Program-made: the position numbers and the translations under genes
The notes under the pieces: model-generated
Seen by the model: the letters and a program-made list of their open reading frames with translations, nothing else
Database searches by the model: none
What the model was told of the DNA's origin: nothing
Shown here: positions 1 through 64,000 of the stretch, piece by piece
Layout: the number at the start of each line of letters is the position of its first letter
Numbering within the stretch: position 1 is the first letter of the stretch
IMG/VR virus record: IMGVR_UViG_3300045988_147856
Length of the DNA: 64,000 bases
DNA from: a virus
Direction: 5' to 3' (one strand)

Positions 1-530
1 GCAAACTCCCGAAAGCCAAAGAGTTCAAGCGCTGGGTAACGGCGGAAGTGCTTCCAGCAATCCGCAAAACAGGCGGCTATGTAAACGATACGAAACAGTT
101 CGTCGATTACTACTTTGCGGACTGCAATACATATGGGCGAGAAGCTATTACGCTTATGCTTAACGAAACAAAACGAATGGCAAATCAGTTAAAAGCTCAG
201 GCTCCGAAGGTGCTGTTCGCTGAGGCTGTAGAAGGCTCGAAGACATCTATTCCAGTCGGCGACCTTGCGAAGCTTATAAAGCAGAACGGCGTCGATATTG
301 GACAGAATCGTCTCTTCTCGTGGCTGAGAATGAATGACTATCTGATAAAGTCGGGCGACAGAAAGAATATGCCGACGCAGAAGTCTATGGACTTAGGTCT
401 GTTCGAGGTTAAGATATCGACTTTCTACAGACCCGATGGCACGGTAGATATCGCGAAGACGCCGAAAGTCACAGGTAGGGGTCAGACTTATCTTATTAAC
501 AAATTCTTGTCGAGTTTGAAGGGGGCGTAA
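1..530 (+). CDS. Phage antirepressor (end of Bro-N/ANT domain plus KilAC-type C-terminal domain); 5' end lies outside the window
   Basis: The frame is open from nt 3 (KLPKAKEFKRWVTAEVLPAIRKTGGY, a typical Bro-N/ANT end). It continues through listed ORF 48..530 (GQNRLFSWLRMNDYLIK, KilAC-like). Confidence 0.65.
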   Translation, partial: KLPKAKEFKRWVTAEVLPAIRKTGGYVNDTKQFVDYYFADCNTYGREAITLMLNETKRMANQLKAQAPKVLFAEAVEGSKTSIPVGDLAKLIKQNGVDIGQNRLFSWLRMNDYLIKSGDRKNMPTQKSMDLGLFEVKISTFYRPDGTVDIAKTPKVTGRGQTYLINKFLSSLKGA

Positions 531-535
531 ATTTA

Positions 536-557
536 ACCCAAAAGGAATTGGGTTTTG
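536..557 (+). terminator. Intrinsic terminator-like hairpin after the antirepressor gene
   Basis: Stem ACCCAA, loop AAGGAA, stem TTGGGT, followed by TTT. Confidence 0.4.
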
Positions 558-857
558 AAAGGTTAACCATGATAGACAGGTTTTATGATTTTGATTATAA
601 CAGATAATATCCTACAAATAGATGGTAGGGAACGACTGTCACTCGTCCGTGCCATGTGGGTTTTCCTTCTTTTTTTGCAGGTCTTTATAAGTTCGATTAT
701 AACTGATAAGATCTTGCAAATTGAAGTGATCAACTCATAAGTTGACATATGTATTACTCCTTCCTTAGAGACTTGCGAGGTGCGAATAGCTGCGCTCGCT
801 GTACCCCTATAAGTAATACTATTATGGTTGACCTTTTAAAGCCCAATTCCTTGTTTG
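537..857. repeat. Imperfect 32-bp inverted repeats flanking a 257-bp cassette; a third, direct copy lies at 2153-2175
   Basis: 537-568 (cccaaaaggaattgggttttgaaaggttaacc) matches the reverse complement of 826-857 at 25 of 32 positions. aaaaggaatcgggttttga recurs after the MTase stop at 2153. Confidence 0.55.
563..748 (-). CDS. Small 61-aa protein with an internal duplication, antisense to the neighbouring genes; possible holin-like or type I toxin-like peptide
   Basis: Strong RBS AAGGAAGGAG lies 8 nt before the ATG. The N-terminus is MSTYELITSICKILSVIIELIK, and SICKILSVIIELIK is repeated as SICRILSVIIKIIK (DNA repeats 593-625 and 695-728). Confidence 0.4.
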   Translation of the reverse strand: MSTYELITSICKILSVIIELIKTCKKRRKTHMARTSDSRSLPSICRILSVIIKIIKPVYHG

Positions 858-878
858 ATAAAATTAAAAGGAGCGTGA

Positions 879-2153
879 ACCAGTATAAAGAAAATCCTTA
901 TAGGCGGTAGCCCTTGTACAAAATGGAGTATCGCTCAGAAAAACGGAAGAGAAGTTTTGCCTAAAGGTGTCGGCTGGGAGCTGTTCGAGAACTATCGGAT
1001 AGCGAAAGAAAAATTCCAGCCCGACATCTTTTTATATGAGAATAACAAGTCGGCGGCTCAACCCATAAAAGACGCGATTTACTCTGCTCTTGGTGGGGGC
1101 AAAGACTCATCAGTTCGGCTTACACACATAGACAGTGCGTTGGTTTCGGCGCAACATCGTCAGAGGTTTTATGTTACGAATTTTGGTGATATAGAACAAC
1201 CAGAAGATAGAGGAATTTTACTTTGCGATGTACTTGAAAGCGGAAAAGATTTGTCTTGCCGCGAAAAGGCGTATACGCTTACAGCCAGCTATGGCGGAGC
1301 GGTAGCGTGGAACACCTTGGAAAGAAATCAACGAACTATGGTTGCAGAGCCAGTATATGTAGAATTTGCGGTTGGCGAATCAATTCAAAAAATGATTCCT
1401 GCTGTTGTTGATAGATTTGGTTATTTACCTGAAAAATTTAATGCATACAACCGTACTGAAATAAAAGATAAATCTCCGACACTTACAACGGGAAGTATGG
1501 TTACAAGCAGTTGTGCCACTACGATTTTGACGCCGATACGCATAGGAACTATAGAAAGCAATGTAAAGAATAAGTCGCACGACAGCAAACAATATCGTGT
1601 ATATAGTCCCGACGGAAAAGCAACTACGCTTTGTGGACAAGGCGGCGGAGTCGGCGCAAAAACTGGATTGTATGCCTGTCCCATAAACGAAATTGACGGC
1701 AAGCCGATATACACGGTTAAGAATGGATTAATAACCATCAAGGACAAACAATACCCGATTAAGCTCGCCGATGGCCATTACCTTATACGAAAGCTTACAC
1801 CGTTAGAATGTGAGAGACTGCAAACTCTTCCGGGCGGTTATACGAGCGGAGTTAGTGATACTCAGCGATATCGTGCTATCGGCAATGGGTGGACGGCAGA
1901 GGTTATTATACATATTTTAAATCATGCTCTTAAAGATATCCCGAGAGACCAAGAGCTTGTAGTCTTGTCACTTTACGACGGAATAGCAACAGGTAGGTAC
2001 TGTCTGGATAAGATGGGCTTTACGAATGTCAAGTATTATGCTTATGAAATAGACCCATATCCGATAAAGATAGCGATGTCAAACTATCCCGATATCATCC
2101 AGTGTGGCGATGCCTTTCGGGTTAGGGATGATGATTGGAAAATTCCGGACTAA
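879..2153 (+). CDS. DNA (cytosine-5) methyltransferase with circularly permuted motif order (IV-VI-VIII-TRD-IX-X-I-II-III); start codon unresolved
   Basis: - Motif order seen: GGSPCTKWS (IV, 903-929), FLYENN (VI), QHRQRFYV (VIII), RKLTPLECERLQTLPGGYT (IX), AIGNGWT (X), then VLSLYDGIATG (I) and YYAYEID (II) at the C-terminus.
- An in-frame stop sits at 876-878.
- The first canonical start is TTG at 957, downstream of the PC motif. Confidence 0.75.
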   Translation, partial: TSIKKILIGGSPCTKWSIAQKNGREVLPKGVGWELFENYRIAKEKFQPDIFLYENNKSAAQPIKDAIYSALGGGKDSSVRLTHIDSALVSAQHRQRFYVTNFGDIEQPEDRGILLCDVLESGKDLSCREKAYTLTASYGGAVAWNTLERNQRTMVAEPVYVEFAVGESIQKMIPAVVDRFGYLPEKFNAYNRTEIKDKSPTLTTGSMVTSSCATTILTPIRIGTIESNVKNKSHDSKQYRVYSPDGKATTLCGQGGGVGAKTGLYACPINEIDGKPIYTVKNGLITIKDKQYPIKLADGHYLIRKLTPLECERLQTLPGGYTSGVSDTQRYRAIGNGWTAEVIIHILNHALKDIPRDQELVVLSLYDGIATGRYCLDKMGFTNVKYYAYEIDPYPIKIAMSNYPDIIQCGDAFRVRDDDWKIPD

Positions 2154-2202
2154 AAGGAATCGGGTTTTGATTTGAAAAATGAAAATGAAAAGGGGAGATG
2201 AA

Positions 2203-2808
2203 ATGGCTCAGGATTGGAGCGGCGATGCAAACTCTGTGTACAAAATTATCGGGGCGTCTAACCACTCAAACGAAAACAGGGCAGACGACGACTACTACGC
2301 GACTGACCCGAAGGCGGTAGAGGAGTTGCTGAAACGAGAGAAATTCTCTCACTATGTGTGGGAGCCGGCTTGTGGTGGAGGACACATATCAAAAGTATTG
2401 GAGGCTCACGGTTACGACGTTCTGTCGAGTGATATTGTGGATAGGGGTTATCCGAATACATATGTGGCGAACTTTTTGAGAACCAAATCTCATCCCACGA
2501 AATATATACCACGCGACATTATCACGAACCCGCCGTACAAATATGCTAAGGAATTTATAGAGAAAGCCTTAAAGTTATCTATGGATTCAACTAAAATAGC
2601 TATGTTCCTCAAGGTCACATTTCTTGAGGGCAAGGCAAGACGGGAATTGTTTGATAAAGCTCCACCGAAATATGTGTATGTATTCTCCGGTAGAGTGAAC
2701 TGTGCTAAGAACGGCGACTTTAGTAAAGCTGAGTCGAGCGCCGTGGCGTATGCGTGGTTTGTTTGGGAAAAGGGGTTCAAGGGCAAACCGAAAATTAGAT
2801 GGATTTAA
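2203..2808 (+). CDS. SAM-dependent DNA methyltransferase, N6-adenine/N4-cytosine type (NPPY)
   Basis: RBS AAAGGGGAG precedes the ATG at 2203. Motifs: YYATDP, EPACGGGHI (SAM-binding loop) and IITNPPY (catalytic). Confidence 0.65.
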   Translation: MAQDWSGDANSVYKIIGASNHSNENRADDDYYATDPKAVEELLKREKFSHYVWEPACGGGHISKVLEAHGYDVLSSDIVDRGYPNTYVANFLRTKSHPTKYIPRDIITNPPYKYAKEFIEKALKLSMDSTKIAMFLKVTFLEGKARRELFDKAPPKYVYVFSGRVNCAKNGDFSKAESSAVAYAWFVWEKGFKGKPKIRWI

Positions 2809-2830
2809 ACCAAGGAGGAGTATTGGTTAA

Positions 2831-3355
2831 ATGAAAATGGATAAGGTTGCGGGGTCGGGAAATGACGAATTCTACACACCCGCATATGCGATTAGACCAA
2901 TCCTTAAATATGTAGAGGGGGGAGCAAAAGTCTGGTGTCCCTTTGATACAGCAGACAGTTTGTTTGTAAAAGAGCTTAGGGCACACGGCTGTGAAGTGAT
3001 ACCGACTCATATCGATAACGGACAAGACTTCTTTAGTATAGAGATTCCCAAGTGTGACTATATAATTTCCAACCCGCCGTACTCGCGCAAAGGAGATGTA
3101 TTAGAGAGATTATTTGAGACGGGTAAGCCGTTTGCTATGCTCGTTGGGGTAGTCGGCTTGTTTGAAAGTCAAAAGAGATTTGATATGTTTAAACAAAATG
3201 AGTTCGAGATAATGTATCTCAATAGGCGTGTTTCGTATTTTAAATCATATGACGACGAAAAGCCTTCGCTAAACCCGCCGTTTTCGAGCGTTTATGTGTG
3301 TCATGGGATGTTGCCGAAAACTATTGTATTTGAGGAAATAAGCAAGGCAGGATAA
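2831..3355 (+). CDS. Second small NPPY-type DNA methyltransferase
   Basis: Motifs EFYTP and IISNPPYSRKGD. It shares the RBS context TTTAAACCAAGGAGG with the next gene. Confidence 0.65.
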   Translation: MKMDKVAGSGNDEFYTPAYAIRPILKYVEGGAKVWCPFDTADSLFVKELRAHGCEVIPTHIDNGQDFFSIEIPKCDYIISNPPYSRKGDVLERLFETGKPFAMLVGVVGLFESQKRFDMFKQNEFEIMYLNRRVSYFKSYDDEKPSLNPPFSSVYVCHGMLPKTIVFEEISKAG

Positions 3356-3389
3356 AAATAAATTAAATTTAAACCAAGGAGGAAATTAA

Positions 3390-4286
3390 ATGATATTTAA
3401 TATTGTAATGATAGTTATAGCTGCGGTTCTCACGGCTGTAGGTGTGATTTTAGCTTACAAAGAGATAGAATACGGAGACGACATTCCGGTGGCAATTCCT
3501 ATAGTAAGTTTTGTGTTGGCGATATGTCTGTTCGTACTCTCAGCTTCAGCGGCTATTGTGCCGACCGGATATACGGGAGTGAGAACGACGCTCGGTCAGA
3601 TAAGCGACCAGCCTGTACATAGTGGTTTCAACTGGAAAGCGCCCATTGTTCAGAGCATAAAGCTCGTAAATAACAAACAGCAGGACGCGCAGTTCGGCGG
3701 CGACAAAATCTGGTCGGAGACTAAAAGCAGAACAGCAATTTACTACGCAGACGTGACCGTTACTTATCAGATTAACCCCGACAGGTCGGCGTGGATCTAC
3801 GCTAATGTCTCGGACTACAAGAACTCTCTGGTGTCCGAAAACATAGTTGCTTCGGCTATTAAATCCAGTAGCAAAGTGCTTAGCGATACCGACGCGACGA
3901 ACCGCTCGATAGTTGAACCGCTGATAATGAAAAATCTTCAGGCTTCTATAGACGAGAAGTACGGCGAGGATGTTGTTGCGATACTCAAAGTGACGGTAAA
4001 CGACATTGACTTTGACGAGTCATATCAGGCGGCGATAGCATCAAAACAACAGGCTCAGCTTGCGGCAGAACAGCAGGAAATCGAAAATAAAAAGGCTGTG
4101 GATAAGGCAAAGGCAGACGCAGAGGCGAAGCTTATAAAATCTAAGGCTGAAGCTGAAGCAAATGACACTCTTGAGAAGTCCCTGACGGATAAGATTCTTA
4201 AAGAAAAATACATAGAGAAGTGGGACGGAAAGCTCCCGAGTGTGATGACCGGCGACGATGGAAGTTCGATAATGATTCAAAAGTAA
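3390..4286 (+). CDS. SPFH/band-7 (prohibitin-like) membrane protein
   Basis: Two N-terminal TM helices, an SPFH-like core (GYTGVRTTLGQI) and a C-terminal Ala/Glu/Lys coiled coil. Confidence 0.7.
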   Translation: MIFNIVMIVIAAVLTAVGVILAYKEIEYGDDIPVAIPIVSFVLAICLFVLSASAAIVPTGYTGVRTTLGQISDQPVHSGFNWKAPIVQSIKLVNNKQQDAQFGGDKIWSETKSRTAIYYADVTVTYQINPDRSAWIYANVSDYKNSLVSENIVASAIKSSSKVLSDTDATNRSIVEPLIMKNLQASIDEKYGEDVVAILKVTVNDIDFDESYQAAIASKQQAQLAAEQQEIENKKAVDKAKADAEAKLIKSKAEAEANDTLEKSLTDKILKEKYIEKWDGKLPSVMTGDDGSSIMIQK

Positions 4287-4297
4287 GGAGGGAATGA

Positions 4298-6532
4298 ATG
4301 AGGGTATTACTGTTGTTGCGCGGTAGTGCTGGGTGTGGTAAGTCAACATGGATTGAACAAAATGGACTTGAACCCTATACACTATCCGCCGACGAGATAA
4401 GGTTGATGTACGCTTCGCCCGCTTTAAATGTTTGTGGCGAAGAGTGTATAAGTCAGTTAAATGACACTAAGGTCTGGAAGACACTCTTTCAGATTCTTGA
4501 GTCTCGAATGGAGCGAGGAGAGTTCACCGTTATTGACGCGACGAACTCCAAAACTTCCGAGATGAAGCGCTATGCGGAACTTTGTAACCGTTATCGCTAT
4601 AGGATTTATTGTGTAGACTTCACCGACATTCCTATTGAGGAAACCAAAAGGCGAAATAAAATGCGACCTATAGTTAAACAGGTTCCTGAAACAGTAATCG
4701 ATAATATGTATGCTCGTTTCGCTACTCAGAAAATTCCGTCGGGGATAACCGTTATAAAACCGGATGAACTTTCAAGGGTGTGGTTCAAACCTATGGATGT
4801 TTCGGAATACGATGCGGTTCACTTTGTTGGAGATGTTCATGGCTGCTATACGGCACTCAAAGAAGCAATCAGGGATGTAACTGAGAAACCTAATGAGCTG
4901 TTTGTGTTCTGCGGAGACTATACTGACAGAGGAATTGAAAATGCAGAGGTAGTAAAGGAGCTTCTTCGCATCTATAAAGAACCGAATGTATATCTCATAG
5001 AGGGAAATCATGAGAAACATATGTGGGTTTGGGCTAATGACGGAACTACCGGGTCAAAAGAGTTTGAGATGCATACAAGAGCTCAGCTTGAAAGCGCTTC
5101 TTTTACTAAAAAGGATGTTCGCAAACTTTACAGAAGTTTCGGGCAGTGCGCCTATTATATATATCGTGGCAAAACTATATTGGCTACACACGGTGGTCTT
5201 AGTACGTTGCCTAACAATCTCACGCTGGTGGCTACCGACCAAATGATTAAAGGCTCTGGGAATTATAGCGACGCCGATGTTGTTGATCAGTCTTTCTGTG
5301 AAAATACTGACGCTTATCAGGTGCATGGGCACAGAAATCTTAAAGGAAATCCCATTCAGGCTTGCAGAGCCTTCAATCTTGAGGGGAATGTTGAGTTTGG
5401 AGGCTCTATAAGAGTTGTTAGTTTTGTTGGCAATGAGATAAAGGTGAGCGAGTTTAAAAACAATATATATTTACCGACTGAAGAGAGAATTGATTATACT
5501 GCAAAGATAAAAAAGAACGAGTCTGTTGCAGATGCTATTCTGGCTCTGAGAGGTAATAAGCAGGTAGTCGAGAAGCAGTTCGGTGATATCTCGTCTTTTA
5601 ACTTCTCAAAACAGGCTTTCTTTGACAAGATATGGGATGAGCAGACGATTAGGGCACGAGGTTTGTATATCAACATTCCCAAAGGAAAAATAGTCGCAAG
5701 AGGCTATACAAAGTTCTTTAATGTAAACGAGCGACCGGAGACAAAATTTGATATGTTACAGCACAAGCTTAAGTTTCCTGTAACTGCGTATGTTAAAGAA
5801 AACGGGTTTCTCGGGTTAGTTTCATATAACGAGATAGATGATTCGCTGTTTGTTACAACGAAATCTAATCCGGATGGTAATTATGCATCGTGGCTTAAAG
5901 AGATGATAGATAAGAAAATCCCTGTTGATACACAGCAGAAAATGAAAGAATTTTCAAGGGAGAACAATGTAACATTTGTGTTTGAGTGTATTGATATGCA
6001 GAGAGATCCACACATAATTGATTATCCGGAAAATCATCTTTTCTTGCTTGATATTGTTTACAACGAGTTGAAGTTCAAAAAGTTCAGTTATGACGAGCTT
6101 ATAAGTGTTGCAGACAAGTTCGGGCTCGAACACAAAGAGCGAGCTGTCGTAATTAACGATTGGCAGACATTCTTCGATTGGTATTACACGGTCACAGCAC
6201 CTGATTATCTGTATAACAACAGGCATATAGAGGGATTTGTCGTCGAAGATGCCGACGGTTATATGGTTAAGCTTAAACTTGCTTACTATAATCTCTGGAA
6301 ATACCTTCGCGGCATTTCCTACAAGGTTCTTAGACGCGGACATCTTGATGGCAAGGAAACTTCGTCTCTTACAACGCCATTAATGAATCAGTATTATGCG
6401 TGGCTTAAACGAATTTACGCAGAAACAGAGGATAAAGAGTCAATACCGCGTGATATCTGCTCGCTTAGAAAACTATTCTACGCATCGGACGAAGGAAGAA
6501 ATTTTACAAAGGAGGGGAACGATAATGATTGA
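4298..6532 (+). CDS. pnkp: Trifunctional RNA repair enzyme, Pnkp type (5'-kinase, metallophosphoesterase, RNA ligase-like adenylyltransferase)
   Basis: - Kinase: P-loop GSAGCGKST.
- Phosphatase motifs: GDVHGC, GDYTDRG, GNHE, THGG, HGHRN.
- Ligase motifs: VKENGFLG (KxNG), FVFECID, EGFVVED, MVKLK. Confidence 0.8.
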   Translation: MRVLLLLRGSAGCGKSTWIEQNGLEPYTLSADEIRLMYASPALNVCGEECISQLNDTKVWKTLFQILESRMERGEFTVIDATNSKTSEMKRYAELCNRYRYRIYCVDFTDIPIEETKRRNKMRPIVKQVPETVIDNMYARFATQKIPSGITVIKPDELSRVWFKPMDVSEYDAVHFVGDVHGCYTALKEAIRDVTEKPNELFVFCGDYTDRGIENAEVVKELLRIYKEPNVYLIEGNHEKHMWVWANDGTTGSKEFEMHTRAQLESASFTKKDVRKLYRSFGQCAYYIYRGKTILATHGGLSTLPNNLTLVATDQMIKGSGNYSDADVVDQSFCENTDAYQVHGHRNLKGNPIQACRAFNLEGNVEFGGSIRVVSFVGNEIKVSEFKNNIYLPTEERIDYTAKIKKNESVADAILALRGNKQVVEKQFGDISSFNFSKQAFFDKIWDEQTIRARGLYINIPKGKIVARGYTKFFNVNERPETKFDMLQHKLKFPVTAYVKENGFLGLVSYNEIDDSLFVTTKSNPDGNYASWLKEMIDKKIPVDTQQKMKEFSRENNVTFVFECIDMQRDPHIIDYPENHLFLLDIVYNELKFKKFSYDELISVADKFGLEHKERAVVINDWQTFFDWYYTVTAPDYLYNNRHIEGFVVEDADGYMVKLKLAYYNLWKYLRGISYKVLRRGHLDGKETSSLTTPLMNQYYAWLKRIYAETEDKESIPRDICSLRKLFYASDEGRNFTKEGNDND

Positions 6533-6617
6533 CGCATTTCTTTTTAACATTCTTAATCTGATTGGTCTTTATGGTAAAGCAATTCTTGTGTTCATCGAGA
6601 AAATACTTGGACTGTAA
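6525..6617 (+). CDS. Small 30-aa hydrophobic peptide
   Basis: Strong RBS AAGGAGGGG lies 7 nt before the ATG at 6525. Sequence MIDAFLFNILNLIGLYGKAILVFIEKILGL. Confidence 0.3.
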   Translation: MIDAFLFNILNLIGLYGKAILVFIEKILGL

Positions 6618-6653
6618 AATCCAAATAAATAAAAATGAAAAGGGGTAAAACAA

Positions 6654-7595
6654 ATGGGATTTCAGAAAGCAAAAAGAGAACAGATTTGGCTTAAGGTGCT
6701 ACTCGCGGGTCCAAGTGGAAGCGGTAAGACTTTTTCGGCGCTGAGACTGGCGAAGGGCATAGCCGCCGCTGCGGGTGGTAGAGTCGCCGCAATCGACACG
6801 GAGAATGGTCGTATAAGATATTACGCAAATGAGTTCGACTTCGACGACCTTCAGCTTCAGGCTCCGTATACTCCCGAGAAATACATTCAGGCTATTGACG
6901 ATGCGGTTGACGGCGGATATAAGGCTCTTGTTATCGACAGCATAACTCATGAGTGGGATTACTGTGTTGATTATCACGACAAGATGCCGGGCAATTCTTA
7001 TACCAACTGGGGTAAGGTAACTCCGAGACATGACGCCTTTATGGAAAAGGTTCTTCAGTCTCCTATACATATTATATCCACCGTTAGAGGCAAGGACACT
7101 TATGTTCTTGAGGATAGAAACGGAAAACAGGTTCCTAAGAAAGTCGGTATGGGCTACAAGCAGAGAGATAACACGGAGTACAACTACACTCTAACCTTTA
7201 ATATCGCGCAGGACACCCACATAGCGGAAGCTCAGAAAGATAATACACACCTCTTCGAGGGCAGATACGATGTGCTGACCGAGCGCGACGGCAAGGCTCT
7301 GTTTGACTGGGCAAACGCTGGCGACGCCCCCGCTCCGAAGCCGGTTAATAAATCCGCCGCAGAGGAAGAGCCGGTTGCAGATGTTCCTGTGGCTGAGAAG
7401 TCTAAGATAGAAATGGCTATAGACAGCATTAACAAACTCGCTAAAGAACTTGCAGACAGCGGTGTGGCGAAGAAAACAATTTCAGATATAATCAAGTCGG
7501 TTTCGGGTAGTGCAAACTATAATAAGATAACTGACTTTGAGGTAGCGACAGATGTTTATAAGGAGCTTGTAGCCCTTAAAAATAAGGAGGATTAA
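6654..7595 (+). CDS. AAA_24/Sak4-like RecA-fold ATPase (phage recombination or replication accessory)
   Basis: Walker A LLAGPSGSGKT and Walker B LVIDSITH. It sits directly upstream of SSB. Confidence 0.7.
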   Translation: MGFQKAKREQIWLKVLLAGPSGSGKTFSALRLAKGIAAAAGGRVAAIDTENGRIRYYANEFDFDDLQLQAPYTPEKYIQAIDDAVDGGYKALVIDSITHEWDYCVDYHDKMPGNSYTNWGKVTPRHDAFMEKVLQSPIHIISTVRGKDTYVLEDRNGKQVPKKVGMGYKQRDNTEYNYTLTFNIAQDTHIAEAQKDNTHLFEGRYDVLTERDGKALFDWANAGDAPAPKPVNKSAAEEEPVADVPVAEKSKIEMAIDSINKLAKELADSGVAKKTISDIIKSVSGSANYNKITDFEVATDVYKELVALKNKED

Positions 7596-7601
7596 TTATT
7601 T

Positions 7602-8018
7602 ATGGTAGAGAATAATGTAACAATCATCGGTAGACTTACGGGCGACGTAGAAATAAGAACCGCCGGTAACACAGACAACAGAGTGGCGAATTTCACTGTA
7701 GCTATCAATCGTCCCAAGAGAAAGGACGCAGAAGACGAAGCAGATTTCATCCGTGTTAGGGCGTGGAACTCAACCGCCGACTTTATCGAAAAGTATTTCG
7801 GCAAGGGTTCTAAGATAGGTGTCAGAGGTTCCATTCGTACAGACTCGTATAAAAACAAGGACGGCGAGAACAGAAGCGTGACATATGTCCTTGCTGATGA
7901 GATCTGCTTTATCGAGTCTAAGTCAACTTCCAACGGCGGCTCTGAGCCGAAAGCAAAGGTGAGCACAAAGAAAGCAAATGTTGATGTCACTACTGACGAC
8001 GATGATCTGCCGTTCTGA
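7602..8018 (+). CDS. ssb: Single-stranded DNA-binding protein
   Basis: OB-fold N-terminus (NNVTIIGRLTGDVEIR) and an acidic DDDDLPF C-terminal tip. Confidence 0.9.
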   Translation: MVENNVTIIGRLTGDVEIRTAGNTDNRVANFTVAINRPKRKDAEDEADFIRVRAWNSTADFIEKYFGKGSKIGVRGSIRTDSYKNKDGENRSVTYVLADEICFIESKSTSNGGSEPKAKVSTKKANVDVTTDDDDLPF

Positions 8019-8779
8019 TGAGACATATGGAAAAATACAGCTTTTCTAAGTTGTCTTCTTTCCATCAGTGTCCGCTGCAATATTGGTATACATATATAGC
8101 TCGTGAGCAGGGAGAAAATAATGCTTTCGCACAGTACGGAAGTTTCGTTCACTCCCTGCTCGAACACTGGGGCAAAGATGAACTTGCCGAGTATGAGTTG
8201 CTGGGTGAATATGAAGATAAGTTTTTCGACCACGTAACTCAGGAATTTCCACCCAACAAATACACCGACTTGAGTAAGAAATATTACGACGACGGCGTAC
8301 AGTTTTTGTCAAACTTCGAGGGCGTGGATGCGAAAGAGATACTCGGTGTAGAAGAACACTTCGAGGAGCCAATTGCGGCGGCGGACGGAAGAGATAGCTT
8401 CATCATTCAGGGCTTTATAGACCTTATATACATAGACTCGGCGGGACGGTTGGTAGTTCACGACTGGAAATCAAAAGCAAAATTTAAAAACCCCGCCGAG
8501 CAGAAGAAGTATGCGAGACAGTTATACATATATTCAATTTATGTCAAGCTGAGATATGGTAAGTTTCCCGATCTACTGAGATTCCATATGTTCCGTAACA
8601 GCAAAGATGTGGATATCAAGTTCAACATTGACGACTATTACGAAGCAATAAACTGGATGCAGGAGACGGTAAAGAAAATCCGGGATTGCGGTGAGTTTGA
8701 AAGCCGACCGGATGATTTTTATTGCCAATATCTGTGCGACATGAGACTAAAATGCTGTGGGGAGACGGCGACAAAGTAG
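8018..8779 (+). CDS. PD-(D/E)XK exonuclease, Cas4/RecB-like, with a Cys cluster
   Basis: N-terminal Cys (FHQCPLQYW), GFIDLIY...DWKS nuclease core and C-terminal CQYLCDMRLKCC. Confidence 0.7.
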   Translation: MRHMEKYSFSKLSSFHQCPLQYWYTYIAREQGENNAFAQYGSFVHSLLEHWGKDELAEYELLGEYEDKFFDHVTQEFPPNKYTDLSKKYYDDGVQFLSNFEGVDAKEILGVEEHFEEPIAAADGRDSFIIQGFIDLIYIDSAGRLVVHDWKSKAKFKNPAEQKKYARQLYIYSIYVKLRYGKFPDLLRFHMFRNSKDVDIKFNIDDYYEAINWMQETVKKIRDCGEFESRPDDFYCQYLCDMRLKCCGETATK

Positions 8780-8871
8780 CATAAAGTAAAGGAGGTTGAT
8801 GATTTATACAGGTATTAAAAAGCGATATTCAAAGAGCGAAAGAGAAATTAGGGGATAGAAATGCTGAGATT

Positions 8872-10752
8872 ATGGTTGAGTTGCTCGGTATTACGAACTG
8901 GAACCCCTCAAGAAGAGTCGGGTGTTGCCCGAACCCCGAACACATAGACAAGAATCCGTCGTGCTCGTATAACCCCAAGACTTATTCTTTTCATTGCTTT
9001 GCGTGTGGCTTTACCTGTGACATCATAGATGCCTATATCACATCCAAGAAGTGTACTTTTCTTGAAGCGTGTGAGATGCTTTTTGATGAGGCGGGTATAC
9101 AGTATTCATTCGCAGAGCGCGGAACAAAAGACAGGGCATACAAATACCCCAAACCCAAGTATGCCGACAACAAAGAAGAGGTGTACAAGTATTGGCGGAA
9201 GAGAAAAATATCACCTGAAACAATAGATTATCTGAATATACAACAGGACGAAAAAGGAAACACCTTGTTCCAGTATTTCGACCTGAATGACGTGCTCGTA
9301 ATGTGTAAAGTCCGCAAGTCACGCGCAGTGCCTCACGGTGAACTTAAGATATGGTATCTCGAAAACAGCGATTGCTGTAATGTCCTTTACAACATCAATA
9401 AAATAAATACCACTCAGCCGTTGATAATATGTACCGGCGAAGGCGACTGTGCCGCACTCATTGAGTGCGGTTTTTACAACTCCGTAAGCATTAACGGCGG
9501 CGACCAGAATACGAAGTGGATTGAAGAGTGCTGGGATTTTCTGCAAGAGTTCGAAGAAATCATCCTCGTCCACGACAACGACAGAAGCGGCGAGGAATAC
9601 ATAAAGAAAGTTGCTCCGAGGTTGGGCGAATATCGTGTCAAGGTTGCGGAAATCCCATTGTCTCACACCAATACAGACGGTGAGAAAGTTCGCATAAAAG
9701 ACATAAACGAACTGCTGTTCTTTGAGGGAAAAGAGGCGGTCAGAGATGTAATCAATAACGCGAAAGAGTCTGAGATTCCCGCGATAGTCGATTACACCGA
9801 AGTAAAGAGATTTGATATGTCGGATGTTGAAGGGTTTACAACGGGTTTTGAAGATTTGGACGCTGCGCTCGGCAAGAACTATATGGGTTCTACAACGCTC
9901 ATAACCGGAATAGCTTCTGCGGGTAAAAGCTCTCTGATATCGACGCTTGTATGCCGATCTATAGAGCAGGGTTATCCTTGTTTTATATACAGCGGAGAGC
10001 TTTCAAATCCGTCGTTGAAAAACTGGATTGACTTTGTTCACGCAGGACAGCGGGGACTTGAAGAAGTGCAAGGCGAACACGGCAAGTATTACAGAATCAA
10101 GTCTGATGTGTACAGAAAAATCAATTCCTATTATCGCGGACAGCTTTACTTCTACAAAGATTCGTTCTCGCATAAGACCGAAGACCTCCTCGCGACGGCG
10201 GAGAGTGCGGTAAGAAGGCTTGGAGTAAAAACGGTATTCTTCGACAATCTCACATCTGTGGATCTGTCGTGCGACGATAACTCAAAGTGGACTAAGCAGG
10301 AAGATTTTATAAGACAAATCATTGACTTTGCAAAACGATGGAATGTAGCTTGCTTTGTGGTTATTCACCCGAAGAAAATGGAGCAGGTACGCAAGATGAG
10401 CATCTTTGACCTACAGGGCGTCGCTGCTGCTGCCAACCTTGCACAGCGTGTTATATCGCTATACCGAGTATCACCTAAAGATAAAAAGGGTGTTGTTGGC
10501 AGAAACGGCAAGTTCATTACGCCGCCCATGAAAGGCAGTGTTGTCCTTGAAGTTCTCAAAGACCGATATGGTAGTGCGAACAACAAGGAATTTGCTCTGT
10601 ACTACGACAACCCGAGTAAGAGATTCTACACAACGCCGCAGAATCTTGCCCATGCTTATGGGTGGGAAGTCGCCGACGGCGTGACAAGTGCGGAGTTGCC
10701 TTATGGCACTCCTGCTTATGACGAAGATATGGACGAGGAGGTGTTTGGTTGA
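8872..10752 (+). CDS. Bifunctional primase-helicase (zinc finger, Toprim, DnaB/RecA-like ATPase)
   Basis: Zinc finger CCPNPEH..CFACG; Toprim motifs TGEGDCAAL and HDNDRSGEE; Walker A GIASAGKSS. Confidence 0.8.
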   Translation: MVELLGITNWNPSRRVGCCPNPEHIDKNPSCSYNPKTYSFHCFACGFTCDIIDAYITSKKCTFLEACEMLFDEAGIQYSFAERGTKDRAYKYPKPKYADNKEEVYKYWRKRKISPETIDYLNIQQDEKGNTLFQYFDLNDVLVMCKVRKSRAVPHGELKIWYLENSDCCNVLYNINKINTTQPLIICTGEGDCAALIECGFYNSVSINGGDQNTKWIEECWDFLQEFEEIILVHDNDRSGEEYIKKVAPRLGEYRVKVAEIPLSHTNTDGEKVRIKDINELLFFEGKEAVRDVINNAKESEIPAIVDYTEVKRFDMSDVEGFTTGFEDLDAALGKNYMGSTTLITGIASAGKSSLISTLVCRSIEQGYPCFIYSGELSNPSLKNWIDFVHAGQRGLEEVQGEHGKYYRIKSDVYRKINSYYRGQLYFYKDSFSHKTEDLLATAESAVRRLGVKTVFFDNLTSVDLSCDDNSKWTKQEDFIRQIIDFAKRWNVACFVVIHPKKMEQVRKMSIFDLQGVAAAANLAQRVISLYRVSPKDKKGVVGRNGKFITPPMKGSVVLEVLKDRYGSANNKEFALYYDNPSKRFYTTPQNLAHAYGWEVADGVTSAELPYGTPAYDEDMDEEVFG

Positions 10753-13700
10753 CAGACAACTTAGTAATTTATCATCTACATAGTGATAACAGTCTGCTGG
10801 ATAGTTGCACGGGCTACAAGCTGTATATCGACAGAGCCGCTGAACTTGGACAACCAGCTATAGCGTTCAGCGAACACGGAAAACCACTCAACTGGGTCAA
10901 GAAAAAGATGTATTGCGATGAAAAAGGAATTAAATACATTCACGGCGTTGAGATATACCTCACTGAAAGCCTTAATGAAAAGGTCAGAGATAACTACCAT
11001 ACGGTGCTTATAGCTCGAAACGAACAGGGCGTGAAAGAACTCAACCTTGCAGTGTCGAAATCATGCGATAAAGACCACTTTTATTATGTAAATAGATTGA
11101 GTTTTGACGAGTTTCTGAAGCTGTCCAACAACATTATCACGACGAGCGCGTGTCTTGCAAGTCCTCTAAATAAGCTTCCCGTAGACCATCCGATGTACGA
11201 GAGTCTTGTTAAGCGATATGACTTCCTTGAGATACAGGCGCATGACTGTCAGGAGCAGAGAGACTTTAATGTGCATTTGGCGGAGCTTGCGAAGAAGTAC
11301 AGTAAGCCGCTGATAGCAGGAACCGATACTCACTCGCTTGACAAATATAAAGCTGAGTGCCGCAAGATATTGCTTAAATATAAAAACAAGTCCTACGGCG
11401 ACGAAGATACATACGACCTCACATATAAGTCCCGTGAAGAGTTGGACGCTGCATTTGCAAGGCAGGGCGTTCTACCTTCCGAGCTTTACAGACAGGCTAT
11501 GGACAACACGCTTGTAATGGCTGATATGGTAGAGCCGTTCGAGCTTGATACATCTATTAAATACCCGATACTGTACGGGTCGGCTGAAGAGGATAGCCGA
11601 ATAGAAGCTGAGCGTGTTGACCGAATGTTCAAAGAGAAGCTTGAGACGGGGGTTATACCGCCCGAACAGGAAGAAGCGTTCAGAACCGCACTGGCTGAAG
11701 AAAGAAAAATCTTTGAGAAAGTCGGCATGAATGGCTTTATGCTTTGCGAGAGTGAATTGATATGCTGGTGCAAGGAGCATGGCATTGCCATAGGTCCCGG
11801 ACGAGGTTCAGTTAGTGGATCGAGAACTGCCTTTGTGACAGATATCACTGACTGCAACCCCGAACAGTGGCATACGGCGTTTGCGAGATTCTGCCATGAA
11901 GACAGAGTTGAACCGGCTGATATTGATACCGACTGCATAGATAAGGATAGACCCAAAATCTTCCAGTACATAATTGATAGATTTGGGGCGGAGAAAACGG
12001 CGCGAGTAGCTGCCTTTGGAACGCTTCAGGCAAAGGCGACCATTAAAGGAATCGGAAATGCGCTGGCTAAGTATTGGGAAGAGAAAAAGAGCGGAGAACA
12101 GTTCAAACCGTCCGATAAGTTTTCGCCGGACAACCCGTATTCATTGAAAAACATTGACGGGGTTGTTGAAGAGTTCCTGATGGATGAAGACTTGGCGAAG
12201 AAGAATCATCCCGATATTTTCTTTTATTATGACGGGCTTTTGAACACAAAGATATCTCAGTCAATTCATCCTGCGGGTATAGTTATCAGTCCGATAACAC
12301 TGACGGACAATTATGGTGTTTTTGATAAAGACGGAGAGCGTTGCGCTTTTATCGATATGGAAGAGCTTCATGCCGTCGGAGCAGTTAAATTTGATTTTCT
12401 GATACTTAAAAACATTGGAATTATAAACGATGCTTGTAAAATGGCTGGTATTCCGTACCCCCATATGAGCGAAATGAACTTTGACGATCAAAGGGTTTGG
12501 AACGATATGCTGAGAAGTCCTATAGCACTGTTCCAGTTTGAAAGCAGCTTCGCCTATAGCCTAATGAAGAGATTCAAACCTAAATCAATATTTGAACTCA
12601 CGTTGGTTAATGCGGCTCTGCGACCCGGTGGAGCTTCGTACAGAGACAAGCTTGTTGGGCGCATACCGAACAAAAACCCCAGTGAAGAAATAGATACTCT
12701 TTTAAAAAATAACCTCGGGTATTTGGTCTATCAAGAGGATGTCATGAATTTCCTTACGCAAATATGCGGTATGTCCGGAGGCGAGAGCGACCGAATAAGA
12801 AAGATGATAACCAAAAAGAAAGTTGATGAGATAGAAGCCATAACCCCGAAAATTCTGGACGGGTATTGCAATCACTCGGATAAGCCCAGAGCGGAAGCCG
12901 AAGAAGAAGCAATGGAGTTCATGAAAGTTATTAAAGATGCGGGGTCTTATGCGTTCAATTTCAACCACTCTGTGAGTTATAGCTTGGTATCATATCTCTG
13001 TGCATATCTTCGTTGCTATTATCCTTGCGAGTTCATCACAGCATATCTTAACAACGCCGCTAATGAAGATGATGTTATTAATGGCACTACGCTTGCCGCC
13101 GAATATGGATTTAAGGTAACACCTCCTCGTTTCGGCGCGTCGAGAGATGTCTTCTATTTTAACAAGGAGAAAAAAGAAATAGCAAAGGGGTTGACGAGTG
13201 TTAAGTATATGTCCGCTGCTCTTGCAAATGAGCTGTATGACATATACGACGAGGTAAAAGGAAAATCGTTTATGGAAGTTCTCAAAGCTCTCTCGAAGAC
13301 CTCTATTGACACGCGACAGCTCGACATCCTAATTAAAATTGGCTACTTTGAAGAGTTTGGAAATATGGGAGAGCTGCTGAAGCTTGTACAGGTATACTCG
13401 TTCTTTAAGAACGGAACTGCAAAATCTGTTAGCAAGTCCAAGGTTGTAGGTTTCCTTACGGATATCATCTCAGATTATGCGACGGATAAAGGTGTCAAGG
13501 GGAACGAGCTTAAGTCCTATACAATAACTGACATGGACGGGCTTTTAGCTGCCTGTGAAGAGCAAATCAGAAAATCAGATGTTCCGGACTTAACCCTTAA
13601 AGTCAAAATACAGAATAGTATCGAGTATCTTGGCTATGTTGGTATTCAGACCGGACTGCCCGAAGACCGTCGTAAACTTCTAATAACAGAAGTATTCCCT

Positions 13701-13898
13701 ATGCGTGGACAGAACGGTGTGCCGTGGGGATATAAAGTGAATACGCAGAGTCTGGGTACAGGTAAGCAGTCGTCGTTGACGATACCGGCGAGAATATATG
13801 CCGAGAATCAGGTAGCGAAGGGTGATATCGTGTATGCCGACAACTGCTACAAGAATCCGAAAGGATATTGGTATCTTAATTCCTATAGAAAGATGTGA
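10749..13898 (+). CDS. dnaE: DNA polymerase III alpha subunit (PHP domain plus polymerase core)
   Basis: PHP N-terminus YHLHSDNSLLD. It is 1049 aa with typical GPGRGS and DIDTD motifs. The TTG start overlaps the previous stop. Confidence 0.85.
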   Translation: MTDNLVIYHLHSDNSLLDSCTGYKLYIDRAAELGQPAIAFSEHGKPLNWVKKKMYCDEKGIKYIHGVEIYLTESLNEKVRDNYHTVLIARNEQGVKELNLAVSKSCDKDHFYYVNRLSFDEFLKLSNNIITTSACLASPLNKLPVDHPMYESLVKRYDFLEIQAHDCQEQRDFNVHLAELAKKYSKPLIAGTDTHSLDKYKAECRKILLKYKNKSYGDEDTYDLTYKSREELDAAFARQGVLPSELYRQAMDNTLVMADMVEPFELDTSIKYPILYGSAEEDSRIEAERVDRMFKEKLETGVIPPEQEEAFRTALAEERKIFEKVGMNGFMLCESELICWCKEHGIAIGPGRGSVSGSRTAFVTDITDCNPEQWHTAFARFCHEDRVEPADIDTDCIDKDRPKIFQYIIDRFGAEKTARVAAFGTLQAKATIKGIGNALAKYWEEKKSGEQFKPSDKFSPDNPYSLKNIDGVVEEFLMDEDLAKKNHPDIFFYYDGLLNTKISQSIHPAGIVISPITLTDNYGVFDKDGERCAFIDMEELHAVGAVKFDFLILKNIGIINDACKMAGIPYPHMSEMNFDDQRVWNDMLRSPIALFQFESSFAYSLMKRFKPKSIFELTLVNAALRPGGASYRDKLVGRIPNKNPSEEIDTLLKNNLGYLVYQEDVMNFLTQICGMSGGESDRIRKMITKKKVDEIEAITPKILDGYCNHSDKPRAEAEEEAMEFMKVIKDAGSYAFNFNHSVSYSLVSYLCAYLRCYYPCEFITAYLNNAANEDDVINGTTLAAEYGFKVTPPRFGASRDVFYFNKEKKEIAKGLTSVKYMSAALANELYDIYDEVKGKSFMEVLKALSKTSIDTRQLDILIKIGYFEEFGNMGELLKLVQVYSFFKNGTAKSVSKSKVVGFLTDIISDYATDKGVKGNELKSYTITDMDGLLAACEEQIRKSDVPDLTLKVKIQNSIEYLGYVGIQTGLPEDRRKLLITEVFPMRGQNGVPWGYKVNTQSLGTGKQSSLTIPARIYAENQVAKGDIVYADNCYKNPKGYWYLNSYRKM

Positions 13899-13906
13899 GG
13901 TGCAAA

Positions 13907-14086
13907 ATGAAGCCACAATCCAAGAGAGATAAAAGAGCTCAGATTCTTTACGATGAATTACAGTATTGGGGTTTAATTAGTTATGAGTCGGATATGAGAG
14001 CTGTAAAAGCTATTGCTAATGAGTTGCCTCAAAGAATGTTAGTAAGGGTCATTTCAAAATTAAGAAGGATGCGCGGCGCTTCGTGA
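13907..14086 (+). CDS. Hypothetical protein
   Basis: RBS GAGGTG precedes the ATG at 13907, inside listed ORF 13895..14086. Confidence 0.4.
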   Translation: MKPQSKRDKRAQILYDELQYWGLISYESDMRAVKAIANELPQRMLVRVISKLRRMRGAS

Positions 14087-14087
14087 G

Positions 14088-14348
14088 GTGTTGAATCGAG
14101 TTTATCGAAACACAGATGATTGCGAAATGCGTCTTGTTCATAATGCGGGCGAGGGTTGGATAATGGATACTGAGAAGCCAGTTAAGGTAGTGCTAAATGA
14201 TGCGGCTATAGTCGTAGATACGCATGAACCTATTGATGTAAGTGCGGCGACATTAACAGAGATGGTTGAGTCGGTTAAGGCAGTTAATGATAAATTTTAT
14301 GAGATTGCTTATAAAGACGGTAATCTTGAAATGAAAGAAATAAAATGA
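14088..14348 (+). CDS. Hypothetical protein
   Basis: ORF packed into a co-directional operon. Confidence 0.4.
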   Translation: MLNRVYRNTDDCEMRLVHNAGEGWIMDTEKPVKVVLNDAAIVVDTHEPIDVSAATLTEMVESVKAVNDKFYEIAYKDGNLEMKEIK

Positions 14349-14385
14349 TGGTTGCGCGCAACTGTAGGAAAGGAGATTAGGTAGC

Positions 14386-14754
14386 ATGATGATTTATGTG
14401 ATACCTAAAGACGATGATAAACCTATTAAAATCGTTTTTGAGGGTGGGAAAGGGTCTAATCCCATAATAGAGGATGATCGGGTATATTTTATTGATGAGC
14501 ACCCAAGTCCTGAAGAAGTTGGAAAAGCGTTTAGAACATTATATGAAAGATTAATGTCTATAGAAGAAGTTTTCGAGAAGCAGATACCAAAGAAGCCTTA
14601 TTTTGGTGAAGCCTTGGGCTTTAAAGGCTTCTTCGGGTACTTATGTCCGATATGCCATAATTGGCTTTTATATCCCGACGAAATACCTAATTCGCGCGAT
14701 TCATTCTGTTCTTTTTGTGGGCAGAAGATTGACTGGTCGGAGGTAGCCGAATGA
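14386..14754 (+). CDS. Hypothetical zinc-ribbon protein
   Basis: CPICH...CSFCG; RBS AGGAGA. Confidence 0.45.
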   Translation: MMIYVIPKDDDKPIKIVFEGGKGSNPIIEDDRVYFIDEHPSPEEVGKAFRTLYERLMSIEEVFEKQIPKKPYFGEALGFKGFFGYLCPICHNWLLYPDEIPNSRDSFCSFCGQKIDWSEVAE

Positions 14755-15107
14755 GTGATTATATTGACCGTGCTGCACTCGGGATAGGCTTGTGTAACCG
14801 AGATGTTTTTGAGAACAAAGGTTATGCGGACGGCTGGAATGCCGCTGTTAAAATTTTAAAAGAAGCTCCCGTTGCTGATGTACAAGAGATTAAACACGGC
14901 GAGTGGATTGAGGACGGCTATTACGATATTCCTTGCGTGTGTTCGTGCTGTGGAGCGGAAGCGCAATATACAAGCACCTTTAAAGAAACATTTGACTATG
15001 ATTGGGAAGAAAACTTATGCCCTACAGGGTACGAAGAAATAAGAGAATATATTAGAACGCCGTTTTGTTCTAATTGCGGCGCAAAAATGGACGGAGGTGC
15101 GAAATGA
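14751..15107 (+). CDS. Hypothetical zinc-ribbon protein
   Basis: CSCCG...CSNCG; start overlaps the previous stop in ATGA. Confidence 0.45.
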   Translation: MSDYIDRAALGIGLCNRDVFENKGYADGWNAAVKILKEAPVADVQEIKHGEWIEDGYYDIPCVCSCCGAEAQYTSTFKETFDYDWEENLCPTGYEEIREYIRTPFCSNCGAKMDGGAK

Positions 15108-15394
15108 AGTGCGAAAAATGCGGGCATGAATTTGAAAAGCTCAATGTTCAGACATTTGCGAGAGATGGAAGCGACTACGAAGACAAGTGCGAAGCTGAAG
15201 TTTGCGGTGACGAAGCGGTAGTGGTCGAAACCTCTAAAAATTGGTGTGGCTACGAACTGACGGAAGAAGAAATGCTTGACACAATCACCTGTCCACACTG
15301 CGGAAAGTTTCCGTTTGAGAGCGCGGAACTCTATGTATACGACATCATACAGGTTGTGATGTTTAGAAAGGACGGAGGTAATAACAATGCGTGA
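15104..15394 (+). CDS. Hypothetical zinc-ribbon protein
   Basis: MKCEKCGHEF...CPHCG; ATG at 15104, inside listed ORF 15074..15394. Confidence 0.45.
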   Translation: MKCEKCGHEFEKLNVQTFARDGSDYEDKCEAEVCGDEAVVVETSKNWCGYELTEEEMLDTITCPHCGKFPFESAELYVYDIIQVVMFRKDGGNNNA

Positions 15395-15761
15395 GATACT
15401 ATTTAGAGGTAAAGATTTTTCAGGAGTCATAAATCATCGTTGGTGCTTTGGCAGTTTGGACACAACTGAGGACGACAGAGCAATAATTATATATCCCGAT
15501 AGGTTTGGAAACAGATGTCAAATTTTTGTTAATCCTGAAACCGTAGGACAGTACACAGGTCTTAAAGATAAGAATGGCACAAAGATTTTTGAAGGCGATA
15601 TAATTTTGTTGAGAGGCGATGAAGAGCCTTATCAAGTCGTTTTTGATGAATCCTGTTTTCAAGTTTATAGCGACAGTGTTCGCTATGCTATGGATAACTT
15701 TTACGACTACGAAATAGAGGTCATCGGCAATATCTACGATAATAAGTTGGAGGATTTTTAA
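15387..15761 (+). CDS. YopX-family protein
   Basis: ILFRGK...QYTGLKDKNGTKIFEGDI matches the YopX pattern. Confidence 0.65.
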   Translation: MREILFRGKDFSGVINHRWCFGSLDTTEDDRAIIIYPDRFGNRCQIFVNPETVGQYTGLKDKNGTKIFEGDIILLRGDEEPYQVVFDESCFQVYSDSVRYAMDNFYDYEIEVIGNIYDNKLEDF

Positions 15762-15762
15762 A

Positions 15763-16098
15763 ATGGACTATAGCGATTGTTTAGGGTATCAGCTTGGATT
15801 TTGTCGGTTTAGGTGTACCAAACCTGAAAGCTGTGATAATTTCAAAAGCAAATCGAAGTTAATCGTGTTGCCGTGTAGCGTTGGAGACACAGTTTGGTAT
15901 ATCACAGGAATAGGACGCAATCTAATTAAGCCGGCAAAAATAGAAGAAATTATTATAGGCAAAGACGGTATAAAATACTTATATGTGCAGGGTGATAGTT
16001 GCAGTTTTGAAGACTCGTTTGATATTTTTTATACTACCGAAGAAGAGGCACAAAGAGCTCTTAAAGGAGACAACAAGGAGGCAAAAGATAATGGCTGA
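15763..16098 (+). CDS. Hypothetical protein
   Basis: ORF in the operon. Confidence 0.4.
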   Translation: MDYSDCLGYQLGFCRFRCTKPESCDNFKSKSKLIVLPCSVGDTVWYITGIGRNLIKPAKIEEIIIGKDGIKYLYVQGDSCSFEDSFDIFYTTEEEAQRALKGDNKEAKDNG

Positions 16099-16381
16099 TG
16101 CAGATAGATGTGTCTGTTGTGGAGAAATAGTCCCCGAAGGTCGGCAAATATGCCCGCAATGCGAGATTGAACTACAGTCTAAACCAGACGTAGGAGCAGT
16201 CTTAGGTATTGAAGAGAAAATAGACGAGAATTTAATAAATGAAGATTGGATAAAATTTTATAAAGCACATCCTATTGAACTTTATGAGCTATGTGGATTT
16301 CGCTTTACTTTTACTCAAAAAATAATTCTGCGTACCATGTGCCTTTATGAGAGAACAAAAGATAGGAGAAGATTAAAATGA
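16091..16381 (+). CDS. Hypothetical zinc-ribbon protein
   Basis: MADADRCVCCGEIVPEGRQICPQCE; ATG at 16091, inside listed ORF 15983..16381. Confidence 0.45.
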   Translation: MADADRCVCCGEIVPEGRQICPQCEIELQSKPDVGAVLGIEEKIDENLINEDWIKFYKAHPIELYELCGFRFTFTQKIILRTMCLYERTKDRRRLK

Positions 16382-16507
16382 ATTGTCTAATATGTGGTAA
16401 AGAAGTGCTATTAGACCTTACTCAAAAAGTAATATGGACTTCATGGGGCGAGGAAGTTTGTTGTGCAAGTCACTCCAAAGAGCAATGCACTCTGATGGAT
16501 TTTATTT
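16379..16507 (+). CDS. Small 42-aa Cys-containing ORF
   Basis: MNCLICGKEV...; the ATG overlaps the previous stop. Below the ORF-track size cutoff. Confidence 0.25.
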
Positions 16508-16549
16508 AGAGGACGGTGACTCCGAGTAGTTTATTAAGGAGATGTTTAA

Positions 16550-16750
16550 GTGACAAAAGAATTTAATGAGTGTGTCGGGTGTCCGCCTGAACTTGGGTGT
16601 ATCGGTGACTCGTGTCCACATAGGCGTGTTACTCGATACTTCTGCGACAAGTGCGGTGAAGAGGAGAGACTTTATTATGTGGATGGCGACGAGCTGTGTG
16701 CAGAGTGTGTGCTGGAAGCTTTAGAGATAGTGGAGGGGTCAGATGATTAA
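16550..16750 (+). CDS. Hypothetical zinc-ribbon protein
   Basis: CDKCG...CAEC. Confidence 0.4.
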   Translation: MTKEFNECVGCPPELGCIGDSCPHRRVTRYFCDKCGEEERLYYVDGDELCAECVLEALEIVEGSDD

Positions 16751-17468
16751 ACTCGAAAACTGTGAAGTGATGGGTTGGGAAGCTGCGATTCGCGAACTCT
16801 ATAAAGGAAAAGGTGTCCGCTGGGTTTATCCTAACTTTTATGAAGCCTATATCTCTACCCACGGCAAGTTTCTCTCTTGTGGTACATATCCGACCGAGGA
16901 ACAAGCAAGAGAAGCGGTTGCGATTACCAAGATTAAGTTGTTTGAAGCAAGTGTAATTGCTCACGGTGATAATCCTTCCGATGTCGTGGAAAGCGTGGAA
17001 AAGAGATATTTTGCTTCTCCAAGTGGTAACATTTACAACCAACACGGAGATTTGATGGTTGGTGCAGTAGACCGTTGTGGTTATCGGCACACTATCTTGA
17101 ATAGAAAAAATCGTAATGTTCATCGTGTGATTGCTGAAACTTTTATTCCAAATCCAGACAATTTACCTTGTGTAAATCACAAAGACGGAAACAAACTTAA
17201 TAATTCAGTTGATAACCTTGAATGGTGTACTCATTCGGAAAACACATTGCACGCATATCGTGAAGGCTTAGAGAAAAAGCAGACTGGTGAAGAACATCAT
17301 AATCATAAATTAACTTGGGCTAATGTTCATTATATTCGAGATGTTTATGAAAAAGGGAGCCGGATTTATGGAAGCGCGGCTTTAGGACGATTATTCGGGG
17401 TAGATAAAAGCACTGTGTCTGCGATAGTTCATAATGAGACTTGGAGGGAACAAAATGATAAAAATTGA
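16743..17468 (+). CDS. Free-standing HNH homing endonuclease (HNH_3 with NUMOD-like DNA-binding modules)
   Basis: CVNHKDGNKLNNSVDNLEWCTHSEN is the HNH core. A C-terminal HTH-like segment reads LGRLFGVDKSTVSAIV. Confidence 0.8.
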   Translation: MIKLENCEVMGWEAAIRELYKGKGVRWVYPNFYEAYISTHGKFLSCGTYPTEEQAREAVAITKIKLFEASVIAHGDNPSDVVESVEKRYFASPSGNIYNQHGDLMVGAVDRCGYRHTILNRKNRNVHRVIAETFIPNPDNLPCVNHKDGNKLNNSVDNLEWCTHSENTLHAYREGLEKKQTGEEHHNHKLTWANVHYIRDVYEKGSRIYGSAALGRLFGVDKSTVSAIVHNETWREQNDKN

Positions 17469-18159
17469 AAATGAGTCTGTGTCAAGTATATCCAGAGCCA
17501 TATATTCAGCGCGAAATGCTATGAACTCATGGGATAAGTCGGATTCCGATTTAGAGAAAGATATCGTCGGTTCTAACGACCTCGCCCTCGCAAAACGTCT
17601 TTGTAGCGCGGGTACAGACCATCGCAAGTTTATGAGAATGATTACGGTGTATGTGGATATAACAGCACCGTTGTATCTGCTAAAAGAGCTCGATCAATAT
17701 AAGGTGGGTACAGTCTCAAACTCCTGCTCGACTATGCACAAAATCCACGCAAAAGAGTTTACACTTGACGACTTCTCACACGAGCATTTGGACGACGACT
17801 GGAATGATAGAAAAAATCTCGTGGCTTACAATGACGAGTATTTTAATACACCTCTTTGTGTTATGGAATGGATTATTGAAGTCTTAAACAATTACCGTGA
17901 CTTGTATCTCGAAACTAAAGATAAGAAGTATTGGTATGAGATGATACAGCTTTTGCCGAGCAGCTACAATCAGCGTCGAACTTACTTACTAAATTACGAG
18001 GTACTTGCCAACATATGCAAGTCTCGCCGCAATCATAAACTCGACGAGTGGGTTGAGTTTTGTGCGTGGATTAAAACACTCCCATACTCAGAGCTGATAA
18101 CAGGGGAGCCTAAAGACAAGGGTAGCTCTGAAGACGAGAACGAGGACGAGGAGGACTAA
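17455..18159 (+). CDS. Hypothetical protein with a ThyX-like pattern but no RHR motif
   Basis: RBS GGAGGG precedes the ATG at 17455. DHRKFMRMITVYVDITAPLYLLKELDQYKVGTVSNSCSTMH resembles the ThyX core layout, but the catalytic RHR is replaced. Confidence 0.4.
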   Translation: MIKIENESVSSISRAIYSARNAMNSWDKSDSDLEKDIVGSNDLALAKRLCSAGTDHRKFMRMITVYVDITAPLYLLKELDQYKVGTVSNSCSTMHKIHAKEFTLDDFSHEHLDDDWNDRKNLVAYNDEYFNTPLCVMEWIIEVLNNYRDLYLETKDKKYWYEMIQLLPSSYNQRRTYLLNYEVLANICKSRRNHKLDEWVEFCAWIKTLPYSELITGEPKDKGSSEDENEDEED

Positions 18160-18160
18160 T

Positions 18161-18613
18161 ATGGACGCAGTAGATTACCTTAAGACAAAAGAGCGAATGT
18201 GCGGAAAGTCATCTGGTTGCTCCATGTGTCCGTTTGCTATGGGCGAACCCTTTGGCTGTGAGACCGTTGAATCTCAGCACCCCGAAGAGGCTGTAGAGAT
18301 GGTTGAGAAGTGGGGTGTGGAACATCCGGTAGAAACATACATAAGTGACTTCCTCAAGAAGTTCCCGAACGCGATATTGGACGACAAAGGCTATCCCCCT
18401 GAGTGCGTGAGATACCTTTACGGCAACGACCATACTCCACTCGGCGACCGTGGGTGCGTTGGTGTTTCTTGCTCGGATTGTTGGAATAGACCTATAAAGA
18501 AAGAGAAGTGTAGATATTATAAGGTTGAACACGGAGCAAAAGTGTGCATCGGTCAAAAGGGTGAGCCGTCGTGTAAGTGTGGCGGCGACGTGAATTGCTG
18601 TGAGAGAGACTAA
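18161..18613 (+). CDS. Cys-rich hypothetical protein
   Basis: ORF in the operon with many CxxC pairs. Confidence 0.4.
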   Translation: MDAVDYLKTKERMCGKSSGCSMCPFAMGEPFGCETVESQHPEEAVEMVEKWGVEHPVETYISDFLKKFPNAILDDKGYPPECVRYLYGNDHTPLGDRGCVGVSCSDCWNRPIKKEKCRYYKVEHGAKVCIGQKGEPSCKCGGDVNCCERD

Positions 18614-18626
18614 AAGGAGAAGATAA

Positions 18627-18974
18627 ATGGGTTATTACTTTAACAGAGAAGATATTTTAAATGGCGCAAAAGACTGCGTTTGCAGGAGCAGGGAGGCGGA
18701 ATACAGCTCGCCTGAGAACAGCTTTACCGCGATAGCAAATTTGTGGACGAGCTATCTCGATGCGGCATTCCCGGACGAAAAGGTTTTGCTGACCTGTAAA
18801 GATGTCGCCGCTATGATGGTGCTTTTTAAAATGGCAAGGGTGGCGACCGGTAGAGGCAAGGCTGATAACTGGATAGACGCGGCGGGGTATGCGGCGTGTG
18901 GTGGTGAGACCGAGAAGATAATTCGACCCGACACAGAAGCCTCGAAGGACACTGACTGTGTGGTGGTTGTGTGA
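18627..18974 (+). CDS. Conserved phage protein (DUF6378-like pattern)
   Basis: SPENSFTAIANLWTSYL...VAAMMVLFKMARV...ADNWIDAAGYAACGGE. Confidence 0.45.
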   Translation: MGYYFNREDILNGAKDCVCRSREAEYSSPENSFTAIANLWTSYLDAAFPDEKVLLTCKDVAAMMVLFKMARVATGRGKADNWIDAAGYAACGGETEKIIRPDTEASKDTDCVVVV

Positions 18975-19315
18975 GAAAGAAAAAGCTAAAACGGGAGCTA
19001 AATTCTCTACGCACCGACCTCGAAGCCGCTAAGAGCAATGCTGATTTTTGGAAGGGATATGCAGAGTTCAGTCAAGAAAAATTAGAAGATAACAAACAAC
19101 TCCGCGAGGAGAACTTAAGACTAAACAGGCTGCTCGCAGAGGTGACAAGTGACCTTAACGCACTTCGCCGAAGTAGTGGATTCGCTCATGCTTACTGCGC
19201 TTACGATGAGTGGTTAGACAAAGAATACTGTGACCGTTGCAGAGAGAACGGATATAACGATTGGAAATGGAGAGGAGTTTTAAAAAATGAAGAGAATCAT
19301 TGGCGAGATATTTGA
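18971..19315 (+). CDS. Hypothetical coiled-coil protein
   Basis: ORF in the operon. Confidence 0.4.
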   Translation: MRKKKLKRELNSLRTDLEAAKSNADFWKGYAEFSQEKLEDNKQLREENLRLNRLLAEVTSDLNALRRSSGFAHAYCAYDEWLDKEYCDRCRENGYNDWKWRGVLKNEENHWRDI

Positions 19316-19715
19316 CTGGATTACAGCAATAGATGAGGCGATAGAAATAACTGCCAAAGATGAGGCTCATAGCGACCACAAGGGTGACGAGCCACAGATA
19401 CATACGTGTCCCGCAGACTGCAAGGGAGCACCCGGTGCCAACTGGCACTCAATAGAAACTGTCGGCGACCTGCCCGAGTACAGTGGCAAATTTATCGTGA
19501 CGATTGAGGAGCTTTTTTATTCAATCAATTGTATACACTCGAGACCCCGCAACGAGAGAGCGACCGTTACAGCGTGGTACGACGCCGACTCGATGACTTG
19601 GGAGATTGACGGCGTGGACGAACCTATAGACGCAGTTGAGGGTGGAAGTGTTGACGGTGTGCTCACCTTTGTGATGGCGTGGCAGATACTTCCTGAGCCT
19701 TACGAGGAGGACTGA
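19287..19715 (+). CDS. Hypothetical protein
   Basis: ORF in the operon. Confidence 0.4.
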   Translation: MKRIIGEIFDWITAIDEAIEITAKDEAHSDHKGDEPQIHTCPADCKGAPGANWHSIETVGDLPEYSGKFIVTIEELFYSINCIHSRPRNERATVTAWYDADSMTWEIDGVDEPIDAVEGGSVDGVLTFVMAWQILPEPYEED

Positions 19716-19719
19716 TGGG

Positions 19720-19932
19720 ATGATTAATATTCTTAGAAATGGAGCAAGCAAAACACTTGAGTTTAAGTGTTCGACCTGCGGGTGCGTTTTCGAAGCAGAC
19801 ATAAATAGCTATGTTCTGACGGGAGAGGAGATTGTTCGTGAGTCATACGATGGGGCGCACAAAGTTGTTGTGTATGCACCTTATACAATGTCAAAATGCC
19901 CGTGCTGCGGACGAGTAGCATACGAGGCTTAA
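19720..19932 (+). CDS. Hypothetical zinc-ribbon protein
   Basis: CSTCG...CPCCG. Confidence 0.4.
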   Translation: MINILRNGASKTLEFKCSTCGCVFEADINSYVLTGEEIVRESYDGAHKVVVYAPYTMSKCPCCGRVAYEA

Positions 19933-19958
19933 CTTATATATACGGAGGTTTACAAAAC

Positions 19959-20162
19959 ATGAAAGTAATACTTTATACGACGCATTGCCCTAAATGCAAT
20001 GTGCTGACGACCAAACTGAAATCGAAGGGAGTGGACTACGAAGAAATTACCGATGTGGATGTTATGAGAGACAAGGGTTTTATGTCAACTCCTATGCTTG
20101 AGGTTGACGGAAAGACAATGACTTTCGTCGAAGCAATTAAATGGGTTAACGAGGTGGTGTGA
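19959..20162 (+). CDS. nrdH: Glutaredoxin-like NrdH redoxin
   Basis: RBS ACGGAGG precedes the ATG at 19959. MKVILYTTHCPKCNVL carries the CxxC motif, and the gene sits directly upstream of nrdD. Confidence 0.7.
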   Translation: MKVILYTTHCPKCNVLTTKLKSKGVDYEEITDVDVMRDKGFMSTPMLEVDGKTMTFVEAIKWVNEVV

Positions 20163-20165
20163 TAT

Positions 20166-22094
20166 ATGAAGTTCAATATAGATAGTCTCGATAGAAGTTT
20201 TGTAATTGAATATAATCGTCTGCAAAATGCTTACCCAGAGAGGCTGAGCGAGCTCAATGGGTTTGGAGATAAACAGCTCAACTATACCGATTTCATCGAC
20301 AATTTTGTTGATAAGCAAACCATAGCAGACGCGAGTATAGATGGTAACGCGAATGTTGCACACAAGGATATTGTTTCGCTCATAAACGAAATGTCGAAGC
20401 CCCATTCAAAACTTTTGGCGTTCAACAAGATATTTCATGAGTTGACTAAGAAGTATGGACACGAGGATGCCACTGAGTGGCTGAAGGGCGAGTGGGACGG
20501 ACACTTTTATCTGCACGACGCTCATAGCTCGTCTTGGGTTCCGTATTGCTTCGCTTATGATATAGACGAACTGGTGAAGCGCGGACTCTATTTCATAGAT
20601 AACTTTAATGCGGCTCCGCCTCAGCACCTCAATACATATACTGATTTTGTCAGCGAATTTGTGTCGTGGACGTGCAATAGGTCTTCAGGCGCGGTTGGGC
20701 TTCCGAGTTTTCTCGTTTATTCGTATTACTTCTGGAAGAAAGATTGCGACGAAGGTTACTTTGTAAAGTCTCCCGAATATTACAGAGACCAGTCTTTTCA
20801 GGAGATAATCTATCGACTTAATCAGCCCTATCTGAGGGGCGGAATCCAGTCGGCTTTTACCAACTTCTCAATATTTGATAAGCCATATCTTGAAGCGCTC
20901 TTCGGCGGTAAAGAGTTCCCCGACGGCACATTCATTATAGATTATATCGACGAGATTAAAGAATATCAGAAGGCGTTTATGAAAGTGCTTTCAGATACAA
21001 GAAGAGAGAACCTTATGACATTTCCGGTTGTTTCGTTCGCTCTTCTTAGACAGAACGGCAAGTTCGTAGATGAGGATTTTGCAAAGTGGTGTTGCCGTCA
21101 TAACATGAAGTGGGCGGATAGTAACATTTTCGTATCAGAGGATGTTACAAGCTTGAGTAACTGCTGTCGTCTGAAAAGCAACATAAAGGAGCTTGGCTAC
21201 TTCAACAGCATCGGCGGGTCGGCGCTTGAGGTTGGATCTATTAAGGTAAATACAATAAACCTCGCCCGTCTTGCCTACGAGACAACATCAGAGGAAGAGT
21301 ATCTTGAAGCTCTTAAGGGTCGAGTAATTACCTGTGCAAAAACTCTTGATGTTATTAGAGATATCATGAAACGAAACACAGAAAAGGGGCTGCTTCCCAA
21401 TTACGCGCTCGGTATTATCAACATGAAGTCGCAGTACAACACCGTTGGTATTATCGGTGTGTATGAAGCGTTGCAGAAGTTTGGCTACACCTATCACGAC
21501 GAGTTCGGTAATACATATTATAAAGACGAGGGCATAGAGTTCGCCAAGAAGATACTCGCGACAATCACCGAGATTAAAGACGAGTTCGTCAAGGATAAGG
21601 ACTACATGATGAACATCGAACAGGTTCCCGGAGAGAGAGCTGCGGCTGTTCTTATGGAAAAAGACAAGCTATTCTTTCCCGATGAGAAATACGACCTTCC
21701 TCTGTACGGCAACCAGTGGATTCCGCTCGGCATAAAGACAACCATAGCTGAAAAGGTTAGAGTGAGTGCTATTCTTGACAAGGCTTGTTCAGGCGGCAGT
21801 ATAGTGCATATTAACATCAGTTCTCCATTCAACAGTTTCGATGAAGCTTGGTATATGATGAATTATGTGGCAGATGCGGGTGTTAACTACTTTGCCTTTA
21901 ATCTTCGTATATCGGCTTGTGACAACAATCATGGATTCTTTGGAGATACTTGTCCCGAGTGTGGACACCCCGTTGAGACGACATATCAGCGTATAGTCGG
22001 TTTCCTTACGCCTACTAAGACCTACTCTGAGGCTCGTAAGAAAGAGTTTGCTATGCGTGACTGGTTTGACCTTAACAATATAGGAGAACTTTAA
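20166..22094 (+). CDS. nrdD: Anaerobic ribonucleoside-triphosphate reductase
   Basis: 642 aa with a C-terminal zinc ribbon (CPECG) followed by the glycyl-radical region RIVGFLTP. Confidence 0.9.
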   Translation: MKFNIDSLDRSFVIEYNRLQNAYPERLSELNGFGDKQLNYTDFIDNFVDKQTIADASIDGNANVAHKDIVSLINEMSKPHSKLLAFNKIFHELTKKYGHEDATEWLKGEWDGHFYLHDAHSSSWVPYCFAYDIDELVKRGLYFIDNFNAAPPQHLNTYTDFVSEFVSWTCNRSSGAVGLPSFLVYSYYFWKKDCDEGYFVKSPEYYRDQSFQEIIYRLNQPYLRGGIQSAFTNFSIFDKPYLEALFGGKEFPDGTFIIDYIDEIKEYQKAFMKVLSDTRRENLMTFPVVSFALLRQNGKFVDEDFAKWCCRHNMKWADSNIFVSEDVTSLSNCCRLKSNIKELGYFNSIGGSALEVGSIKVNTINLARLAYETTSEEEYLEALKGRVITCAKTLDVIRDIMKRNTEKGLLPNYALGIINMKSQYNTVGIIGVYEALQKFGYTYHDEFGNTYYKDEGIEFAKKILATITEIKDEFVKDKDYMMNIEQVPGERAAAVLMEKDKLFFPDEKYDLPLYGNQWIPLGIKTTIAEKVRVSAILDKACSGGSIVHINISSPFNSFDEAWYMMNYVADAGVNYFAFNLRISACDNNHGFFGDTCPECGHPVETTYQRIVGFLTPTKTYSEARKKEFAMRDWFDLNNIGEL

Positions 22095-22567
22095 TGCGAG
22101 TAAAAGCAATCGAAGTAGAGGCGTTTGGGGACTATAAATATCCTGCAATGCTTATAGGTGCTAACGGTTGCGACTGGAAATGCGAGAGAGATTGCGGGGA
22201 GAAGCTGTGTCAAAACTCTTCCCTTGCAACTTCTCCCACTATCGAGGTTGCTCCGCATAGACTGTTTGAGCTTTATCAGTCGAGCACTGTGACGAAAGCA
22301 GTTGTGTTTGGCGGGTTGGAGCCCATACTTCAAATAGAAGAGATTCTTGAAGTTATTGATTATTTTCGTCAGCGCACAGACGACCCTATCATAATTTACA
22401 CGGGGTATATACCCGATGAAATTGAGTCTAAACTAAACGAGCTCAGACGATACAAAAACATTATCGTAAAGTTCGGGCGGTTTATCCCAAACCAAGAGCC
22501 CCACAGAGACGATGTTCTTGGGGTGATGTTAGCAAGTAACAACCAGTATGCGAAAAAGATAAGCTAA
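22094..22567 (+). CDS. nrdG: Anaerobic RNR activating radical-SAM protein (short phage type)
   Basis: GCDWKCERDCGEKLC cluster and GGLEP SAM-binding motif. The start is coupled to the nrdD stop. Confidence 0.7.
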   Translation: MRVKAIEVEAFGDYKYPAMLIGANGCDWKCERDCGEKLCQNSSLATSPTIEVAPHRLFELYQSSTVTKAVVFGGLEPILQIEEILEVIDYFRQRTDDPIIIYTGYIPDEIESKLNELRRYKNIIVKFGRFIPNQEPHRDDVLGVMLASNNQYAKKIS

Positions 22568-22576
22568 GGAGGTAAT

Positions 22577-22846
22577 ATGGAAGATAGACTTACAATTAAG
22601 TTTGAATTAAAGACCCAGAAAGGGTATCAATCTACAAAGTCTATATCTACTCAACCACCTAATAAAGGCTCAAATGTTCAGCCGGCAAAAAACGATAATA
22701 TCTTCCTTGTGCAGTGTGGTTATTCGAGACGAGACAATATTTTTATGGAGTCTCTTACAGACGACGAGCTTGAGGCGGTAGCTTACTTTCTTGAGGATTA
22801 TAGACTGGCTAAGAAGAATAAGGAGAAGAATAATGAAGAAGATTAA
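22577..22846 (+). CDS. Hypothetical protein
   Basis: ORF in the operon. Confidence 0.4.
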
Positions 22847-23264
22847 AATAAAGTATCATGACGCGAATATGGAGCGTCTTCAGAAAATATCACAGGGCGA
22901 CTGGATAGATCTCAGGGCTGCTGAAACTGTAGAACTTAAGAGGGGAGAGTTTAAGATTATATCCCTCGGCGTATCTATGAAGCTTCCCGACGGTTACGAG
23001 GCTCATGTTGTACCGAGAAGCAGTACATACAAGAACTTCAAGGTCATACAGGCTAACAGCATGGGAATTATAGATAACAGCTACAGCGGTGACAACGATG
23101 TGTGGATGTTCCCTGCGATAGCTCTTGAAGATACAAAAATTGAAAAGGGTGACAGAATATGCCAGTTTCGCATAGTGAAATCTATGCCTAAAGTGCGTCT
23201 CGACGAAGTAGACCATCTCGATGACCAGTCCAGAGGCGGGTTCGGTTCTACGGGAGTGAAGTAA
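22833..23264 (+). CDS. dut: dUTP diphosphatase
   Basis: RBS AAGGAG precedes the ATG at 22833. Motifs [10 protein letters not shown] and C-terminal RGGFGSTG. Confidence 0.85.
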
Positions 23265-23288
23265 TGAAGAATAACAAGCTTTTGTTTT

Positions 23289-23696
23289 ATGTCTTGTCGT
23301 TCACTTGGGGTTTTGCCTATGACGCTTGTCGGCGTGGTTGCCGCCGCAGTTATGCTGTTGCTCTTCAGGAAGCCGGAGCTGTGTGGCTATTGTATAAGGT
23401 TTAGGATTGGCAACGGCTGGGGTGGTGTGTCGCTTGGACTAACGATAATTACAGACAACCAGTCAGAGAGCGAGATTACATACCACGAACACGGTCATGC
23501 AATTCAGAACACGCTCTATGGTTTCTTTATGCCGGTTTTCGTATGTATTCCCTCGATGATACGATATTGGCACAGAGAATACCTTGTGCGGATAAAAGGG
23601 TATAGATATAGCTCTTTACCCGCTTACGACGACGCATGGTATGAGGGACAGGCGACCAGATGGGGCACAGAATTTATGGCAAATCTCGGACGGTAA
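23289..23696 (+). CDS. Membrane protein with an HExxH zincin motif; possibly N-terminally extended by a frameshift from 23265
   Basis: TM helices plus YHEHGHAIQN. An upstream ORF ([17 protein letters not shown]) in another frame would join it at a T4 run near 23305. Confidence 0.5.
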   Translation: MSCRSLGVLPMTLVGVVAAAVMLLLFRKPELCGYCIRFRIGNGWGGVSLGLTIITDNQSESEITYHEHGHAIQNTLYGFFMPVFVCIPSMIRYWHREYLVRIKGYRYSSLPAYDDAWYEGQATRWGTEFMANLGR

Positions 23697-23786
23697 TTTT
23701 AGCCTACAAGTTAACTCGTGAGATATTTAAACTTCAAGTTTATAATCTAAAAACAGTAAAAAGTGAGCTAAAATAAAGAATAACGG

Positions 23787-23814
23787 TTGACTTCCTTTAT
23801 TAATGTGGTATAAT
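23787..23814 (+). promoter_or_regulatory. Sigma-A-type promoter with an extended -10
   Basis: TTGACT, 16 nt spacer, TGgTATAAT. Confidence 0.6.
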
Positions 23815-23851
23815 TCCAGTAGAGAACCTCTCGGTTCCTATACACCTATTT

Positions 23852-23883
23852 AAGAGCGGTTTTGCTTAAGCAAAACCGCTCTT
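23852..23883 (+). promoter_or_regulatory. Perfect 13-bp hairpin in the leader between two promoters
   Basis: AAGAGCGGTTTTG CTTAAG CAAAACCGCTCTT with no U-tract after it. Confidence 0.4.
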
Positions 23884-23898
23884 GTCCTATAAAAGGTA

Positions 23899-23926
23899 TT
23901 GACAATATATTTCTATAAGTTATAAT
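23899..23926 (+). promoter_or_regulatory. Sigma-A-type promoter
   Basis: TTGACA, 16 nt spacer, TATAAT, 37 nt upstream of the ATG at 23964. Confidence 0.6.
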
Positions 23927-23963
23927 TAGCCTGTAGATAAAACAAACGGTAAGGAGGAGCTTT

Positions 23964-24209
23964 ATGACTTTAGAGAAGTATTTCGAAAAGACCGGCAAAA
24001 TTTATGGCGTTTCAAGTAAGTTTGATTTCGGTAAGTGGCATCACCGATTAGCCGAGTTTGACAGCTTAGAAGAAGCTTATAAGTGGCTTAACACTGAAGA
24101 GGGCGACTTCCGCACAAGAGAGATTGGGTCAAAGACTCACATTGCTAAGATTGCCGGTATAACCCCTCAAAAGTTAGACGAAGAACTAAAGCCTTATTTT
24201 ATGAGATAA
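23964..24209 (+). CDS. Hypothetical 81-aa protein; moron-like unit with its own promoters and terminator
   Basis: RBS AAGGAGGAG, tandem promoters upstream and a bidirectional terminator downstream. Confidence 0.5.
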   Translation: MTLEKYFEKTGKIYGVSSKFDFGKWHHRLAEFDSLEEAYKWLNTEEGDFRTREIGSKTHIAKIAGITPQKLDEELKPYFMR

Positions 24210-24215
24210 TTTAGG

Positions 24216-24256
24216 TAAAAAAAACGGGTAGGGAGAAATCCCTACCCGTTTTTTTA
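24216..24256. terminator. Bidirectional intrinsic terminator at the convergence of the two genome arms
   Basis: AAAAAAAACGGGTAGGGA GAAA TCCCTACCCGTTTTTTT. Confidence 0.85.
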
Positions 24257-24257
24257 C

Positions 24258-24581
24258 TTAGCCTTCTTCGTTCTCGTTTGCGTCTTCGTCGGGCTTTACT
24301 TCACTCTGTTCTTTAGCATTGCCCTGAGCATGAAGAAACTCGTCCGCCGCCTGAGCTGCCGCAGTGAAGCTGTTATTCTTCCAGTAGCTGACGACGCCAG
24401 TTACGATGGCGAGCACGACACTGACTATTGCGTACAGCTGATTCTCATCAAAACTGATGCCCGCAACGCCAAATGCGCCGAGTGTGAGGTTGACAAGAGA
24501 GCCTACCATAAGAATAAGGCGAACCCAAGTACCAACCGATACATTACTAAGATTCTCAATAATGTCTTTGAATTTTTGCAT
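24258..24581 (-). CDS. Holin (LL-H/phi-LC3-like)
   Basis: RBS GGGAGG precedes the ATG at 24581. Two TM helices, the SYWKNNSFTAAA motif and an acidic tail. Confidence 0.7.
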   Translation of the reverse strand: MQKFKDIIENLSNVSVGTWVRLILMVGSLVNLTLGAFGVAGISFDENQLYAIVSVVLAIVTGVVSYWKNNSFTAAAQAADEFLHAQGNAKEQSEVKPDEDANENEEG

Positions 24582-24585
24582 AATC

Positions 24586-24870
24586 TTACCTCCCAAATAT
24601 AAATGCGATAAAGGCTGTCATAGCAGCACCGATAAGAGCAGACACAATGGTCTCCCAACGCTTGCTGGGGCGGTCTTTTAAATCGTCTATTGCTTGCTGA
24701 AGCTTTCCGAGGGTTTCAATAACCGTGTTAAGCTTAGAAGTAACAACGCCCTGAGTTTTATCTATATCGTCAACCTCTTTATCAAGAGTGGTGTACTCTT
24801 TTTCAAGCACCTCGACGCGCCTTTTGAGGTTCTTTATCTCTGTCTCTAAGGCGTCCATACTGATTGCCAT
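24586..24870 (-). CDS. xhlA: XhlA-like lysis accessory protein
   Basis: A coiled-coil N-terminus with a single C-terminal TM (RWETIVSALIGAAMTAFIAFIFG), lying between the amidase and the holin. Confidence 0.6.
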   Translation of the reverse strand: MAISMDALETEIKNLKRRVEVLEKEYTTLDKEVDDIDKTQGVVTSKLNTVIETLGKLQQAIDDLKDRPSKRWETIVSALIGAAMTAFIAFIFGR

Positions 24871-25883
24871 TACGATACCTCCTTAAGATATTTAACGGCA
24901 ACCCATGACATGATATCCGAAAGCAGAGCCTCCTTCACGCCACTGTTTGTTTGAATTTTTGAGACCTTGTGTTTTGTGGGCGCGAGCTGAGCTTTAGGCA
25001 CAGCCTTACCTCTCGTATTAGAGAGTCCGCCGTAAACTGCCCCAGTCTTAATTGTTACTGTGGAGCCTACGCCTATTTTTTTTGACGCACTCTTAACCAA
25101 CGAAAGGTCTGCCGCGTACACCCATGAGTTAATCTCCTTAAGCAAAACTTTGTTTCCACTCACAGACTTAACTGTGTGTTTACGGAGCTTAACCCATACA
25201 GGAATACTCTGTCCTGTGGCATACTTCTTGCCCGTAATCTTAACGATATCTCCCGCCTTTATGGCAGAAGCGGGCTGGGTAGGAGTGGATGGCGTTGTCG
25301 GCGTAACAGCTGGCGCACTCGCTGTTGTCTTCTTAAGTTTATATACAGAAGCAACCGCGTCGGCTATTGCAATACCGCACTGTTTCTGCCCAGATGCGTT
25401 CTCAACGTGTTTACGATCAGAGGTTGTATCAATAAAAACGGTCTCGACGAGGAGGCTCTGACATTTGACCTCTCTAACGAAACCAAAGTAGTTTGTGTTA
25501 TTTTGTACCTTAACTTTTGCGCCACGATTCGGGATGCCGAACTTTGTAGCAATACTCTTACTAATCGCACCGGCTATTGTCTTACCGGCGTTGTTGCCTA
25601 CTTTATAGTAAACCTCAGAGCCCGTGCCGTGTGCGGCGTTAAGATGTATCTCCATAGCAAGGTCATACTTGCCAGCGTTTATAGTCTTAATACGACTATA
25701 AAGACTCTTGTCTGCGTCGTAATTTATCAGCGTTACATTACAGCCGTACTCACGAAGGGCTGCCGCCGCGTACTTACCGATTTCTCGACCTATCTTAAAT
25801 TCTTGAAAACCGCCGCCACACGCTCCGCTGTCGTAGCCGCCCCTTTCATTTTTACCGTGTCCGATAGACATAGCTATGTTCAT
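24870..25883 (-). CDS. Endolysin: N-acetylmuramoyl-L-alanine amidase (Amidase_3) with C-terminal SH3-like wall-binding repeats
   Basis: MNIAMSIGHGKNERGGYDSGA and MEIHLNA motifs. Two KxxxxV..W repeats lie after a Thr/Pro linker. Confidence 0.85.
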   Translation of the reverse strand: MNIAMSIGHGKNERGGYDSGACGGGFQEFKIGREIGKYAAAALREYGCNVTLINYDADKSLYSRIKTINAGKYDLAMEIHLNAAHGTGSEVYYKVGNNAGKTIAGAISKSIATKFGIPNRGAKVKVQNNTNYFGFVREVKCQSLLVETVFIDTTSDRKHVENASGQKQCGIAIADAVASVYKLKKTTASAPAVTPTTPSTPTQPASAIKAGDIVKITGKKYATGQSIPVWVKLRKHTVKSVSGNKVLLKEINSWVYAADLSLVKSASKKIGVGSTVTIKTGAVYGGLSNTRGKAVPKAQLAPTKHKVSKIQTNSGVKEALLSDIMSWVAVKYLKEVS

Positions 25884-25915
25884 GTTTAATCCTCTCTTTC
25901 TATGCCGTCTCAAAA

Positions 25916-26239
25916 TTATTTATCTTTAGGCGCGAATATCTTTCCGTAGACAATAGGTGATTTAACAATAAATTTATCGTTCCCCGCTAAAACCTGTATG
26001 GCTATCTCACCGTCTTTCTTTGTTAAAATAGAAGGAACGATATATGATAAAAACTCGTCATCTACTTTAATATCGCTAACACTTTTTACAGTGTCGCCCA
26101 CAAGAAAATCTATAGAATAAAAGCTCGCACCTTGTAAATCTGGTGTAAGTTGAAAAATAAGCTTAGTCGCCTCATTTTCTCCGACATAACCCATATTAAA
26201 GCGAGAGCTTCTCCATAAATCAATTATTACTTCTCGCAT
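25916..26239 (-). CDS. Tail fibre/baseplate accessory protein, paralog 1 of the MREVxIDL N-domain
   Basis: MREVIIDLWRSSRFNMGYVGENEATKLIFQLTPDL is shared with the genes starting at 28779 and 29354. Confidence 0.45.
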   Translation of the reverse strand: MREVIIDLWRSSRFNMGYVGENEATKLIFQLTPDLQGASFYSIDFLVGDTVKSVSDIKVDDEFLSYIVPSILTKKDGEIAIQVLAGNDKFIVKSPIVYGKIFAPKDK

Positions 26240-26667
26240 TAGCTCAATTCCTCAAAATATACTCCGACGAGCTGCGACGGCAGATAGTGCAGTATAGTAC
26301 CTTGACCGTTGCTGTCGTCGCGTATGCACTTGTATATCTTGCCGCCGTCGGCATAATATAGGTCTTTATAGTACCGCATACCCTCAGCGGCGGTTATCGG
26401 ATTTTCAAGCGTTCCGTCCTCGCCGACCGTGATTCTTTCCCAATGCGCGGCGACATTTTCCGGCTGCCATGTCGGGTTAGCCGATATAGCGTTATAGCAC
26501 CGATACAGACCGCTCGGTCTGCGGACTATACTGCCGACCGCATAATCGACATATCCACTCCAAAGCGGATAAAGCTCTGCATACTCAAGTACCTCCGCGT
26601 CCGTCGTGACCTTTGTCAACACGCCGTTGATTTTGTCGCGATAAGCCTTTGCCTCTGCGCGTGTCAT
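26239..26667 (-). CDS. Tail-associated protein with a CBM5/12-like carbohydrate-binding motif
   Basis: GLYRCYNAISANPTWQPENVAAHWERI resembles the chitin-binding CBM5/12 signature. Confidence 0.55.
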   Translation of the reverse strand: MTRAEAKAYRDKINGVLTKVTTDAEVLEYAELYPLWSGYVDYAVGSIVRRPSGLYRCYNAISANPTWQPENVAAHWERITVGEDGTLENPITAAEGMRYYKDLYYADGGKIYKCIRDDSNGQGTILHYLPSQLVGVYFEELS

Positions 26668-26870
26668 GCGCTGTCACCTCCTGTGATTATCTCAAGCGCT
26701 TCGGAATCGGTGATTTGCTCTTCCGGCTCGTCAATTTCCACCCAATTTTCTGCACTGTCGTTGACTCCGAGGTGGACGGTTGTCGCGATAACATCACCTT
26801 TTTGCAGTGCCTTACCGTCGTCTGCCGTGAGTATATTACCATTAATTGTCATGCTGTTACCACCGTCCAT
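26664..26870 (-). CDS. Hypothetical tail-module protein
   Basis: ORF with coupled overlaps on both sides. Confidence 0.4.
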   Translation of the reverse strand: MDGGNSMTINGNILTADDGKALQKGDVIATTVHLGVNDSAENWVEIDEPEEQITDSEALEIITGGDSA

Positions 26871-27964
26871 CCTTTATTTGTTGCCACCGCAAGAATATCA
26901 TCGGGTATGCCGACCGCCGTCGCGGGCGTTATCGCGAGTTTTATAGTTCTCGCAGTGCCTCCCGAAATATCAGGCAGGGAATTAAACATTTCTGTAACCG
27001 CCGCAACGGAAAGGTTTGTTTTGCTAAAGTTGATATTACCGGGAAACGCGGTCATATTTCCCGTTCCGCTAAAAACGACTTTGCGGAGCGACCTTAAGCT
27101 GACGTCGATTCCGTTAGCTGTGAACTCCGATATATCAACAACTAACTCTTCGAGTAAATCAGAAGCGATTATCTTTTTAACCTTTGGACAACCCGTCAAA
27201 CGCCTAAGTCCTGAAACAACTTCAAGCATGCCGTACCCTGTTCCTGCGTTGCTGTTGCTGGGTGATACGCCCAACCCCTCAAGACCATATGCTCTGTCGA
27301 GAGCAGGAAAGCCTTCTATCAAATAGATGTATTTAATGCCGTAAAAATATAGGTCAGCGACGTAAGAGCTGCTGACGCTCACATTATATATCACATCTCG
27401 GATTATCGTCGGGCAGTAATAGCTGTAGGTGTTGTTAAATTTGATGTTGCGGTAAGGCGTTGTAAGAGTGATTCTGACAACTATTTGTTTTTTCCCGTTC
27501 GACAGCGATTTCGCCCAATCAAACCCATTAAAATCGTAGTCAAGCGTAATGGCTGCGTCAGTATTAATACCATTCCCCGCGATTGTCCTGCTTGCCTTTG
27601 AAACAAAAGCACCATTAACCACGATTCCCTCGTCCACGGTTGCAGAGGTAGCGCGAAACGTGAATTTTCCCTTGTTAGGATAATTCTCTTTCAGCTCGAC
27701 AAGCAAATACATAGTATTTGGTTCGACCTTATCATAATCCGGCAACCTTAGCCACTCGGCGGGGCGTGTGCCGCCATAAACTTCGCGCGGGTCAGACTCC
27801 GGCGCAGAAGAGCCACCTGTTATAGTGTCAACTGCATCACCAAAGCCTTTGGCAGAATCCCATGCTATCTGGTCTGTACCACCTGTCTTGTTGCGGATGC
27901 GACCAGCTGTATAAGTCATAGCTGCGTCAAGCATAGCGGAGTCAACTACCTTATCATATGCCAT
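26849..27964 (-). CDS. Putative receptor-binding/tail fibre protein
   Basis: 371 aa in the distal tail module, with a repeat-rich C-terminal half. Confidence 0.45.
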   Translation of the reverse strand: MAYDKVVDSAMLDAAMTYTAGRIRNKTGGTDQIAWDSAKGFGDAVDTITGGSSAPESDPREVYGGTRPAEWLRLPDYDKVEPNTMYLLVELKENYPNKGKFTFRATSATVDEGIVVNGAFVSKASRTIAGNGINTDAAITLDYDFNGFDWAKSLSNGKKQIVVRITLTTPYRNIKFNNTYSYYCPTIIRDVIYNVSVSSSYVADLYFYGIKYIYLIEGFPALDRAYGLEGLGVSPSNSNAGTGYGMLEVVSGLRRLTGCPKVKKIIASDLLEELVVDISEFTANGIDVSLRSLRKVVFSGTGNMTAFPGNINFSKTNLSVAAVTEMFNSLPDISGGTARTIKLAITPATAVGIPDDILAVATNKGWTVVTA

Positions 27965-28779
27965 TAGTAACTACCTCCTGTCCATGTCGGCAGAGCGGCG
28001 AGCGTGTCCGCTACTATTTCCTCTTTGTCTGCCGTCGTCCAGTAGTCTGTACCTTTGACAGGCGTTTTGCCGTCTTTGCCGTCCGCACCTTTATCACCTT
28101 CGAGTCCGACATCGGAGCCGTTGTATTGGAGTTTGCCGTTCGAGACAGAGAGCTTGTCGAGTGTGTCTTTGTTATCGTGGCTGTGAGATTTGGGAACAAG
28201 CTCGTCGAGTACCATCTCAACATTTTTGACATTCGGCAACTGCGTGTTGGTATAACTGACGTTTTCAGCGGTTGACGCCCCGCCGGTACCACCGCTACCA
28301 ATAGCTATGCCGTCATAGGTCGGCTTGCCGTCTTTTGACTCAGCAAACTTATCCAAGACAGCCTTATTGCTGTGGCTGTGTTTAGCCGCCATCAGTTGTT
28401 CAACTTTTGTCGAGATATCTGTGGGGGTATTAGAAGCTACTTCAGTAGAATCCAGCAAGCTACTTCCAATATAAGCCTCTACTATTGGGGATTTAATAAT
28501 GTTCTCTCCGTTGTTTCCTATAACCTGAATACCCATAACGGACTCTATTATAGGCATTAGTGTGATGTCCTGCGGAATGGCATAGTTAATTACGCCGTTA
28601 CTTGCAATTACTGTGTTTGACGCGATTATCTTTCCGCAGGTACTAAACTCTATCTTGTAAGAGGTTGCGTCTTTGAGATCGGGCGATAAAGCAATTATAA
28701 GCTTGGTGGCTTTATGCTCGCCAATATATCCTATGTTTACTTTAACAGGACGCTGTAAATCTATATATACTTCTCTCAG
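27964..28779 (-). CDS. Tail fibre protein (MREVxIDL-type N-domain plus a short collagen-like G-X-Y stretch); likely CTG start
   Basis: - The listed ORF starts at 28557.
- The frame stays open up to 28779 and encodes LREVYIDLQRPVKVNIGYIGEHKATKLIIALSPDL, paralogous to the 26239 and 29354 starts.
- CTGA overlaps the upstream stop.
- GDKGADGKDGK collagen-like stretch. Confidence 0.5.
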   Translation of the reverse strand: MREVYIDLQRPVKVNIGYIGEHKATKLIIALSPDLKDATSYKIEFSTCGKIIASNTVIASNGVINYAIPQDITLMPIIESVMGIQVIGNNGENIIKSPIVEAYIGSSLLDSTEVASNTPTDISTKVEQLMAAKHSHSNKAVLDKFAESKDGKPTYDGIAIGSGGTGGASTAENVSYTNTQLPNVKNVEMVLDELVPKSHSHDNKDTLDKLSVSNGKLQYNGSDVGLEGDKGADGKDGKTPVKGTDYWTTADKEEIVADTLAALPTWTGGSY

Positions 28780-29354
28780 ATTAAGTCACCATCCTTACTT
28801 TTAATTATTAAAGTCAAGACGGGTGTCTTGACTACTTGTTCATTTGCAACGAGTAGAACGCTATCAGTTGCAACCCACTCCACCCCGTACTTAGCTTCTA
28901 CGACATATGCTCCGTCATTAATCTTAAATTTGAGCGTCCATATATCATAATTTTCAAACTCGTCAACAGATAGAACCCTTGAGTCATTTTTCGCCAAAGT
29001 GATAGTTTGCGAGCCTACCACAAGTCTGATTTTCTCTGCTGACTTAGGGGCTTTTACTTTATACACACCCGTCGTCGCCGTCTTAGGGCTAACTCCGACG
29101 ACCTGTACTTTCAGTCGTCCGCCAACAGCTAAACTTTTTGTAAGCAACACAGAACACACGCCGTCGGTTGCCGTCGCACCAACAGATGACTCTTTGTTGA
29201 AGGCGTCTTTAAAATGAATCGTGTAATTGAATTTCTCCCCGACCATAAAATCGGGGAGTTTTATTTTTAGGTCTGCACTATTGTTTTCGCCATCGTACCC
29301 CCACACCACTTCTTGCGTGTTGGGATATTCGGCGTTTATGTAGATTTCACGCAA
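28776..29354 (-). CDS. Tail fibre/baseplate protein, paralog 3 of the MREVxIDL N-domain
   Basis: MREIYINAEYPNTQEVVWGYDGENNSADLKIKLPDF. Confidence 0.45.
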   Translation of the reverse strand: MREIYINAEYPNTQEVVWGYDGENNSADLKIKLPDFMVGEKFNYTIHFKDAFNKESSVGATATDGVCSVLLTKSLAVGGRLKVQVVGVSPKTATTGVYKVKAPKSAEKIRLVVGSQTITLAKNDSRVLSVDEFENYDIWTLKFKINDGAYVVEAKYGVEWVATDSVLLVANEQVVKTPVLTLIIKSKDGDLI

Positions 29355-29360
29355 ATAGCA

Positions 29361-29735
29361 TCAATCCTCTTCAATAAAGTCATAGATCGCGGCTATGTCG
29401 TCGGGGGAGAGCTCAACGTTATCAAGCTCCGACAAATAAATCTTTGTGTCGGGCGTAGTAGCCTCTATCCCACTAAGCTCTTTAATAGCAGCAGCACACT
29501 CATCCGTCTTATCTTCTTGGATTTTGTAGCCGTTACCACTTATGACGGGTTCGCCATTTTCGTCTTTTTCTCCGTACTGTTCAATTATCTGAGAGAGACG
29601 CTCTGTGTAAAAATTCGCGTCGTCCTTCAAGAAGTTAGACAGCTTTGAGATTTTGTATGCCGTTTTGGCGGGCATAGCACTATGACTTATTTTATTAAGA
29701 GCCGCACGGGCTCTGTAAGCATTTTCTATTGTCAT
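29361..29735 (-). CDS. Hypothetical tail-module protein
   Basis: ORF between Tal and the fibre genes. Confidence 0.4.
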   Translation of the reverse strand: MTIENAYRARAALNKISHSAMPAKTAYKISKLSNFLKDDANFYTERLSQIIEQYGEKDENGEPVISGNGYKIQEDKTDECAAAIKELSGIEATTPDTKIYLSELDNVELSPDDIAAIYDFIEED

Positions 29736-29764
29736 TTATATAAGCTCCTTTTATTCGTGTTGGG

Positions 29765-32700
29765 TTATACACCTATAATCTTGCGCAGAACAAACTTTTG
29801 GGGTGTAGACTGTATGCCGCCAATAGTGGCGTTGGCAGTATTTAGCGAGATTCCCAAAACCTCGTTATCCCAAACATATATATATTTAAGTGCTACATAT
29901 TTAAAGCTTGCACTTCCAGCAAGAAATACCGACACGCCATCTCCATTTCGATTTTTAACGTGTTCTTTAGGAATGAAAGTGTAATTCCAGCAATAATCTT
30001 CTGCTTTGTCTGTATACGCACTCCACACAAGAACAATCCCGTTAGGCATAGCTGAAACATTTTGGGCTAAGGAAGCTCTTTGGTCTCCGCCCATAAATGA
30101 TCCAGAACTCGTCCAAAGCTCAGGGTACGAACCTATTTCTACCCCCTTAACATAAACACCCGATGTCGCTTTCAGAACCCCCGTTTTGATAGCGGGGTTA
30201 ATCTCCCACAAGGCATTAATTTTATTATAATTAATTTTTCCTGTATTGGCTGTGGTTTCGCCTTCGCAAGTTACATTAAAACCGTTAGGGCAAGAAATTG
30301 TTACCCTTCCACCCTTTGCGGTTTTATTACTCGTAAATCCGAGAGATTGAATTACTATATTATTTGTCGCCTGTATACTTAAATAACCTGTACTCTGTAA
30401 TAATAGATTATTAGCAAAATTACTATCGTCACTTGTTGCGCCGATTACTATTGTTTCCCCGGCTATAGCTACGCAAGTATCTCCGGAGGTATCTTCATAA
30501 AGGACAACTCTGCCATTAGTATCTGAACCATCTGTCTTGGTTAAATAAAGACCAACCTCTGTTTCTCCATCTGCCGTTTCACTCTTCAGCCACATGTCGT
30601 AGTTAGCGCCCTTAACTCTAACCGTACCCGTGAGCTGCGCGTCACCGGTATCAAGGTTAATATAAGTCTCGCCGTCTTTTGATTTAAGCAGACCCGCAGT
30701 TATTTCACCCGCAGAAGCTCTACGAACCTCAAGGTTGTTAACTGCGTACCAACCCGCAGTAACATTAGTCTTAGTAGAAGTGTCTTTGACAAATGTAGCT
30801 ATGGCAATAGAGAAGTTTACCGGAGTAAGCGAAGTGCTCCCGAGACTTTTAGTGTCGATAGTGACGGTGCTGTTGAGCGTCGTATAGCCACCGTTTGAAA
30901 GCGGTACTTTATCGGAATATATGTTTTTCTTACTCTCTACGCCTTGGGCGTTACGCACGGTAACAACAAGAGCAATCTTAACATCCAACGAATTATTGTG
31001 ATACGCTCGGCTATACACGTTACCTGTAATTCTGAATGAGTCGCCAATCTTACACGGATATAATTTGCTGATGTAAGTGAAATATGGCGAAGCGGTAGGG
31101 TAGGAGATAGGGGTAAGCCAACGCTCATTTATATACGGCTTGTGAGCTGCTTCAGCGGCATACTCGGCGGCGGATTTGAATCCGTACACATCAGCAGTTT
31201 CTTCGCTGAGGTTGACATAGTTTGTGTAGTCGCCGACCGCAATAGAGTCTATAGACAAACTGCCAGTAGCTACAATACTGCCATCCAAATACATCTGCCC
31301 GTCTTCAACACCGAACACCTTTTTGCCATTTGGGTCTTTTATAAGGATATCGCCGTTGTTAATCGTAAGTCCTTTATCATCTATAGTTACGCTGTAGTCT
31401 CCGTTTTCTTCAGATCCGCCAGCTATAATGAGGTTGTTACCGGCTATAATCTTACCTATAATGACATCTCCGGCTACGCCGTACTTGTAAACATCATTGC
31501 CGCTTTTATCTTTCCCGAGATACAGTTTGCCGACAGCTGTTTTAGCCGTCTCCCACCCATCGTCAGTGAAGACTATGCAATTGTTAACAATGCGGAGCTG
31601 TTCGCCGTCGTATATAGGATTACCCTGTGAATCCGTAAGAAAGATAGGGTTGCCGTCGGCGTCGAGAGCATCCATACCCTGCGCGTCCTTTTGTGTTTTA
31701 CGCAAGCGACCGAGATAGCCGCCGTCGTCTATGATAACTTCTTGATTTTTAGCCGAGAGAGCTTTGTCTTTTGTAAGTATCAGAGCCTCGTCAATCCACT
31801 TGGAAGCATCGCTGACCTGCTTAGACATATCTTCGACTATGCCTGTGACGTACTGCAAGGTAGCCTTTGACTTTGATACATCGCCAAACACATCCTCAAA
31901 CAACGACCTCGGGTCATACTGATTGTATTTGTTACCAAATGTTAGAGATATGGTTTTGGACTCAAAATCTATGTCTATAGTGAGCAAGTGCAGTTGCTCA
32001 AATTGGTCGTCGTCTACTTCTGCGGTCACTATACAGCCGCTCTCAAGTTGCGAAGTAAATGAGGCAAATTGCTGCGAAAAAATAAACGAACGAGTTGTGA
32101 CTTCAAACTTTCTGTTGGGTGTTGAAATTTTAGAAAGCTGAGTTTTGGCTCGTTTCATAAGCTCAACACACCAGTCAAATATCTCATCCTGAGACATAAT
32201 ATCCGTCTTAGTGATATTGTCGTCGGTGTAGTCGGCTTGCTTTATATAGGCAGACAACTCGCGAAGAAGCTCGTCCGTAAATATGACTTTGCCGTTGACG
32301 TCTCTTGCGGTTGTAGACAAGCTACACGTCGCCTGAATGGCATCTATCTGAGCTTTAGTTGCGTCTGCTTGTGATTTTTGAGAATTATATAGCGTCTGCT
32401 TCTGCGCCTTAGTTATAGATAATTCTGCGATTTTGGCATTAACAGTCGCGAGAGCAACGGGCACAGCATCCGTAGTCGCGTCGTCGCCAACCGCGCCACT
32501 CTTTTTGAGCTGGCTAAGCAACGATGTCTTCTTTGAACTTATCGTGCCGGAAAGAATACAATCACGACAGGTGTAATAGATATCAATCTGAGTATTCAGC
32601 TTGTCTATATCCATCTGCGTTTCGCTCATAGCGAGATACTGGTTGTAATACTCTCTGTTGAGGGCTACATAACTTTCTTCCACAGAGGCAATTTTTGCTT

Positions 32701-33553
32701 CCCAGCGCGTAACCGCGTCCTGTAACTCAGGAGACATCCAATGTTTATGGTATGTGAAGTCGTAAATAACGGTTGTACCGATAGGGTTAACTCGGCGAAT
32801 ACTCATATTCTCGTCACCGGTAACACTTAACGCCGTGTAGAGGTCGTCGTAGTCCTGCGAAATATCAAGCCCTTCAATAATATTATTCCTTGCAAGATGA
32901 ATACTTGTAAGGTGTTGGTCGGCGTAGGCAGCTCTATCATATACAGATATCTTGCGGTTAATTATGTCATAGCAGAACACACAATCGAACTTGTCCTGCA
33001 AGTCGTTCATAAAGAACTCGTATATGCTCGTAGACTCTGCGATCTCAAAATATCTACTGCGAGCCTTAACCTTGTCGTCTATATGGTCGAGAGACCACGA
33101 CGGACATTTAGCTATAGCAAGGGTTAACACGCCGTCTTTGGTATCATTAGATATCAGCGGATAAACACCCGCCTTATAGAACGGCGCTTCAAGCTCCTCA
33201 AGCTCACGCTCAACGGACACACAGGATATCTCTTTTACTCGCCCCTCTTGGGAGAACGAGTCTTCAACACTGTCTATTATGAAATATCCAATATCCGAGG
33301 CGTATATATATCTTCCAGTTTCGAGGTCACTATAGGTATTACGCACCTTTTCGTCGATAAGCGGAAGAGTAAAGGCTAACTCAGAGAGAGAGCCAAAATT
33401 GAGGGTAGCATCTATATCTTTGGCATACGGCAACGCGCACACCGAATTGGTGAGTAAATTATCTGAAGCCACATAACTGCCGGGGTTGCACACCGTGAGC
33501 AGGGGAGTCTCGAAGCGTTTGAATTTGTCAAACCTTGCTATCACGTCATCCAC
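29765..33553 (-). CDS. Tail-associated lysin / minor structural protein (Tal, prophage-tail N-terminal region)
   Basis: 1262 aa immediately downstream of Dit. Its N-terminal region is typical of siphophage Tal proteins. Confidence 0.7.
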   Translation of the reverse strand: MDDVIARFDKFKRFETPLLTVCNPGSYVASDNLLTNSVCALPYAKDIDATLNFGSLSELAFTLPLIDEKVRNTYSDLETGRYIYASDIGYFIIDSVEDSFSQEGRVKEISCVSVERELEELEAPFYKAGVYPLISNDTKDGVLTLAIAKCPSWSLDHIDDKVKARSRYFEIAESTSIYEFFMNDLQDKFDCVFCYDIINRKISVYDRAAYADQHLTSIHLARNNIIEGLDISQDYDDLYTALSVTGDENMSIRRVNPIGTTVIYDFTYHKHWMSPELQDAVTRWEAKIASVEESYVALNREYYNQYLAMSETQMDIDKLNTQIDIYYTCRDCILSGTISSKKTSLLSQLKKSGAVGDDATTDAVPVALATVNAKIAELSITKAQKQTLYNSQKSQADATKAQIDAIQATCSLSTTARDVNGKVIFTDELLRELSAYIKQADYTDDNITKTDIMSQDEIFDWCVELMKRAKTQLSKISTPNRKFEVTTRSFIFSQQFASFTSQLESGCIVTAEVDDDQFEQLHLLTIDIDFESKTISLTFGNKYNQYDPRSLFEDVFGDVSKSKATLQYVTGIVEDMSKQVSDASKWIDEALILTKDKALSAKNQEVIIDDGGYLGRLRKTQKDAQGMDALDADGNPIFLTDSQGNPIYDGEQLRIVNNCIVFTDDGWETAKTAVGKLYLGKDKSGNDVYKYGVAGDVIIGKIIAGNNLIIAGGSEENGDYSVTIDDKGLTINNGDILIKDPNGKKVFGVEDGQMYLDGSIVATGSLSIDSIAVGDYTNYVNLSEETADVYGFKSAAEYAAEAAHKPYINERWLTPISYPTASPYFTYISKLYPCKIGDSFRITGNVYSRAYHNNSLDVKIALVVTVRNAQGVESKKNIYSDKVPLSNGGYTTLNSTVTIDTKSLGSTSLTPVNFSIAIATFVKDTSTKTNVTAGWYAVNNLEVRRASAGEITAGLLKSKDGETYINLDTGDAQLTGTVRVKGANYDMWLKSETADGETEVGLYLTKTDGSDTNGRVVLYEDTSGDTCVAIAGETIVIGATSDDSNFANNLLLQSTGYLSIQATNNIVIQSLGFTSNKTAKGGRVTISCPNGFNVTCEGETTANTGKINYNKINALWEINPAIKTGVLKATSGVYVKGVEIGSYPELWTSSGSFMGGDQRASLAQNVSAMPNGIVLVWSAYTDKAEDYCWNYTFIPKEHVKNRNGDGVSVFLAGSASFKYVALKYIYVWDNEVLGISLNTANATIGGIQSTPQKFVLRKIIGV

Positions 33554-34506
33554 CTCGCATTATTCCAAGTAAACTTTACCGACGACACACCGCCGGTAAC
33601 AGAGATGATATTCTCGCCCGGAACAAGCCTCAAGAAATGCTGATTGATAAGCTTGTTGTAATACTCGGCATTGGCGTCATTCACAATCGTTCCTATAGCA
33701 CAATCGGCGTACAACACAGCCTTTGCCGTTGCATCTTTAATCTGCATAGCACGGTTGTTATCGCTTTTGTTCGTTATAGTCACATCCGCTTTTGTGTTGC
33801 CGCAGGTGATAACAAGATATGGATAGACGTAATCCTGTATGTCCGTATCAACATTAAGCGTTATATCCGAGCTGAAAGAGGTGGCTGTGACCTCCACTTT
33901 TTCCTGTATAGCCATTGTGGATGAGCACATACAAGTACAACGCCAGCCGACAGTACCCTCGGCGTATTCAATTTTCTCAGGGTTACAGAATACGCACTCA
34001 AGATATTGTCTTTTTATTGTACCGTTCACATACTCGGCTTCTTTGTCGTCCTCGGGGTCTATATAGAGCTCTTTGAAGGTAGGGGAGTTGAAGAGCCAAT
34101 TCTTTATAGCTCGCTCATGTACAGAGCAATACCCCTCTTCGCCGATTATCTCGACCTCGAACTCAAGCGGAGCGCTCTCGCGGGAGACTCCTGTAATATA
34201 TCTTTTATTCTGCGCAGGAAAGAACGACGACGAGTATTCCACAGAACCCTCCGCCGAAGCAAGCCCGTCTGTATCAATTCGCAGAATTGAAAGATTATAA
34301 CGCGACGAGTTAACTCCGTCATAAATGAACCTATTTCCTAACAGATAAATATTGACTCGCCCCTTTCTAAAATAATAAAATCCGCGTACAGTTTTGATTA
34401 TTTGTACGCAGATTTTTGTATTGAAAAATATATTTGTTGTGGTATAATTGTTTATGAAAAATAAAGTTGGAGGAATAGTTGTGGCTAAAATATGCGGAGA
34501 GCACAC
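33541..34506 (-). CDS. Distal tail protein (Dit); true start probably near 34344-34356
   Basis: - LLGNRFIYDGVNSSRYNLSILRIDTDG is Dit-like.
- The first 50 listed codons overlap a plus-strand promoter and gene.
- RBS GAAAGGGG sits at about 34362.
- No ATG, GTG or TTG lies nearby. Confidence 0.6.
   Translation of the reverse strand: MCSPHILATTIPPTLFFINNYTTTNIFFNTKICVQIIKTVRGFYYFRKGRVNIYLLGNRFIYDGVNSSRYNLSILRIDTDGLASAEGSVEYSSSFFPAQNKRYITGVSRESAPLEFEVEIIGEEGYCSVHERAIKNWLFNSPTFKELYIDPEDDKEAEYVNGTIKRQYLECVFCNPEKIEYAEGTVGWRCTCMCSSTMAIQEKVEVTATSFSSDITLNVDTDIQDYVYPYLVITCGNTKADVTITNKSDNNRAMQIKDATAKAVLYADCAIGTIVNDANAEYYNKLINQHFLRLVPGENIISVTGGVSSVKFTWNNARWMT
34421..34448 (+). promoter_or_regulatory. Sigma-A-type promoter with an extended -10
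   Basis: TTGAAA, 16 nt spacer, TGgTATAAT. Confidence 0.55.
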
Positions 34507-34726
34507 TTGTTCTCAATGTGGAACTGTGATTGCTTGGGAGTATCATATTCCTAATAAATTATCAAGCGGTCAGTGTGAGATAGAAGATATTATTTTTTCT
34601 AAATACCACCCATTTAGAATTAACAGTATCTCGTCAAGCACAATCGCCCTACGAGTTACCTGCTCAAATTGCGGTCAGTCCGACGAATTTATTTGCAACT
34701 CTTACAATTCTCGCAACGCGAAATAA
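34481..34726 (+). CDS. Small zinc-ribbon protein (moron)
   Basis: RBS GGAGG lies 7 nt before the GTG at 34481. CSQCG...CSNCG. Confidence 0.5.
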   Translation: MAKICGEHTCSQCGTVIAWEYHIPNKLSSGQCEIEDIIFSKYHPFRINSISSSTIALRVTCSNCGQSDEFICNSYNSRNAK

Positions 34727-34910
34727 GTGATTTTAAGCATATCCAATCAAGCTTCTTAAGATGCTTACAGTAAAGATCGCCTGCGTATATTTTTATTGAC
34801 AACATACGGTAAGGACAGATATATAAGAAGCAATCCTCCTCCGTAATATATTTTCTATTGCATAAAAACTCTTTCTGACATTTAGTCAGCTTTTGCCTAC
34901 GTTTGTTCAT
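34689..34910 (-). CDS. Cys-rich 73-aa protein downstream of the Panacea-domain gene; candidate toxin partner
   Basis: ATG at 34910, 20 nt after the upstream stop, with RBS AAAGGA. Its 3' end overlaps the convergent gene by 38 nt. Confidence 0.35.
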   Translation of the reverse strand: MNKRRQKLTKCQKEFLCNRKYITEEDCFLYICPYRMLSIKIYAGDLYCKHLKKLDWICLKSLISRCENCKSCK

Positions 34911-34930
34911 TCCTTTTGTTCCTTTCGTTT

Positions 34931-35404
34931 TCAATCGGCGTCCTCAAATTCATCATAGTACATATCCCACACATAATCGTATGGGCGAACCTTTTTCGCA
35001 TCAGCTCGTATGTCGTCGAGTGATAATGGAACACCGTCGCCTTTATCGCCATCCAATCTTTTATGGGCATTTTGCCAAGACGTTTCACGATAAAGCATTT
35101 CACTTAGCTTCCATGACTCCAAAGAGCCATATTCCTGAATAACATTATTGACTACATACTTAGCTGTATCTGAAATACGGGCATTGCCGTCGGTCAACCC
35201 GCAGTTAGACAAAAAGCCTTGAATCTCGCAACGCGCAGCTTCGCACCAAAGATTTTCGCCGAACATGGGGAGACCGGTAATAGCAATGGATTCTCTTTGC
35301 ACAAAATATAAGAGCTTTTGAAGTTTTTCGTCTTCTATGTTGTTGTGCGAAACTCTTTTGTACTCTTTATGAATATACCGAGCTATATCAACAACCTTCT
35401 CCAT
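34931..35404 (-). CDS. Panacea-domain (DUF4065, SocA/GepA-like) antitoxin-type protein
   Basis: IARYIHKEY...EKLQKLLYFVQRESIAITGLPMF...VIQEYGSLESWKLSEMLYRETSWQNA. RBS AAAGGA precedes the ATG at 35404. Confidence 0.6.
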   Translation of the reverse strand: MEKVVDIARYIHKEYKRVSHNNIEDEKLQKLLYFVQRESIAITGLPMFGENLWCEAARCEIQGFLSNCGLTDGNARISDTAKYVVNNVIQEYGSLESWKLSEMLYRETSWQNAHKRLDGDKGDGVPLSLDDIRADAKKVRPYDYVWDMYYDEFEDAD

Positions 35405-35459
35405 TCTATCCGTCCTTTCATCGTCTTTCGACGGCAAAAAATATTTATAAAATATCTAC

Positions 35460-35487
35460 TTGACATTATTTTCGAGCGTGATATAAT
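35460..35487 (+). promoter_or_regulatory. Sigma-A-type promoter
   Basis: TTGACA, 16 nt spacer, TATAAT. Confidence 0.6.
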
Positions 35488-35547
35488 CACCATATAGAAG
35501 ATTATTTTGCTTTATACAAAACATTATACTGCTTAGGAGGAGAATTA

Positions 35548-36438
35548 ATGAAAAGATGTTTATCTGTAATTTTAACTATCGCACTAATATTCATGTTCGC
35601 AGCTTGCACTAACCATAAAAATCAGCAAGAGGGAACAACGACTTCAAGTGACGTTTCTGAAGCTGGCTCACACGAGCAAGTAGGCAGATCAGCAGCCAAT
35701 AAAAACAAAAACGACCAAAAGCCTAATGCTAACAACAACAATAATAACAGTGTTAATGCTAACAACAATAACGCCAACAATGTTAATGCTAATAATACCG
35801 CAGGGCAAAATCCGCCCGCGCAAGGCAAGCCGTCGTCTTCTGGACAGCAGTCAAACTCTTCTAACAGCAAAGAAAAAGATAAGCAATTTAGCGCCGGAAA
35901 TAGCGCTTTTATCGACATAAACCAAGCTTCACAAGCCACAAGCCAGATAGCAAAAGCAATATATCAGGCTTGGTATTTTGCAATATACGAAGCAAAGGAT
36001 TATGGCGATTATTATGAAACTCTTACCCATTATTGCAGAAGAACGGGCTTAGATTCGGTTGAAGTTACAGATGCAGTTGACACCATACTTTCAGACTTGG
36101 GTTATGAACCCGGTAACAACGACGACAGGTATATGATTCTTCAAATAAAAAGCGGAGCAGTCGATGTTGTTATAGGTGTCTATACAGCGAACGGGCGGCT
36201 TGATGAGATAGGCGACCTTTTGGAGTCTGCGCAGAAGAATATCTCAACACTCTCAAAAGAATATGCCGAGTACACCGATAGGGAGACTCTACGCTTGTAC
36301 TACTCCGAAGCTTGGGCGTACTACAATTTCGTTTTGTCTCCCACCGGGTCTTTTTCCACTCTGGAAAATACTATAAACACATACGAAAATAATCTTCGTA
36401 AATACAACAATCAGCTTGCATTTACATATCTTTTCTAA
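35548..36438 (+). CDS. Lipoprotein with an Asn-rich low-complexity linker
   Basis: Signal peptide plus lipobox MFAAC, then the NNNNNNSVNANNNNANNVNANN region. It has its own promoter and runs opposite to the tail operon. Confidence 0.65.
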   Translation: MKRCLSVILTIALIFMFAACTNHKNQQEGTTTSSDVSEAGSHEQVGRSAANKNKNDQKPNANNNNNNSVNANNNNANNVNANNTAGQNPPAQGKPSSSGQQSNSSNSKEKDKQFSAGNSAFIDINQASQATSQIAKAIYQAWYFAIYEAKDYGDYYETLTHYCRRTGLDSVEVTDAVDTILSDLGYEPGNNDDRYMILQIKSGAVDVVIGVYTANGRLDEIGDLLESAQKNISTLSKEYAEYTDRETLRLYYSEAWAYYNFVLSPTGSFSTLENTINTYENNLRKYNNQLAFTYLF

Positions 36439-36440
36439 AA

Positions 36441-39400
36441 TTATTTTTTCATTTTCTTAAACTCATTAAGAATATCTGTAACGATTTGCTTGTGAGCTCT
36501 ACGCAGCTCGCCAACCGTCTTCTCGTCAGCCGATCCATTAATAACAACGTCGCCGACTGTAATATTACACGGAGACGCTATAGACACGGATGACGCAGCA
36601 GACAGAGACTTAATCATTGAGCCGAGCACCTCACCGGGCTGATTAGCCCACTTGTAAAGAAACTCACTTGCCTTGGCGTTGAACACCTTGTCGCCGTCAT
36701 TGAGGAACTTGTAGCGACCCTTGTCGGGGGAGCCGAGTATAAGCTCAAGACCCTTTTCGTCAATGTTGGCTATACCGCCTTTGGCATGGGGAGTACCCGT
36801 AGCGTAACCTTGAATATCAGACTTCCACACCCAACCGGTATACGCGCCGTTAACGCCTATGAGGACTTGGTTGCCCTTGACCTGATAAACGGTATACTTG
36901 CCTCCGGGGACATGAGATGCCATTTTTGCGTTGCCGCTTTGAGAAGAGAAGTGCGTTGCTGACTTCTTGATAGTCACCTTATCACCACGGTTGGGTCCAG
37001 ACTTCCGACTTGTATTAGAAGAACCGCTGGACTTGCCCGCATTTTTAGCGATGGTTTGCGCCGCATCTTTTGCACTCGTTCTCTGGGTTGCCCTCTCGCG
37101 AGCTTCACGCTCGGCGGCGGTCTCATACTTACCCTTGTTGTAGCCCGTCATATTGTCGAGCTTCATGCCGTAGTTGTCGTCGAGTAGACTATTGTAACGG
37201 TTAAGAGCCTCGTATGCGGCTTCCCATTTTTCTGTGATTGAACGATCAATTCCGTCGCCGTAAGCCCGGTTGTACTCAATCATCTCCTGATATAGTTGAG
37301 CATTACCGTTCTGCAAGTCTTCGATGGCTTGCCGACGAAGCTCATAGGCGTTGTCAAGGTAGTCCTCGATAGCTTCTATTTGCTTCTCGTAATACTGCGT
37401 CTGCATCTCTTCGAGGTCGTCGTACATCTTTTCAGCCTTGTCGAGTTCCTCATCGCGCTCAAAGTCGTTTAAGTCTTTCTTAGCGTCGGAGAGACTCTCT
37501 TCAAGTTCGAGACGGCGCTTCTGCGCTTCAACGGAGTCGTCTGCTTCGAGTTCAAGCAATTCCGCCTGTATATCTGTAACCTTCTTACGCTTCTCGCGGC
37601 GCTCTTCCTCTTTGTCTATCTGGTCGTAGTGTTCCTTGAGGAGGTCGCGCTGTTTGTCGTAGAAATCTTTTACATTATCTTGACGCTCTTTGAGAACATC
37701 TTTCTCATTGTTCTTCTCCTGCTTAAGCATATCAATGCGAAGGTCGATAAGGTCTTCAAGGGCGTCCTGTGAGTCCTTAGCCTGTTGTTCCTCAAACTTG
37801 TGGATAGCCTCTTCATTTTCACGCCACTCTTCGGCGTACTTGGTCTTGTCGTTGAGGTATTTCTTGTAGTTCGCCGCGAGCCATGTGTAATACTCGCCCT
37901 CATCGATTTTACCCATTTCGAGCTCATGCTTCTTGAGGTCAACAGCTTCATTCCAGTCGTCGAGGCGTTTCTGCTTCTTCCACTTGTAGATTTCCTCTTC
38001 GTACTTACGCCACTCTTCAGCATACTTCTTTTGGTTGTTGAGTTGCCTTTTGTAGTTAGCTTCAAGCCAAGCGTAGTATTGCTCTTCGGTAATCTGATCC
38101 ATTTCGAGCTGGTGCTTCTTAACAGCCAACATCTCGTTCCACGCTTTAAGGCGCGGGTCGCTGGAAGATGAAGAGGAAGAAGATGAGGAAGACGAGGACT
38201 TAGATTTAGAAGACCCACCGCTGTAGTAGGTGTCAAAGTCGCCGACGTTTTGAATACGTCCGACATTTGCCTTGTATTTTTCGAGCTGACTTATCTCCGA
38301 CTGAAGATTCTTTACGTTATCAGCGTATTTGTTATTATAATCGGAAGAGCTCTTGCCAGCCTGTGCCAACATTTTGTTGACCTCTGACTCAAACATATTA
38401 GAGAAGTTAATAGTAGTGAACTTACCGGCTTTGATTTGAGCGAGAGCTTGCTTAAGGACATTAAGTACGGCGGCAAATTTAATGCTCGGTTTTATCGCGT
38501 CATCGAATATAGCCTGAGACAAAACCGCTAATGTGCCTCTGAATTTGTACATCGCTAACTGGCTTTGCTTTAAATTTATCTCTTCTTGAATACTCGTTTG
38601 AATGGCTTGGATTTGTGTCATAACCATTTTTTTGCGAGCATCAGTAGCTAAGTGTATCGCGCCAGTCTCATCAATTTCCAAAACCTCTGCATATTTAGAG
38701 TTCTTTTCAATAAGAGACAGATATGTTTGTAGCGATATTTCGCCCGTATTGTTTTGCTCTTCCATAGCCGCAGTTAAATCATCGTAAGTGGCTTTAACCG
38801 CAGTCATGGCGGTAGACAACTCTTTAGCTGAGTCTATATTGCCCGACACGCCGTCCAAACTCTTACCAAAAGAGGTTGACAAGTTATCGGCTGCTTTTGA
38901 ATAGCTTTCCGAAACTCTCTCACTTTCATTAACGAACTCTTGGGCTATCTCACCAATTGAACCAAAGAACTCAAAAATTTGAGAAGAGTCTATACCGTCA
39001 ATCTGGAAAACCGAAGACAGGAAGTCCTGTACTTCATCTGAAAGACTACCAAATTTATCTTCAAACTGAGAGCGGAACTCATCGCCCGTGAGAGATAAGA
39101 ACTTATTTATAGACTCTTTTGCTTCATCGGAGGCGTCCTCCCAGTTGCCAAAAATTTTGCTGAGGTCTGCAAGGTCTTGCATCTCACTAACGGTTTGAGC
39201 GTATTCATCAGTAGCCGCCGTGGAGTTGCCAAAGCTTGCGGCAAGGGCATCTATACCACCCGCAAATTCAACAAAAGCATCGTACTCTTCTTTATCCGGG
39301 ATAGCTTTATGCAAAGCTTTTTCAAAGTCTTCCATGCTCTTTGAGCTCTTGTCGTCACCCACATAGCGAGCGACTCGCTCAAGTTCAGATACTGCACTGT

Positions 39401-40613
39401 CGTTAACGGCAATACTTGAGAGCTTTGTATGAAGAGCCTCAGCCTTTTGGTCTGCATCGAGAAGCGCAAACTTCATTTTTTCAGCAAACTCAATCGCTTC
39501 AGGATTTTGATATTTTTCGACCTTTGTAACAGATTTTGAAAGAGAGGCTTCAAGATCTGCGATTTCTTTCTCAAGACGTGCTTTCTCCGAAGAGAGTGTC
39601 TCTAAATCATAACCTTGTTTATAGAGGTTGTTGTATTCCTCTTTTGCCTTATTGAGCTGCTTCAGGGTTGCTAAATCTTTATCATAGCTTGACTCGCCAA
39701 AAAGGCTGTATTCAGATTTAAAATAAGTTCGCCGTGCGCTATTTTCATCTTTATAATGGGTATACCAGCCCCACGCCTTTTCGTCGTCTTTGCGCGCCTG
39801 CTCTTCTTCGATTTCTTGCTTTTTCTGATAATACTCAAGCTGAAGTGACAACTCTTGGTTTTGCTTTTTAAGCTCTTCGGTTTCAGCCTTATCCGCCAGC
39901 GACGGATTCTTTATCGCTTCAAGCTCGACGAGGCGATCTTTTACTTTCTTTAACGCCTCTTCCTGATTGTTCAACTCTTCAGTTGTTTCCTTGTATTGAG
40001 TGCGAGACGCTTCAGCTTTTTCATCAAGCTTATCCTGCATATGGATAAGATAGTCAAATCCCTCAATTAGCTTCTGTATCGCAAACTGAGCAACAACAGT
40101 GACAAGCATACCTGCGGCGGCTTTGAAGATATTAAGACCGACGGCGGCGAGTTTTGATTTAATACCCGTAGCCTCTATTTGGGCGGCGGCGTTCTTCTGA
40201 TATTTTACGAAACCATCCCATGTGGGCTCGCCGTCTTTGCAAGTGTCGATATACTCCTGAACGGATTTGCTCATTTTATCATAAACTTCAGGAGCTTGTT
40301 CGAGAGACGCTTTTTTATATTGATTGATGTCGCTCTTGTTTTTCTTTCCAGCATCAGTCTCTAAATCAACAGACTCGCTTATCATTGCAGCAAGTTCTTT
40401 TCGAGTCTCTTTAGCGCTATTTTTTACCTTACTTATCTCTTGACGCACAGCGGAACCCCAAGACGCAGCGTGAGTAATACCACTCTTAAATGTGCCATCC
40501 CAGTTAATACCGGCTGTCAGCTCTTGGTATTTTTTCTTTATATCATCGAGTTGGGCTCCAAAAATAGCTAAATCACCAAATGAAGTACCGCTGCCCTTAG
40601 TAGTGAATATCTT
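36441..40613 (-). CDS. Tape measure protein, C-terminal part (putative exon 2); 5' boundary approximate
   Basis: - The frame is open from about 40613 (KIFTTKGSGTSFGDLAIFGAQ..), upstream of the GTG listed at 40448.
- Long coiled coil.
- Tandem 45-aa repeats and a poly-Ser run.
- C-terminal SH3-like region. Confidence 0.75.
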   Translation of the reverse strand, partial: KIFTTKGSGTSFGDLAIFGAQLDDIKKKYQELTAGINWDGTFKSGITHAASWGSAVRQEISKVKNSAKETRKELAAMISESVDLETDAGKKNKSDINQYKKASLEQAPEVYDKMSKSVQEYIDTCKDGEPTWDGFVKYQKNAAAQIEATGIKSKLAAVGLNIFKAAAGMLVTVVAQFAIQKLIEGFDYLIHMQDKLDEKAEASRTQYKETTEELNNQEEALKKVKDRLVELEAIKNPSLADKAETEELKKQNQELSLQLEYYQKKQEIEEEQARKDDEKAWGWYTHYKDENSARRTYFKSEYSLFGESSYDKDLATLKQLNKAKEEYNNLYKQGYDLETLSSEKARLEKEIADLEASLSKSVTKVEKYQNPEAIEFAEKMKFALLDADQKAEALHTKLSSIAVNDSAVSELERVARYVGDDKSSKSMEDFEKALHKAIPDKEEYDAFVEFAGGIDALAASFGNSTAATDEYAQTVSEMQDLADLSKIFGNWEDASDEAKESINKFLSLTGDEFRSQFEDKFGSLSDEVQDFLSSVFQIDGIDSSQIFEFFGSIGEIAQEFVNESERVSESYSKAADNLSTSFGKSLDGVSGNIDSAKELSTAMTAVKATYDDLTAAMEEQNNTGEISLQTYLSLIEKNSKYAEVLEIDETGAIHLATDARKKMVMTQIQAIQTSIQEEINLKQSQLAMYKFRGTLAVLSQAIFDDAIKPSIKFAAVLNVLKQALAQIKAGKFTTINFSNMFESEVNKMLAQAGKSSSDYNNKYADNVKNLQSEISQLEKYKANVGRIQNVGDFDTYYSGGSSKSKSSSSSSSSSSSSSDPRLKAWNEMLAVKKHQLEMDQITEEQYYAWLEANYKRQLNNQKKYAEEWRKYEEEIYKWKKQKRLDDWNEAVDLKKHELEMGKIDEGEYYTWLAANYKKYLNDKTKYAEEWRENEEAIHKFEEQQAKDSQDALEDLIDLRIDMLKQEKNNEKDVLKERQDNVKDFYDKQRDLLKEHYDQIDKEEERREKRKKVTDIQAELLELEADDSVEAQKRRLELEESLSDAKKDLNDFERDEELDKAEKMYDDLEEMQTQYYEKQIEAIEDYLDNAYELRRQAIEDLQNGNAQLYQEMIEYNRAYGDGIDRSITEKWEAAYEALNRYNSLLDDNYGMKLDNMTGYNKGKYETAAEREARERATQRTSAKDAAQTIAKNAGKSSGSSNTSRKSGPNRGDKVTIKKSATHFSSQSGNAKMASHVPGGKYTVYQVKGNQVLIGVNGAYTGWVWKSDIQGYATGTPHAKGGIANIDEKGLELILGSPDKGRYKFLNDGDKVFNAKASEFLYKWANQPGEVLGSMIKSLSAASSVSIASPCNITVGDVVINGSADEKTVGELRRAHKQIVTDILNEFKKMKK
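37790..38215 (-). repeat. Internal tandem duplication and poly-Ser run within the tape measure
   Basis: WNEMLAVKKHQLEMDQITEEQYYAWLEANYK.. and WNEAVDLKKHELEMGKIDEGEYYTWLAANYK.. repeats, preceded by a run of 12 Ser. Confidence 0.6.
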
Positions 40614-40673
40614 TCATATTATACTGCTTTGGGGATAAGCAAAATAATATTATAACAAAGGGAGTAGATACAA

Positions 40674-41183
40674 ATGGCAAAAGTGTTTTTTTGCCCACAT
40701 TGTGGAAATGATTTAAACCTGTCAAGCAGCTCCGACCTTATACAATATAAAAATGGTGTATGCCAATATTGTGGGTTTGTGGGAAGTTTTTTGGATGTTG
40801 GACTGAACTATGATGAGTTTATCGACCAGCTCGGAGATTATTTGACAAAAATAAATCAGGACGATACCTTTGAAAATATGTGGTACGCCCAAATAAAGAT
40901 GTTCAAAATAGACCAAGATTCGCGCTTCGACAAAGAAGCGTCGCTTAAATCAATGAAGGACAAGGATAAAGAATTACTTGAAGCACACTTGCAGTTTATA
41001 GCCAAAAGAAACGCTGAAAAGCAACGCGAAGCCGCCGCAAAACTCCACTGTCCAACCTGCGGGTCAACTAACATTAAAAAACTCGACGTCGTTGACCGCG
41101 CAGTATCTGTGGGGTTCTTCGGTATCTTTTCTAATAAGATAAACAAGAGCTTTAAGTGCAAGGACTGCGGGTGTACTTGGTAA
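40674..41183 (+). CDS. Double zinc-ribbon protein (cargo gene)
   Basis: CPHCG...CQYCG at the N-terminus and CPTCG...CKDCG at the C-terminus. RBS AAAGGGAG. Confidence 0.5.
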   Translation: MAKVFFCPHCGNDLNLSSSSDLIQYKNGVCQYCGFVGSFLDVGLNYDEFIDQLGDYLTKINQDDTFENMWYAQIKMFKIDQDSRFDKEASLKSMKDKDKELLEAHLQFIAKRNAEKQREAAAKLHCPTCGSTNIKKLDVVDRAVSVGFFGIFSNKINKSFKCKDCGCTW

Positions 41184-41210
41184 TTAGCATTTGATGGCAA
41201 AAACTATAAT

Positions 41211-41265
41211 AGCCGCCAGCAATATTGACGAACTAATTAATGATACTGGCGGCTATATTTTTTTT
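41211..41265. terminator. Bidirectional terminator between the zinc-ribbon gene and toxN
   Basis: AGCCGCCAG...CTGGCGGCT followed by a T8 run. Confidence 0.6.
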
Positions 41266-41267
41266 AA

Positions 41268-41807
41268 TTATGTGTTTGAGTTATATTCACGGGATTTGCT
41301 TTCAAGAAATTTGAAATCGACGCACCGACACGAAACTTTATCATTCGGGTAATTAAGCTTTAATTGATAAAGCCGAAAAGCCTTTTTCTCAATACCTAAT
41401 TCGTTAATCTTAGATATCTCTTTCTTCAATAAGTCTATGTATTTTCCTTTTTCGGCAGAGGATGGAAATGTCCGATACTGGTCGATATCGCCATAATCTA
41501 AAGTTTTAAGCATCGTTTTTGGCAAAGGGAACATATAGTTTAAGTTAACAACAGCAATCAACCGATCCGGAGCTCCTGAAGAGCCGCCCGGGAGGTAAAT
41601 TTTTTGAAAATCTAAGGCGTCGCGCATACTATGATGACGAGACTTGGGGTGAGATACCTGTGTAACATACACCAGCTCATCCATCTCAAAGAGAGTACCA
41701 AAGAACGGCTTAAATTTAGTCTCGCCATAATCTGAGTGTGGGATTCTGGGCTCAAATCCTCGAAGGTAGTTCAAATAATCCTCGCTAATAATTACCCAAT
41801 TTTGCAT
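41268..41807 (-). CDS. toxN: Type III toxin, AbiQ/ToxN-family endoribonuclease
   Basis: 179 aa. YLNYLRGFEPRIP...FFGTLFEMDELVYVTQVSHPKSRHH...NLNYMFPLP...CVDFKFLESKSREY parallels AbiQ/ToxN along the full length. The RNA repeats lie upstream. Confidence 0.8.
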   Translation of the reverse strand: MQNWVIISEDYLNYLRGFEPRIPHSDYGETKFKPFFGTLFEMDELVYVTQVSHPKSRHHSMRDALDFQKIYLPGGSSGAPDRLIAVVNLNYMFPLPKTMLKTLDYGDIDQYRTFPSSAEKGKYIDLLKKEISKINELGIEKKAFRLYQLKLNYPNDKVSCRCVDFKFLESKSREYNSNT

Positions 41808-41847
41808 TTTCGCTCCTATAAAAAATGGTCACATTTTAAATGCGACC

Positions 41848-41920
41848 ATTAATACGATTTTGGTAGGATTCGTAACCTCTATTAATACGATTTTGGTAGG
41901 ATTCGTAACCTCTATTAATA
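41848..41920 (-). ncRNA. toxI: Type III antitoxin RNA (ToxI/antiQ-like), 2.2 tandem 33-nt repeats
   Basis: - Identical units at 41848-41880 and 41881-41913, plus a 7-nt partial third unit.
- RNA unit: AGAGGUUACGAAUCCUACCAAAAUCGUAUUAAU.
- Hairpin ATGGTC..GACCAT (41825-41846) separates the repeats from the toxin RBS. Confidence 0.75.
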
Positions 41921-41948
41921 GTATACATAAAAGGATCGAAAATGTCAA
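41920..41948 (-). promoter_or_regulatory. Promoter of the toxI-toxN unit
   Basis: TTGACA, 17 nt spacer, TATACT on the minus strand, ending right at the first repeat. Confidence 0.6.
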
Positions 41949-41985
41949 CTCAAAAAAATAATAAATTTTAGCCAGTCGCGTCCTC

Positions 41986-42183
41986 TTATTTCCCTTGATT
42001 ATTATTGTCTCTTTCACAAAAGGATAAGCCACGCAGATTTGCTGTAGAAATAAGACTTCCTGAATTAGAAACATTAGCTCTAACCTTGGCGTTTGCCGAT
42101 TCTATAAGATTTTTGTCCCTGTTACGAACAGGTGTAGAACGTTTTAAAACACCACCCATAAGCCTTTTCAACCTTTCAAACAA
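41986..42183 (-). CDS. Small basic 65-aa protein (cargo gene)
   Basis: Promoter TTGGCT-17-TATAAT, then RBS GGTGGAG and a TTG start. Confidence 0.4.
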   Translation of the reverse strand: MFERLKRLMGGVLKRSTPVRNRDKNLIESANAKVRANVSNSGSLISTANLRGLSFCERDNNNQGK

Positions 42184-42309
42184 TTTTCTCCACCTCTATT
42201 ATATAATGAAACAATGCAACAGCCAAGAATAATCGCGCCTTATACGAAATATTGTTCTCAATCTTTTATTAATCGTAGTCACATTAAACTCCTCTTTTTC
42301 CAAATAATT

Positions 42310-42588
42310 TTAGCCTACAACGACCGCCGCAAACCAGCTAATTATTATGTCTATAAGAAATATTGCCTTTGCGCTGATTCGCACTCGGTTGCTCTTCCCG
42401 AGAGGATATCTTATTATCTCTACAAGAAGAGAGCCGCCGAATACAGCAAAGACTATTATGGAGTATATTCCCATAGGTGTAGTACCGGCAATCTTCACTG
42501 TTGCGGCTATTAAGAAGACCACCACCAGCACCACTAATATTGATGCGGCGAAGGATAGGTATATCTTATCGTAGTGAGAAGGGGTCAT
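42310..42588 (-). CDS. Three-TM small membrane protein (cargo gene)
   Basis: 92 aa with three hydrophobic helices; RBS AAAGGA. Confidence 0.5.
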   Translation of the reverse strand: MTPSHYDKIYLSFAASILVVLVVVFLIAATVKIAGTTPMGIYSIIVFAVFGGSLLVEIIRYPLGKSNRVRISAKAIFLIDIIISWFAAVVVG

Positions 42589-42616
42589 TTCTTACATTCC
42601 TTTCGTTCTAAATAGC

Positions 42617-42651
42617 AAAACAGTGCCCTACAAAAAATAGGGCACTGTTTT
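42617..42651. terminator. Bidirectional intrinsic terminator
   Basis: AAAACAGTGCCCTA...TAGGGCACTGTTTT. Confidence 0.7.
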
Positions 42652-42664
42652 ATTATGCCTTTTA

Positions 42665-42693
42665 TTGACTTTTGCTTTTGATAATAATATAAT
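42665..42693 (+). promoter_or_regulatory. Sigma-A-type promoter
   Basis: TTGACT, 17 nt spacer, TATAAT. Confidence 0.6.
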
Positions 42694-42760
42694 AGATGAT
42701 AGTGGATCCACCGTTGTAATTGTTTAACGGTTTCACGGTTAAAAAGACGGTTGCTGATAT

Positions 42761-42813
42761 CCCGCGAGGAGCGGAGTGCAGCAAGCATACCACCTCGTGG
42801 GGAGATCTTTTTT
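42761..42813 (+). promoter_or_regulatory. Terminator/attenuator-like hairpin in the leader, just before the small ORF's RBS
   Basis: CCCGCGAGG...CCTCGTGGG followed by AGATCTTTTTT. Confidence 0.45.
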
Positions 42814-42826
42814 CTCAAGGAAGGTG

Positions 42827-42931
42827 ATGTGTATAACTTTACTCTTTAATGTGATAGGGGCAGTGGCTTCTATTACAACAATAATTATGTTTGTGATATA
42901 CGTATACGAACATCATATAGAGAAAAAGTAA
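42827..42931 (+). CDS. 34-aa hydrophobic peptide, type I toxin-like
   Basis: RBS AAGGAAGG. MCITLLFNVIGAVASITTIIMFVIYVYEHHIEKK has one TM helix and a charged tail. Confidence 0.5.
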   Translation: MCITLLFNVIGAVASITTIIMFVIYVYEHHIEKK

Positions 42932-43057
42932 GCCGTCTATAGCGAGTAGACGACTTACTAATTCGAGAATGTAAATTCTCACTTATAAAGTTGATACTAC
43001 AGCAACCGTCTGGATGTACTACTGGGGAGATGTTTGTTCACAGCAAACGTCTCCTTA
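42921..43057 (-). ncRNA. Predicted convergent antisense sRNA overlapping the 3' end of the small-peptide gene (type I antitoxin-like)
   Basis: The minus-strand promoter at 43064-43092 points into the region. A minus-strand terminator (stem arms 42958-42947 and 42939-42928, then UUUUU) overlaps the ORF stop codon. Confidence 0.4.
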
Positions 43058-43063
43058 GTTATT

Positions 43064-43092
43064 ATTATATCGATGTCTTCAAATTAAGTCAA
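43064..43092 (-). promoter_or_regulatory. Sigma-A-type promoter for the antisense RNA
   Basis: TTGACT, 17 nt spacer, TATAAT on the minus strand. Confidence 0.55.
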
Positions 43093-43161
43093 TAAGTTTA
43101 AAAAATTTTACATTTTTTGAAACAATATCTAAAAATTTTGAAGATGCACTTATCTTTTTTG

Positions 43162-44202
43162 TTAATCTTTATCTTTGTCTATCTTATGAACCACCACGGG
43201 ACTTTCGTCGTCGTCAACACCAACGGCAATAGGTGATATCCATTTTAATATAAGCTTGCGAGTAGATGGTTCTTTCATAGAACCAGTCCAGAAATTATGC
43301 CAATGCCCGCGTCTGATATGAGGGCGGGGAGAAGCATGGGTTCCGGTGGACACCGAAGACTGTTTATACTGCACTCGCTTGTATTGCCTAAAAGACGCAC
43401 CAACACGAACTCCGACATCCCACTTGCGAATCTCGCTATACTTATCCTTGATGCGGCTTGGCGATCTACGGGTTATTGTTTTCTGCTCAGGATTCTCTTC
43501 TATATCAGCATTTGACGCGCAGATATAAAGGACAACCTGTAACATCTTGCTCATAAACGAGACAAGAGTATCGGCAATATCCATATCCAACATAAACTTT
43601 TGAGCCTTGTCGTATTGCCCCGACTCGTAAAGATATTTATATCCCTCTTGACGAGTATATTCAAGATTGTCATAAAGGTTCTCTTGATTAAGATGTATCG
43701 GAAACGCATACGGCATATTGTTCTTATTTAGACACAAGAAGCGTAGCTCTCTGTCCTGTGTGTCCGTATCATACTCCATATGCACAAAGGCTCCAATGAC
43801 CTTATCGTCGCCAAAGTAAAGATTATTGAACTGTATATAGAAACATTGATAGGGGAGGTGCGACAAAACTTCGCTCGGTATATCGAGACAATCTTCTTGT
43901 GCGAATAGCACCTCTTCCATCTCGGGGTCAAGGACAAATACTTCTTTGCTGAGTCTCCACGGCGCGAGAGCGGCGAGTGTAGCCCCAATACGCACCACGT
44001 CCGACTCGTTCTTAAAGTCAGTCTCGCTCTCCACAACAGCCTTTGCCGCCGCTATAGGCACATAGCAATCACTATCCCAACGCGGCAGACCGCCTTGTCC
44101 GTTATGTGAATGAATATCGGACAGCAAGTCCCACGCTTTAGGACATAACCCAGTTGCTTGCTTTAACAAGTCTAACGGCGGGTAGTCTTTGACCTTTCCC
44201 AT
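43162..44202 (-). CDS. Orphan 346-aa protein adjacent to the intron core; no recognised nuclease or RT motif
   Basis: Own promoter and RBS AGAGGTG. The basic C-terminus reads SPRPHIRRGHWHNFWTGS. Confidence 0.55.
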   Translation of the reverse strand: MGKVKDYPPLDLLKQATGLCPKAWDLLSDIHSHNGQGGLPRWDSDCYVPIAAAKAVVESETDFKNESDVVRIGATLAALAPWRLSKEVFVLDPEMEEVLFAQEDCLDIPSEVLSHLPYQCFYIQFNNLYFGDDKVIGAFVHMEYDTDTQDRELRFLCLNKNNMPYAFPIHLNQENLYDNLEYTRQEGYKYLYESGQYDKAQKFMLDMDIADTLVSFMSKMLQVVLYICASNADIEENPEQKTITRRSPSRIKDKYSEIRKWDVGVRVGASFRQYKRVQYKQSSVSTGTHASPRPHIRRGHWHNFWTGSMKEPSTRKLILKWISPIAVGVDDDESPVVVHKIDKDKD

Positions 44203-44233
44203 TAATTACACCTCTGCTATATTTCTTAGATAT

Positions 44234-44261
44234 ATTATAGCAGAAGCCAAGAAATTTTCAA
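44234..44261 (-). promoter_or_regulatory. Sigma-A-type promoter for the 346-aa gene
   Basis: TTGAAA, 16 nt spacer, TATAAT on the minus strand. Confidence 0.6.
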
Positions 44262-44275
44262 TCATTTTTGCGCCC

Positions 44276-44600
44276 ATCCCCAACGGCAGCGCGTACCGAC
44301 CTACTGCGAACAACGAACAGGTTATCCGTTGATAATATAAGGGATTGTTCGCTCATCCCCGGAGTCGAGCACACCATATTGATCCGTAGACCAACCGACC
44401 ATTGTGCTCTGTGAACATTCTCGTTGCTTTTACAACGAGCTTTGCTGCGGACTTTCCTATCTCAGCCTTATTACCGTACCGACTCGCTTTCACGGTCGCC
44501 GCCATAATATTACTACTATGGGTTGGTAGCCTTGCATACGGATTACCCCGTGCCACATTATCAAGCAGCAATGCGCTTCTTACACGCACCAGTATCAGTC
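44276..44600 (-). ncRNA. Group I intron catalytic core (P, Q, R, S elements; P6, P8 and P9-like hairpins)
   Basis: - P-like: UAUGGCGGCGACCGUGAAAG (44506-44487).
- Q-like: GUCCGCAGC (44452-44444).
- P6 hairpin (44439-44420).
- R-like: GUUCACAGAGCACA (44416-44403).
- P8: UUGGUC-UACG-GAUCAA (44394-44379).
- S-like: UAUGGUGUGCUCG (44378-44366).
- GAGCAC pairs with GUGCUC to form P7. Confidence 0.65.
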
Positions 44601-46252
44601 GTTTTTCTTAACACTCTCTTGTCATTGTCGAGCAATGACTCGTTCAGCGTCACCGCCAGAGCGTTTCGTGGGTATATTCCTCCGATAATTGATAAGCCCA
44701 CGTTTTTGATAGATGTAACAACGCCGACTATTGCAGGAAGCAACAGTTTGCACTTGGCGAGTGCATCCGCAAATTGGAGTGCGCCGTTTGTCAACTTTAC
44801 AAAAGTAACAACGGCATTACTGTTAAGAAGATTTGTAGACAAAGACTCAAAAGAAGCCCTTGCTCTTGCGATATTTGCCTCAATACCCTGTGAGTAAGCA
44901 TCGTACTTCTCCATAGCCGTTCCGGCGGAATCAGCACTTATACCCGCATACTCCATAGCCTTACCATAGTTCTCCATGAGGGTAAGGACGTTTTCTTTCT
45001 GTCTTGTAACACCAAGCGCGGTCGCAATGGCACTCTGCTCGACCTCAGTCAAAGACGACCACTTAGCCTGTACGTCATCAAGGACATCTGTGAAGTCTCT
45101 GAATTCACCTAAGTTATCACGAAGACGTATGCCAACTCTTGTCAATATGCGCTCGTAATCGTTTAGCGACTCGCCGTCGTCATCAACAAGCTTATTAAGC
45201 TTAACATTTGAGTAACGAGCGAACATGGTCTTAAACGCATTACCGATAGACGCCATGTCTTGCTGAGTAACTTCGCCAACAGCGGCAAGGTAGCCCAGAA
45301 GCGTGTCCATTTCAACACCGGCAAGACGCGCCGAGTTTGCAGTCTTACTCATACCTTCAGCAAGACCACCAACGCTGACGGCGGCAGCCATATCGACAGC
45401 AGACAGCTTATCTGCTATAGACATCGCGTCATTGATCTCAACCTTATAGCCCTTAATCGCCGAGGTAAGATACTGAGTCGCCTCCGCCGAATCAATCAGA
45501 CCTATCTTGGAAAGAACGGTACTGGTTTTTATCAGTTCGTTTGTGTCTTCAAGAGAATAACCCTGTCTAAGCCAATCGTCGGCGGCGGCGGCTACTTCAG
45601 AAGTGACAGCACCAAGCTCCTGAGCCATTTCAGAATAACTCGCCACGAGCTCTTTAGTGCGATCACGGTTGTAACCTGTAACCATAGAAAGGTTGACAAC
45701 AGCCGAGTCAAGCTTGACAACATTATCGTAGACCTCTTTAAGCTGTTGCACCGAAAAACCAGCTATAGCTGTTACTGCCTTTTGCTTAATATTTGTCTTT
45801 AATGCACTGCCAAGCTTATCAAAGACATTTGTTGTTTCGACGCCAGCCTTAATGGCATCGAGCTTTAAATCGTTGAATGTCTCCTGAAACTCTTTTGCGG
45901 TTATATTTCCGCTGTCCAAGGCGCTTTGGAGCCCCTTGAAACCACCCATAAGACCAGATTTTTCAAGCTTATCGCCATATTTGTCCATGTACTTGTAGAG
46001 TTGGTTATAAGCTCGTAAAAACTTGCCGGAGTCTTGGGTTATTGACTTGGTGATTTTCTTATTAGTGGACTGAACCTCTTTCTCTATACTATCTGTATCA
46101 AGTGAGAACTTGAGTTTCGTAACTCCGCTTTTATTAATCTCTTTGGCTATACTCTGGATGTCTTGCAGTATCTGTCGTCCGGATTCGCCGCTTATTTTGC
46201 CGCCACCAGATACGCCAAATTTTAACTCAATTACGTTTTTGTTATCGGACAT
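44561..46252 (-). CDS. Tape measure protein, N-terminal part (putative exon 1 plus read-through into the intron)
   Basis: TP901-type TMP core pattern (MAQELGAVTSEVAAAADDWLRQGYSLEDT) and a hydrophobic segment LLLPAIVGVVTSI. The last roughly 15-40 codons are probably intron sequence. Confidence 0.8.
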   Translation of the reverse strand: MSDNKNVIELKFGVSGGGKISGESGRQILQDIQSIAKEINKSGVTKLKFSLDTDSIEKEVQSTNKKITKSITQDSGKFLRAYNQLYKYMDKYGDKLEKSGLMGGFKGLQSALDSGNITAKEFQETFNDLKLDAIKAGVETTNVFDKLGSALKTNIKQKAVTAIAGFSVQQLKEVYDNVVKLDSAVVNLSMVTGYNRDRTKELVASYSEMAQELGAVTSEVAAAADDWLRQGYSLEDTNELIKTSTVLSKIGLIDSAEATQYLTSAIKGYKVEINDAMSIADKLSAVDMAAAVSVGGLAEGMSKTANSARLAGVEMDTLLGYLAAVGEVTQQDMASIGNAFKTMFARYSNVKLNKLVDDDGESLNDYERILTRVGIRLRDNLGEFRDFTDVLDDVQAKWSSLTEVEQSAIATALGVTRQKENVLTLMENYGKAMEYAGISADSAGTAMEKYDAYSQGIEANIARARASFESLSTNLLNSNAVVTFVKLTNGALQFADALAKCKLLLPAIVGVVTSIKNVGLSIIGGIYPRNALAVTLNESLLDNDKRVLRKTTDTGACKKRIAA

Positions 46253-46271
46253 AAATGCCTCCCTATATAAA

Positions 46272-46297
46272 TAGCCGCACTCAAACGAGCGCGGCTA
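46272..46297 (-). terminator. Hairpin with a weak U-tract just upstream of the tape measure start
   Basis: TAGCCGC...GCGGCTA followed by TTTAT on the minus strand. Confidence 0.35.
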
Positions 46298-46300
46298 CCT

Positions 46301-46843
46301 TTACAATATTCCGCTATCCATACCGCCCCACAAGCGGGGATAGTCTACTTTTACGCCCGGATGTTGCATCTCAAAGTCATTGATTGTATCGGAAATAAAT
46401 GAGTTCGGGGAACGAACCCTTTTGTTGCTGATAGGCAATCCGCTATTTCGCCCTTCCCAAACACCGACCACAGAGTGAATCTTCGGATAACCCTGAGTTA
46501 TCAGCCCGAATATGTCGTATACACCACTTCCAGTAGGAACACCACCAGCCCCAGTCAGCGAATCTCGTTTTAACAAATCACCCGGAAACGCAATGTCAAC
46601 GACCCATTCACCCGAGTGTTTATCAATCTTTGATATACCGACGTGAATTTTACCTACGCCCATTTTGCGAGCATAAACTGAGGTCGCCTGATTATACGCA
46701 TTAACAATCTTGTTGCGCAGCTCCTTAGCAAGCTCGGTCAGCTGATTCTTGTAGTCGGGGTATTTTTCTTTAACTATTTTTTCTCCGTTTTTGCTTGAGA
46801 TAAACTGTTGAAGTTTTTGTATAATATATTCTTCAGAAATCAC
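46301..46843 (-). CDS. Hypothetical tail-module protein
   Basis: 180-aa ORF with a GTG start overlapping the previous stop. Confidence 0.45.
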   Translation of the reverse strand: MISEEYIIQKLQQFISSKNGEKIVKEKYPDYKNQLTELAKELRNKIVNAYNQATSVYARKMGVGKIHVGISKIDKHSGEWVVDIAFPGDLLKRDSLTGAGGVPTGSGVYDIFGLITQGYPKIHSVVGVWEGRNSGLPISNKRVRSPNSFISDTINDFEMQHPGVKVDYPRLWGGMDSGIL

Positions 46844-46938
46844 TTAGCATCACCATAAATAACACACACGGGTTCTGTTACGGCTCGTACCACTACAACA
46901 GGTTCACTGATAACTCTGATATAAACTACATCAAACAT
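46840..46938 (-). CDS. Small 32-aa ORF
   Basis: RBS GGAGG lies 6 nt before the ATG at 46938. Its stop overlaps the next start (GTGA). Confidence 0.3.
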   Translation of the reverse strand: MFDVVYIRVISEPVVVVRAVTEPVCVIYGDAK

Positions 46939-46949
46939 TTCAGCCTCCG

Positions 46950-47276
46950 TTATTCGCACTTATCTGCGGAATTGAACAATGTCGGCGAAACGCGAAGCTC
47001 GACTATGGGTGTTGCGGGGATTTTTTCGTCAGCCATAACAACTCGTGTGTCCATAAAGATAATACCTTCAGGCAGACGACCGGACTCTTCTGCCGTCAGC
47101 TCAATTGTGTATAAATCAGACTCTTCGTCATAACCGACATTATCCGGGTACTTTCGCGTGAAGAGAGTCTGACTATTCATATCTTTATCGAGCTTAAACA
47201 AGAAGTCTATGTGCTCGATATCAGAGTGGCTTATATTAAACTTAATAGGTATAGTGGGAGTAGTGAACCTCTTCAC
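46950..47276 (-). CDS. Hypothetical tail-module protein
   Basis: ORF with RBS AAGGAG. Confidence 0.45.
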   Translation of the reverse strand: MKRFTTPTIPIKFNISHSDIEHIDFLFKLDKDMNSQTLFTRKYPDNVGYDEESDLYTIELTAEESGRLPEGIIFMDTRVVMADEKIPATPIVELRVSPTLFNSADKCE

Positions 47277-47295
47277 ACAACCAACTCCTTACTTA

Positions 47296-47826
47296 TTATT
47301 TCTTCTTCTCGTGGAAGTCGAGAATCCCGTCAACTATCTTGCCTTCATCTTTATTAGCGATAACCTCGCTCAGCTGCATAAGTTTTTCGAGATCAACTTT
47401 AGACAGCGAAGACTGATTGGCGTTTATGGTGTTGAGAAGTTCAGCGAGGGACTTTGCCGCAGAAGACCACGGGTCATATGCCACTCTAAGCTTCTCGTTA
47501 TATGCAGCGAAGAAAGCCTTTTTCATTGCGCTATAGTTGACATATCTAACGCTCTTAACGATAAATTCTATAATATCATTTTCGTTAATAAGCTTCCACA
47601 TCGACTCAACGCTGTTGCTGAGACCAAGTTCTTTGGCATTTGAAACCTGTAAGACAAGAAAGGTCTCAAGCACGAACTCAGCAAAGTGAGCGATAAGACC
47701 GCCGTTGTCGTCATAGCAGAACTCAAGGGCTGTACTGATTATCGTCTCAACATCAGAATAGGTCAGTTCGTCACGGATTTCCATCTCTATCTCTTTATTA
47801 TCAACTTCAGCTTTATATTTCAGCAT
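47296..47826 (-). CDS. Putative tail assembly chaperone (acidic)
   Basis: The ATG at 47826 overlaps the ruvC stop in TAATG. Acidic 177-aa protein upstream of the TMP. Confidence 0.4.
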   Translation of the reverse strand: MLKYKAEVDNKEIEMEIRDELTYSDVETIISTALEFCYDDNGGLIAHFAEFVLETFLVLQVSNAKELGLSNSVESMWKLINENDIIEFIVKSVRYVNYSAMKKAFFAAYNEKLRVAYDPWSSAAKSLAELLNTINANQSSLSKVDLEKLMQLSEVIANKDEGKIVDGILDFHEKKK

Positions 47827-48323
47827 TATTTCTTTTTCTCCTTTATTTCCTCGATAACACCGCTGTCGCGCAGATAAGCAAGACCTATACAAATAGCTTC
47901 AGCGATATCATCTTTAGCGGTTATTCCATAGCATTTTGAAACATAGTCTATTGCTTGTACCTTGAGGGCTTCTCGGTTAACCTTGTTGCCCTGATTAAAG
48001 CCCAACACCTTACGCCATTGTGTCGGGGCATAGATTTTGAACGCTGTATTATGCCAATATGACATATCCATAATAGCGCCCTGAAGTCTGCTTAATGTGA
48101 TTAGCGTCTTAATAGACGTCCTCAGTGAGACATCTTCAAAAATAATTATATCAGCCTTAGACTTCAAAAAGAGGAGATGTATCTTTCGACACATCTCCTC
48201 AAATCTATCCTCTGGCGAAACGGACTTGTCAGCCGTGAGTTTACCAAAGCTAACAAGATCGCCGTCGTCGAATATGGCGTAGCCGGTAATAATACTGGCT
48301 TGGTCTAACGCCAAAATTCTCAT
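47826..48323 (-). CDS. ruvC: RuvC-like Holliday junction resolvase
   Basis: MRILALDQASIITGYAIF, IIIFEDV and DDIAEAICIGLAY are RuvC catalytic motifs. Confidence 0.75.
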   Translation of the reverse strand: MRILALDQASIITGYAIFDDGDLVSFGKLTADKSVSPEDRFEEMCRKIHLLFLKSKADIIIFEDVSLRTSIKTLITLSRLQGAIMDMSYWHNTAFKIYAPTQWRKVLGFNQGNKVNREALKVQAIDYVSKCYGITAKDDIAEAICIGLAYLRDSGVIEEIKEKKK

Positions 48324-48526
48324 ACGGTTACATACCCGCTTCCGTCGTACTTGATGGCGTTCGTCTGCACGAGCTCGCCCTTTGCATCAACATAGACTAT
48401 GATTCCGCTATATTTATTGTAAGAAACGACCTGACACTTCCTCTTGCGGGGCAGAGCCTTTGACTTGCGCTTTGGAGTTTCCTTGTCAGCGACTTCTACA
48501 ACCTCTACAACGTTTTCATTATCCAT
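48320..48526 (-). CDS. Hypothetical protein
   Basis: ORF coupled to ruvC. Confidence 0.4.
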   Translation of the reverse strand: MDNENVVEVVEVADKETPKRKSKALPRKRKCQVVSYNKYSGIIVYVDAKGELVQTNAIKYDGSGYVTV

Positions 48527-48531
48527 ATTGA

Positions 48532-49272
48532 TTATTCCTCCTCATCCTGCCAAATAAGGTCAAGAATGTTGTCGTCACTGTCTGCCATAAGGTCGCAGGT
48601 GATAGTGATAGTAGCGGGGTCGCCGCTGTTAGCACACGACAGAGAGAAGTTGGTCTGGGGAGAGCACTTGTACGCAACCATTCTGTAAGGAACAATCTCG
48701 TCGTTCTCGGTCTTCTCGTAAGTATCACCATAAACAGTGAACGCTCTCGGGAAAGTCGTGGACTTGATGTTTATCTTGCGCACCTTCTCGGTAAGCTCGG
48801 TCATGTAATAGACAATATAGCTATCGTTAGCCTTTGCATCAGTAACGGTAATCTCCTTGGTACTTGCGGTCGCCGTAGCAGTAAGCTCTGTACCGCAGTC
48901 ATCGTCTGCCTTAAAGACATTGACAGTGCCGACGACAGGAGTGCCGGAAACGGTCAGCTTGCCCGCAGTTGCACACTTAACGACTTCACGCTTAAGGAAC
49001 TTAGCGGTTGTCTCAAGGCTCGCGCCAGTAATCAGAGAATAGAGCTTAGCTGTCTTCATCTGAGTCTCGAACGCTATTGTGCCGCCGCGCTCGCCGTGGA
49101 ATGTAACTCTCTTCGGGTGTCCCTTACCACCGTAGGCATAAACAGCCTCACCGCTCATCTCGGTCGTTGTCGTATTAGCAAAGTCGAGATTGAGGAAAGG
49201 CTTCCTGCTCTTATATTCAACGAATATAAGGTCACATACTTCTCTGTTAGCAAAAGTAGTATTGTTGTTCAT
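48532..49272 (-). CDS. Major tail (tube) protein
   Basis: Called from size, position and composition (Thr/Gly-rich beta protein). A strong RBS precedes it. Confidence 0.5.
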   Translation of the reverse strand: MNNNTTFANREVCDLIFVEYKSRKPFLNLDFANTTTTEMSGEAVYAYGGKGHPKRVTFHGERGGTIAFETQMKTAKLYSLITGASLETTAKFLKREVVKCATAGKLTVSGTPVVGTVNVFKADDDCGTELTATATASTKEITVTDAKANDSYIVYYMTELTEKVRKINIKSTTFPRAFTVYGDTYEKTENDEIVPYRMVAYKCSPQTNFSLSCANSGDPATITITCDLMADSDDNILDLIWQDEEE

Positions 49273-49284
49273 ATTAAACCTCTC

Positions 49285-50010
49285 TTATTTATTTGTTAAA
49301 TCCTTGAACCACGCCGAAAGCTCTATGGAGTCCTTTCCCCATGCAGCCCAGCGCAGTCCTTCGACCGATTCATAAGTAATGACGTTGAGACGCCTGAACT
49401 GGTCGTAAAGTTGTAATATAGTTAAATCCCAGATATTCAGTAGGTTTAAAGAGGGATGCTTTGCGCATACGGCGGATATAATGTTCGGAAGTGTGTAGTC
49501 GTTAGACGGCTGTTCTTTTTTCTTAGCCTTATCGAACTCTTTCTTCCGCGCCTTACATCTTTCGTAAATGGCTTTAGCTTTTTTGTTTGAGAACTTTAAT
49601 TCGCTCTTACTCTCTTTCTCCACACCAATTATCTGAGCAATTAAACTTTGTATATCTCCGAAATTTCCGTTGTTGATTTCGCCGACCACTTGCTTATCCC
49701 TATAAACCTTGAAACACAAGCTTTTGTCATCAAAAACAACCTCTTCTTCAATAAAAAAAAAGAGTGCCTCAAAAAAGGTCTCTCTTAACATCGGGTAGGT
49801 TATTAAGATGTAAAAGGTTGAAAGGTCGGGTATAAGCATAGGTATTTGCCCGTCAAGCTCGCTCGGGTCGAACATGATTACACTCACATATCCGAAGAAC
49901 TTGTCGTAACCAAGCTGACGAATCTCCGACAATCGTGGCTGTCGTACATGACACACATTGCCGACGGCGATAGAACTGCCGGTAATTGAGTCCCACTGGG
50001 TCAGCTTCAT
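49285..50010 (-). CDS. Hypothetical head-tail module protein
   Basis: ORF in the operon. Confidence 0.4.
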   Translation of the reverse strand: MKLTQWDSITGSSIAVGNVCHVRQPRLSEIRQLGYDKFFGYVSVIMFDPSELDGQIPMLIPDLSTFYILITYPMLRETFFEALFFFIEEEVVFDDKSLCFKVYRDKQVVGEINNGNFGDIQSLIAQIIGVEKESKSELKFSNKKAKAIYERCKARKKEFDKAKKKEQPSNDYTLPNIISAVCAKHPSLNLLNIWDLTILQLYDQFRRLNVITYESVEGLRWAAWGKDSIELSAWFKDLTNK

Positions 50011-50516
50011 TTAGTTACCCTCGCTCTATCTCGTGCATAATCGGGCACAGTATATGTCAGAAGACGAGCAGTAAAGCCTTCGGGTGCAGCCGCGAGCGTC
50101 GCTGAACTAAGTTGTAACCTGCCTATTCCAAACTCTGAACTGCCGTTTATCAGCAAGTCTATTTGACGGCATATGTTATCACGCCTATTTCCCTTAACGC
50201 CCGGAAATCTATCGCTGCCGAGCTTCATAAAGGATTTGTTGCAGACGACTTCTACGAGGAGCGTCATTCTCTTTATGCTTCCACTCGGAGCCTTAGTGAC
50301 CTCTGTGTCAACAAGCACATAAGCACCAGCCTCTTGAACGCTCTCGTCTATCCAACCGTGGTCGTTAATGTGGTCTTCCCACTTTTCAGCATCGTCATCA
50401 TCAGGGGCATATCTGCCGTTCGAGACGAGCTTCATAACCTCTGATGACTCCAAAATTTTGCTGATAACGAGATTGTTATAGTCTATAATTTCATCGAGGT
50501 GTGTATATCCTGCCAT
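50007..50516 (-). CDS. Putative head-tail joining / tail completion protein
   Basis: Called from position and size. Confidence 0.35.
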   Translation of the reverse strand: MAGYTHLDEIIDYNNLVISKILESSEVMKLVSNGRYAPDDDDAEKWEDHINDHGWIDESVQEAGAYVLVDTEVTKAPSGSIKRMTLLVEVVCNKSFMKLGSDRFPGVKGNRRDNICRQIDLLINGSSEFGIGRLQLSSATLAAAPEGFTARLLTYTVPDYARDRARVTK

Positions 50517-51517
50517 TAGCCAGTCACCTCGACTTTCTTATAAGCGGAGCGTTCTCCGCCGTCATTCAGTTCAACAGTCAGCTTTGTGCCAATGAGAGCA
50601 TCATTAGCGTCAACGGAAATAATTAATGCGCCATCTTTAACGGAATACTGTATGCCGTATGCAGCCCCAGTCACAGACCACGACGGAACAGCCTCTTCAT
50701 CAACTCCGCCTGAGTCCTTAAAGAACTGCGCAAGATATGTTCTATGCGCTCCAATTCGGAGTGTATCGCGTCCGGCAATCTTACAAAGAGTACCGGCAGT
50801 AGACGGCTCACTTGGAGCGATGTAATCACATATGCGCTCTTTAGCGTTGTCTCTCGAAGCGTCGTACTCAACACTTTCGACATTCATAATAAGAAGATGT
50901 CCGTTTTTGCCATAACTTCGGCTTATCGGGTCTTCTCCCGTATAAATGTAGCAAGTGAGAATTTCGTCGCCGTTAGCGTTGTAGTTAACACCACCGGCTA
51001 TGCGCTTATCTATATAGAGCTTGGCTGTGTCTTCGTCGTATGGGAGATACACCTTGAACTGCTTGTGTAACGACTGAACCGTGTTGTTACCCTTAAGCGT
51101 TGTCGAATAAACGCCCGAATCCAAAACACCCCAACGCTCGATAATATCCGAAGTGCCGTTTTGGAATCTGAACAGATGGTTGCACAGCCACGCCGTCCCT
51201 GTTATATGGATCTCATTTACCACTCTCGTTTCAACGACGATGAAGCGTTCATCCATAATTTCAAGGATGTCCCCGACATAAAGATTCTCGTCGGGAAAAG
51301 AGATAACTTTTATTTTGTAAGCCACCTCAGTCCGGTCAACCAAAAAACGCTGCGGGGCTCCGTTACGAGTTGCGTTCGGCTGATATCCCGGATTACTTAT
51401 AACCTTAACTTGAAAGTTGTCTTTAGCCTTTTGAATGATTCTATCTCGGTCTGATACGCCATTTATGCCGAGACGCGCATTGTAGTGAGACCAATCAAGC
51501 ATTGCGCCCACCACCAA
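50516..51517 (-). CDS. Structural protein with a C-terminal Ig-like (Big_2-type) domain
   Basis: C-terminal segment SWSVTGAAYGIQYSVKDGALIISVDANDALIGTKLTVELN. Confidence 0.45.
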   Translation of the reverse strand: MVVGAMLDWSHYNARLGINGVSDRDRIIQKAKDNFQVKVISNPGYQPNATRNGAPQRFLVDRTEVAYKIKVISFPDENLYVGDILEIMDERFIVVETRVVNEIHITGTAWLCNHLFRFQNGTSDIIERWGVLDSGVYSTTLKGNNTVQSLHKQFKVYLPYDEDTAKLYIDKRIAGGVNYNANGDEILTCYIYTGEDPISRSYGKNGHLLIMNVESVEYDASRDNAKERICDYIAPSEPSTAGTLCKIAGRDTLRIGAHRTYLAQFFKDSGGVDEEAVPSWSVTGAAYGIQYSVKDGALIISVDANDALIGTKLTVELNDGGERSAYKKVEVTG

Positions 51518-51809
51518 TCTTGTTAAGAAGAGCTAAAGCCTTGAACACCTCACGCTTGCAAACCTCTTCTGAAACCTCATTTTCGTTGAGATAATTTAAA
51601 ATATTCACAACGGTAATAAAGTCCATATTATCCGCAAGTTTATCAAAAGTCGTCAAAGCTCCCGTGGCTTCTATGGTAACGCTATTTATGTATTCCGATA
51701 AATGTATGTCCTCTCCTATGCCAAGCACATCATATTCTTTTAAAGGAATAATTTTATAAACATGTCCCGTAAAACGATTAACAAAAGTTTTAAGCTTTAT
51801 AATAATCAC
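51495..51809 (-). CDS. Putative head-tail connector protein
   Basis: Called from position and size. Confidence 0.35.
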   Translation of the reverse strand: MIIIKLKTFVNRFTGHVYKIIPLKEYDVLGIGEDIHLSEYINSVTIEATGALTTFDKLADNMDFITVVNILNYLNENEVSEEVCKREVFKALALLNKIGGGRNA

Positions 51810-52244
51810 CTACGCTTTCAGTGAGGCGATATTACCAGCATAATAGGTATACTCAGTCATTTTGCGGCGATATTCCTTATAAAGGGAGTTCCTAAATTCC
51901 GTCATCTCTCTTAAGAGATTGGCAGGAGAGAAGAATGAATAATCCTTGACAGACAAGGAATTGCTTAAGTTTGTGCTATCCAGAACCTTAGAACTGACCC
52001 AGTAATATGCGATACCGAGAGCAAGAATCTCGATTACTTCGTTATCCAAGTCAACCTTGTATTCTTTATAGTCGGTATCTATCTGAGAAAGGTCTATGCG
52101 ACACATCTTCTCAAAGTCCGCTTGGGCGCTCATGAGATATTTTTCAAGTATATACTCGCGCTCGGATTCCGATAGCTTTAAGAAATCATAATCAGAGAAC
52201 TTCAGAACAGCTCGTTCGTAAATCTCCGAAAACGGTGTTGCCAT
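51810..52244 (-). CDS. Putative head-tail adaptor protein
   Basis: Called from position and size. Confidence 0.35.
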   Translation of the reverse strand: MATPFSEIYERAVLKFSDYDFLKLSESEREYILEKYLMSAQADFEKMCRIDLSQIDTDYKEYKVDLDNEVIEILALGIAYYWVSSKVLDSTNLSNSLSVKDYSFFSPANLLREMTEFRNSLYKEYRRKMTEYTYYAGNIASLKA

Positions 52245-52248
52245 TAAA

Positions 52249-52851
52249 TCACCTCTCGGACTTCATCAGATCACAACCGAGAGCCTCCTCGAAAGCTCTA
52301 ATCTTCTTAAGAGAATCGAGAGTTCCATCCTCAATAAATGTGTTGAGCGCAACAACAAGGTTTTCTCTTGCTGTGGTGGTGAGAAGAGGGACCTTTGTTT
52401 CGATATCTTTTACGCTCCAACCACAGACCTTCTGGAAATCATCGGGATCGATAATATCCTTGTAATATCTGCCGACCGCAAGAGCGTTATACACATCCTC
52501 GGGCGTATGCTCGCCGTCGTCAACCGAATCGACAAGTATCTTGTTCTCGGTGAAGAATATTGCCGCCGACGCCTTTATCGAGCGAAGCAGACTCATCGAG
52601 ACAGGCTGTATGTCGCCACAGAACCCCCAATCGATGGTTTCACCACTTCTTTTATCCACAAAGGTAAGACCGCCAAAGGTGTTCGACTTTACATATACGA
52701 GGGCGGAGTCATCTATTCTTGAGGATCTCTTTGGCGCAACGGGAGCAGTTTCAATCGTCTCATTTACTTTCGTCTGATTTTCTGCATTAGTTGTTTTAGC
52801 CTTAGTAGCTCCCTTCTTAGCGCCTGTAGTTGTTTTATTCTGCTGTGCCAT
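52249..52851 (-). CDS. Hypothetical head-module protein with a basic N-terminus
   Basis: ORF downstream of the capsid terminator. Confidence 0.4.
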   Translation of the reverse strand: MAQQNKTTTGAKKGATKAKTTNAENQTKVNETIETAPVAPKRSSRIDDSALVYVKSNTFGGLTFVDKRSGETIDWGFCGDIQPVSMSLLRSIKASAAIFFTENKILVDSVDDGEHTPEDVYNALAVGRYYKDIIDPDDFQKVCGWSVKDIETKVPLLTTTARENLVVALNTFIEDGTLDSLKKIRAFEEALGCDLMKSER

Positions 52852-52884
52852 TATTATCTTTTACACTCCTTTTATTCTTAGAAA

Positions 52885-52909
52885 GGGGAGAGCCACGCGG
52901 ACTCTCCCC
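52885..52909 (-). terminator. Intrinsic terminator after the major capsid gene
   Basis: GGGGAGAGT CCGCGTG GCTCTCCCC followed by TTTCT on the minus strand. Confidence 0.6.
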
Positions 52910-52925
52910 AAAAGTTTAAATTTGA

Positions 52926-53921
52926 TTAAGCATTGATGTCATAAACGCCAATCTTGCTGTTAAGAACAAGACCAACGCCGACGGGCTGTATGTACACATA
53001 CTCCTGAGTGAGGTCTGCGTTATCAGTAGCCTCTTTGACATTCATAATGCCAGTACCCTCGTTGACAATCTTAATCGGCTTGTCGTCGCCAGCTATGACA
53101 AACACCTTAGTGTTCGACAGAGCGAAGACATCTGTGCCGGGCTTGTGAGCCTGTTTCATGCGAAGCATCGGAGTACCCGAATACTTGCCATAATAACCGA
53201 AGTTATAGATGTCGTTCTTAGCGTCGTCAGAGACAACAGCGTCAGCGACCTTCTTGAGAGCGCCTCTTGTGCCGCAAATCTTTGCAGATGTGCCCGAAGC
53301 CGCCTCGACATGATCGATAATCTCGTCCATGTTAGCAGTGGTAAACGAACCGCTCTTAACATACTTGTCGCTAAGACCAGCGGTCGAAGCAGAGATATTG
53401 TTGAGGCAAGCCAGAGCATCGAGAGCGAGCTGATTTGTGAAAGCCTTACCAACCATATCGACAAACTCATTGAAGTCAACGCGACCAGACATAAGTCTAA
53501 GCACGTCCTCATAAACGCGAACAGCCTTAGCTGTAGTCTTAATAGTAACAGCCTCGCCCTCGGGGATTCTCTGACGACGAACGCCCTGAATACCAGCCGC
53601 TGCATCAGCGACGATAAGGTCGTTCTCACCCTTAGTAGTGAACTTAGCCTCGTCACCGTCTGCGATATTGCGATACTCGCACAGGCTCATAAGAACCGGG
53701 TCGTTCGCGATACCCTCATTGATTATTGCGGGAAGAAGAATCTCAACAAGGTCAAACACGGGCTTGCCGGGTCTGAAGTCGCGAGCGTTAAGCTTAGTGG
53801 AGCCACCGTTGAGCTCAATAAGAGCATTACGGATGGTCTCGGATGTCTCTGCGGCGGAATACTGTGCGTACTGCTTGCCCTTGATAGCGTCAAGTGCAAC
53901 CTTAACTATGTTGTTATCCAT
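52926..53921 (-). CDS. Major capsid protein
   Basis: 331 aa, positioned after the scaffold and decoration-like genes and followed by a strong terminator. Confidence 0.7.
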   Translation of the reverse strand: MDNNIVKVALDAIKGKQYAQYSAAETSETIRNALIELNGGSTKLNARDFRPGKPVFDLVEILLPAIINEGIANDPVLMSLCEYRNIADGDEAKFTTKGENDLIVADAAAGIQGVRRQRIPEGEAVTIKTTAKAVRVYEDVLRLMSGRVDFNEFVDMVGKAFTNQLALDALACLNNISASTAGLSDKYVKSGSFTTANMDEIIDHVEAASGTSAKICGTRGALKKVADAVVSDDAKNDIYNFGYYGKYSGTPMLRMKQAHKPGTDVFALSNTKVFVIAGDDKPIKIVNEGTGIMNVKEATDNADLTQEYVYIQPVGVGLVLNSKIGVYDINA

Positions 53922-53956
53922 TATTTTTTCACCTCTGTGTAATCTTTGATTCTTGG

Positions 53957-54442
53957 TTAAGCTATTTTGATGACGATCCAGTCGCCCTCAATAGCCTCGA
54001 CAGTGCCAACCTTAGTGGAGCCCTCAGTAAGGGTTTTGACAACATTGCCCTTAGTGCCAGCCTGAAGCTCGACGATATCACCGACCACTATAGCGGCAGC
54101 AGCATCAAGAGCCTCTGCGGTAACAGAGAAATAGCCTCTGACAAGCTTATAGCCACGAAGAATGTCACCAGCCTTGTTCTCGAACTCGCCAAGAGTGTTG
54201 CTGGAAACGGTCTTATCAACCTCGGGAGAAGCAATAAGAACGATGTCGGACAGAGCGGTATTTGCGGCGGGAGTGCTACCAGTATGAACCTCGCGCTCGC
54301 CGGAAATAAGTGCGCCAACCTTAACGAAGTTGCCGTTATCAATTTCAGTATCTTTGCCACTGGGCTGATACTTGACGGAAACAAGGTCGCCGCCAAAAAC
54401 AGTGCCAGTCAGATTATCAGTTCTAACTTTTGCGTGTACCAT
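53957..54442 (-). CDS. Capsid-associated protein (decoration or scaffold-like)
   Basis: Lies between the scaffold-like gene and the MCP. Confidence 0.35.
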   Translation of the reverse strand: MVHAKVRTDNLTGTVFGGDLVSVKYQPSGKDTEIDNGNFVKVGALISGEREVHTGSTPAANTALSDIVLIASPEVDKTVSSNTLGEFENKAGDILRGYKLVRGYFSVTAEALDAAAAIVVGDIVELQAGTKGNVVKTLTEGSTKVGTVEAIEGDWIVIKIA

Positions 54443-54474
54443 TGTATTAACCTCTTTCTTTTTACAAAAATAAA

Positions 54475-54494
54475 GCCCACCTTGTGCGGTGGGT
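54475..54494 (-). terminator. Intrinsic terminator
   Basis: ACCCACC GCACAA GGTGGGC followed by TTTATTTTT on the minus strand. Confidence 0.55.
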
Positions 54495-54501
54495 AAATAA
54501 A

Positions 54502-55920
54502 TTATTTACGAGAATATGTTCTGAAGAAATCATCTACATAACTTGTAGACTCTTGTGTGTTGGGCAGAAGCCCAGCTTTTACCGTCTTTGCAGAGCCATA
54601 CTGACCGCGAATAGCAAAGCACTCTTTGCGCAGGTCGTCTGCGGAGAACTCATAAGCCTTAGCCTTGAGGTCGCGGAACGACTCAAATCTATTCAGATCG
54701 CTGAACTCTCCAAGAACCGCGTCACACTCAGCCCTATGAGCTTTGTCTTCAACATCTCTCTTGAAGTCGCGAAGCACAGTCACCTCAAGCTTCATAGCGT
54801 CGAGAGCCGCAACCTCTTCGTCTGTCAGCCATCTCGGCTGTATATGAACCCACTCGTCGCCGACGGTCACTTTACCGTTCGACTTGTCAAGAGTGTACGG
54901 GCACTTAAAATGGTCTTCATTACCGTCTTCATACGAATACTTTTCGATATAGACATAATTGTCATCGCAGTCCATCACCCAATAGCTATGAGCATCATCG
55001 CCGAGAGAGCGAACCGCTTCTCGCACGGCGTCAAGCTTTTGCATATAAGTCATTGAAAACTCTTCTGTAGGCTCCTCAACCTCGACAGGTTCTTCAGTTT
55101 CCACAAGGGGTTCTTGAGCCATAGCCTCAATTTCACCTCTTGCAACAAGGTCAACCTCGACAGCGGGAGCTTCTTCGATAGTAGTCTCCTGCTCAAGCTC
55201 CATATCTTTCTTGTCTTCCATAGCGTTACCTCCTTTCTTGCGCAGAGCAAAATAATTAGCGCATTGCTCTTTAAGTTTCAGCATTACATCATCAAAGTTG
55301 CTATTATCAAGCTCAAACTCTTCAGGTTTGTACACTTTGGATGAGATAAAGCAGGGTTCGGTATGCTCTTCGGGATTGTCTGACATACCGAGGAGGCAGA
55401 GTTTCAGGAAGTTAAAATCAAGTATTTCCTGATAATTGGAGTCCTCAGCTAAAGGTCTCGACTGCTTGACCTCTATCTCCATACTCTCCCCGAAATATAC
55501 GTCGTCGGAATATATAGCCGACATAAGTTCGGGAACGTGCTCGGTATAGAGGATGCACTTACAGACCAGATAGGTTACTGACTCGCCGTACTCCTCTATC
55601 TCGCGGAACTCAAAACTGTCATTTACAACACAACCAACCACTTGGGTCAGCGGCTTAAAATTCCAGTTTTCATCTATCGTATAGTCATGACCGCCAATAA
55701 ACACACCTGTACCGTCGTCTCTTTCAATAAGATGGGCGACAATGGGAAGATAGTTCAGACCGTACATCTCTTTCTCGATAGTCTCGCGTGAGATATAAGA
55801 GTAGTTTCGATTTTTGCCACACCCACAAACAGTACATTCCGCAAGCGTAAAATTCTCATTCAGCTTTTGGAGCGGAGTGATTTTTGAAAAGGTGTGAATT
55901 TGAGACACTTTTCCTTCCAT
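54502..55920 (-). CDS. Putative scaffolding / prohead-processing protein
   Basis: Strong RBS AAGGAAGGAGG precedes the ATG at 55920, inside listed ORF 54502..56019. It has an acidic central region and lies downstream of the portal. Confidence 0.4.
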   Translation of the reverse strand: MEGKVSQIHTFSKITPLQKLNENFTLAECTVCGCGKNRNYSYISRETIEKEMYGLNYLPIVAHLIERDDGTGVFIGGHDYTIDENWNFKPLTQVVGCVVNDSFEFREIEEYGESVTYLVCKCILYTEHVPELMSAIYSDDVYFGESMEIEVKQSRPLAEDSNYQEILDFNFLKLCLLGMSDNPEEHTEPCFISSKVYKPEEFELDNSNFDDVMLKLKEQCANYFALRKKGGNAMEDKKDMELEQETTIEEAPAVEVDLVARGEIEAMAQEPLVETEEPVEVEEPTEEFSMTYMQKLDAVREAVRSLGDDAHSYWVMDCDDNYVYIEKYSYEDGNEDHFKCPYTLDKSNGKVTVGDEWVHIQPRWLTDEEVAALDAMKLEVTVLRDFKRDVEDKAHRAECDAVLGEFSDLNRFESFRDLKAKAYEFSADDLRKECFAIRGQYGSAKTVKAGLLPNTQESTSYVDDFFRTYSRK

Positions 55921-56122
55921 GTTTCCTCCTTCCTTGAAAATGTAGTTTATTGCTGTATATGAACTTTGTATCGCTGAATTTGCTATGTACAATGTCCAAC
56001 AGCTCGGGTGTAGCCTCAAACATCGCTATGTCGATGTCATTGATTTTTTCCCGAATATAACTAAACCCCGCGTCACTAAGAGCCTTAATGACTGCGGGGT
56101 CTGCTATCTTAATATAGTTCAT
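55856..56122 (-). CDS. Hypothetical small protein
   Basis: ORF between the portal and the scaffold. Its 3' end overlaps the next gene. Confidence 0.35.
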   Translation of the reverse strand: MNYIKIADPAVIKALSDAGFSYIREKINDIDIAMFEATPELLDIVHSKFSDTKFIYSNKLHFQGRRKHGRKSVSNSHLFKNHSAPKAE

Positions 56123-56140
56123 TTGTTATTCTCCTTCGGA

Positions 56141-57634
56141 CTACTGCTTATCGCGTGTCCTTGCGCCCTCATCAGACAGGTCGCTTTCATCCTCTGCGGG
56201 ACGCCCTATCTCTTCGGACGAAGTTGTGTGTGAGCTCAGGAGCGGCTTAAGCTTATCAACGCCAATAATATCGTTTTCAATGCGATTAAGCCCAGACACC
56301 ATAAGAGGAGTCAAGCCGAGAGCCGCAAAATACATACTGGGAGTTACGCCATATGTAGCCGCTTCCTTATATATACCAACGATATCCTTGCGATTGTAGA
56401 TAGTAGTTGACAAGAACTGTACTTGGAACTTGATAGTTCCGCTGAGATATTTAAGATGTCTGTTGACAAGCCTCTGCGCGTTACCCAAGAATCCAAGCAA
56501 CAGCTCTGAGTCGGTGGTTATAGCAAGGCTCATACCGCCCGATGTATCTGTTTTACCGCCGTGAAGAACGCTGTTTGAACCGCAGTTCTCCCAATACTGT
56601 TCGACCGAGCGGGTAACAATATCGACTGTGCTTATACCTCTGTCTTGATCGAAGTTGAAATCCTCGACCTTGAACGGGAGTACAGCCGCGCCAACCTGCG
56701 GAGGAAGCGCATTGCAGAGGTGAGTGTAATACTGCATTGCCAAATTCCAATCTATCGTCGGCGCTCCCTGACTATCAAGGTCGATTCTGCCGACAAGTAC
56801 CTTATAATTAGCAAGCTCGGTAGCCGTCTCCTGCAACGCCTTATAGTTCTCTATATCCAACAGGTCGGGGAGACAACCAACATAAGGCGGTATGAACGCA
56901 CCTTGGTCGCCGTCTGCGGTGCAGAACGGGAGACACCAAGATATCTCTTCGGGGACGAACTGTCTCTTAACGCCATCAGATTTATAGGCGTTCCACATCT
57001 TGGTAAACTCGGGTGGATAAAATCCAAGCTCGTCCTCTTTAATCTGAGACATATCAACTGTATAGAGATAAGTACCGTCAGCGATAGCCTCAACAGTGCA
57101 ATAATCAGCGTTGATTTTTTGAATGAAGAACGAATCGCCAGACTCCCATGACACGCCAAAGAAGATTCCCTCGCGTACCGCACTCACGGCAGCCTTGGAA
57201 AGCTCGTTCTTCAGATTCCAAACCTCACACTTTTTAGCCGCAGCAAGATATTGCTTCTGAAGATTATTAGCTTTCATCTTAGACTCATCATATCCAAGAG
57301 GGTAAAGCACATAATCCCACAGCCACATATTTGCTTGATAGTTAATAAGGCGACGATACAGCGGCGAAGCATTGTAAAGATACATCGACGCATTGCGAAG
57401 ACTCTTTGCGTTTGTTGACGGGTTTTTAAGCCACGTCAGAATATTTTCCTTTGTATAGGTGGAGTACGATTGACCTCGGCTCTGCTGTGAGGACGCAGGA
57501 TTGCTTATATTCCTTTGAGCTATTTTCTGTGCATACAGAAGAGCTTTATGAAATTCCGCCTTTGCCGCTTCAAGATCGACTTTCCTTTGCTCTTCAGGCG
57601 AGAGCGGCGGAGCAGTTTCTTTCTTTTTTGCCAC
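56141..57634 (-). CDS. Portal protein
   Basis: 497 aa immediately downstream of the large terminase. Confidence 0.7.
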   Translation of the reverse strand: MAKKKETAPPLSPEEQRKVDLEAAKAEFHKALLYAQKIAQRNISNPASSQQSRGQSYSTYTKENILTWLKNPSTNAKSLRNASMYLYNASPLYRRLINYQANMWLWDYVLYPLGYDESKMKANNLQKQYLAAAKKCEVWNLKNELSKAAVSAVREGIFFGVSWESGDSFFIQKINADYCTVEAIADGTYLYTVDMSQIKEDELGFYPPEFTKMWNAYKSDGVKRQFVPEEISWCLPFCTADGDQGAFIPPYVGCLPDLLDIENYKALQETATELANYKVLVGRIDLDSQGAPTIDWNLAMQYYTHLCNALPPQVGAAVLPFKVEDFNFDQDRGISTVDIVTRSVEQYWENCGSNSVLHGGKTDTSGGMSLAITTDSELLLGFLGNAQRLVNRHLKYLSGTIKFQVQFLSTTIYNRKDIVGIYKEAATYGVTPSMYFAALGLTPLMVSGLNRIENDIIGVDKLKPLLSSHTTSSEEIGRPAEDESDLSDEGARTRDKQ

Positions 57635-57649
57635 TTCGCGTCTCCTTTC

Positions 57650-59419
57650 TTATTTAATAATAGGTTTCTTGAACGCAAACACTTTACGCTCGGGTGGTTT
57701 GTTGCTGGGCTTAAGCTTTCTCTCAAGCTCTTGAACAACCCAATAGTTGTAGCCGACCGATGACACTCGGTCTTTTCTCATACCGGACTGCTCTTTGACT
57801 TTTATTAAAGTACCTGTAGGTGTGTACTTTAGGCTTATTATTTCGTTAATAAAAAGCGTTGTGTGAATATATGGAAGCAGAACTTTACGCTTTAGCTCAG
57901 CGTCGTCAAGTATGGCTTGAACAATACCTCTCGGAAGTTCGTAGAAGTCATTTTCGGAACTAAGGAGTTTAATCTTATTCTGTTTGAAGCCGTCACGCAA
58001 CGCAAGATACATATCATTATTAAACTGACTTGTAGCCTGTATTGCCCAAATAACCTTTTTAGCCTCTCTATCTGTGCAACGAGCCGCGTACACATCGTCA
58101 TTACAACAACTAAGTGGCGGGTAAGTGACATTGTACTCCGGGTCATATATGTCGCGCACGAGAGCGTCGTACACGCCTATACCAAGACCCTTAACATCGA
58201 GCGCTATATCAGTACAATGGAACTGCTCGTACAACCTGCGTATGCGCAGAGCGAGGTCGTTCGTATGAAGTCCCTCGTGATTCTCCGTATATATAAGGTT
58301 GCTGATATATCTGTTCTCCGAATTGGGTATAGCCCTATTAATCCATATAGACGCGGCGTCGTTATTTTGCTTCTTAGAAGCCAACAGCGCAACGTCGGCA
58401 GAGAGAACACGACGCTCATTAAATGCAAGCGGTGGTATCTTCTGTTTATAATTAGGTATAAGAGAGCTGATATAGTCGGGATATAGGGCTTGTTTTATCT
58501 GACGAGTTTTAGCTATATCATCGTAAGAGAACAGCGAGCCGTCCGTATCTCCGAACCACAAGCACTCCATCTCCATACCGAACGTCGTCTCTGACTGGTC
58601 GCCCTCGGAAAGCTCGTCCGCTATCTGATTCTTGTCAAGCAGGTGCTCTTTTATCGAAAGCTGATAGGGAAGCCCGCAGGTGAAATATTTGCGTTGATCA
58701 TCACTCATATTCTTCGCGTATGCCTGAAGCTTGCCGAAAGACCAATGTGACTTATACCATGCAGACGAGAGATAAACTTCTTTGTTTCTCTCCGTTAAAT
58801 GTGCATATTTGGGATTGTTAAGATATCCCGGACTTCTCGGAGCCGTCAAAAATCTTTTGAGAACCGTTTGCATAATAGTAAGCGGTATCATGCGAAACTC
58901 ATCGCAGATATTAATATTAGCTCTGTTGTGTCGAGCTTCATCGTTTGCAGTTACGACGAATATACGGGATGTGTTCCTAAACACAATCTCCGCTTTGGAC
59001 TGATTTATTGTTATGCCCTTCGGCTCTATCTCTAACTGAAGATTAGCGGAGTTGGGCATAAGAATCGTTTGTATTTTCGTTAAGACCTCGACGGACTGTC
59101 CACGGGTCTTAGACGCAATACAGATACCCGTACCGGGGTACAAAATACAACGCACACAGCAGAACACGGCGACTAAGAAGGTTTTTCCCTGACCTCTTGC
59201 TGCGATGTACATTGTATGGTCGTACCAGTTCATCATATACAAGATTATCTGCTGAAAAAGCTTAAGCTTAATATTAAGATAATCCAAGCAAAAACGGTGA
59301 GGATTAGCCCTATAGAACGAACACCATGCGTCCACGCCGTTCATAATTCGTTTAGCCTTATCGTTGGCTAACTCGCGATCGCTGAGCTTATTCCGTGTCG
59401 CCATAATCTTCACCGTCAC
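57650..59419 (-). CDS. terL: Terminase large subunit
   Basis: Walker A-like IAARGQGKT. Nuclease half is C-terminal. The ATG at 59404 is an alternative start. Confidence 0.8.
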   Translation of the reverse strand: MTVKIMATRNKLSDRELANDKAKRIMNGVDAWCSFYRANPHRFCLDYLNIKLKLFQQIILYMMNWYDHTMYIAARGQGKTFLVAVFCCVRCILYPGTGICIASKTRGQSVEVLTKIQTILMPNSANLQLEIEPKGITINQSKAEIVFRNTSRIFVVTANDEARHNRANINICDEFRMIPLTIMQTVLKRFLTAPRSPGYLNNPKYAHLTERNKEVYLSSAWYKSHWSFGKLQAYAKNMSDDQRKYFTCGLPYQLSIKEHLLDKNQIADELSEGDQSETTFGMEMECLWFGDTDGSLFSYDDIAKTRQIKQALYPDYISSLIPNYKQKIPPLAFNERRVLSADVALLASKKQNNDAASIWINRAIPNSENRYISNLIYTENHEGLHTNDLALRIRRLYEQFHCTDIALDVKGLGIGVYDALVRDIYDPEYNVTYPPLSCCNDDVYAARCTDREAKKVIWAIQATSQFNNDMYLALRDGFKQNKIKLLSSENDFYELPRGIVQAILDDAELKRKVLLPYIHTTLFINEIISLKYTPTGTLIKVKEQSGMRKDRVSSVGYNYWVVQELERKLKPSNKPPERKVFAFKKPIIK

Positions 59420-60419
59420 TTATAATGGCGTCCAGCAGTGCGTCGTCGTCTCCTTCGTATTCAGGCATCTCAACACGATATTTTGCCATCTCTTCCTCAT
59501 AAGCCGCACTGTATTTGTTCTGTACTCCCAACATCTTGCAAAGATGTCCCAAAAAATATACCGTTATATACTTGCGAATATTATCAACATCCTGCCATTC
59601 GGGGAGCGGCTCTGAAATGGGGCGTTCGTTCTCCCATTTCTTGATAAGAGTGCCAAAGGTATTTTGCTCAACCATAGCATTTTCGTTATTCTGACTTGGC
59701 TTTAAGTTTGCTGTGCCGAGGAGGTCTTGAAATACCTTAAGTGCCTCCACAAGCTTCATAGACCCCTTGCCTTGCTGAGCTTTTAGAATATTGAGCTGAG
59801 CGATGCACAGGTTTTTGAAGACCTCTTCCTGCGATTTAGTAGAACACTCATGCCGTGAAGTCCAGTCATCGTATTGCTCCTGAAGAAACTTAAGCTCTTC
59901 GGGTTCGAATCCGCCACCGAAGAACGCCAAGGTCTTCTGCTTTATTTTGATTTCGGAACTATTGTTCTTTAGATCTTCTACGTCATTAATGACAGTTTCC
60001 TCGTCGCGTATAGTATCGTCGTAAGTTTTACCTTGATAACAACGCAAGGACATTTTAGACACATATGAGCTCATGCGGCTGAACGACGCCGAACTCTTCT
60101 CAGTTGCATCGTATATCCTTTTCGAGAAATACCAGTCGAACTTCTGACATAGACGCTTCGTCGCCTCCATCTCTGAGCCAAGTTCGTCGGTATACAATTC
60201 AAACAGCTCCTCGACGCACGAGCGACACACGGGGATAAATCCGTCGTTGCCAACATGAATAGGGGATTGCGATCTATAAAAGTTACCAGTAAGTTTAGTA
60301 TATTTTTTGCCGCACATGGTGCAGTAGAACTCGGTTCGACCGTTGGACGACGCGGGCTTTTTCTTTTTCTTAGAGGTCGATTTAGAGCGACCTATTGAGT
60401 TTTGAGCTATGTTACCCAC
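59388..60419 (-). CDS. terS: Putative terminase small subunit / DNA-recognition protein with a zinc ribbon
   Basis: Lies upstream of terL. CTMCG...CRSC. Confidence 0.45.
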   Translation of the reverse strand: MGNIAQNSIGRSKSTSKKKKKPASSNGRTEFYCTMCGKKYTKLTGNFYRSQSPIHVGNDGFIPVCRSCVEELFELYTDELGSEMEATKRLCQKFDWYFSKRIYDATEKSSASFSRMSSYVSKMSLRCYQGKTYDDTIRDEETVINDVEDLKNNSSEIKIKQKTLAFFGGGFEPEELKFLQEQYDDWTSRHECSTKSQEEVFKNLCIAQLNILKAQQGKGSMKLVEALKVFQDLLGTANLKPSQNNENAMVEQNTFGTLIKKWENERPISEPLPEWQDVDNIRKYITVYFLGHLCKMLGVQNKYSAAYEEEMAKYRVEMPEYEGDDDALLDAIISDGEDYGDTE

Positions 60420-60470
60420 ATCCTTTACATATAAAAATAGCGCCCCTATACGGGACGCAAAAAGTTAAAT

Positions 60471-60544
60471 TGGCGGCGCTTGCAGGATTTGAACCTACAC
60501 TATCAGAGCCAAAATCTGATGTGCTGCCCTTACACCAAAGCGCT
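60471..60544 (-). tRNA. tRNA-Gln (UUG)
   Basis: - Hand-folded cloverleaf.
- Anticodon stem UCAGA/UCUGA with loop UUUUGGC.
- T-loop GGUUCAAAUCC.
- Encoded CCA.
- Positions 1:72 are an A-C mismatch. Confidence 0.75.
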
Positions 60545-60858
60545 GTATTGCAGGACTCGGGCGGATATCGCTTGCATAATACCCGCCCAAAGTTCTGCTT
60601 AAGGAGGAATGAAATTTTGAAGCCGCTTGCAAGCAGCCGACAAAATGGAGTTGTCTAATTGAACCGCCCATATGGGCGGTATTTGTAAAACTAAGGAAAC
60701 GTCGTAACGCTTCCTATACAAAGGCGAATGAGCCTTTTGATAACCTAAGTTAAAATCCAAGTCACGTCTTTTCGTCAGCCATCGTTTTACCGTCCGCAAA
60801 CTTGTGCGCCCGATTCGTCCCGGAACGCCCGATACTTAACTTCTCGCGCTTGGATTTT

Positions 60859-60933
60859 TGGAGCATCCTGCGTGACTCGAACACGCAACCCGCTGCTTAC
60901 AAGGCAGCCGCTCTACCATTGAGCCAAGGATGC
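60859..60933 (-). tRNA. tRNA-Thr (UGU)
   Basis: - Canonical 75-nt cloverleaf.
- Acceptor GCAUCCU/AGGAUGC.
- Anticodon loop CUUGUAA.
- T-loop UUCGAGU.
- Encoded CCA. Confidence 0.85.
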
Positions 60934-61042
60934 ATATACTCGGATTTGATATCGCTGGGACACATCATAGAGAGGTGCGGATAGTCTGACGTACCGAGCT
61001 TGTGGCGCAACCCCACACGTCCCCGCTGTACACACGGGATAT

Positions 61043-61118
61043 TGGTTGCGGAGGCGGGACTTGAACCCACGACCTTTAGGGCATGAACCTAATGAGCTAC
61101 CAACTGCTCCACTCCGCT
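61043..61118 (-). tRNA. tRNA with a CAU anticodon (Met; Ile2 or initiator not excluded)
   Basis: - D arm GAGC AGUUGGUA GCUC.
- Anticodon loop UUCAUGC.
- T-loop UUCAAGU.
- Encoded CCA.
- Positions 1:72 are an A-A mismatch. Confidence 0.75.
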
Positions 61119-61284
61119 ATATAAAACAACAGCAAGCAAACCGTCTAACAATTGTCTAACACCATTATTATTTAGCGATTTTTCGCACCATGCGAACCGT
61201 TTATTAATTGCGTTATATAGGTAAAATCACGGCTTTACACTGCATGGAATCGAATGACACTGTTTGATATTCGCGTCACAACCA

Positions 61285-61329
61285 CTGTTAACCGCAGGGT
61301 CGTTGGTTCGAGTCCAACAGGGGGAGCCA
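61285..61329 (+). other. attP core: copy of the 3' 45 nt of a tRNA-Asn (GUU) gene, from the anticodon loop to CCA
   Basis: - CTGTTAACCGCAGGGTCGTTGGTTCGAGTCCAACAGGGGGAGCCA.
- No matching 5' acceptor or D arm lies upstream.
- The fragment lies 85 nt from the integrase stop. Confidence 0.7.
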
Positions 61330-61335
61330 TCTCAG

Positions 61336-61375
61336 AAGCCTTGAGCCTCAACGGGTTCAGGGCTTTTTCTTTTTC
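61336..61375 (+). terminator. Terminator carried with the tRNA fragment
   Basis: GCCTTGAGCCTCAACGGGTTCAGGGC followed by TTTTTCTTTTT. Confidence 0.55.
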
Positions 61376-61413
61376 TAAAATAGCTCGAAATTCCCATGTG
61401 TCTAACGTTTTGT

Positions 61414-62568
61414 CTAACACGCCTGAGCTAAAGTTTCGCGAATAATTTCAGAGGTCATCTTTTTCCTCGACAAATCAAGGTGTCCATATATATTACAAGT
61501 CATCTTTATATCGGCGTGACCCATCCAATCTTGGACGTCCTTGAGTGAACAACCTTTGGCGAGAAGAAGGCTCGCACAACTATGTCTTAGATCGTGGAAT
61601 CTTATATGCGGGAGATTATATTTTCTCAATAGGTCTCCGAATTTGTGCGATATATATGACGGGTCATACATTGCGCCATTCGCCCATTTGAAGATATAAT
61701 CATTCTCCACATAGGTGTCTCCAAAGAACTCTCTGTTCTTCTGTTCCTCTTCTTTGAGCTGAAGCAGTAGCTCTCTAATTTCAGGAAACAGCGGAAACGA
61801 CCGATAACTTGATTTGTTTTTGGTTTTGTCTTTCTCGACAACCTTGGTTGACATAGAGACCGTGTGGCGTATAAGGATAGTATTTGTGTCAAAATCAATG
61901 CTTTGCCACTGTAGACCCAAAACCTCACTGCGCCGCAGTCCATACATGACTGTAGTTTGGATGAGCGGATGCAAAGGTTCGTCCTTTATGGTCTCAAGCA
62001 GAGTGTTAATTTCACTGGCGTTATACCACTCATACTCCCGTCTCTCAAGTTTTGGGAGTCTCACGAGTTCACAAGGATTTGTACTTATCAGCCTGTGTCG
62101 CATAGCCTCCTTAAAGGCAAGCTGAAGAACATTCTTGTGCAGACGAAGGGTTTTAGGTGATAGACCGCCATTCCCATCTTTTCTGCCGTGGGTCGCCTTA
62201 TAGTCAAAATATTGCTGTATATTGTCAAGGTTGGCATCCACTAATTTTATTTTGTGTTCCTCAAAATACGGTTGAACATGAGAATCAACTATAACCTTAT
62301 AACCGTCCCAAGTTACAGTATCTATAAACGGCTTAGTCTCCGTGAGCCACTGGTCTAAGTAGTCCGAGATAAGTATATTGGGTTCATAAATCAGCTGAGC
62401 ACTTTCATACTCGCTAATTATTGACCGCATAGCCGCCTCAGCTTTACGCAGATTATTCTTTACTTCATAACCTGTGTAAACCCACTTCTGCTTACGCTTT
62501 CCAGTGTTGTCTACGAAATTCAGAACGGCATAATATTTGCCGCGTTTTGCTTGCAAGCTTCCTGTCAA
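61414..62568 (-). CDS. int: Tyrosine integrase
   Basis: SAM-like N-domain and a catalytic C-terminus (HDLRHSCASLLL...GHADIKMTCNIYGH). Confidence 0.9.
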   Translation of the reverse strand: MTGSLQAKRGKYYAVLNFVDNTGKRKQKWVYTGYEVKNNLRKAEAAMRSIISEYESAQLIYEPNILISDYLDQWLTETKPFIDTVTWDGYKVIVDSHVQPYFEEHKIKLVDANLDNIQQYFDYKATHGRKDGNGGLSPKTLRLHKNVLQLAFKEAMRHRLISTNPCELVRLPKLERREYEWYNASEINTLLETIKDEPLHPLIQTTVMYGLRRSEVLGLQWQSIDFDTNTILIRHTVSMSTKVVEKDKTKNKSSYRSFPLFPEIRELLLQLKEEEQKNREFFGDTYVENDYIFKWANGAMYDPSYISHKFGDLLRKYNLPHIRFHDLRHSCASLLLAKGCSLKDVQDWMGHADIKMTCNIYGHLDLSRKKMTSEIIRETLAQAC

Positions 62569-62635
62569 TTAAATAATCTCCTTTCTGTAGTCCGCTTGCT
62601 GTTGTACGGTCATTTTAGCACAACAGCGCAAAATG

Positions 62636-62812
62636 TCAACTACCGGCAGAAAGAAAATTTTCAATACTCTTTTTAGTAATTAAGTAGCTTGTACCTATAC
62701 GAACAGAGGGAATAGTACCGTTATGTATAAGGTCATACGCAGCCTTTCTTCCTATTCGCAACATTGTCTGCATTTCTTTAACAGTTACCACATCAGGATA
62801 ATTGTCAAACAA
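62636..62812 (-). CDS. xis: Excisionase-type HTH protein (58 aa, below the ORF-track cutoff)
   Basis: TTG start. MFDNYPDVVTVKEMQTMLRIGRKAAYDLIHNGTIPSVRIGTSYLITKKSIENFL is an HTH_17/excisionase pattern. Confidence 0.6.
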   Translation of the reverse strand: MFDNYPDVVTVKEMQTMLRIGRKAAYDLIHNGTIPSVRIGTSYLITKKSIENFLSAGS

Positions 62813-62845
62813 TCAAATCATTCCATTTCCTTTAAATTTTATCAA

Positions 62846-62995
62846 TCAATCAGTAACCACGAGCACAATAGAAGGTCCACTCGCTACAATTTCATCATCT
62901 CTATATGGCTCTACTATTGTCGCCTCCACACCCTCGCGCTTTTTAAGTTCTTCCACGAGGTCTTTTGTGGATATCTCAGTAAGAGAATAACTCAT
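62846..62995 (-). CDS. BC1881-family-like small protein (49 aa)
   Basis: MSYSLTEISTKDLVEELKKREGVEATIVEPY.. with RBS AAAGGAG. Confidence 0.5.
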   Translation of the reverse strand: MSYSLTEISTKDLVEELKKREGVEATIVEPYRDDEIVASGPSIVLVVTD

Positions 62996-63176
62996 TTAGC
63001 ACACTCCTTTGCTTCGCACCATTTTGCCGATGTCGGCAATTTGGTTAATATAAGATTTTATCAGTGCCCTGCGGAAACTGTCTACTCCTCATCAGTGGAG
63101 CGACTTTCTATCCGCAGGGTCTTTTAGTTCCCGCCGCGAGTTCACGGCTTTGTAAACCCTACGACTCGTCTACCGC

Positions 63177-63263
63177 TTATGGTGCGGCGCATCCTCGTAG
63201 AGCGTAATCAGTAACTGCATAACCGCCATTATTACAGTTTGCAAAAAGAAGTAGATTTTCCAT
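63177..63263 (-). CDS. 28-aa peptide ORF
   Basis: RBS AGGAG lies 5 nt before the ATG. MENLLLFANCNNGGYAVTDYALRGCAAP. Confidence 0.3.
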   Translation of the reverse strand: MENLLLFANCNNGGYAVTDYALRGCAAP

Positions 63264-63314
63264 TTAAACTCCTGCACCCATAGTTAATGGTGAGATAGAC
63301 TGTCCATCTCGCCA

Positions 63315-63420
63315 CTTTAAGTCCCTACTTACGGCAAGGGATTTCCGCTTTTTTAAGTCCCAACTTACGGTATGGGATAACCGCTTTTTTAAGTCCTGCT
63401 TTTACGGCGCAGGATCTCCG
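63315..63420 (+). repeat. Three tandem 33-37-nt units, each a hairpin with compensatory changes
   Basis: - Units: 63315-63347, 63348-63383 and 63384-63420.
- Stems: TCCCT/AGGGA, TCCCA/TGGGA, TCCTGC/GCAGGA.
- The conserved G-T wobble pairs only on the plus strand. Confidence 0.6.
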
Positions 63421-63446
63421 CTTAGACATGGGTGACAGAAGTATCG

Positions 63447-63551
63447 TTATATCACGCCAAGGCTCGCGAGCAGCTGGATAATTGCCACAATAGCAATACC
63501 ACCAGTGAGAGCAAAGACGTTTAAAAAGTTGTAGATCAATGCAATCAGCAT
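63447..63551 (-). CDS. 34-aa hydrophobic peptide
   Basis: RBS GGAGAG. MLIALIYNFLNVFALTGGIAIVAIIQLLASLGVI lies 12 nt downstream of the HU-like gene. Confidence 0.35.
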   Translation of the reverse strand: MLIALIYNFLNVFALTGGIAIVAIIQLLASLGVI

Positions 63552-63563
63552 AATATCTCTCCT

Positions 63564-63854
63564 TTACAGGTCGGCGTAGTCGGGCTCAGTGCTCGGGAAG
63601 AACGCTACGCCCGGCACGAACTTAATAACATCCGACGGCTCCGGCACACACATCTCTCCCGTTACCGGGTGTCGGTAAGGCTTCGGCTTACGCCTAACCT
63701 TCTGAAATGTACCAAAACCATATATTGACAGCTTATCTCCGTCGTTAACGACCTTGGAGATAGCGTTGCACACTGCATTAATGCAGAACTCTGAATCACC
63801 GAGGGTGAGAGAGTTATCTTTCGCCACAAGTCTTATAAGTTCCTTGCGATTCAA
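63564..63854 (-). CDS. hup: HU/IHF-family DNA-binding protein
   Basis: NRKELIRLVA...FGTFQKVRRKPKPYRHPVTGEM. RBS AGGAAG precedes the TTG at 63854. The listed ORF extends upstream to 63980. Confidence 0.75.
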   Translation of the reverse strand: MNRKELIRLVAKDNSLTLGDSEFCINAVCNAISKVVNDGDKLSIYGFGTFQKVRRKPKPYRHPVTGEMCVPEPSDVIKFVPGVAFFPSTEPDYADL

Positions 63855-64000
63855 ATTATCTTCCTTTCTTTCCTCAAAAGGCGACAAGCTTCGTCGCCGA
63901 CTCAATGTTATAACCATCTTTATCGAGACACACATAAATACAACCCTGCTGCTGAGAGTTAACCAACGCGCCGTCACCATATCTCATTTTCTGTGTCTCA

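What the first reader, a model, noticed from the sequence alone, without database searches (positions are those of the whole stretch)
867..2153. Circularly permuted C5-cytosine methyltransferase whose catalytic Pro-Cys motif lies upstream of any canonical start codon
**Permuted order**
- One ORF carries a single complete set of C5-MTase motifs in the order IV (LIGGSPCTKWS), VI (FLYENN), VIII (QHRQRFYV), TRD, IX (RKLTPLECERLQTLPGGYT), X (AIGNGWT), then I (VLSLYDGIATG), II (YYAYEID) and III (NYPDIIQCGD), ending DDDWKIPD-stop.
- In ordinary enzymes the ...QxGD... segment leads directly into xxLIGGSPC. The break therefore falls exactly between motifs III and IV, with X fused to I.
- The permuted C5-MTases I know of (plant DRM type VI-X-I-V; M.BssHII type IX-X first) use other breakpoints.

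**Start-codon problem**
- An in-frame stop sits at 876-878.
- The SD AAAGGAG is at 867-873.
- The only codons before the PC motif are near-cognates (ATA 885, ATC 894, ATA 900).
- The first canonical start (TTG 957) would delete the catalytic Cys.

The gene is therefore either a non-canonically initiated permuted enzyme, a Cys-less DNA-binding derivative, or a rearrangement remnant.
Basis: partly seen in the sequence, partly recalled or inferred. Interest (0 to 1): 0.7.

Follow-up and report, generated by a model that had tools for sequence, protein, structure and literature searches.

The report
Permuted phage cytosine methyltransferase, ATA start
This phage gene encodes a complete DNA cytosine-5 methyltransferase whose sequence blocks are in a rotated order that a 2018 survey did not find in nature. 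It belongs to a large unannotated family from gut Clostridia phages, and in this lineage it appears to start at a weak ATA codon, so gene finders truncate it.

Summary
**Observation.** It is confirmed in every detail.

**The permutation is real.**
- The frame 879-2153 carries one full set of C5-MTase motifs in the order IV-VI-VIII-TRD-IX-X-I-II-III.
- Moving the last 68 residues to the front gives a single end-to-end Pfam match.
- It is not an artefact or a remnant. More than 100 independent contigs, down to 42% identity, and about 100 of the top 150 cluster representatives share the order.
- In a neighbour-joining tree without bootstrap, the permuted proteins form one clade nested among canonical-order relatives. 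Tandem-fused intermediates exist.
- A 2018 REBASE survey found natural permutants only in the variable region. This III|IV break matches only engineered "Type C" enzymes.

**The start-codon problem has an explanation.**
- The wider family starts with ATG six codons before GGSPC. Window ATA 885 is that codon.
- The TGA at 876 is the stop codon of the upstream antirepressor gene in relatives that lack a 348-nt insertion (window 518-865). The "SD" is that gene's last codons.
- The 25 codons after ATA show synonymous-only variation in 14 codons and a replacement in 1. TTG 957 is not conserved.

**Verdict.** This is most likely a functional permuted enzyme that initiates at AUA, a start that was probably once coupled to translation of the antirepressor gene. 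It is a new variant of a known kind.

The parts
3..530 (+). 3' part of a Bro-N/ANT-type antirepressor gene. It runs off the window's 5' end. Its stop codon TAA 528-530 is supplied by the first bases of the insertion.
   Evidence: PHROG anti-repressor Ant, 3.7e-51. Relatives carry PF02498/PF03374 genes in the same position.
518..865 (.). 348-nt insertion between the antirepressor gene and the MTase. It has imperfect inverted-repeat arms at 528-575 and 819-866. It is flanked by an imperfect 12-nt duplication: TTGAAGGGGGCG at 516-527 and TTAAAAGGAGCG at 864-875.
   Evidence: Inverted repeat I1 is 48 nt and 81% complementary. The insertion is absent from relatives L009, L016, L038 and L085, where the antirepressor gene abuts the MTase. 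It is seen only at this locus.
855..878 (+). Seven-codon mini-ORF, TTG ATA AAA TTA AAA GGA GCG TGA, in frame with the MTase. In relatives with CGA instead of TGA, gene callers use this TTG as the start.
   Evidence: No SD lies upstream of the TTG, by reading.
867..873 (+). Shine-Dalgarno-like AAAGGAG, 11 nt upstream of ATA 885. In empty-site relatives it encodes the last residues (K-G-A) of the antirepressor.
   Evidence: GGAG-to-start spacings of 10-14 nt occur in 6 of 25 genes in this window.
876..878 (+). In-frame TGA. It is homologous to the antirepressor gene's stop codon in empty-site relatives, and is a relic here.
   Evidence: Alignment A3. All 8 empty-site loci have TGA; filled sites have CGA 19 times and TGA 5 times. 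TGA is a normal stop in this window.
885..887 (+). ATA, the proposed initiation codon. It lies six codons before GG of GGSPC, the position of ATG, GTG or TTG in most of the family.
   Evidence: 62 ATG, 5 GTG and 3 TTG lie 4-8 codons upstream (mostly at -6), against 17 ATA and 1 ATT at -6, in 99 distinct contexts. ATA and the following AAG are invariant in clade A.
885..2153 (+). Circularly permuted C5-cytosine DNA methyltransferase ORF of 422 codons plus TAA. The order is IV-VI-VIII-TRD-IX-X-I-II-III.
912..917 (+). Catalytic Pro-Cys of motif IV (GGSPCTKWS).
   Evidence: It is invariant in 92 aligned homologues.
1206..1784 (+). Variable or target-recognition region (residues ~108-300). It appears to hold three modules, each ending in ..VAEP, ..ILTP or ..LYACP.
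   Evidence: Relatives differ by whole modules: P0013 lacks ~62 residues, and P0048 and P0074 carry another module. The modular reading is inference.
1875..1994 (+). Junction of motif X (AIGNGWT), the C-terminal helix, the linker KDIPRDQE and motif I (VLSLYDGIATG).
   Evidence: NtDRM aligns collinearly across query residues 265-382.
2034..2111 (+). Motifs II (YYAYEID) and III (NYPDIIQCGD) near the C-terminus. The protein ends DDDWKIPD, where strand beta-4 of a canonical enzyme would begin.
2152..2170 (+). 19-nt copy (18 of 19) of the core of the insertion's left arm (540-558), directly after the MTase stop codon.
   Evidence: 3 copies in the window against 0.07 expected.
2203..3355 (+). Two further DNA methyltransferase genes, 2203-2808 and 2831-3355, with NPPY motifs. 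Together with the C5 enzyme they form a three-gene methylase block.
   Evidence: phrog_799 DNA methyltransferase, 1.8e-67 and 9.1e-30. Synteny is conserved.

Best explanation
**What it is.** Window 885-2153 encodes a complete and probably active orphan C5-cytosine DNA methyltransferase from a temperate phage of gut Clostridia. Its chain is a natural circular permutation of the canonical fold. It begins with the strand that leads into the catalytic Pro-Cys loop (motif IV). It runs through VI, VIII, the target-recognition modules, IX and X. A short linker then continues into the AdoMet-binding motifs I-III, which end the protein.

**Family and origin.** It belongs to a large, apparently monophyletic family. 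The family arose from canonical-order phage enzymes, most simply by tandem duplication, fusion and trimming.

**Likely function (inferred).** It methylates phage DNA, possibly at several sites given about three TRD modules. Together with the two neighbouring amino-methyltransferases, this would let the phage escape host restriction.

**Translation start.** In this lineage translation starts at AUA 885, the homologue of the family's AUG, using AAAGGAG at 867-873. In the ancestral arrangement the AUA lay 0-6 nt from the stop codon of the upstream antirepressor gene. Initiation was therefore probably by termination-reinitiation coupling, and output was low.

**State in this window.** A 348-nt insertion has separated the two genes. 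The old stop codon TGA 876 and the SD remain as a relic, so initiation now depends on the SD and AUA alone.

**Shown.**
- The permutation.
- The family, its origin pattern and the intact catalytic motifs.
- The homology of ATA to the family's ATG.
- The origin of the TGA.
- Purifying selection on the N-terminal codons.

**Inferred.**
- Actual use of AUA.
- Coupling to the antirepressor gene.
- 5mC activity and its biological role.
For: **Permutation and completeness**
- All catalytic and AdoMet-binding residues are present and invariant across 92 homologues: PC, ENN, QxRxR, DG.ATG, YEID, GD and GNGW.

**Family**
- 79 IMG/VR loci are collinear with the window protein down to 42% identity.
- 53 loci lie in Clostridia genomes.
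- 961 representatives of 50%-identity clusters score E<=1e-30. About 100 of the top 150 are permuted and about 22 are canonical.
- All 57 permuted representatives form a single clade nested in canonical relatives.
- Tandem fusions P0136 and P0239 exist.

**Start codon**
- The family start M-[A]IK[IL]LIGGSPC has an ATG six codons before GG, preceded by an SD.
- Window ATA 885 occupies that codon.
- Near-cognates with no canonical alternative occur at the same position in three junction types next to the antirepressor stop: TGA-N6-ATA, the overlapping ATAA, and TAA-GAT-ATT.
- The same is seen in the unrelated L055, behind a conserved SD hairpin where relatives have ATG or TTG.

**Origin of the TGA.** TGA 876 aligns with the antirepressor stop in empty-site loci. 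It is kept in loci with intact ORFs of 358-423 codons.

**Selection.** Among 10 haplotypes, 14 of 25 codons downstream of ATA vary only synonymously and 1 varies non-synonymously.

**Feasibility of AUA.** AUA initiates at roughly 1-2% of AUG in E. coli (bioRxiv 10.1101/063800). An 11-nt spacing lies within the range seen in this window.
Against: - There is no experimental evidence for the N-terminus, the protein or 5mC.
- The 11-nt SD spacing is on the long side, and AUA is a very weak start.
- In this window the insertion has removed the proposed coupling partner, so expression may be very low or lost.
- Most filled-site relatives have changed TGA to CGA. This opens the frame from TTG 855 and could mean the TGA state is disadvantageous.
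- A promoter-like site at 835-864 would place a transcript start inside the SD.
- Two AlphaFold runs gave unusable models (pLDDT 36 and 44), so the fold is supported by sequence only.
- The tree has no bootstrap support.
- The fetched loci are biased towards relatives of the query.
Confidence: 0.72

Rival explanations
1. The real start is TTG 855, as gene callers annotate in relatives (MIKLKGAR...). The window's TGA 876 would then be a CGA-to-TGA nonsense mutation. The gene would be a fresh pseudogene, or would depend on TGA read-through.
For: - 19 of 24 filled-site loci have CGA and an open frame from TTG 855.
- Database proteins P0001, P0002, P0011 and P0020 start there.
- The MDCSK... sister clade shows that an N-terminal extension of about 15 residues is tolerated.
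Against: - TGA is the state in all 8 empty-site loci, where it is the antirepressor's stop codon and no TTG exists. TGA is therefore ancestral and CGA derived.
- TGA-bearing loci keep intact ORFs of 358-423 codons under purifying selection.
- TTG 855 has no SD.
- The codon after the TGA varies freely between ACC, GTC and ATC.
Confidence: 0.1
2. Initiation is at AUA 885 or a neighbouring near-cognate codon, but only by reinitiation. Ribosomes would translate the seven-codon mini-ORF 855-878 and terminate at TGA 876, mimicking the old coupling to the antirepressor gene.
For: The TGA-N6-ATA geometry is the same as in empty-site relatives. The mini-ORF is in place in the window.
Against: TTG 855 lacks an SD, so few ribosomes would translate the mini-ORF. 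No direct evidence exists. ATC 894 and ATA 900 are not at the family's start position and vary synonymously (ATC/ATT and ATA/ATT).
Confidence: 0.12
3. A Cys-less protein is made from TTG 957 and acts as a DNA-binding or regulatory derivative without catalysis.
For: TTG 957 is the first canonical start. 22 of 120 database homologues are annotated from this point as MPKGVGWELF....
Against: - TTG 957 is replaced by CTG or TTA in close relatives.
- The upstream 24 codons, including GGSPC, are under strong purifying selection.
- The truncated calls come from loci that also have ATA at -6 and no canonical start. They are annotation artefacts.
Confidence: 0.03
4. The permuted order is an assembly artefact, or a recent truncated tandem duplication specific to this contig.
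For: None beyond the unusual order. Tandem-fused enzymes do exist in the wider family.
Against: - The same order is present in more than 130 independent loci from different samples, assemblers and hosts.
- The order is conserved to 42% identity and the clade is monophyletic.
- There is exactly one copy of each motif.
Confidence: 0.01

Closest known systems
Canonical-order phage and prophage C5-MTases of the same signature group (for example P0264 and P0242; more distantly the Vibrio phage ICP1 and NVP1133O Dcm-like enzymes)
   Same: They share the signature blocks GGSPCT.WSIAQ, YENN, SALVSAQNRQR, IYEVK.G.I.IKGK.YPIKL.DG.YIIRKLT..EC.RLQT.P and GNGWT. Identity is 38-47% over IV-X and 43% over I-III. 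They also have modular TRDs and inteins at the catalytic Cys.
   Different: Their order is I-X. Here I-III have moved behind X, and the chain starts at motif IV.
Natural permuted C5-MTases of the M.BssHII, M.Alw26I, M2.Eco31I, M.Esp3I and M2.BsaI type ('Type H' of Albert et al. 2018, PMC5944983)
   Same: Both are circular permutations of the C5-MTase fold with X joined to I. Permutation by duplication is the presumed origin of both.
   Different: Their new termini lie in the variable region (IX-X first, then I-VIII), which keeps the two structural domains intact. Here the break is between III and IV, inside the large domain.
Plant DRM2 / NtDRM (domains-rearranged methyltransferases)
   Same: Both have the X-to-I fusion, and NtDRM aligns collinearly across it (query 265-382, E 2.5e-6). 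Both carry DNMT3-like motif I (LS.FDGIATG) and an SPC motif.
   Different: The DRM order is VI-X-I-V, so the Pro-Cys motif is near the C-terminus. DRM is eukaryotic and has UBA domains. The breakpoint differs.
Engineered 'Type C' permutants (cp122M.MpeI) and laboratory-evolved M.HaeIII permutants that start between II/III and III/IV (Albert 2018; Peisajovich et al. 2006, as cited there)
   Same: They have the same topology class, with the new N-terminus between motifs III and IV. This shows the topology can be active.
   Different: They are artificial, and cp122M.MpeI had low activity and poor expression. The paper reports no natural counterpart.
DNMT3A/3B/3C catalytic domains (best solved-structure matches)
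   Same: Motifs I-III, IV-VIII and IX-X each align, with E down to about 1e-9.
   Different: They have canonical order, a eukaryotic regulatory context and a much shorter TRD.
Genes with near-cognate starts or coupled translation (E. coli infC AUU; ATGA-type stop/start overlaps) - from general knowledge
   Same: A weak AUA or AUU codon sits at a conserved start position next to an upstream stop codon, including an ATAA overlap.
   Different: AUA is rarer than AUU as a natural start, and nothing has been tested here.

Membership tests
C5-cytosine DNA methyltransferase (Pfam PF00145) | Score above Pfam's gathering threshold | tested here: met
   67.4 bits against a cut-off of 22. The score is 82.6 bits, covering profile positions 3-320 of 324, after de-permutation.
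C5-cytosine DNA methyltransferase (Pfam PF00145) | Catalytic motifs: IV Pro-Cys, VI ENV-type Glu, VIII QxRxR | tested here: met
   GGSPC, YENN (an ENN variant) and QHRQRF are present. They are invariant in 92 homologues.
C5-cytosine DNA methyltransferase (Pfam PF00145) | AdoMet-binding motifs I (FxGxG type), II (acidic), III (Asp) and X (GNG) | tested here: met
   LSLYDGIATG, YEID, CGD and GNGW are present.
C5-cytosine DNA methyltransferase (Pfam PF00145) | Canonical linear order I to X | tested here: not met
   The order is IV-X then I-III.
C5-cytosine DNA methyltransferase (Pfam PF00145) | Produces 5-methylcytosine in DNA | not testable with these tools
   Needs expression plus bisulfite, EM-seq or nanopore sequencing.
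NCBIfam TIGR00675 dcm | Score above the curated cut-off | tested here: not met
   67.9 bits against a cut-off of 100.65.
Type H permuted C5-MTases (M.BssHII-like) | New termini in the variable region; IX-X precede I-VIII | tested here: not met
   The TRD, IX and X are internal. The N-terminus is at motif IV. Family definition from PMC5944983.
DRM-type permuted C5-MTases | Order VI-X-I-V, with Pro-Cys in the C-terminal half | tested here: not met
   Pro-Cys is at residues 10-11 of 422. Only the X-to-I junction is shared.
Natural IV-X-I-III ('Type C') permuted phage C5-MTase clade (unnamed; partly phrog_17284) | Collinear full-length alignment with members, starting M..[IL]L.GGSPC and ending after motif III | tested here: met
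   92-93% identity at 100% coverage to P0001-P0004. Collinear down to 42% identity. Lies inside the permuted clade. phrog_17284 scores 5.4e-87 across the junction.
Non-AUG (near-cognate) initiated bacterial genes | Near-cognate codon at the position of the orthologues' AUG, with an SD and no canonical alternative | tested here: met
Non-AUG (near-cognate) initiated bacterial genes | Experimentally determined N-terminus or initiation site | not testable with these tools
   Needs N-terminal proteomics or start-site ribosome profiling.
Stop-codon-recoded phage (TGA read as sense) | TGA frequent inside conserved genes; genes do not end in TGA | tested here: not met
   44 of 107 ORFs of at least 100 aa end in TGA, including the 744-aa, 626-aa and 1049-aa ORFs.

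The most novel reading that the evidence does not exclude
Gut Clostridia phages carry a large, single-origin class of naturally permuted C5-methyltransferases, with order IV-X-I-III. The literature searched here reports this topology only for engineered enzymes, and one survey explicitly found it absent from nature. The duplication intermediates still exist.

One lineage of the class has given up canonical start codons. It makes the enzyme from AUA or AUU by termination-reinitiation behind an antirepressor gene. Methylase dosage would then be tied to the lysis-lysogeny circuit and kept very low.
Probability: 0.45. Interest if true: 0.7.

Novelty: new variant of a known kind. Interest (0 to 1): 0.6.

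Why it matters
**Enzyme topology.** C5-MTases are a textbook case of a nearly invariant motif order. The one systematic survey found (REBASE, 2018) concluded that nature permits only permutations that keep the two domains intact. A large natural family broken between motifs III and IV contradicts that conclusion. It also provides natural counterparts to the laboratory 'permutation-by-duplication' experiments, with fused intermediates at hand.

**Annotation.** Gene callers truncate about a quarter of the close homologues to Cys-less or 'MGGSPC' proteins (30 of 120). A GenBank phage copy is labelled 'hypothetical protein'. Phage methylome and anti-restriction surveys therefore under-count these enzymes.

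**Translation.** The locus is a clean comparative case of AUA or AUU initiation and translational coupling in Firmicutes phages. It can be tested directly.

Tried and rejected
- **Structure prediction.** Two AlphaFold2 runs, with alignments of 25 and 92 sequences, gave mean pLDDT 35.7 and 44.1. The alignments were too shallow, the models are unusable, and no fold search was run.
- **Structured RNA upstream.** An Rfam scan of 400-2400 found only chance-level hits. No riboswitch or ribozyme lies upstream.
- **TGA recoding.** Rejected, because TGA ends many long genes in the window.
- **Frameshifting or fusion.** I considered fusion from the overlapping ORF 749-910 or from the minus-strand 61-aa ORF. 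The first has no SD and neither frame can join the MTase frame, judged by reading only.
- **Invertible promoter.** I tested whether the 48-nt inverted repeats mark an inverton. No inverted-orientation junction was found in IMG/VR or JGI metagenome contigs. My first pattern could not discriminate, because the arms are near-palindromic.
- **Multi-copy MITE.** The insertion's arm sequence occurs only at this locus.
- **Permuted cultured Vibrio phages.** The Vibrio phage hits, including ICP1, looked full-length in tblastn but proved canonical-order on translation. Only Phage nd4 and uncultured gut phages are permuted.
- **Literature.** Three full-text searches on the permutation found no description of this permutation class. 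The library lacks most subscription journals and REBASE itself.
Full report

Yes.
- Reading 867-2156 in frame gives KGA*TSIKKILIGGSPCTKWS...DDDWKIPD*.
- AAAGGAG is at 867-873 and TGA at 876-878.
- The only near-cognate codons before the Pro-Cys (912-917) are ATA 885, ATC 894 and ATA 900.
- The first ATG/GTG/TTG in frame is TTG 957.

Three independent tests confirm the motif order.
- DNMT3A aligns in three pieces: its residues 7-61 (I-III) to query 360-413, 76-177 (IV-VIII) to query 6-108, and 205-275 (IX-X) to query 276-347.
- A canonical-order relative, P0264, aligns as query 4-363 to 67-418 (E 3e-65) and query 358-413 to 1-56 (E 3e-12).
- Pfam PF00145 matches profile positions 63-320 on the native chain (67.4 bits). 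It matches 3-320 of 324 in one stretch (82.6 bits) when the last 68 residues are pasted in front.

There is exactly one copy of each motif.

**2. It is a family, not an accident.**

- The word-indexed protein search returned hundreds of full-length collinear homologues. The top hits are 92-93% identical at 100% coverage.
- 79 IMG/VR loci are collinear over query residues ~5-422 down to 42% identity.
- 53 loci lie in bacterial genomes and MAGs. Nearly all are Clostridia: Oscillospiraceae, Ruminococcus, Lachnospiraceae, Butyricicoccus, Criibacterium and Christensenellales. The hosts are therefore SD-using Firmicutes.
- An exhaustive HMMER search of 1.84 billion cluster representatives gave 961 proteins at E<=1e-30. 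About 100 of the best 150 are permuted and about 22 have canonical order.
- I built a neighbour-joining tree from de-permuted core blocks. All 57 permuted representatives form one clade with no canonical sequence inside it, nested among canonical relatives. The tree has no bootstrap, so a single origin is likely but not proven.
- Two representatives, P0136 and P0239, are head-to-tail fusions of two canonical units. These are the intermediates that the permutation-by-duplication model requires.

**3. Is the topology known?**

Albert et al. 2018 (PMC5944983) searched REBASE for enzymes with motif X before motif I.
- They found 27, all permuted in the variable region ('Type H', M.BssHII-like).
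- They concluded that nature favours permutations that leave the two domains intact.
- A new N-terminus between III and IV is their engineered 'Type C' (cp122M.MpeI, low activity). It also resembles some laboratory-evolved M.HaeIII permutants.

Plant DRM enzymes have the order VI-X-I-V. NtDRM aligns with the window protein only across the shared X-to-I junction.

Three full-text searches found no description of a natural IV-X-I-III class. I could not query REBASE, and the library lacks most subscription journals, so novelty is probable rather than certain.

Existing annotation does not recognise the class.
- NCBIfam's dcm model scores below its cut-off.
- The best PHROG across the junction is labelled 'unknown function'.
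- The one complete GenBank phage with a permuted copy (Phage nd4) labels it 'hypothetical protein'.
- Vibrio phage hits, including ICP1, turned out to have canonical order.

**4. The start-codon problem.**

*Position of the family start.* Across the wider family the gene starts M-[A]-I/K-K/R-I/L-L-I/L-GGSPC. The ATG lies six (sometimes five or seven) codons before GG and is preceded by an SD.
- In 99 distinct upstream contexts I counted 62 ATG, 5 GTG and 3 TTG 4-8 codons upstream (mostly at -6), against 17 ATA and 1 ATT at -6.
- This sample is biased towards relatives of the query.
- Window ATA 885 is exactly this codon.

*Origin of the TGA.* Alignment with relatives that lack the sequence 518-865 is decisive.
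- In L009, L016, L038 and L085 the upstream Bro-N/ANT antirepressor gene ends ...SSLKGA-TGA.
- That TGA is window 876-878, and AAAGGAG encodes the antirepressor's last residues.
- ATA follows six nucleotides later.

*Other junction types.* Two further junctions occur in sister lineages.
- GGC-ATAA, where ATA overlaps the antirepressor's TAA. This is P0118, found in 15 contigs, one source being NCBI.
- GTG-TAA-GAT-ATT, with ATT at the start position. This is P0009, found in 13 contigs.
- None of these has a canonical start upstream of position -1, so gene callers annotate them from TTG 957 or from the codon before GG.
- The more distant L055 has ATA at the same position behind a conserved SD-sequestering hairpin. 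Its relatives there have ATG or TTG.

*Evidence that the N-terminal codons are translated.* Among ten haplotypes of the window's clade, 14 of the 25 codons from ATA to position 957 vary only synonymously and 1 varies non-synonymously.
- ATA and AAG are invariant.
- TTG 957 itself is TTG, CTG or TTA.
- The 'codon' after the TGA is ACC, GTC or ATC.

*Other checks.*
- TGA is an ordinary stop in this window.
- AUA supports initiation at roughly 1-2% of AUG in E. coli.
- The 11-nt GGAG-to-ATA spacing is long but within the range of this phage's own genes.

The simplest reading is initiation at AUA 885, originally by termination-reinitiation behind the antirepressor gene.

**5. What happened in this window.**

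A 348-nt insertion (518-865) separates the antirepressor gene from the MTase.
- Its inverted-repeat arms are 528-575 and 819-866, 81% complementary.
- It is flanked by an imperfect 12-nt duplication of the target. Its first bases supply a new TAA for the antirepressor gene.
- The old TGA and SD remain next to the MTase.
- All 8 empty sites have TGA. Among filled sites, 19 have CGA and 5, including the window, keep TGA (with some duplicate contigs).
- CGA opens the frame from TTG 855 inside the right arm, which is why many database proteins begin MIKLKGAR. It may be a secondary repair of lost coupling, but this is inference.

The window therefore represents the earlier filled state. Here the enzyme depends on SD plus AUA alone, so its expression may be very low.

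The insertion occurs only at this locus. I found no inverted-orientation copies. Some relatives keep the insertion but have lost the MTase gene, apart from its last ~20 nt.

**6. Function.**

- All catalytic and cofactor-binding motifs are intact and invariant.
- The variable region (~190 residues) looks like three TRD modules. Whole modules differ between close relatives. This resembles the multispecific MTases of Bacillus phages (general knowledge) and suggests, without showing, multispecificity.
- Two amino-methyltransferase genes follow directly, in conserved synteny.

The likely role is protection of phage DNA from host restriction. Activity and specificity are untested.

**7. Verdict.**

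The enzyme is a member of a large, apparently undescribed natural permutation class of a well-known enzyme family. It has a well-supported but unproven AUA start.

- Structure prediction failed twice, so the fold argument rests on sequence.
- Interest is moderate to high for methyltransferase and phage-annotation specialists.
- It is not a categorically new system.

Noticed in passing
window 518-865 (arms 528-575 / 819-866): A 348-nt insertion with 48-nt imperfect inverted repeats and a ~12-nt target duplication. It is present or absent among close relatives and supplies the antirepressor gene's new stop codon. It is found only at this locus, and no inverted orientation was seen. Its nature is unresolved: a decayed mobile element or a regulatory cassette.
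   Followed up: partly
window 563-748 (-), 582-622 and 684-724: Inside the insertion lies a 61-aa minus-strand ORF with a strong SD (AAGGAAGGAG-N7-ATG) and no PHROG hit. There are also two 41-nt direct repeats spaced 102 nt apart. Relatives L004 and L005 lack one 101-nt unit.
   Followed up: partly
window 2152-2170, 540-558, 836-854: The 19-nt motif AAAAGGAATYGGGTTTTGA occurs three times, against 0.07 expected. Two copies are in the insertion's arms and one lies directly after the MTase stop codon, so the MTase gene is bracketed by copies of the motif.
   Followed up: partly
P0133, P0138, P0176 (permuted) and P0244 (canonical): Inteins (Hint domain, and LAGLIDADG in P0244) are inserted exactly at the catalytic cysteine of GGSP|C. 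The reading is GGSP-CFVAGT...VVHN-CT.WS.
   Followed up: partly
P0136 (962 aa), P0239 (618 aa): Single polypeptides made of two complete canonical-order C5-MTase units in tandem. They are natural candidates for the duplication intermediate of the permutation.
   Followed up: partly
L141, L146, L147 (IMG/VR contigs 107113, 118386, 168584): Related phages keep the insertion and the downstream methylases but lack the C5-MTase gene, apart from its last ~20 nt. The C5-MTase is therefore a dispensable cassette.
   Followed up: partly
window 1206-1784; P0013, P0048, P0074, P0082: The variable region is built of modules ending in ..VAEP or ..LYACP. These modules are swapped, lost or gained between enzymes that are otherwise ~90% identical, which suggests multispecific enzymes that exchange TRD cassettes.
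   Followed up: no
L026, L031, L055, L112 (about 45 nt upstream of GGSPC): A conserved perfect hairpin, CCTCCA-GACG-TGGAGG, would sequester the SD of the MTase gene in another subfamily. The start codon behind it is ATG, TTG or ATA.
   Followed up: no
P0001-P0120: 22 of 120 close database homologues are annotated from MPKGVGWELF (Cys-less) and 8 from MGGSPC. The start in these lineages is systematically mis-called.
   Followed up: yes
window 2203-2808 and 2831-3355: Two small NPPY-motif methyltransferases hit phrog_799 but no NCBIfam family (Pfam was not run on the window proteins). In L005 an IS605 OrfB/TnpB gene sits where the second one lies in the window.
   Followed up: no
L034/L036/L084/L092 versus L039-L041/L093/L099: In a Gemmiger/Butyricicoccus-associated subfamily the codon just before the ATG start is TGA in some loci and TGG in others. 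TGG opens a long upstream frame. This is a second stop/sense polymorphism at the MTase start.
   Followed up: no
window 835-864 (+): A promoter-like site, TTTAAA-18-TG-TAAAAT, lies in the right arm and points at the MTase. A transcript from it would begin inside the SD. It does not exceed the chance expectation (4 sites found, 4.6 expected).
   Followed up: no

Follow-up and report, generated by a model that had tools for sequence, protein, structure and literature searches.

How can a tape-measure protein (TMP) be produced from a gene whose two halves lie several kilobases apart? The window, by which we mean the whole stretch of 64,000 nucleotides of viral DNA analyzed here, contains an open reading frame (ORF) of 563 amino acids on the minus strand (46252-44561) with a PF10145 match, which corresponds to the N-terminal half of the TMP. 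A TMP frame re-opens at about 40613, upstream of a GTG codon at 40448, and no ATG, GTG, or TTG codon was found between these positions, which cover the first 54 codons of the second half. Both observations agree with a preliminary description of the locus, which had interpreted it as a gene split by a group I intron with cargo. That reading is supported by the colinearity of the TMP halves, by an in-frame junction with P1, P10, and a terminal G, and by covariation in P2 to P9. Judging from these sequence features, we consider it fairly probable that the TMP is encoded by one gene split by a self-splicing intron of group I type, as follows.

46252-44696 (-): TMP exon 1, 519 codons, last residues S-I-K-N-V-G (GGC at 44698-44696)
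44695-40611 (-): whole intron, 4085 nt, bounded according to P1/P10, the terminal G, and the joining of KNVG to IFTT in frame
44695-44561 (-): intron read in frame past exon 1, 44 codons (LSIIGG...KKRIAA), then UGA at 44563-44561
40610-36441 (-): TMP exon 2, 1389 codons plus stop, beginning AUA UUC (I-F-T-T-K-G-S-G)

Both halves matched parts of the same TMP profiles, the tape-measure matches of exon 1 being PF10145 and phrog_4211. Alignment to uninterrupted homologs, a check that had been suggested earlier, showed that they were colinear with single TMPs in other phages, including P0157 for exon 2. Joined in frame, the exons would encode a product of 1908 amino acids, with AAAAACGUGGGC followed directly by AUAUUCACUAC at the predicted RNA junction. 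The first 54 codons of exon 2 showed 43 synonymous and 10 non-synonymous codon differences in comparisons with window-type alleles, a ratio which indicates that translation of exon 2 includes its very first codon, where no start codon is present. The last 100 codons of exon 1 showed 125 synonymous versus 50 non-synonymous differences. The first ORF does end in a short tail, as previously described, although this tail is not unrelated sequence but the 44 in-frame intron codons. Here, 17 synonymous versus 30 non-synonymous differences were counted, which indicates that the tail is without protein-level constraint; the changes were compensatory in RNA stems, and the UGA stop was placed in a hairpin loop. 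In P0121, a 66% identical protein, the tail was near-identical, with a few substitutions and a 1-residue deletion.

The splice sites, which had been left unfixed, can now be placed at 44696/44695 and 40611/40610 from the following predicted elements.

44702-44667 (-): P1 hairpin and internal guide sequence, an invariant helix in 21 copies
44702-44697 (-): P1 exon strand CGUGGG
44696 (-): P1 splice-site C, facing A44673
44695-44680 (-): variable P1 loop, different in L019
44679-44674 (-): P10 guide GAAUAU, complementary to AUAUUC of exon 2
44672-44667 (-): P1 3' strand CCCACG

In P1, the guide sequence (44679-44667) is paired to the last bases of exon 1, and in P10, at 6/6 positions, to the first bases of exon 2. 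The 5' splice site after C44696 was placed by P1/P10 and the reading frame, and G40611, directly before exon 2, is the terminal G. The splice-site pair is C·A, as opposed to the near-universal U·G; an exon that ends in C is a rare exception but one already known (PMC4227781). The same boundary logic fits L001, L003, and L017, which contain other allele types of the same intron, with GUAUUC in L017 pairing via G·U. L038 and L046, which represent two unrelated lineages of introns found at this site, had the same junction and the same P1, P10, and terminal-G logic: the guide GAAAAC pairs with GUUUUC in L038 and AAUAU pairs with AUAUU in L046, both with U·G as the splice-site pair. Across lineages, the junction was always KNVG followed by I or V and then F or L.

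The conserved RNA begins at 44695, inside the first ORF and upstream of the limit of 44660 given in the preliminary description. The ribozyme domain (44695-44270, about 430 nt) was 97% to 100% identical in 19 relatives, in which the flanking TMP N-half proteins were 94% to 100% identical, and the conserved RNA varied less than its coding flanks. A copy of about 85% identity in L019 was the source of compensatory changes. All RNA motifs listed previously were located exactly where reported, and the structure was as follows.

44664-44270 (-): ribozyme body used for the covariation count
44664-44658 with 44617-44611 (-): P2, with arms at 44657-44646 (GUGA loop) and 44639-44621
44589-44571, 44570-44551, and 44550-44539 (-): hairpins of the ribozyme body, the last with a GUAA loop
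44526-44521 with 44400-44395 (-): P3, the weakest helix, with an A·C mismatch
44502-44499 with 44450-44447 (-): P4
44498-44480 (-): P5, GAAA loop
44439-44420 (-): P6
44409-44404 with 44372-44367 (-): P7, invariant
44394-44379 (-): P8
44360-44340 (-): P9
44352-44346 with 44312-44306 (-): alternative helix
44292-44270 (-): terminal hairpin of the 5' domain

In alignment A3 (21 copies, 96 pairs), which was compared with 500 shuffles and with slid controls, 98.7% of the cells were paired and 15 of the 96 pairs were altered on both sides. The shuffles gave 3.2 +/- 1.0 such pairs, with 0 of 500 reaching the observed number, and the slid controls gave 0 to 3. P4, P6, P7, P8, and the GNRA hairpins, all proposed earlier, are real helices by these counts. 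P1 and P7 showed no variation in this alignment, and P3, with its A·C mismatch, no clean covariation, so that the pseudoknot core is a putative one. It was also noted that the segment from P5 to P4' is atypically long.

The Rfam group I model (RF00028), suggested earlier as a check, gave no match to the window RNA at the thresholds tried, even at E <= 10 in a 461-nt search, nor was any other Rfam family matched, and nhmmer revealed no sequence similarity between the window intron and the other introns discussed here. The L046 intron gave a full-length, sub-threshold RF00028 alignment (19.2 bits, E = 0.014). At another position in the TMP gene, relatives also contain a genuine RF00028 intron that encodes a GIY-YIG endonuclease and, like the window intron, has its core at the 5' end and its ORF in a 3' peripheral stem-loop.

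At the other end of the intron, three elements were identified.

40650-40611 (-): 3' intron end, hairpin at 40650-40616, then GAAAG, with the terminal G at 40611
40636-40630 (-): loop of this hairpin, AUCCCCA, 7 nt
44283-44276 (-): UUGGGGAU, loop segment of the 5' domain's terminal hairpin, proposed to pair with the loop of the 3' hairpin

The folding z-scores of the 3' hairpin ranged from -4.4 to -5.4 in four allele types, among which the stem sequences differ and the structure and loop are kept. UUGGGGAU is complementary to AUCCCCAA at 40636-40629, and the two may form a loop-loop pairing. The loop in L019 keeps GGGGA, and the other GGGGAU, in P9, is altered in this copy. A 12-13 bp pairing had been thought to enclose the cargo. 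A repeat search of the region, which listed 17 inverted-repeat pairs (12-35 nt), did not include it, and a 13-bp stem fails in the other 3' allele types, only GGGGAU/AUCCCC being conserved, in two hairpin loops. As described, the pairing is no more than expected by chance and reduces to a loop-loop match of 6-8 nt; the cargo is flanked by two hairpins capable of a kissing-loop contact, not enclosed in a 13-bp stem.

Both splice sites lie outside the cargo, which fills the 3.6 kb from the catalytic domain to the 3' hairpin.

44261-44234 (-): promoter-like site at the cargo start (TTGAAA, 16 nt, TATAAT, with TG in front)
44202-43162 (-): AcrVA2-family (anti-CRISPR) homolog, 346 aa (PDB 7ci1_A AcrVA2, E = 2.6e-10, residues 64-311; phrog_6160)
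42588-42310 (-): ORF for a 92-aa membrane-like protein, present in several relatives
42183-41986 (-): ORF for a 65-aa basic protein, present in several relatives
41948-41268 (-): type III toxin-antitoxin (PF13958, PADLOC, repeats)
41948-41920 (-): its promoter
41920-41848 (-): its repeat, 2.2 copies of 33 nt, upstream of toxN
41850-41824 (-): its terminator-like hairpin
41807-41268 (-): toxN/abiQ (PF13958, 2.5e-40; PADLOC AbiQ, 3.8e-18)
40674-41183 (+): double zinc-ribbon protein, 169 aa, directly upstream of exon 2 on the opposite strand

Promoter-like and terminator-like sites were seen and genes occur on both strands, in line with the preliminary description, which had also recognized the ToxIN-like system and the double zinc-ribbon protein, both now borne out, the former by the toxN matches and the upstream repeat. 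The protein that it had called an orphan of 346 amino acids is instead the AcrVA2 homolog, which is missing from L001, L002, L004, L008, and L016. Profile searches assigned no family to the 92-aa and 65-aa proteins (41986-42588), and the cargo contains no recognizable homing endonuclease. The C-terminal zinc-ribbon family is positioned identically in the window lineage, L046, and L047; the truncation of the protein in L016 shows that it is not essential. Conservation among relatives stops just upstream of the promoter-like site at 44261-44234, and the cargo varies from about 1 to 5 kb among near-identical phages, the whole intron being 1.5 to 5.6 kb in phages with TMP N-half proteins that are 94% to 100% identical.

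We infer that the intron is spliced and that its internal terminators are read through. A late transcript would span exon 1, the intron, and exon 2, and the first ~430 nt of the intron would fold into the catalytic domain (P1 to P9). The internal guide sequence would hold both the end of exon 1 (P1, with the C·A wobble at the cleavage site) and the first six bases of exon 2 (P10). The covarying hairpin, located 5 nt before the terminal G, would dock the distant 3' end, probably through contact between the loops AUCCCC and GGGGAU. Two transesterifications would then ligate KNVG to IFTT, yielding the TMP of 1908 amino acids, and the 3.6-kb island would consist of freely exchangeable, independently expressed accessory genes. 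This variable set of anti-defense and defense genes within the gene for phage tail length would be tolerated because splicing takes it out of the mRNA, and introns may thus offer accessory genes a safe place to insert within essential genes. A cis transcript would have to pass at least two or three terminator-like hairpins as well as convergent transcription.

Whether splicing occurs in cis or in trans cannot be told from the sequence. In a bipartite ribozyme, exon 1 with the catalytic domain and the hairpin with exon 2 would be transcribed separately and joined by the loop-loop contact and P10, so that the island is never in the precursor. This scheme, which we consider unlikely, would account for the strong promoter-like and terminator-like sites on the TMP strand inside the island, for intron ends linked only by a loop-loop match and no closed stem, and for the divergently oriented gene that abuts the 3' end in several lineages. 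By our reading, an extended -10-like box, TGTTATAAT, is also located just upstream of the 3' hairpin, but it is not kept in other allele types, and a start ~7 nt downstream of it would cut off the covarying outer stem of the hairpin. To our knowledge, there is no natural trans-splicing group I intron in bacteria or phages, which also counts against this scheme. Moreover, cis splicing across ~2 kb of cargo works in IStrons (PMC4227781).

Somewhat less likely still is a decayed intron without splicing, with the TMP made as two polypeptides: the 563-aa N-half with its intron tail, and a C-half from a non-canonical or internal start codon. The 563-aa ORF is indeed found in every relative, L017 has frameshifts in exon 2, an endonuclease is absent, and JGI metagenomes yielded no allele that lacks the intron and shows the predicted junction. 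The L001 type and L038 have an in-frame AUG at most 3 codons from the exon 2 start, but this AUG lies in another frame in the window type and the L003 type and is mutated to ACG in L009, L011, and L018, and the first 54 codons of exon 2 are nevertheless under coding constraint. Decay is also difficult to reconcile with an RNA more conserved than its coding flanks, helices kept through compensatory change, a P10 that follows the exon 2 sequence in three lineages, and a tail under no protein-level constraint.

We regard it as improbable that there is no intron at all, and that a conserved structured non-coding RNA, acting as a regulatory element or recombination hot-spot boundary at the end of the first tail gene, precedes a moron island and another, separate tail gene. 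No Rfam family was matched, and the coincidence of the island bounds with the conserved RNA and the 3' hairpin also fits recombination anchors. However, this leaves unexplained the guide complementarity to both exon ends, the conserved G before exon 2, an in-frame junction whose residue is shared by unrelated lineages, the missing start codon of exon 2, and the conserved RNA that starts inside an ORF. A transposon or integrative element with inverted repeats as its ends is highly improbable, as the short repeats, whether inverted or direct, do not exceed many chance pairs of this region in length, the boundaries (GUGGGC before and AUAUUC after the insert) lack a target-site duplication, the insertion is at the identical site in all relatives, and profile searches found no transposase, integrase, or recombinase, despite a weak zinc-ribbon similarity to IS1595-type transposase ribbons (E = 0.006, below the cut-off). 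L041, the only candidate for an element at an unrelated site, proved to be a deletion derivative.

The predicted spliced intron most closely resembles IStrons (CdISt1, BcISt1; PMC4227781), in which a group I intron is fused to an IS200/IS605 element with a multi-gene cargo of ~1.5-2 kb. Shared features are a ribozyme core at the 5' end, cargo, a short 3' terminal segment, non-canonical last exon bases and, as predicted here, removal of the whole element from the host mRNA by splicing (PMC4227781). Unlike in IStrons, the cargo lacks transposase and TnpB and is a varying collection of anti-defense genes, defense genes, and genes of unknown function, which are encoded on both strands and have promoters and terminators of their own; the element is confined to one homologous phage tail-gene site rather than scattered, the introns are larger (up to 5.6-5.8 kb), and the ribozyme lacks the IA2 hallmarks P7.1 and P7.2. 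Group I introns in TMP genes have been described in Bacillus cereus-group prophages (TMP-IVS1-3) and Lactobacillus phage JCL1032 (PMC2504315). These are likewise of self-splicing type in the TMP gene of Firmicute siphophages, with several insertion sites and different introns fitting one site through P1/P10, but they are compact, belong to the IA1/IA2 types, and encode at most one endonuclease (PMC2504315), whereas the window intron has 3.6 kb of unrelated genes and no RF00028 match.

The site-2 intron of the relatives (L003, 18964-20547) also has the core first, the ORF in a 3' peripheral loop, and few bases from the closing element to the terminal G; it differs in being RF00028-positive (51.6 bits), with a single GIY-YIG/NUMOD3 endonuclease and a loop closed by a perfect 13-bp stem. 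Introns of the T4 nrdD (sunY) type resemble the window intron in having the core first and the ORF near the 3' end. As in phage moron and defense hot spots, the gene content is mosaic among near-identical phages and includes toxin-antitoxin and anti-CRISPR homologs, promoters and terminators are autonomous, and some genes are encoded opposite to the late operon; unlike those hot spots, the island interrupts the coding region of an essential structural gene, and its boundaries are intron parts, not gene ends.

The tape-measure protein (TMP) gene was split into two halves, both encoded on the minus strand. Between them were genes on both strands: a gene for a 346-aa protein, small ORFs, toxN with a 33-nt repeat in 2.2 copies, and a plus-strand gene for a zinc-ribbon protein.

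46252-44561, minus strand, TMP N-half ORF of 563 aa with a TP901-type tape-measure core (PF10145, 3.7e-26)
40613-36441, minus strand, TMP C-half frame, which opens at 40613 and ends at 36441
40674-41183, plus strand, zinc-ribbon protein, adjoining exon 2 on the opposite strand

In a profile search, the N-half matched positions 555-953 of 2625 in phrog_4211, and a weak match of the C-half was located distally in this profile (positions 2106-2489). In the C-half frame, the GTG at 40448 was the first candidate start codon, with no ATG, GTG or TTG upstream of it. Among 1.8 billion representative proteins searched, many of the matches were single TMPs of 1,250-2,780 aa, and many others were N-half-only proteins of 480-850 aa. 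Alignment to an uninterrupted TMP, as proposed in the preliminary description, showed that the two halves were colinear, since the N-half aligned up to about residue 635 of the single TMP P0157 and residues 94-354 of the C-half aligned from its residue 659 on.

The genome was that of a siphovirus of roughly 90 kb with SPbeta-like tail genes, Pol III alpha, NrdD and three tRNAs. The same phage encoded a Pnkp-like kinase-phosphatase-RNA ligase fusion, which suggests RNA repair, and the fusion and the three tRNA genes were located at 4298-6532 and 60474-61118. A second small accessory region was noted between the TMP gene and the gene for the distal tail protein (34931-36438).

34931-35437, minus strand, SocA/Panacea-domain protein
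35548-36438, plus strand, low-complexity lipoprotein-like ORF

We consider it probable that the two halves are joined in cis by excision of a group I-type intron of 4085 nt (44695-40611), with a 5' ribozyme domain, a cargo of about 3.6 kb and a 3' hairpin. The 563-aa ORF was present in all 18 IMG/VR relatives, with N-half proteins 94-100% identical to that of the window. The first 300 nt or so after the stop codon were 98-100% identical among these relatives, which is above the adjacent coding DNA, and the sequence further downstream was mosaic. Conservation of the RNA began within the ORF at AACGUGGGC (about 44704) and ended near 44266. The C-terminal tail of the ORF, previously described as unrelated, was nearly identical in P0121, a protein with 66% identity, and the RNA itself recurred, with about 85% identity, on the contig of P0121 (L019). 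Across the 44 intron codons read in frame, there were 17 synonymous and 30 non-synonymous differences, compared to 125 and 50 in the last 100 codons of exon 1, which argues that the tail is constrained as RNA and not as protein. No intermediates between the two RNA lineages were found in a search for P0121 homologues, metagenome scans gave no matches to L019-type copies, and an nhmmer search with the RNA alignment identified no second copy within the window and no similarity to other introns.

Seventeen helices were drawn, and pairs were counted on an alignment of 21 copies of the RNA. In total, 98.7% of the helix cells were paired, and 15 pairs were changed on both sides, as compared to 3.2 +/- 1.0 in shuffles (none of 500 reached this number) and 0-3 in slid controls. 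The core helices P3 to P9 could be drawn in canonical order, with compensatory double changes in P5, P6, P8 and P9. The P3/P7 pseudoknot lacked clean covariation, since P7, like P1, was invariant in the 21 copies and P3 contained an A·C mismatch. Covariation supported the P6, P8 and GNRA hairpins of the preliminary description; its P4 varied only by a change from C-G to a U·G wobble, and its P7 not at all. It was also noted that P9 (GGGGAU/AUCCCU, 44340-44360) and a helix between the P9 loop and 44312-44306 (within 44306-44352) were mutually exclusive, and that both contained compensatory changes; they could represent a pseudoknot or a conformational switch, perhaps tied to docking of the 3' hairpin.

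The window RNA resembled the consensus of the Rfam group I intron model (RF00028) at P4'/P6, J6/7-P7 and J8/7-P7'. The covariance model search suggested in the preliminary description gave no match to the window RNA at the gathering score or at E <= 10, with 4.6 kb and 461 nt searched, and no Rfam group I match was obtained for the contigs L038, L019 and L040. The intron located at the same site in L046 was aligned over the full length of RF00028 at 19.2 bits (E = 0.014; gathering score 50).

The splice sites were predicted from pairings at the intron ends. In the putative P1 helix, the exon 1 sequence CGUGGG (44702-44697) paired with CCCACG (44672-44667) over 6 bp that were invariant in the 21 copies. 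The 24 nt between the strands opened with a stretch that was wholly different in L019, and the P1 loop was variable. In the putative P10 helix, the guide GAAUAU (44679-44674), located 5' of the P1 strand, was complementary at 6/6 positions to AUAUUC (40610-40605), with which the conserved sequence of exon 2 begins directly after G40611. Taken together, the predicted P1, P10 and terminal G match the layout expected for the internal guide sequence of a group I intron. The cleavage-site pair, C44696·A44673, is a non-standard variant of the usual U·G, which was found at the homologous position in L038 and L046. The C·A pair is a wobble isostere of U·G, and rare exceptions in which the exon ends in C have been reported (PMC4227781).

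Cutting the RNA behind C44696 and joining C44696 to A40610 would yield the in-frame sequence ...S-I-K-N-V-G/I-F-T-T-K-G-S-G, with the predicted spliced-junction sequence AAAAACGUGGGCAUAUUCACUAC and a TMP of 519 + 1389 = 1908 aa. The G before exon 2 was present in the window, in 18 of 18 IMG/VR relatives (in L017 at a divergent GUAUUC start), in L038 and in L046, and the predicted junction was always KNVG/(I/V)(F/L). Scans of metagenomes for the intron-less junction gave no matches. Another candidate splice site, AACGU/GGGC joined to AUG/A, was rejected; it broke the reading frame in the L001 and L017 allele types, lacked a wobble pair and placed P10 in a non-adjacent position.

More distant N-half-only TMPs were traced to the contigs L038 and L046, the RNAs of which had no sequence similarity to the window RNA detectable with nhmmer.

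Predicted splice sites in two other intron lineages at the same TMP site (slashes mark splice sites)
L038: TMP N-half 49% identity; exon 1 end ...AACGUUGGU, U·G; guide GAAAAC-GCCGG; exon 2 start G/GUUUUC; P10 6/6 with GAAAAC; junction KNVG/VFRT; intron 2382 nt
L046: TMP N-half (P0176) 43% identity; exon 1 end ...AACGUCGGU, U·G; guide GAAUAU-GCCCGC; exon 2 start G/AUAUUA; P10 5 bp (5/6); junction KNVG/ILKP; intron 5837 nt with about ten ORFs

As judged from these pairings, the putative logic of P1, P10 and the terminal G is independently replicated in both contigs. Within the lineage of the window, there were four divergent allele types of exon 2 and the intron 3' end (window, L001, L003 and L017), all with a G before (A/G)UAUUC, and the GUAUUC start in L017 paired 6/6 in P10 with one G·U. 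The L017 exon 2 allele (15456-16550; VFSLQEGD...) contained apparent frameshifts further downstream, and may represent a decaying prophage or sequencing errors.

The first 55 codons of exon 2 contained 43 synonymous and 10 non-synonymous codon changes among the window-type alleles. The upstream AUG matched the reading frame solely in L038 and the L001 type; in the window and L003 types it was shifted out of frame (A-UGA), and in L009, L011 and L018 it was replaced by ACG. Exon 2 is predicted to be translated from its first codon, and a coding constraint from its very start despite such an inconsistent AUG would be hard to explain without exon joining.

At the other end of the intron, the 35-37 nt preceding the final 5-6 bases formed a hairpin of 12-15 bp in all four allele types, with folding z-scores of -4.4 to -5.4 (none of 200 shuffles folded as well). 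The hairpins were compared by folds of each type, without a formal count of pairs, since the MAFFT alignment was out of structural register. The stem sequences differed among the types, and AUCCCC was always located in the loop. In the 5' domain, the final hairpin (44292-44270) had the complementary UUGGGGAU in its loop and one compensatory change, in L019, in its stem. A 13-bp duplex previously proposed to enclose the cargo occurred in the window type only, being absent in the L003 type, and was not among the 17 inverted-repeat pairs of 12-35 nt recovered from the region in a repeat search. For this reason, we read the contact between the 5' domain and the 3' hairpin as a putative loop-loop interaction of 6-8 bp. 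The 5' domain contained GGGGAU at two places, and the probability of a chance 6-mer match is roughly 10%. RNAduplex comparisons of the 5' domain with the 3' tails gave large internal loops and no informative pairing.

Among the relatives, L016 had the shortest intron (1517 nt) and L004 the longest (5610 nt), with a constant 5' domain and 3' hairpin, and the cargo is a hot spot of accessory genes. The 346-aa protein, earlier called an orphan, matched AcrVA2 (7ci1_A) over residues 64-311 in a phmmer search against PDB (E = 2.6e-10), and is by homology a putative AcrVA2-family anti-CRISPR protein; it was replaced by other ORFs in five relatives. The ToxIN-like type III toxin-antitoxin system of the preliminary description was borne out by a ToxN-family match (PF13958 at 2.5e-40; PADLOC AbiQ at 3.8e-18), 2.2 exact copies of the 33-nt repeat before toxN (41848-41920), an upstream promoter and, separating the repeats from toxN, a terminator-like hairpin. 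ToxN/AbiQ was found in some relatives only, and one alternative cargo gene weakly resembled PARP/PD-T4-9. The zinc-ribbon protein adjoined exon 2 on the opposite strand in three intron lineages, namely those of the window, L046 (14683-15231) and L047 (11830-12300). The family has a conserved C-terminal motif, CPxCGSTN..K...R...G...S...C..C, and the protein was truncated, and hence dispensable, in L016. No mobility gene was recognisable in the cargo.

The island contained 20 strong promoter-like sites, as compared to 10.6 expected, and 11 terminator-like sites, as compared to 3.6 expected, in agreement with the previous claim that it has promoters and terminators of its own and genes on both strands. 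The terminator-like sites on the minus strand included 42959-42927 and 41850-41824. Instead of cis read-through across such internal terminators, the intron might be transcribed in two separate pieces and trans-spliced, which we regard as unlikely; it would, to our knowledge, be the first natural trans-spliced group I intron in a bacterial virus. Only a few copies of the tape-measure protein are needed per virion, so that small amounts of spliced mRNA might be enough.

Prophages of the B. cereus group and phage JCL1032 have been described with group I introns in their TMP genes; these introns are compact and contain at most one endonuclease gene (PMC2504315). Phage Moonbeam was rejected as a further precedent, since the introns of this phage interrupt its terminase and polymerase genes. 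A multi-gene cargo towards the 3' end of a group I intron has its precedent in the IStron, in which the cargo is an IS element (PMC4227781). IStrons contain an IS200/IS605 transposase and/or TnpB at the 3' end, whereas no cargo ORF matched either family. Furthermore, the IA2-type ribozyme of IStrons has P7.1 and P7.2, whereas the window RNA has no room for either between P7 and P3'. Full-text literature searches yielded no description of a phage intron that contains an accessory or defence island.

If splicing occurs, the intron would carry a whole accessory island within an essential, highly conserved structural gene and give such an island a neutral place to land; until now, a homing endonuclease or an insertion sequence has been the limit of such intron cargo. 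It would represent a new kind of hot spot in phage genome architecture, tie a self-splicing RNA to the arms race between defence and counter-defence, and explain many of the split tape-measure genes of metagenomic phages. It would also offer a natural design for the insertion of payloads into phage genomes without gene disruption. The ribozyme may be useful for better intron detection, since it was missed by the standard model and has a C·A cleavage-site pair.

Searches against INPHARED phages with megablast and tblastn yielded no useful relative. An intron pattern scan of genome contigs gave four matches, one of which (L044) belonged to the same lineage as the window and two of which (L042, L043) were dismissed as chance matches in coding sequence. 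The fourth, L041 (CAVFAN010000001.1, 1-4737), was rejected as a copy of the intron in a portal gene. Here, the portal gene was fused to the intron core at the hairpin with the TMP stop codon, and the core was followed by the cargo, by the zinc-ribbon gene and by the same TMP exon 2. This arrangement resembles a prophage with a deletion or a chimeric assembly.

Some relatives contained a second group I intron in TMP exon 2, which matched RF00028 just above the gathering score of 50 (51.6 bits in L003 and L004, 51.2 bits in L014) and, to judge from the layout, also appeared to be present in L016. It was inserted at the position corresponding to 37256/37255 on the minus strand of the window, the allele of which is intron-less; the L003 copy spanned 18964-20547. 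This intron contained a GIY-YIG/NUMOD3 homing endonuclease gene within a 13-bp stem that ended 5 nt before the terminal G. The flanking codons had diverged between the intron-bearing and the intron-less window alleles (RQYGSG versus RAYGDG), a pattern consistent with co-conversion.

A broader and rather speculative reading is that group I introns at this conserved TMP site form a widespread safe-harbour class in phages of gut Firmicutes, holding kilobases of exchangeable defence and anti-defence genes, with the ribozyme assembled across or without the cargo by a loop-loop contact and with a two-piece, trans-spliced intron as the extreme form. There were 45 representatives shorter than 900 aa among the best 150 TMPs (P0121-P0270), and about 15 of these 45 ended some 6-50 residues past a K-N-x-G-like motif. 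Another group of short TMPs (L040, L047) had the common tail GWPEMTGD..IVPIY..AA, and the two patterns suggest that several families of introns located at this TMP site or close to it lack annotation.

Follow-up and report, generated by a model that had tools for sequence, protein, structure and literature searches.

The window analysed here, a stretch of viral DNA 64,000 nucleotides long, contains on its minus strand a 179-aa reading frame that the initial annotation had compared over its full length with the AbiQ/ToxN toxins and had assigned to a toxin–antitoxin (TA) cassette within a phage tail gene. The locus raises the question of whether this cassette is a complete type III TA operon and what such an operon would do for the phage in this position.

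A ToxN/AbiQ-type operon

The elements located at the locus are listed below.

41268–41807, minus strand: toxN/abiQ-family endoribonuclease toxin gene, 179 aa (PF13958, PADLOC AbiQ, PDB, AlphaFold, Foldseek)
41813–41817, minus strand: AGGAG ribosome-binding site, separated from the ATG by 5 nt, read from the sequence
41824–41850, minus strand: predicted intrinsic terminator/attenuator hairpin separating repeats from toxin, with a 12-bp stem and then a U-run
41848–41920, minus strand: toxI-like antitoxin array, 2.2 × 33 nt (TRF period 33, 100% matches between copies)
41913–41881 and 41880–41848, minus strand: full repeat units
41894–41891 and 41861–41858, minus strand: A-tracts of the repeats (CCAAAAUCG)
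41920–41948, minus strand: sigma-70-type promoter of the toxIN operon, TTGACA-17 nt-TATACT (11/12 consensus positions)
41209–41256, no strand assigned: 11-bp inverted repeat (ATAGCCGCCAG / CTGGCGGCTAT) lying between toxN and the Zn-ribbon gene, which converge on it, read from the sequence

The full-length resemblance proposed for the 179-aa frame, which contains the peptides quoted in the initial annotation, was borne out by the profile search suggested there: PF13958 (ToxN_toxin) matched at profile positions 3–159 of 159 (E 2.5e-40; 138.7 bits, with a cut-off of 25), and the PADLOC AbiQ model matched at E 3.8e-18. Sequence matches in the PDB were 7D8O and 2XD0, and several of the 120 homologues of the toxin carry the NCBI name ToxN/AbiQ. 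Structural comparison agreed with the profiles, as the AlphaFold model (pLDDT 95.8) returned as its best four Foldseek matches ToxN_Bt (4ATO), ToxN_Pa (2XD0), E. coli ToxN (7D8O), and AbiQ (4GLK), all with a probability of 1.00 and TM 0.72–0.80, and CptN scored below these structures (TM 0.53). As modelled, the 179-aa protein has the ToxN/AbiQ fold. The active site of ToxN_Pa comprises Tyr29, Lys33, Thr52, Ser53, and Lys55 (PMC5086642). Lys33 and Ser52 of the window toxin align with Lys33 and Thr52 of ToxN_Pa and are invariant or nearly so in the clade, while Lys55 aligns with Lys55, where most clade members have Gln. Since His53 stands in the place of Ser53, and Tyr29, which has no aligned Tyr in the toxin, can be matched to the invariant Tyr27 beside an alignment gap only by a shift of two residues, the predicted active site appears similar, not identical, to that of ToxN_Pa.

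Upstream of the toxin, the promoter, the 2.2 perfect tandem repeats, and the promoter–repeats–attenuator–toxin layout of ToxIN and AbiQ/antiQ were found as first described, with every element placed on the minus strand and in an order conserved in homologous loci. The hexamers and spacing of the promoter recur before four of these loci (L005, L009, L013, and L016). The 23-nt core of the repeat unit occurs exactly twice in the window (0.00 expected from shuffles), and the array stops 40 nt upstream of the toxin ATG on the same strand. All 13 variants of the repeat unit retain the stem ACGA/UCGU (pairs A6-U25, C7-G24, G8-C23, and A9-U22), two pairs of which have changed in a compensatory manner (A6-U25 became G-C, and C7-G24 became U-A). 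The crossing AGG/CCU stem, which would be the second stem of a pseudoknot, is invariant among the variants and therefore gives no covariation support. The hairpin reported before the ribosome-binding site is present, with 12 bp and a T-run, and spans 41850–41824 rather than the 41825–41846 given earlier; its stem sequence varies between homologous loci, yet complementarity is kept, such that the stems covary. The 11-bp inverted repeat beyond the toxin gene is likely a bidirectional terminator.

The same 33-nt unit, in 2.1–6.1 copies and with the same promoter and hairpin, was identified upstream of toxins that are 53–73% identical to the window toxin and are carried by bacterial chromosomes, a C. 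perfringens plasmid, and other prophages (6.1 copies in L002, 4.0 in L005, 3.1 in both L009 and L013, and 3.2 on plasmid NZ_CP148656.1). Every homologous locus having upstream sequence contains the unit, and the contigs without it break inside the array. The sequences indicate that the array and the toxin are a cognate pair conserved together. These loci, which include the C. perfringens plasmid (WP_195962030.1), the MAG chromosomes L002, L005, and L016, and the prophages L009–L012, form a 33-nt-repeat ToxN/AbiQ clade of Clostridia. The window locus, which has the same unit (AGGUUxCGAAxCCUxxCAAAAUCxxxUUAAUxG), promoter, and terminator, belongs to this clade. Unlike the window locus, the other members do not lie inside an intron.

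Characterised arrays comprise 5.5 repeats of 36 nt in ToxI, 2.9 of 34 nt in ToxI_Bt, and 2.8 of 35 nt in antiQ, of which at least 1.8 are needed (PMC5086642); the window array lies inside their functional range in length and copy number. With ToxIN_Bt (Bacillus thuringiensis pAW63, 4ATO) and ToxIN_Pa (Pectobacterium atrosepticum, 2XD0) the window locus has in common the fold (TM 0.73–0.80), the Pfam family, the operon order promoter-repeats-terminator-toxin, and an A-rich tract in the repeat, whereas the toxins are 21–24% identical, the repeat sequences are unrelated, and those operons are carried by plasmids rather than a prophage. AbiQ/antiQ of Lactococcus lactis (4GLK), a plasmid-borne system for which abortive infection has been shown experimentally, resembles the window locus in its fold (TM 0.74–0.80), in the match of the PADLOC model, in the position of its catalytic Ser51, occupied by Ser52 in the window toxin, and in the low repeat number (2.8 and 2.2), but differs in toxin sequence (16% identity) and repeat length (35 versus 33 nt).

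Type III systems had initially been described as host or plasmid systems, but they are not new on phages: published cases are toxIN on a Clostridium botulinum converting phage/plasmid prophage, whose name appears in the paper both as D-1873 and as D-783 (Blower et al. 2012, PMC3401426), and tenpIN in viruses (PMC12283969). The C. botulinum phage toxIN is, like the window locus, a type III TA system on a temperate phage of Clostridia; its toxin, however, is distant (28% identity to the window toxin by tblastn), and it lies near the neurotoxin cluster and not in a tail gene or intron. The window locus is hence a new member of a known ToxN/AbiQ-type family, phage-borne toxIN having been reported in 2012.

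The sequence contains, in order, a consensus promoter, two complete toxI units of 33 nt, a predicted intrinsic terminator, a ribosome-binding site, and a ToxN-fold gene, and the locus is very probably an intact ToxIN-family (ToxN/AbiQ) type III TA operon, a "moron" (used here for an accessory gene with its own promoter) of a temperate phage of gut Clostridia. Counting against this explanation, 2.2 copies would allow only one complete 33-nt unit to be released per transcript.

The operon in the lysogen

As proposed from the outset, the phage is temperate, given an integrase gene at 61414–62568 and the occurrence of the same N-terminal half of its tape-measure protein (TMP) on bacterial contigs of up to 1.2 Mb. 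It is a phage of gut Clostridia in an SPbeta-like group, and a megablast search with 11 kb of the window gave no match among GenBank phages. The tape-measure gene is interrupted in 18 of 18 close relatives by inserts of 1517–5610 nt whose ends are conserved and whose interior is variable (boundaries conserved in 17 of 18, with no 3′ motif located in L037). Four relatives carry ToxIN intact (L026, L027, L028, and L030), and L036 carries a truncated remnant in which toxI is kept beside a shortened toxN. Other genes occupy its place in the remaining relatives, and the flanking tape-measure DNA is 91–99% identical in all. The four other phage copies of the toxin and cassette are 98–99% identical to the window copy.

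By analogy with ToxIN_Pa, ToxIN_Bt, and AbiQ/antiQ, the promoter would transcribe the repeats constitutively in the lysogen, and the terminator would pass a fraction of transcripts to toxN, leaving the antitoxin RNA in excess. ToxN would cut the precursor in the A-tract to yield 33-nt units, each of which may fold through the ACGA/UCGU stem, possibly as a pseudoknot with AGG/CCU, and bind ToxN in an inactive RNA–protein complex. Once a superinfecting phage stops host transcription, the labile antitoxin RNA would not be renewed, and free ToxN could then cleave cellular and phage RNA, such that the infection aborts. With its own promoter, ToxIN would be independent of the late tail operon in lysogeny.

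It is possible, if doubtful, that the module serves mainly addiction, in which post-segregational killing stabilises the prophage or the cassette, as loss would leave the stable toxin and remove the labile RNA. ToxIN_Bt promotes plasmid retention (PMC4615649), and the cassette lies in a region of very high gene turnover, where self-stabilisation would pay. The allele of L036 also fits a lethal effect of antitoxin loss, under which the toxin would have to be lost before the antitoxin. Yet the cassette is absent from most close relatives and is therefore readily lost or replaced, and in known ToxIN systems addiction does not preclude abortive infection.

The interrupted tape-measure gene

The element that surrounds the operon and its flanks comprises the following features.

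44696–46252, minus strand: tape-measure exon 1, 519 codons (phrog_4211 tape measure, E 2.2e-67)
40611–44695, minus strand: proposed group I intron, 4085 nt, with the ToxIN cassette as cargo (conserved ends, in-frame predicted ligation)
44268–44695, minus strand: structured RNA core at the 5′ end of the intron, ~430 nt (conservation and covariation)
44679–44667, minus strand: proposed internal guide sequence (IGS), GAAUAUACCCACG
44601–44597 with 44400–44396, minus strand: proposed P3
44409–44404 with 44372–44367, minus strand: proposed P7
43162–44202, minus strand: AcrVA2-like cargo gene, 346 aa, own promoter at 44261–44234
42310–42588, minus strand: predicted membrane protein cargo gene, 92 aa (an ORF in most relatives; weak DUF1129 match)
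40674–41183, plus strand: double Zn-ribbon ORF, 169 aa, on the reverse strand to the insert and always adjoining the proposed 3′ splice site (weak Zn-ribbon matches)
40611–40636, minus strand: proposed intron 3′ end, with AUCCCC (40636–40631), ~20 nt, and terminal G (40611), conserved in all three divergent 3′-end lineages
36441–40610, minus strand: tape-measure exon 2, 1389 codons, starting ATA TTC ACT AC, frame open from 40613

The initial placement of the operon inside intron cargo within a tail gene is supported by the conserved ends of the element, its covarying RNA, and an in-frame predicted ligation that would yield a 1908-aa protein, while Rfam made no group I call. The core RNA is 98–100% identical among relatives, exceeding the flanking coding DNA. 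The annotated 563-aa exon 1 ORF extends 44 codons into the intron, and changes to this frame downstream of ~44705 are non-synonymous but preserve the RNA pairing. A 13-helix core model, derived from the same sequences that were used to score its covariation, reached 99.8% pairing, and both partners had changed in 13 of its pairs (2.9 in shuffles). These two-sided changes fall in the core helices P3/P6/P8 (three), in P2/P2a/P2b (five), in P9 (three), and in hairpin f, a P5c-like arm (two), and RNAalifold recovered most of the helices independently. The helices were tentatively assigned as P3, P6, P7, P8, P9, a branched P2, and a P5abc-like junction, with P4 and P5 not confidently placed; P7 is invariant among relatives, and the J6/7-P7 and P4′ stretches look like the RF00028 consensus. 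An initial hairpin "e" (CGG/CCG) was discarded, as it conflicts with a better-supported P5a-like helix from RNAalifold. An exact 19-mer scan of IMG/VR for the intron RNA returned only the same 18 contigs. The only useful outgroup for the RNA is L039 (83% identical), L058 and L060 being not alignable at the nucleotide level.

At the proposed 3′ end, AUCCCC is complementary to GGGGAU at 44281–44276, and the terminal G directly precedes the invariant AUAUUCACUAC. The IGS would pair with the ligated exons CGUGGGC/AUAUUC (P1/P10) through 12 Watson–Crick pairs and one mismatch, which is the best of four near-equal solutions in an exhaustive in-frame search (~0.2 expected by chance, as an estimate) and is not decisive alone; in L058, the P1/P10 search gave several mediocre solutions. 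Ligation at 44696/40610 (...AACGUGGGC/AUAUUCACU...; ...AAAAACGUGGGC joined to AUAUUCACUACU...) would be in frame, and the predicted product is collinear with uninterrupted homologues, 17 of which give single alignments across the junction. Two of them, P0288 ("LITTKATGTSMG") and P0372 ("SIGVFTLNGS"), match the junction peptide residue for residue. The peptide IFTTxGxG and the nucleotides GATATTCACTAC at the start of exon 2 are conserved in all lineages. No intron-less allele was found among more than 100 near-identical TMP N-terminal proteins, all of 563 aa save a few 562-aa variants and contig-end fragments; P0121 consists of exon 2 only.

Other classes of RNA were considered and rejected. 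A group II intron, suggested by GTGCG at 44587, shortly ahead of the stop codon that closes the TMP N-terminal ORF, was set aside as there is no domain V/VI near the 3′ junction and no Rfam group II match at E≤10, and as the RNA-level conservation and covariation start ~110 nt upstream of that motif. An RNase P-like RNA, considered for the GGAAAGUCCGCAGC motif, had no Rfam match.

It is unlikely that no splicing occurs; in that case two separately translated proteins would give the tape-measure function, and the interval would be a moron island with a structured RNA, relic or unrelated, at its head. Consistent with this, the window RNA (queries of 241–551 nt) has no group I or II match in Rfam at the gathering threshold or at E≤10; the distant relative L058, however, whose layout is the same, matches the full-length RF00028 model at the same position (26.6 bits, E 7.9e-5, below the gathering score of 50). 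The 5′ splice site pairs C44696 with A44673 (C.A) in place of the canonical U.G, no alternative in-frame junction combining U.G with the conserved terminal G was found, and the three other near-equal P1/P10 solutions mean that complementarity alone could be chance; against this, the predicted junction is in frame and aligns with P0288 and P0372. In the lineage of L021, L022, and L036, an in-frame ATG lies three codons before the proposed exon 2, whereas in the window lineage exon 2 lacks an in-frame start for 55 codons and its peptide is nevertheless conserved. Also within the interval are an antisense gene and, on the sense strand, two or more predicted intrinsic terminators, and no homing endonuclease was recognised there. 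Against separate translation, the RNA surpasses the surrounding coding DNA in conservation, and its compensatory substitutions are non-synonymous in the overlapping frame. The element at 40611–44695 is probably a self-splicing group I intron that splits the tape-measure gene.

Prophages of the Bacillus cereus group are known to have group I introns in their tape-measure genes (Tourasse and Kolsto 2008, PMC2504315). As in the window, they interrupt the tape-measure gene of a Firmicutes prophage, and some lack a functional homing endonuclease; they are, however, compact, being a ribozyme either alone or with a single homing endonuclease gene, unlike the window-type interior of 1.1–5.2 kb with its variable multi-gene cargo, own promoters, terminators, and antisense gene. 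The IStron of Clostridioides difficile, a group I intron fused to an IS200/IS605 element, has the arrangement proposed for the window, in which the 5′ end is a group I ribozyme and a large cargo other than an endonuclease fills the space up to the 3′ splice site, but its cargo is a transposon and not defence or anti-defence cassettes. The window element has neither TnpA nor TnpB.

Accessory genes of the interval

The ToxIN operon is one exchangeable cassette in the variable interior of the probable group I intron. The 346-aa cargo protein matches AcrVA2 (PDB 7CI1, E 2.6e-10) and phrog_6160, and the Zn-ribbon ORF is found at its position in 17 of 18 relatives (not in L036) and also in L004, L020, and L058. 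Alternative cargo ORFs gave no significant match in Pfam, PADLOC, or NCBIfam. Cassettes seen in the interval include ToxIN, the AcrVA2-like anti-CRISPR, candidate TA pairs, and membrane proteins, all of them equipped with promoters and terminators of their own, as well as an antisense gene.

The presence of the AcrVA2-like anti-defence gene in the same island would suit a counter-defence role, in which the toxI array acts as a decoy that neutralises ToxN homologues of the host or its plasmids, the linked toxin being incidental. Phage TE pseudo-ToxI provides a precedent (PMC3475682), and cross-neutralisation is conceivable, as the same 33-nt unit accompanies ToxN homologues on chromosomes and plasmids of Clostridia. 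We nevertheless regard this role as very unlikely, as a decoy would require the repeats alone, while the toxin ORF is intact, is 98–99% conserved among phage copies, and keeps the conserved active-site residues. That the cassette is a decaying, non-functional remnant, as the truncated copy in L036 might suggest, is hardly credible for the window copy, with its uninterrupted ORF, perfect repeats, intact promoter, terminator, and ribosome-binding site, and its near-identity to the four other phage copies.

For the intact operon within the probable intron, it seems evenly poised whether a functional group I intron in the essential late tape-measure gene provides a "safe harbour" for a fast-evolving arsenal island. 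As the whole interval would be spliced out, phages of this SPbeta-like group could then load exchangeable cassettes of 1–5 kb in the middle of the tail operon without damage to it.

The locus adds a defined 33-nt-repeat ToxN/AbiQ clade of gut Clostridia to the few phage-borne type III systems, and its natural copy-number variants (2.2, 3.2, and 6.1), together with the toxin-truncated, antitoxin-retaining allele, could be used to probe repeat number and the order of loss. Prophages that are otherwise nearly identical differ almost solely in the stretch bounded by the conserved ends of the intron-like element in the tape-measure gene, where genes for defence (ToxIN) and for anti-defence (AcrVA2-like) are found together. 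Splicing of the element, if it occurs, would offer a route for self-splicing introns to carry accessory genes beyond homing endonucleases, and the interval would be a place to seek new phage defence and counter-defence genes. If the safe-harbour reading is true, ToxIN would be the first type III TA system, and among the first defence systems, shown as intron cargo.

The ToxIN cassette and its toxin

A type III toxin-antitoxin (TA) locus had been proposed here from AbiQ/ToxN-like peptides, a promoter, perfect tandem repeats and a short hairpin. Our analysis recovered all four: the quoted peptides lie in the 179-codon ORF, and the remaining elements precede it on the same strand, in the following order.

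41948-41920, minus strand: promoter TTGACA-17-TATACT, 11 of 12 consensus positions
41920-41848, minus strand: two complete 33-nt units and one partial unit (TRF: period 33, 2.2 copies, 100% matches)
41850-41824, minus strand: 12-bp hairpin followed by a T-run
41817-41813, minus strand: AGGAG
41807-41268, minus strand: 179-codon toxin ORF

Within the 64 kb a 23-nt repeat core is present in exactly two copies; 100 shuffles gave none. Profile searches placed the toxin where the initial annotation had put it, covering the whole of Pfam ToxN_toxin (PF13958; 138.7 bits against a cut-off of 25, E 2.5e-40) and matching the PADLOC AbiQ model (3.8e-18), while a sequence search with the toxin hit ToxN chains of known structure from E. 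coli and Pectobacterium (E about 1e-9). An AlphaFold model, for which an alignment of 31 homologues served as input, had a mean pLDDT of 95.8, and its top four Foldseek matches in the PDB were ToxN_Bt (4ATO), ToxN_Pa (2XD0), E. coli ToxN (7D8O) and AbiQ (4GLK), with TM scores of 0.72-0.80. Since CptN followed far lower at 0.53, with MazF-type toxins next, the toxin is assigned to the ToxN/AbiQ branch and not to CptN or TenpN. The active site of ToxN_Pa comprises Tyr29, Lys33, Thr52, Ser53 and Lys55 (PMC5086642). Lys33, Ser52 (Thr52 in ToxN_Pa) and Lys55 of the window toxin align with it; Ser52 is a likeness to AbiQ, whereas His53 stands opposite Ser53 of ToxN_Pa. Tyr27, which is invariant in the clade and lies beside an alignment gap, probably takes the place of Tyr29.

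DNA surrounding homologous toxins was also retrieved, and all homologous loci with upstream sequence shared one order: a TTGACA/TATAnT promoter, the window-type 33-nt unit, a hairpin with a U-run, an RBS and the toxin.

Homologous loci: setting, toxin identity to the window toxin, repeat copies
L002: bacterial chromosome, 68%, 6.1
L005: bacterial chromosome, 61%, 4.0
L016: bacterial chromosome, 58%, 3.1
L009-L012: prophage tail-fibre/holin module, 59%, 3.1
L013: short contig, 73%, 3.1
NZ_CP148656.1: C. perfringens plasmid, 53%, 3.2

Five Logan/ENA short-read contigs (L001, L003, L004, L008 and L020) break inside the toxI array, about 35-72 nt upstream of toxN. These ends are assembly breaks, and surveys on short-read assemblies will tend to under-count antitoxin arrays and lose their upstream context.

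Across 13 distinct unit variants, AGGUU, GAA, CCU, CAAAAUC and UUAAU are invariant, and the repeat stem (A6-U25/C7-G24/G8-C23/A9-U22) shows compensatory double changes at two of its four pairs (UGCGA...UCGCU, UAUGA...UCAUG). Pairing of AGG (1-3) with CCU (12-14) could add a second stem that crosses the first, giving a ToxI-like pseudoknot; this stem we can only infer, because both segments are invariant. The terminator stem varies in sequence among the loci with its complementarity kept. Characterised ToxI/antiQ arrays measure 36 nt x 5.5, 34 nt x 2.9 and 35 nt x 2.8, and antiQ requires at least 1.8 copies (PMC5086642); the window array (33 nt x 2.2) is within range in repeat length and copy number.

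At the sequence level, the locus has the toxin profile, predicted fold, cognate repeat array and terminator that define a ToxIN-family type III TA system, in agreement with the original reading, and it is a further member of the known ToxN/AbiQ family. Close relatives with the window-type repeat bear the RefSeq name 'type III toxin-antitoxin system ToxN/AbiQ family toxin', and a Clostridium phage carrying toxIN was already described in 2012 (PMC3401426).

The split tape-measure gene and its variable interval

The window is a temperate phage, as first annotated: it carries an integrase gene (61414-62568), and the N-terminal half of its tape-measure protein (TMP) is also found in a Clostridium MAG and on bacterial contigs as long as 1.2 Mb. 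Further genes encode a terminase, DNA polymerase, primase/helicase, NrdD and endolysin. Three tRNA genes (60474-61118, minus strand; Rfam tRNA, 57.8-69.1 bits) separate the terminase-side genes from the integrase. The TMP gene is in two pieces, and the interval between them holds, besides the cassette, an AcrVA2-homologous ORF and a Zn-ribbon ORF.

46252-44561, minus strand: first TMP piece, 563-aa ORF (phrog_4211, E 2.2e-67)
43162-44202, minus strand: 346-aa AcrVA2-homologous ORF right after the proposed intron core, promoter 44261-44234
40674-41183, plus strand: reverse-strand double Zn-ribbon ORF, beside the interval 3' end
40448-36441, minus strand: second TMP piece, 1335-aa ORF

Many uninterrupted TMPs of 1200-2500 aa carry homology to the first piece and then, within tens of residues, to the second, which argues that both pieces derive from one gene. 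All 18 relatives in IMG/VR, whose TMP N-terminal halves are 94-100% identical, have the gene split at one common site. Because many homologues that share 40-50% identity stop soon after the PF10145 domain, at a length of only 600-770 aa (representatives P0242, P0244, P0245, P0247-P0249, P0253, P0254 and P0261), TMP genes split at this position may be widespread; L058 bears this out in one case, with a probable group I intron. Group I introns have been described before in TMP genes of Firmicutes prophages (PMC2504315).

In the 18 relatives the interval is 1517-5610 nt long and variable in gene content. It starts in every one with an RNA-like stretch that is 98-100% identical, against only 91-99% for the adjoining coding DNA, and it ends in 17 with AUCCCC-N20-G before an invariant ATATTCACTAC, a motif not found in L037. 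ToxIN is intact in only four relatives, with 2.2 repeat copies in L027 and 3.2 in L026, L028 and L030. L036, with the shortest proposed intron (1517 nt), carries at 12595-12903 an allele that has kept the toxI region, with toxN cut off after about 165 nt. The slot is otherwise filled by a 402-aa membrane protein, by an overlapping 218+137-aa gene pair, or by nothing (alternative cassettes: L024 15280-16488; L025 14279-15488; L034 15074-16136). The 402-aa protein has N-terminal transmembrane segments and is split as 197+214 aa in L025, and the gene pair resembles a TA or defence module of two genes; searches of Pfam, PADLOC and NCBIfam gave no match for either cassette.

The 346-aa ORF matches the anti-CRISPR AcrVA2 (PDB 7CI1; E 2.6e-10, residues 64-311) and phrog_6160, a family without assigned function; 13 of the 18 relatives have this ORF, and a 283-aa ORF or other ORFs take its place in the rest. 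The Zn-ribbon ORF adjoins the interval 3' end in all relatives except L036, where it was not found. Its counterparts (144-221 aa), in which the C-terminal ribbon is conserved and the N-terminal part variable, adjoin the second TMP half even at 49% TMP N-terminal identity (L058 11446-12078; L004 826-1305; L020 677-1171). L004 and L020 (ToxN 66% and 56% identical) show the order toxN, reverse Zn-ribbon gene, TMP C-terminal half, and L058, a phage with SPbeta-type Yom/Yon tail genes and a 49%-identical TMP N-terminal half, has the complete order of N-terminal half, RNA, cargo, reverse Zn-ribbon gene and C-terminal half. Possible roles for the Zn-ribbon protein are intron maintenance, regulation or a restriction-alleviation-like function.

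An intron-like RNA at the split site

44268-44695, minus strand: structured RNA of about 430 nt with a group-I-like core

In the hairpin at 44639-44621 (GUCAUUG/CAAUGAC), two changes are compensatory and two are wobble changes. They replace S with P, N with D and D with G in the 563-aa frame, in which substitutions turn non-synonymous downstream of about 44705; this is evidence for selection on the RNA, not the protein. A 13-helix model with two crossing helices (P3, P7), scored on 20 sequences including an 83%-identical outgroup (L039), was 99.8% paired, with 13 pairs changed on both sides versus 2.9 +/- 1.0 in shuffles, the model having been built from the same sequences; slid controls paired at only 31-53%. 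RNAalifold independently recovered P1, a branched P2, P6, P7, P8 and P9, and added a P5abc-like three-way junction with GUAA and GAAA tetraloops, an A-rich UAAUAAG bulge and two more compensatory changes. P4 and P5 could not be placed in the window RNA model. GUUCACAGAGCAC...AAUAUGGUGUGCUC and AAGUCCGCAGCAAAG are similar to the J6/7-P7, J8/7-P7' and P4' segments of RF00028. The window RNA matched no Rfam family, even at E<=10 on short stretches; the L058 RNA at the equivalent position aligned with RF00028 end to end (26.6 bits, E 7.9e-5), short of the gathering score of 50.

A candidate internal guide sequence, GAAUAUACCCACG (44679-44667), pairs with the predicted ligated exons (CGUGGGC joined to AUAUUC) through 12 Watson-Crick pairs and a C.A at the 5' splice site in place of the canonical U.G. 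An exhaustive search indicated that chance would produce about 0.2 matches this good, and it turned up three alternatives that are slightly weaker. With the conserved G at 40611 as predicted intron terminus, ligation of 44696 to 40610 keeps the reading frame and predicts a 1908-aa protein; 17 uninterrupted TMP homologues span the junction in a single HSP, and the junction peptide (KNVG followed by IFTTKGSGTSFG) is matched directly by P0288 (...FVST-LITTKATGTSMG) and P0372 (SIGVFTLNGS). In the window lineage, exon 2 opens with 55 codons lacking an in-frame start and would not readily be translated alone.

No homing endonuclease was recognised in the proposed intron, which contains sense-strand intrinsic terminators (42959-42927 and 41850-41824, minus strand), an inverted repeat (41256-41209) and an antisense gene. 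Because of these terminators and this gene, cis-splicing would need read-through or antitermination. The TMP halves might instead be joined by trans-splicing, with which an extended -10 box, TGTTATAAT (40657-40649), shortly before the conserved AUCCCC element would be compatible; late transcription may get to exon 2 by any of these three routes. On balance we favour, with reasonable though incomplete confidence, a spliced group I intron at 40611-44695. The earlier placement of ToxIN in intron cargo within a tail gene is supported, with splicing as a prediction and no Rfam match for the window RNA.

Proposed action and setting of the cassette

Our data provide the parts list and its conservation, and the steps of action are modelled on ToxIN_Pa, ToxIN_Bt and AbiQ. 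In a lysogen, the cassette would be transcribed constitutively from its own promoter, with the terminator between repeats and toxN biasing output towards antitoxin RNA. ToxN would cut in the A-tract to free 33-nt units, of which 2.2 copies would yield only one complete unit per transcript, and these would hold ToxN in an inactive RNA-protein complex. A superinfecting phage that halts host transcription would then free ToxN and the infection would abort. A role as an addiction module is a compatible alternative, consistent with the L036 allele in which the toxin is lost and the antitoxin kept. During the lytic cycle of the prophage itself, late sense transcription through the intron could, speculatively, cross toxI and supply extra antitoxin.

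The window also encodes a 744-aa polynucleotide kinase/phosphatase and RNA ligase fusion (4298-6532, plus strand; phrog_8238, E 4e-222). T4 counters host anticodon nucleases with RNA-repair enzymes of this kind, and ToxN-type RNases leave 2',3'-cyclic-phosphate and 5'-OH ends, which the fusion could in principle reseal.

A limited literature search found no description of multi-gene, fast-exchanging intron cargo. The location is the unusual part: an essential tail gene is interrupted by an intron-like element whose hypervariable interior holds a defence cassette next to an anti-defence gene.
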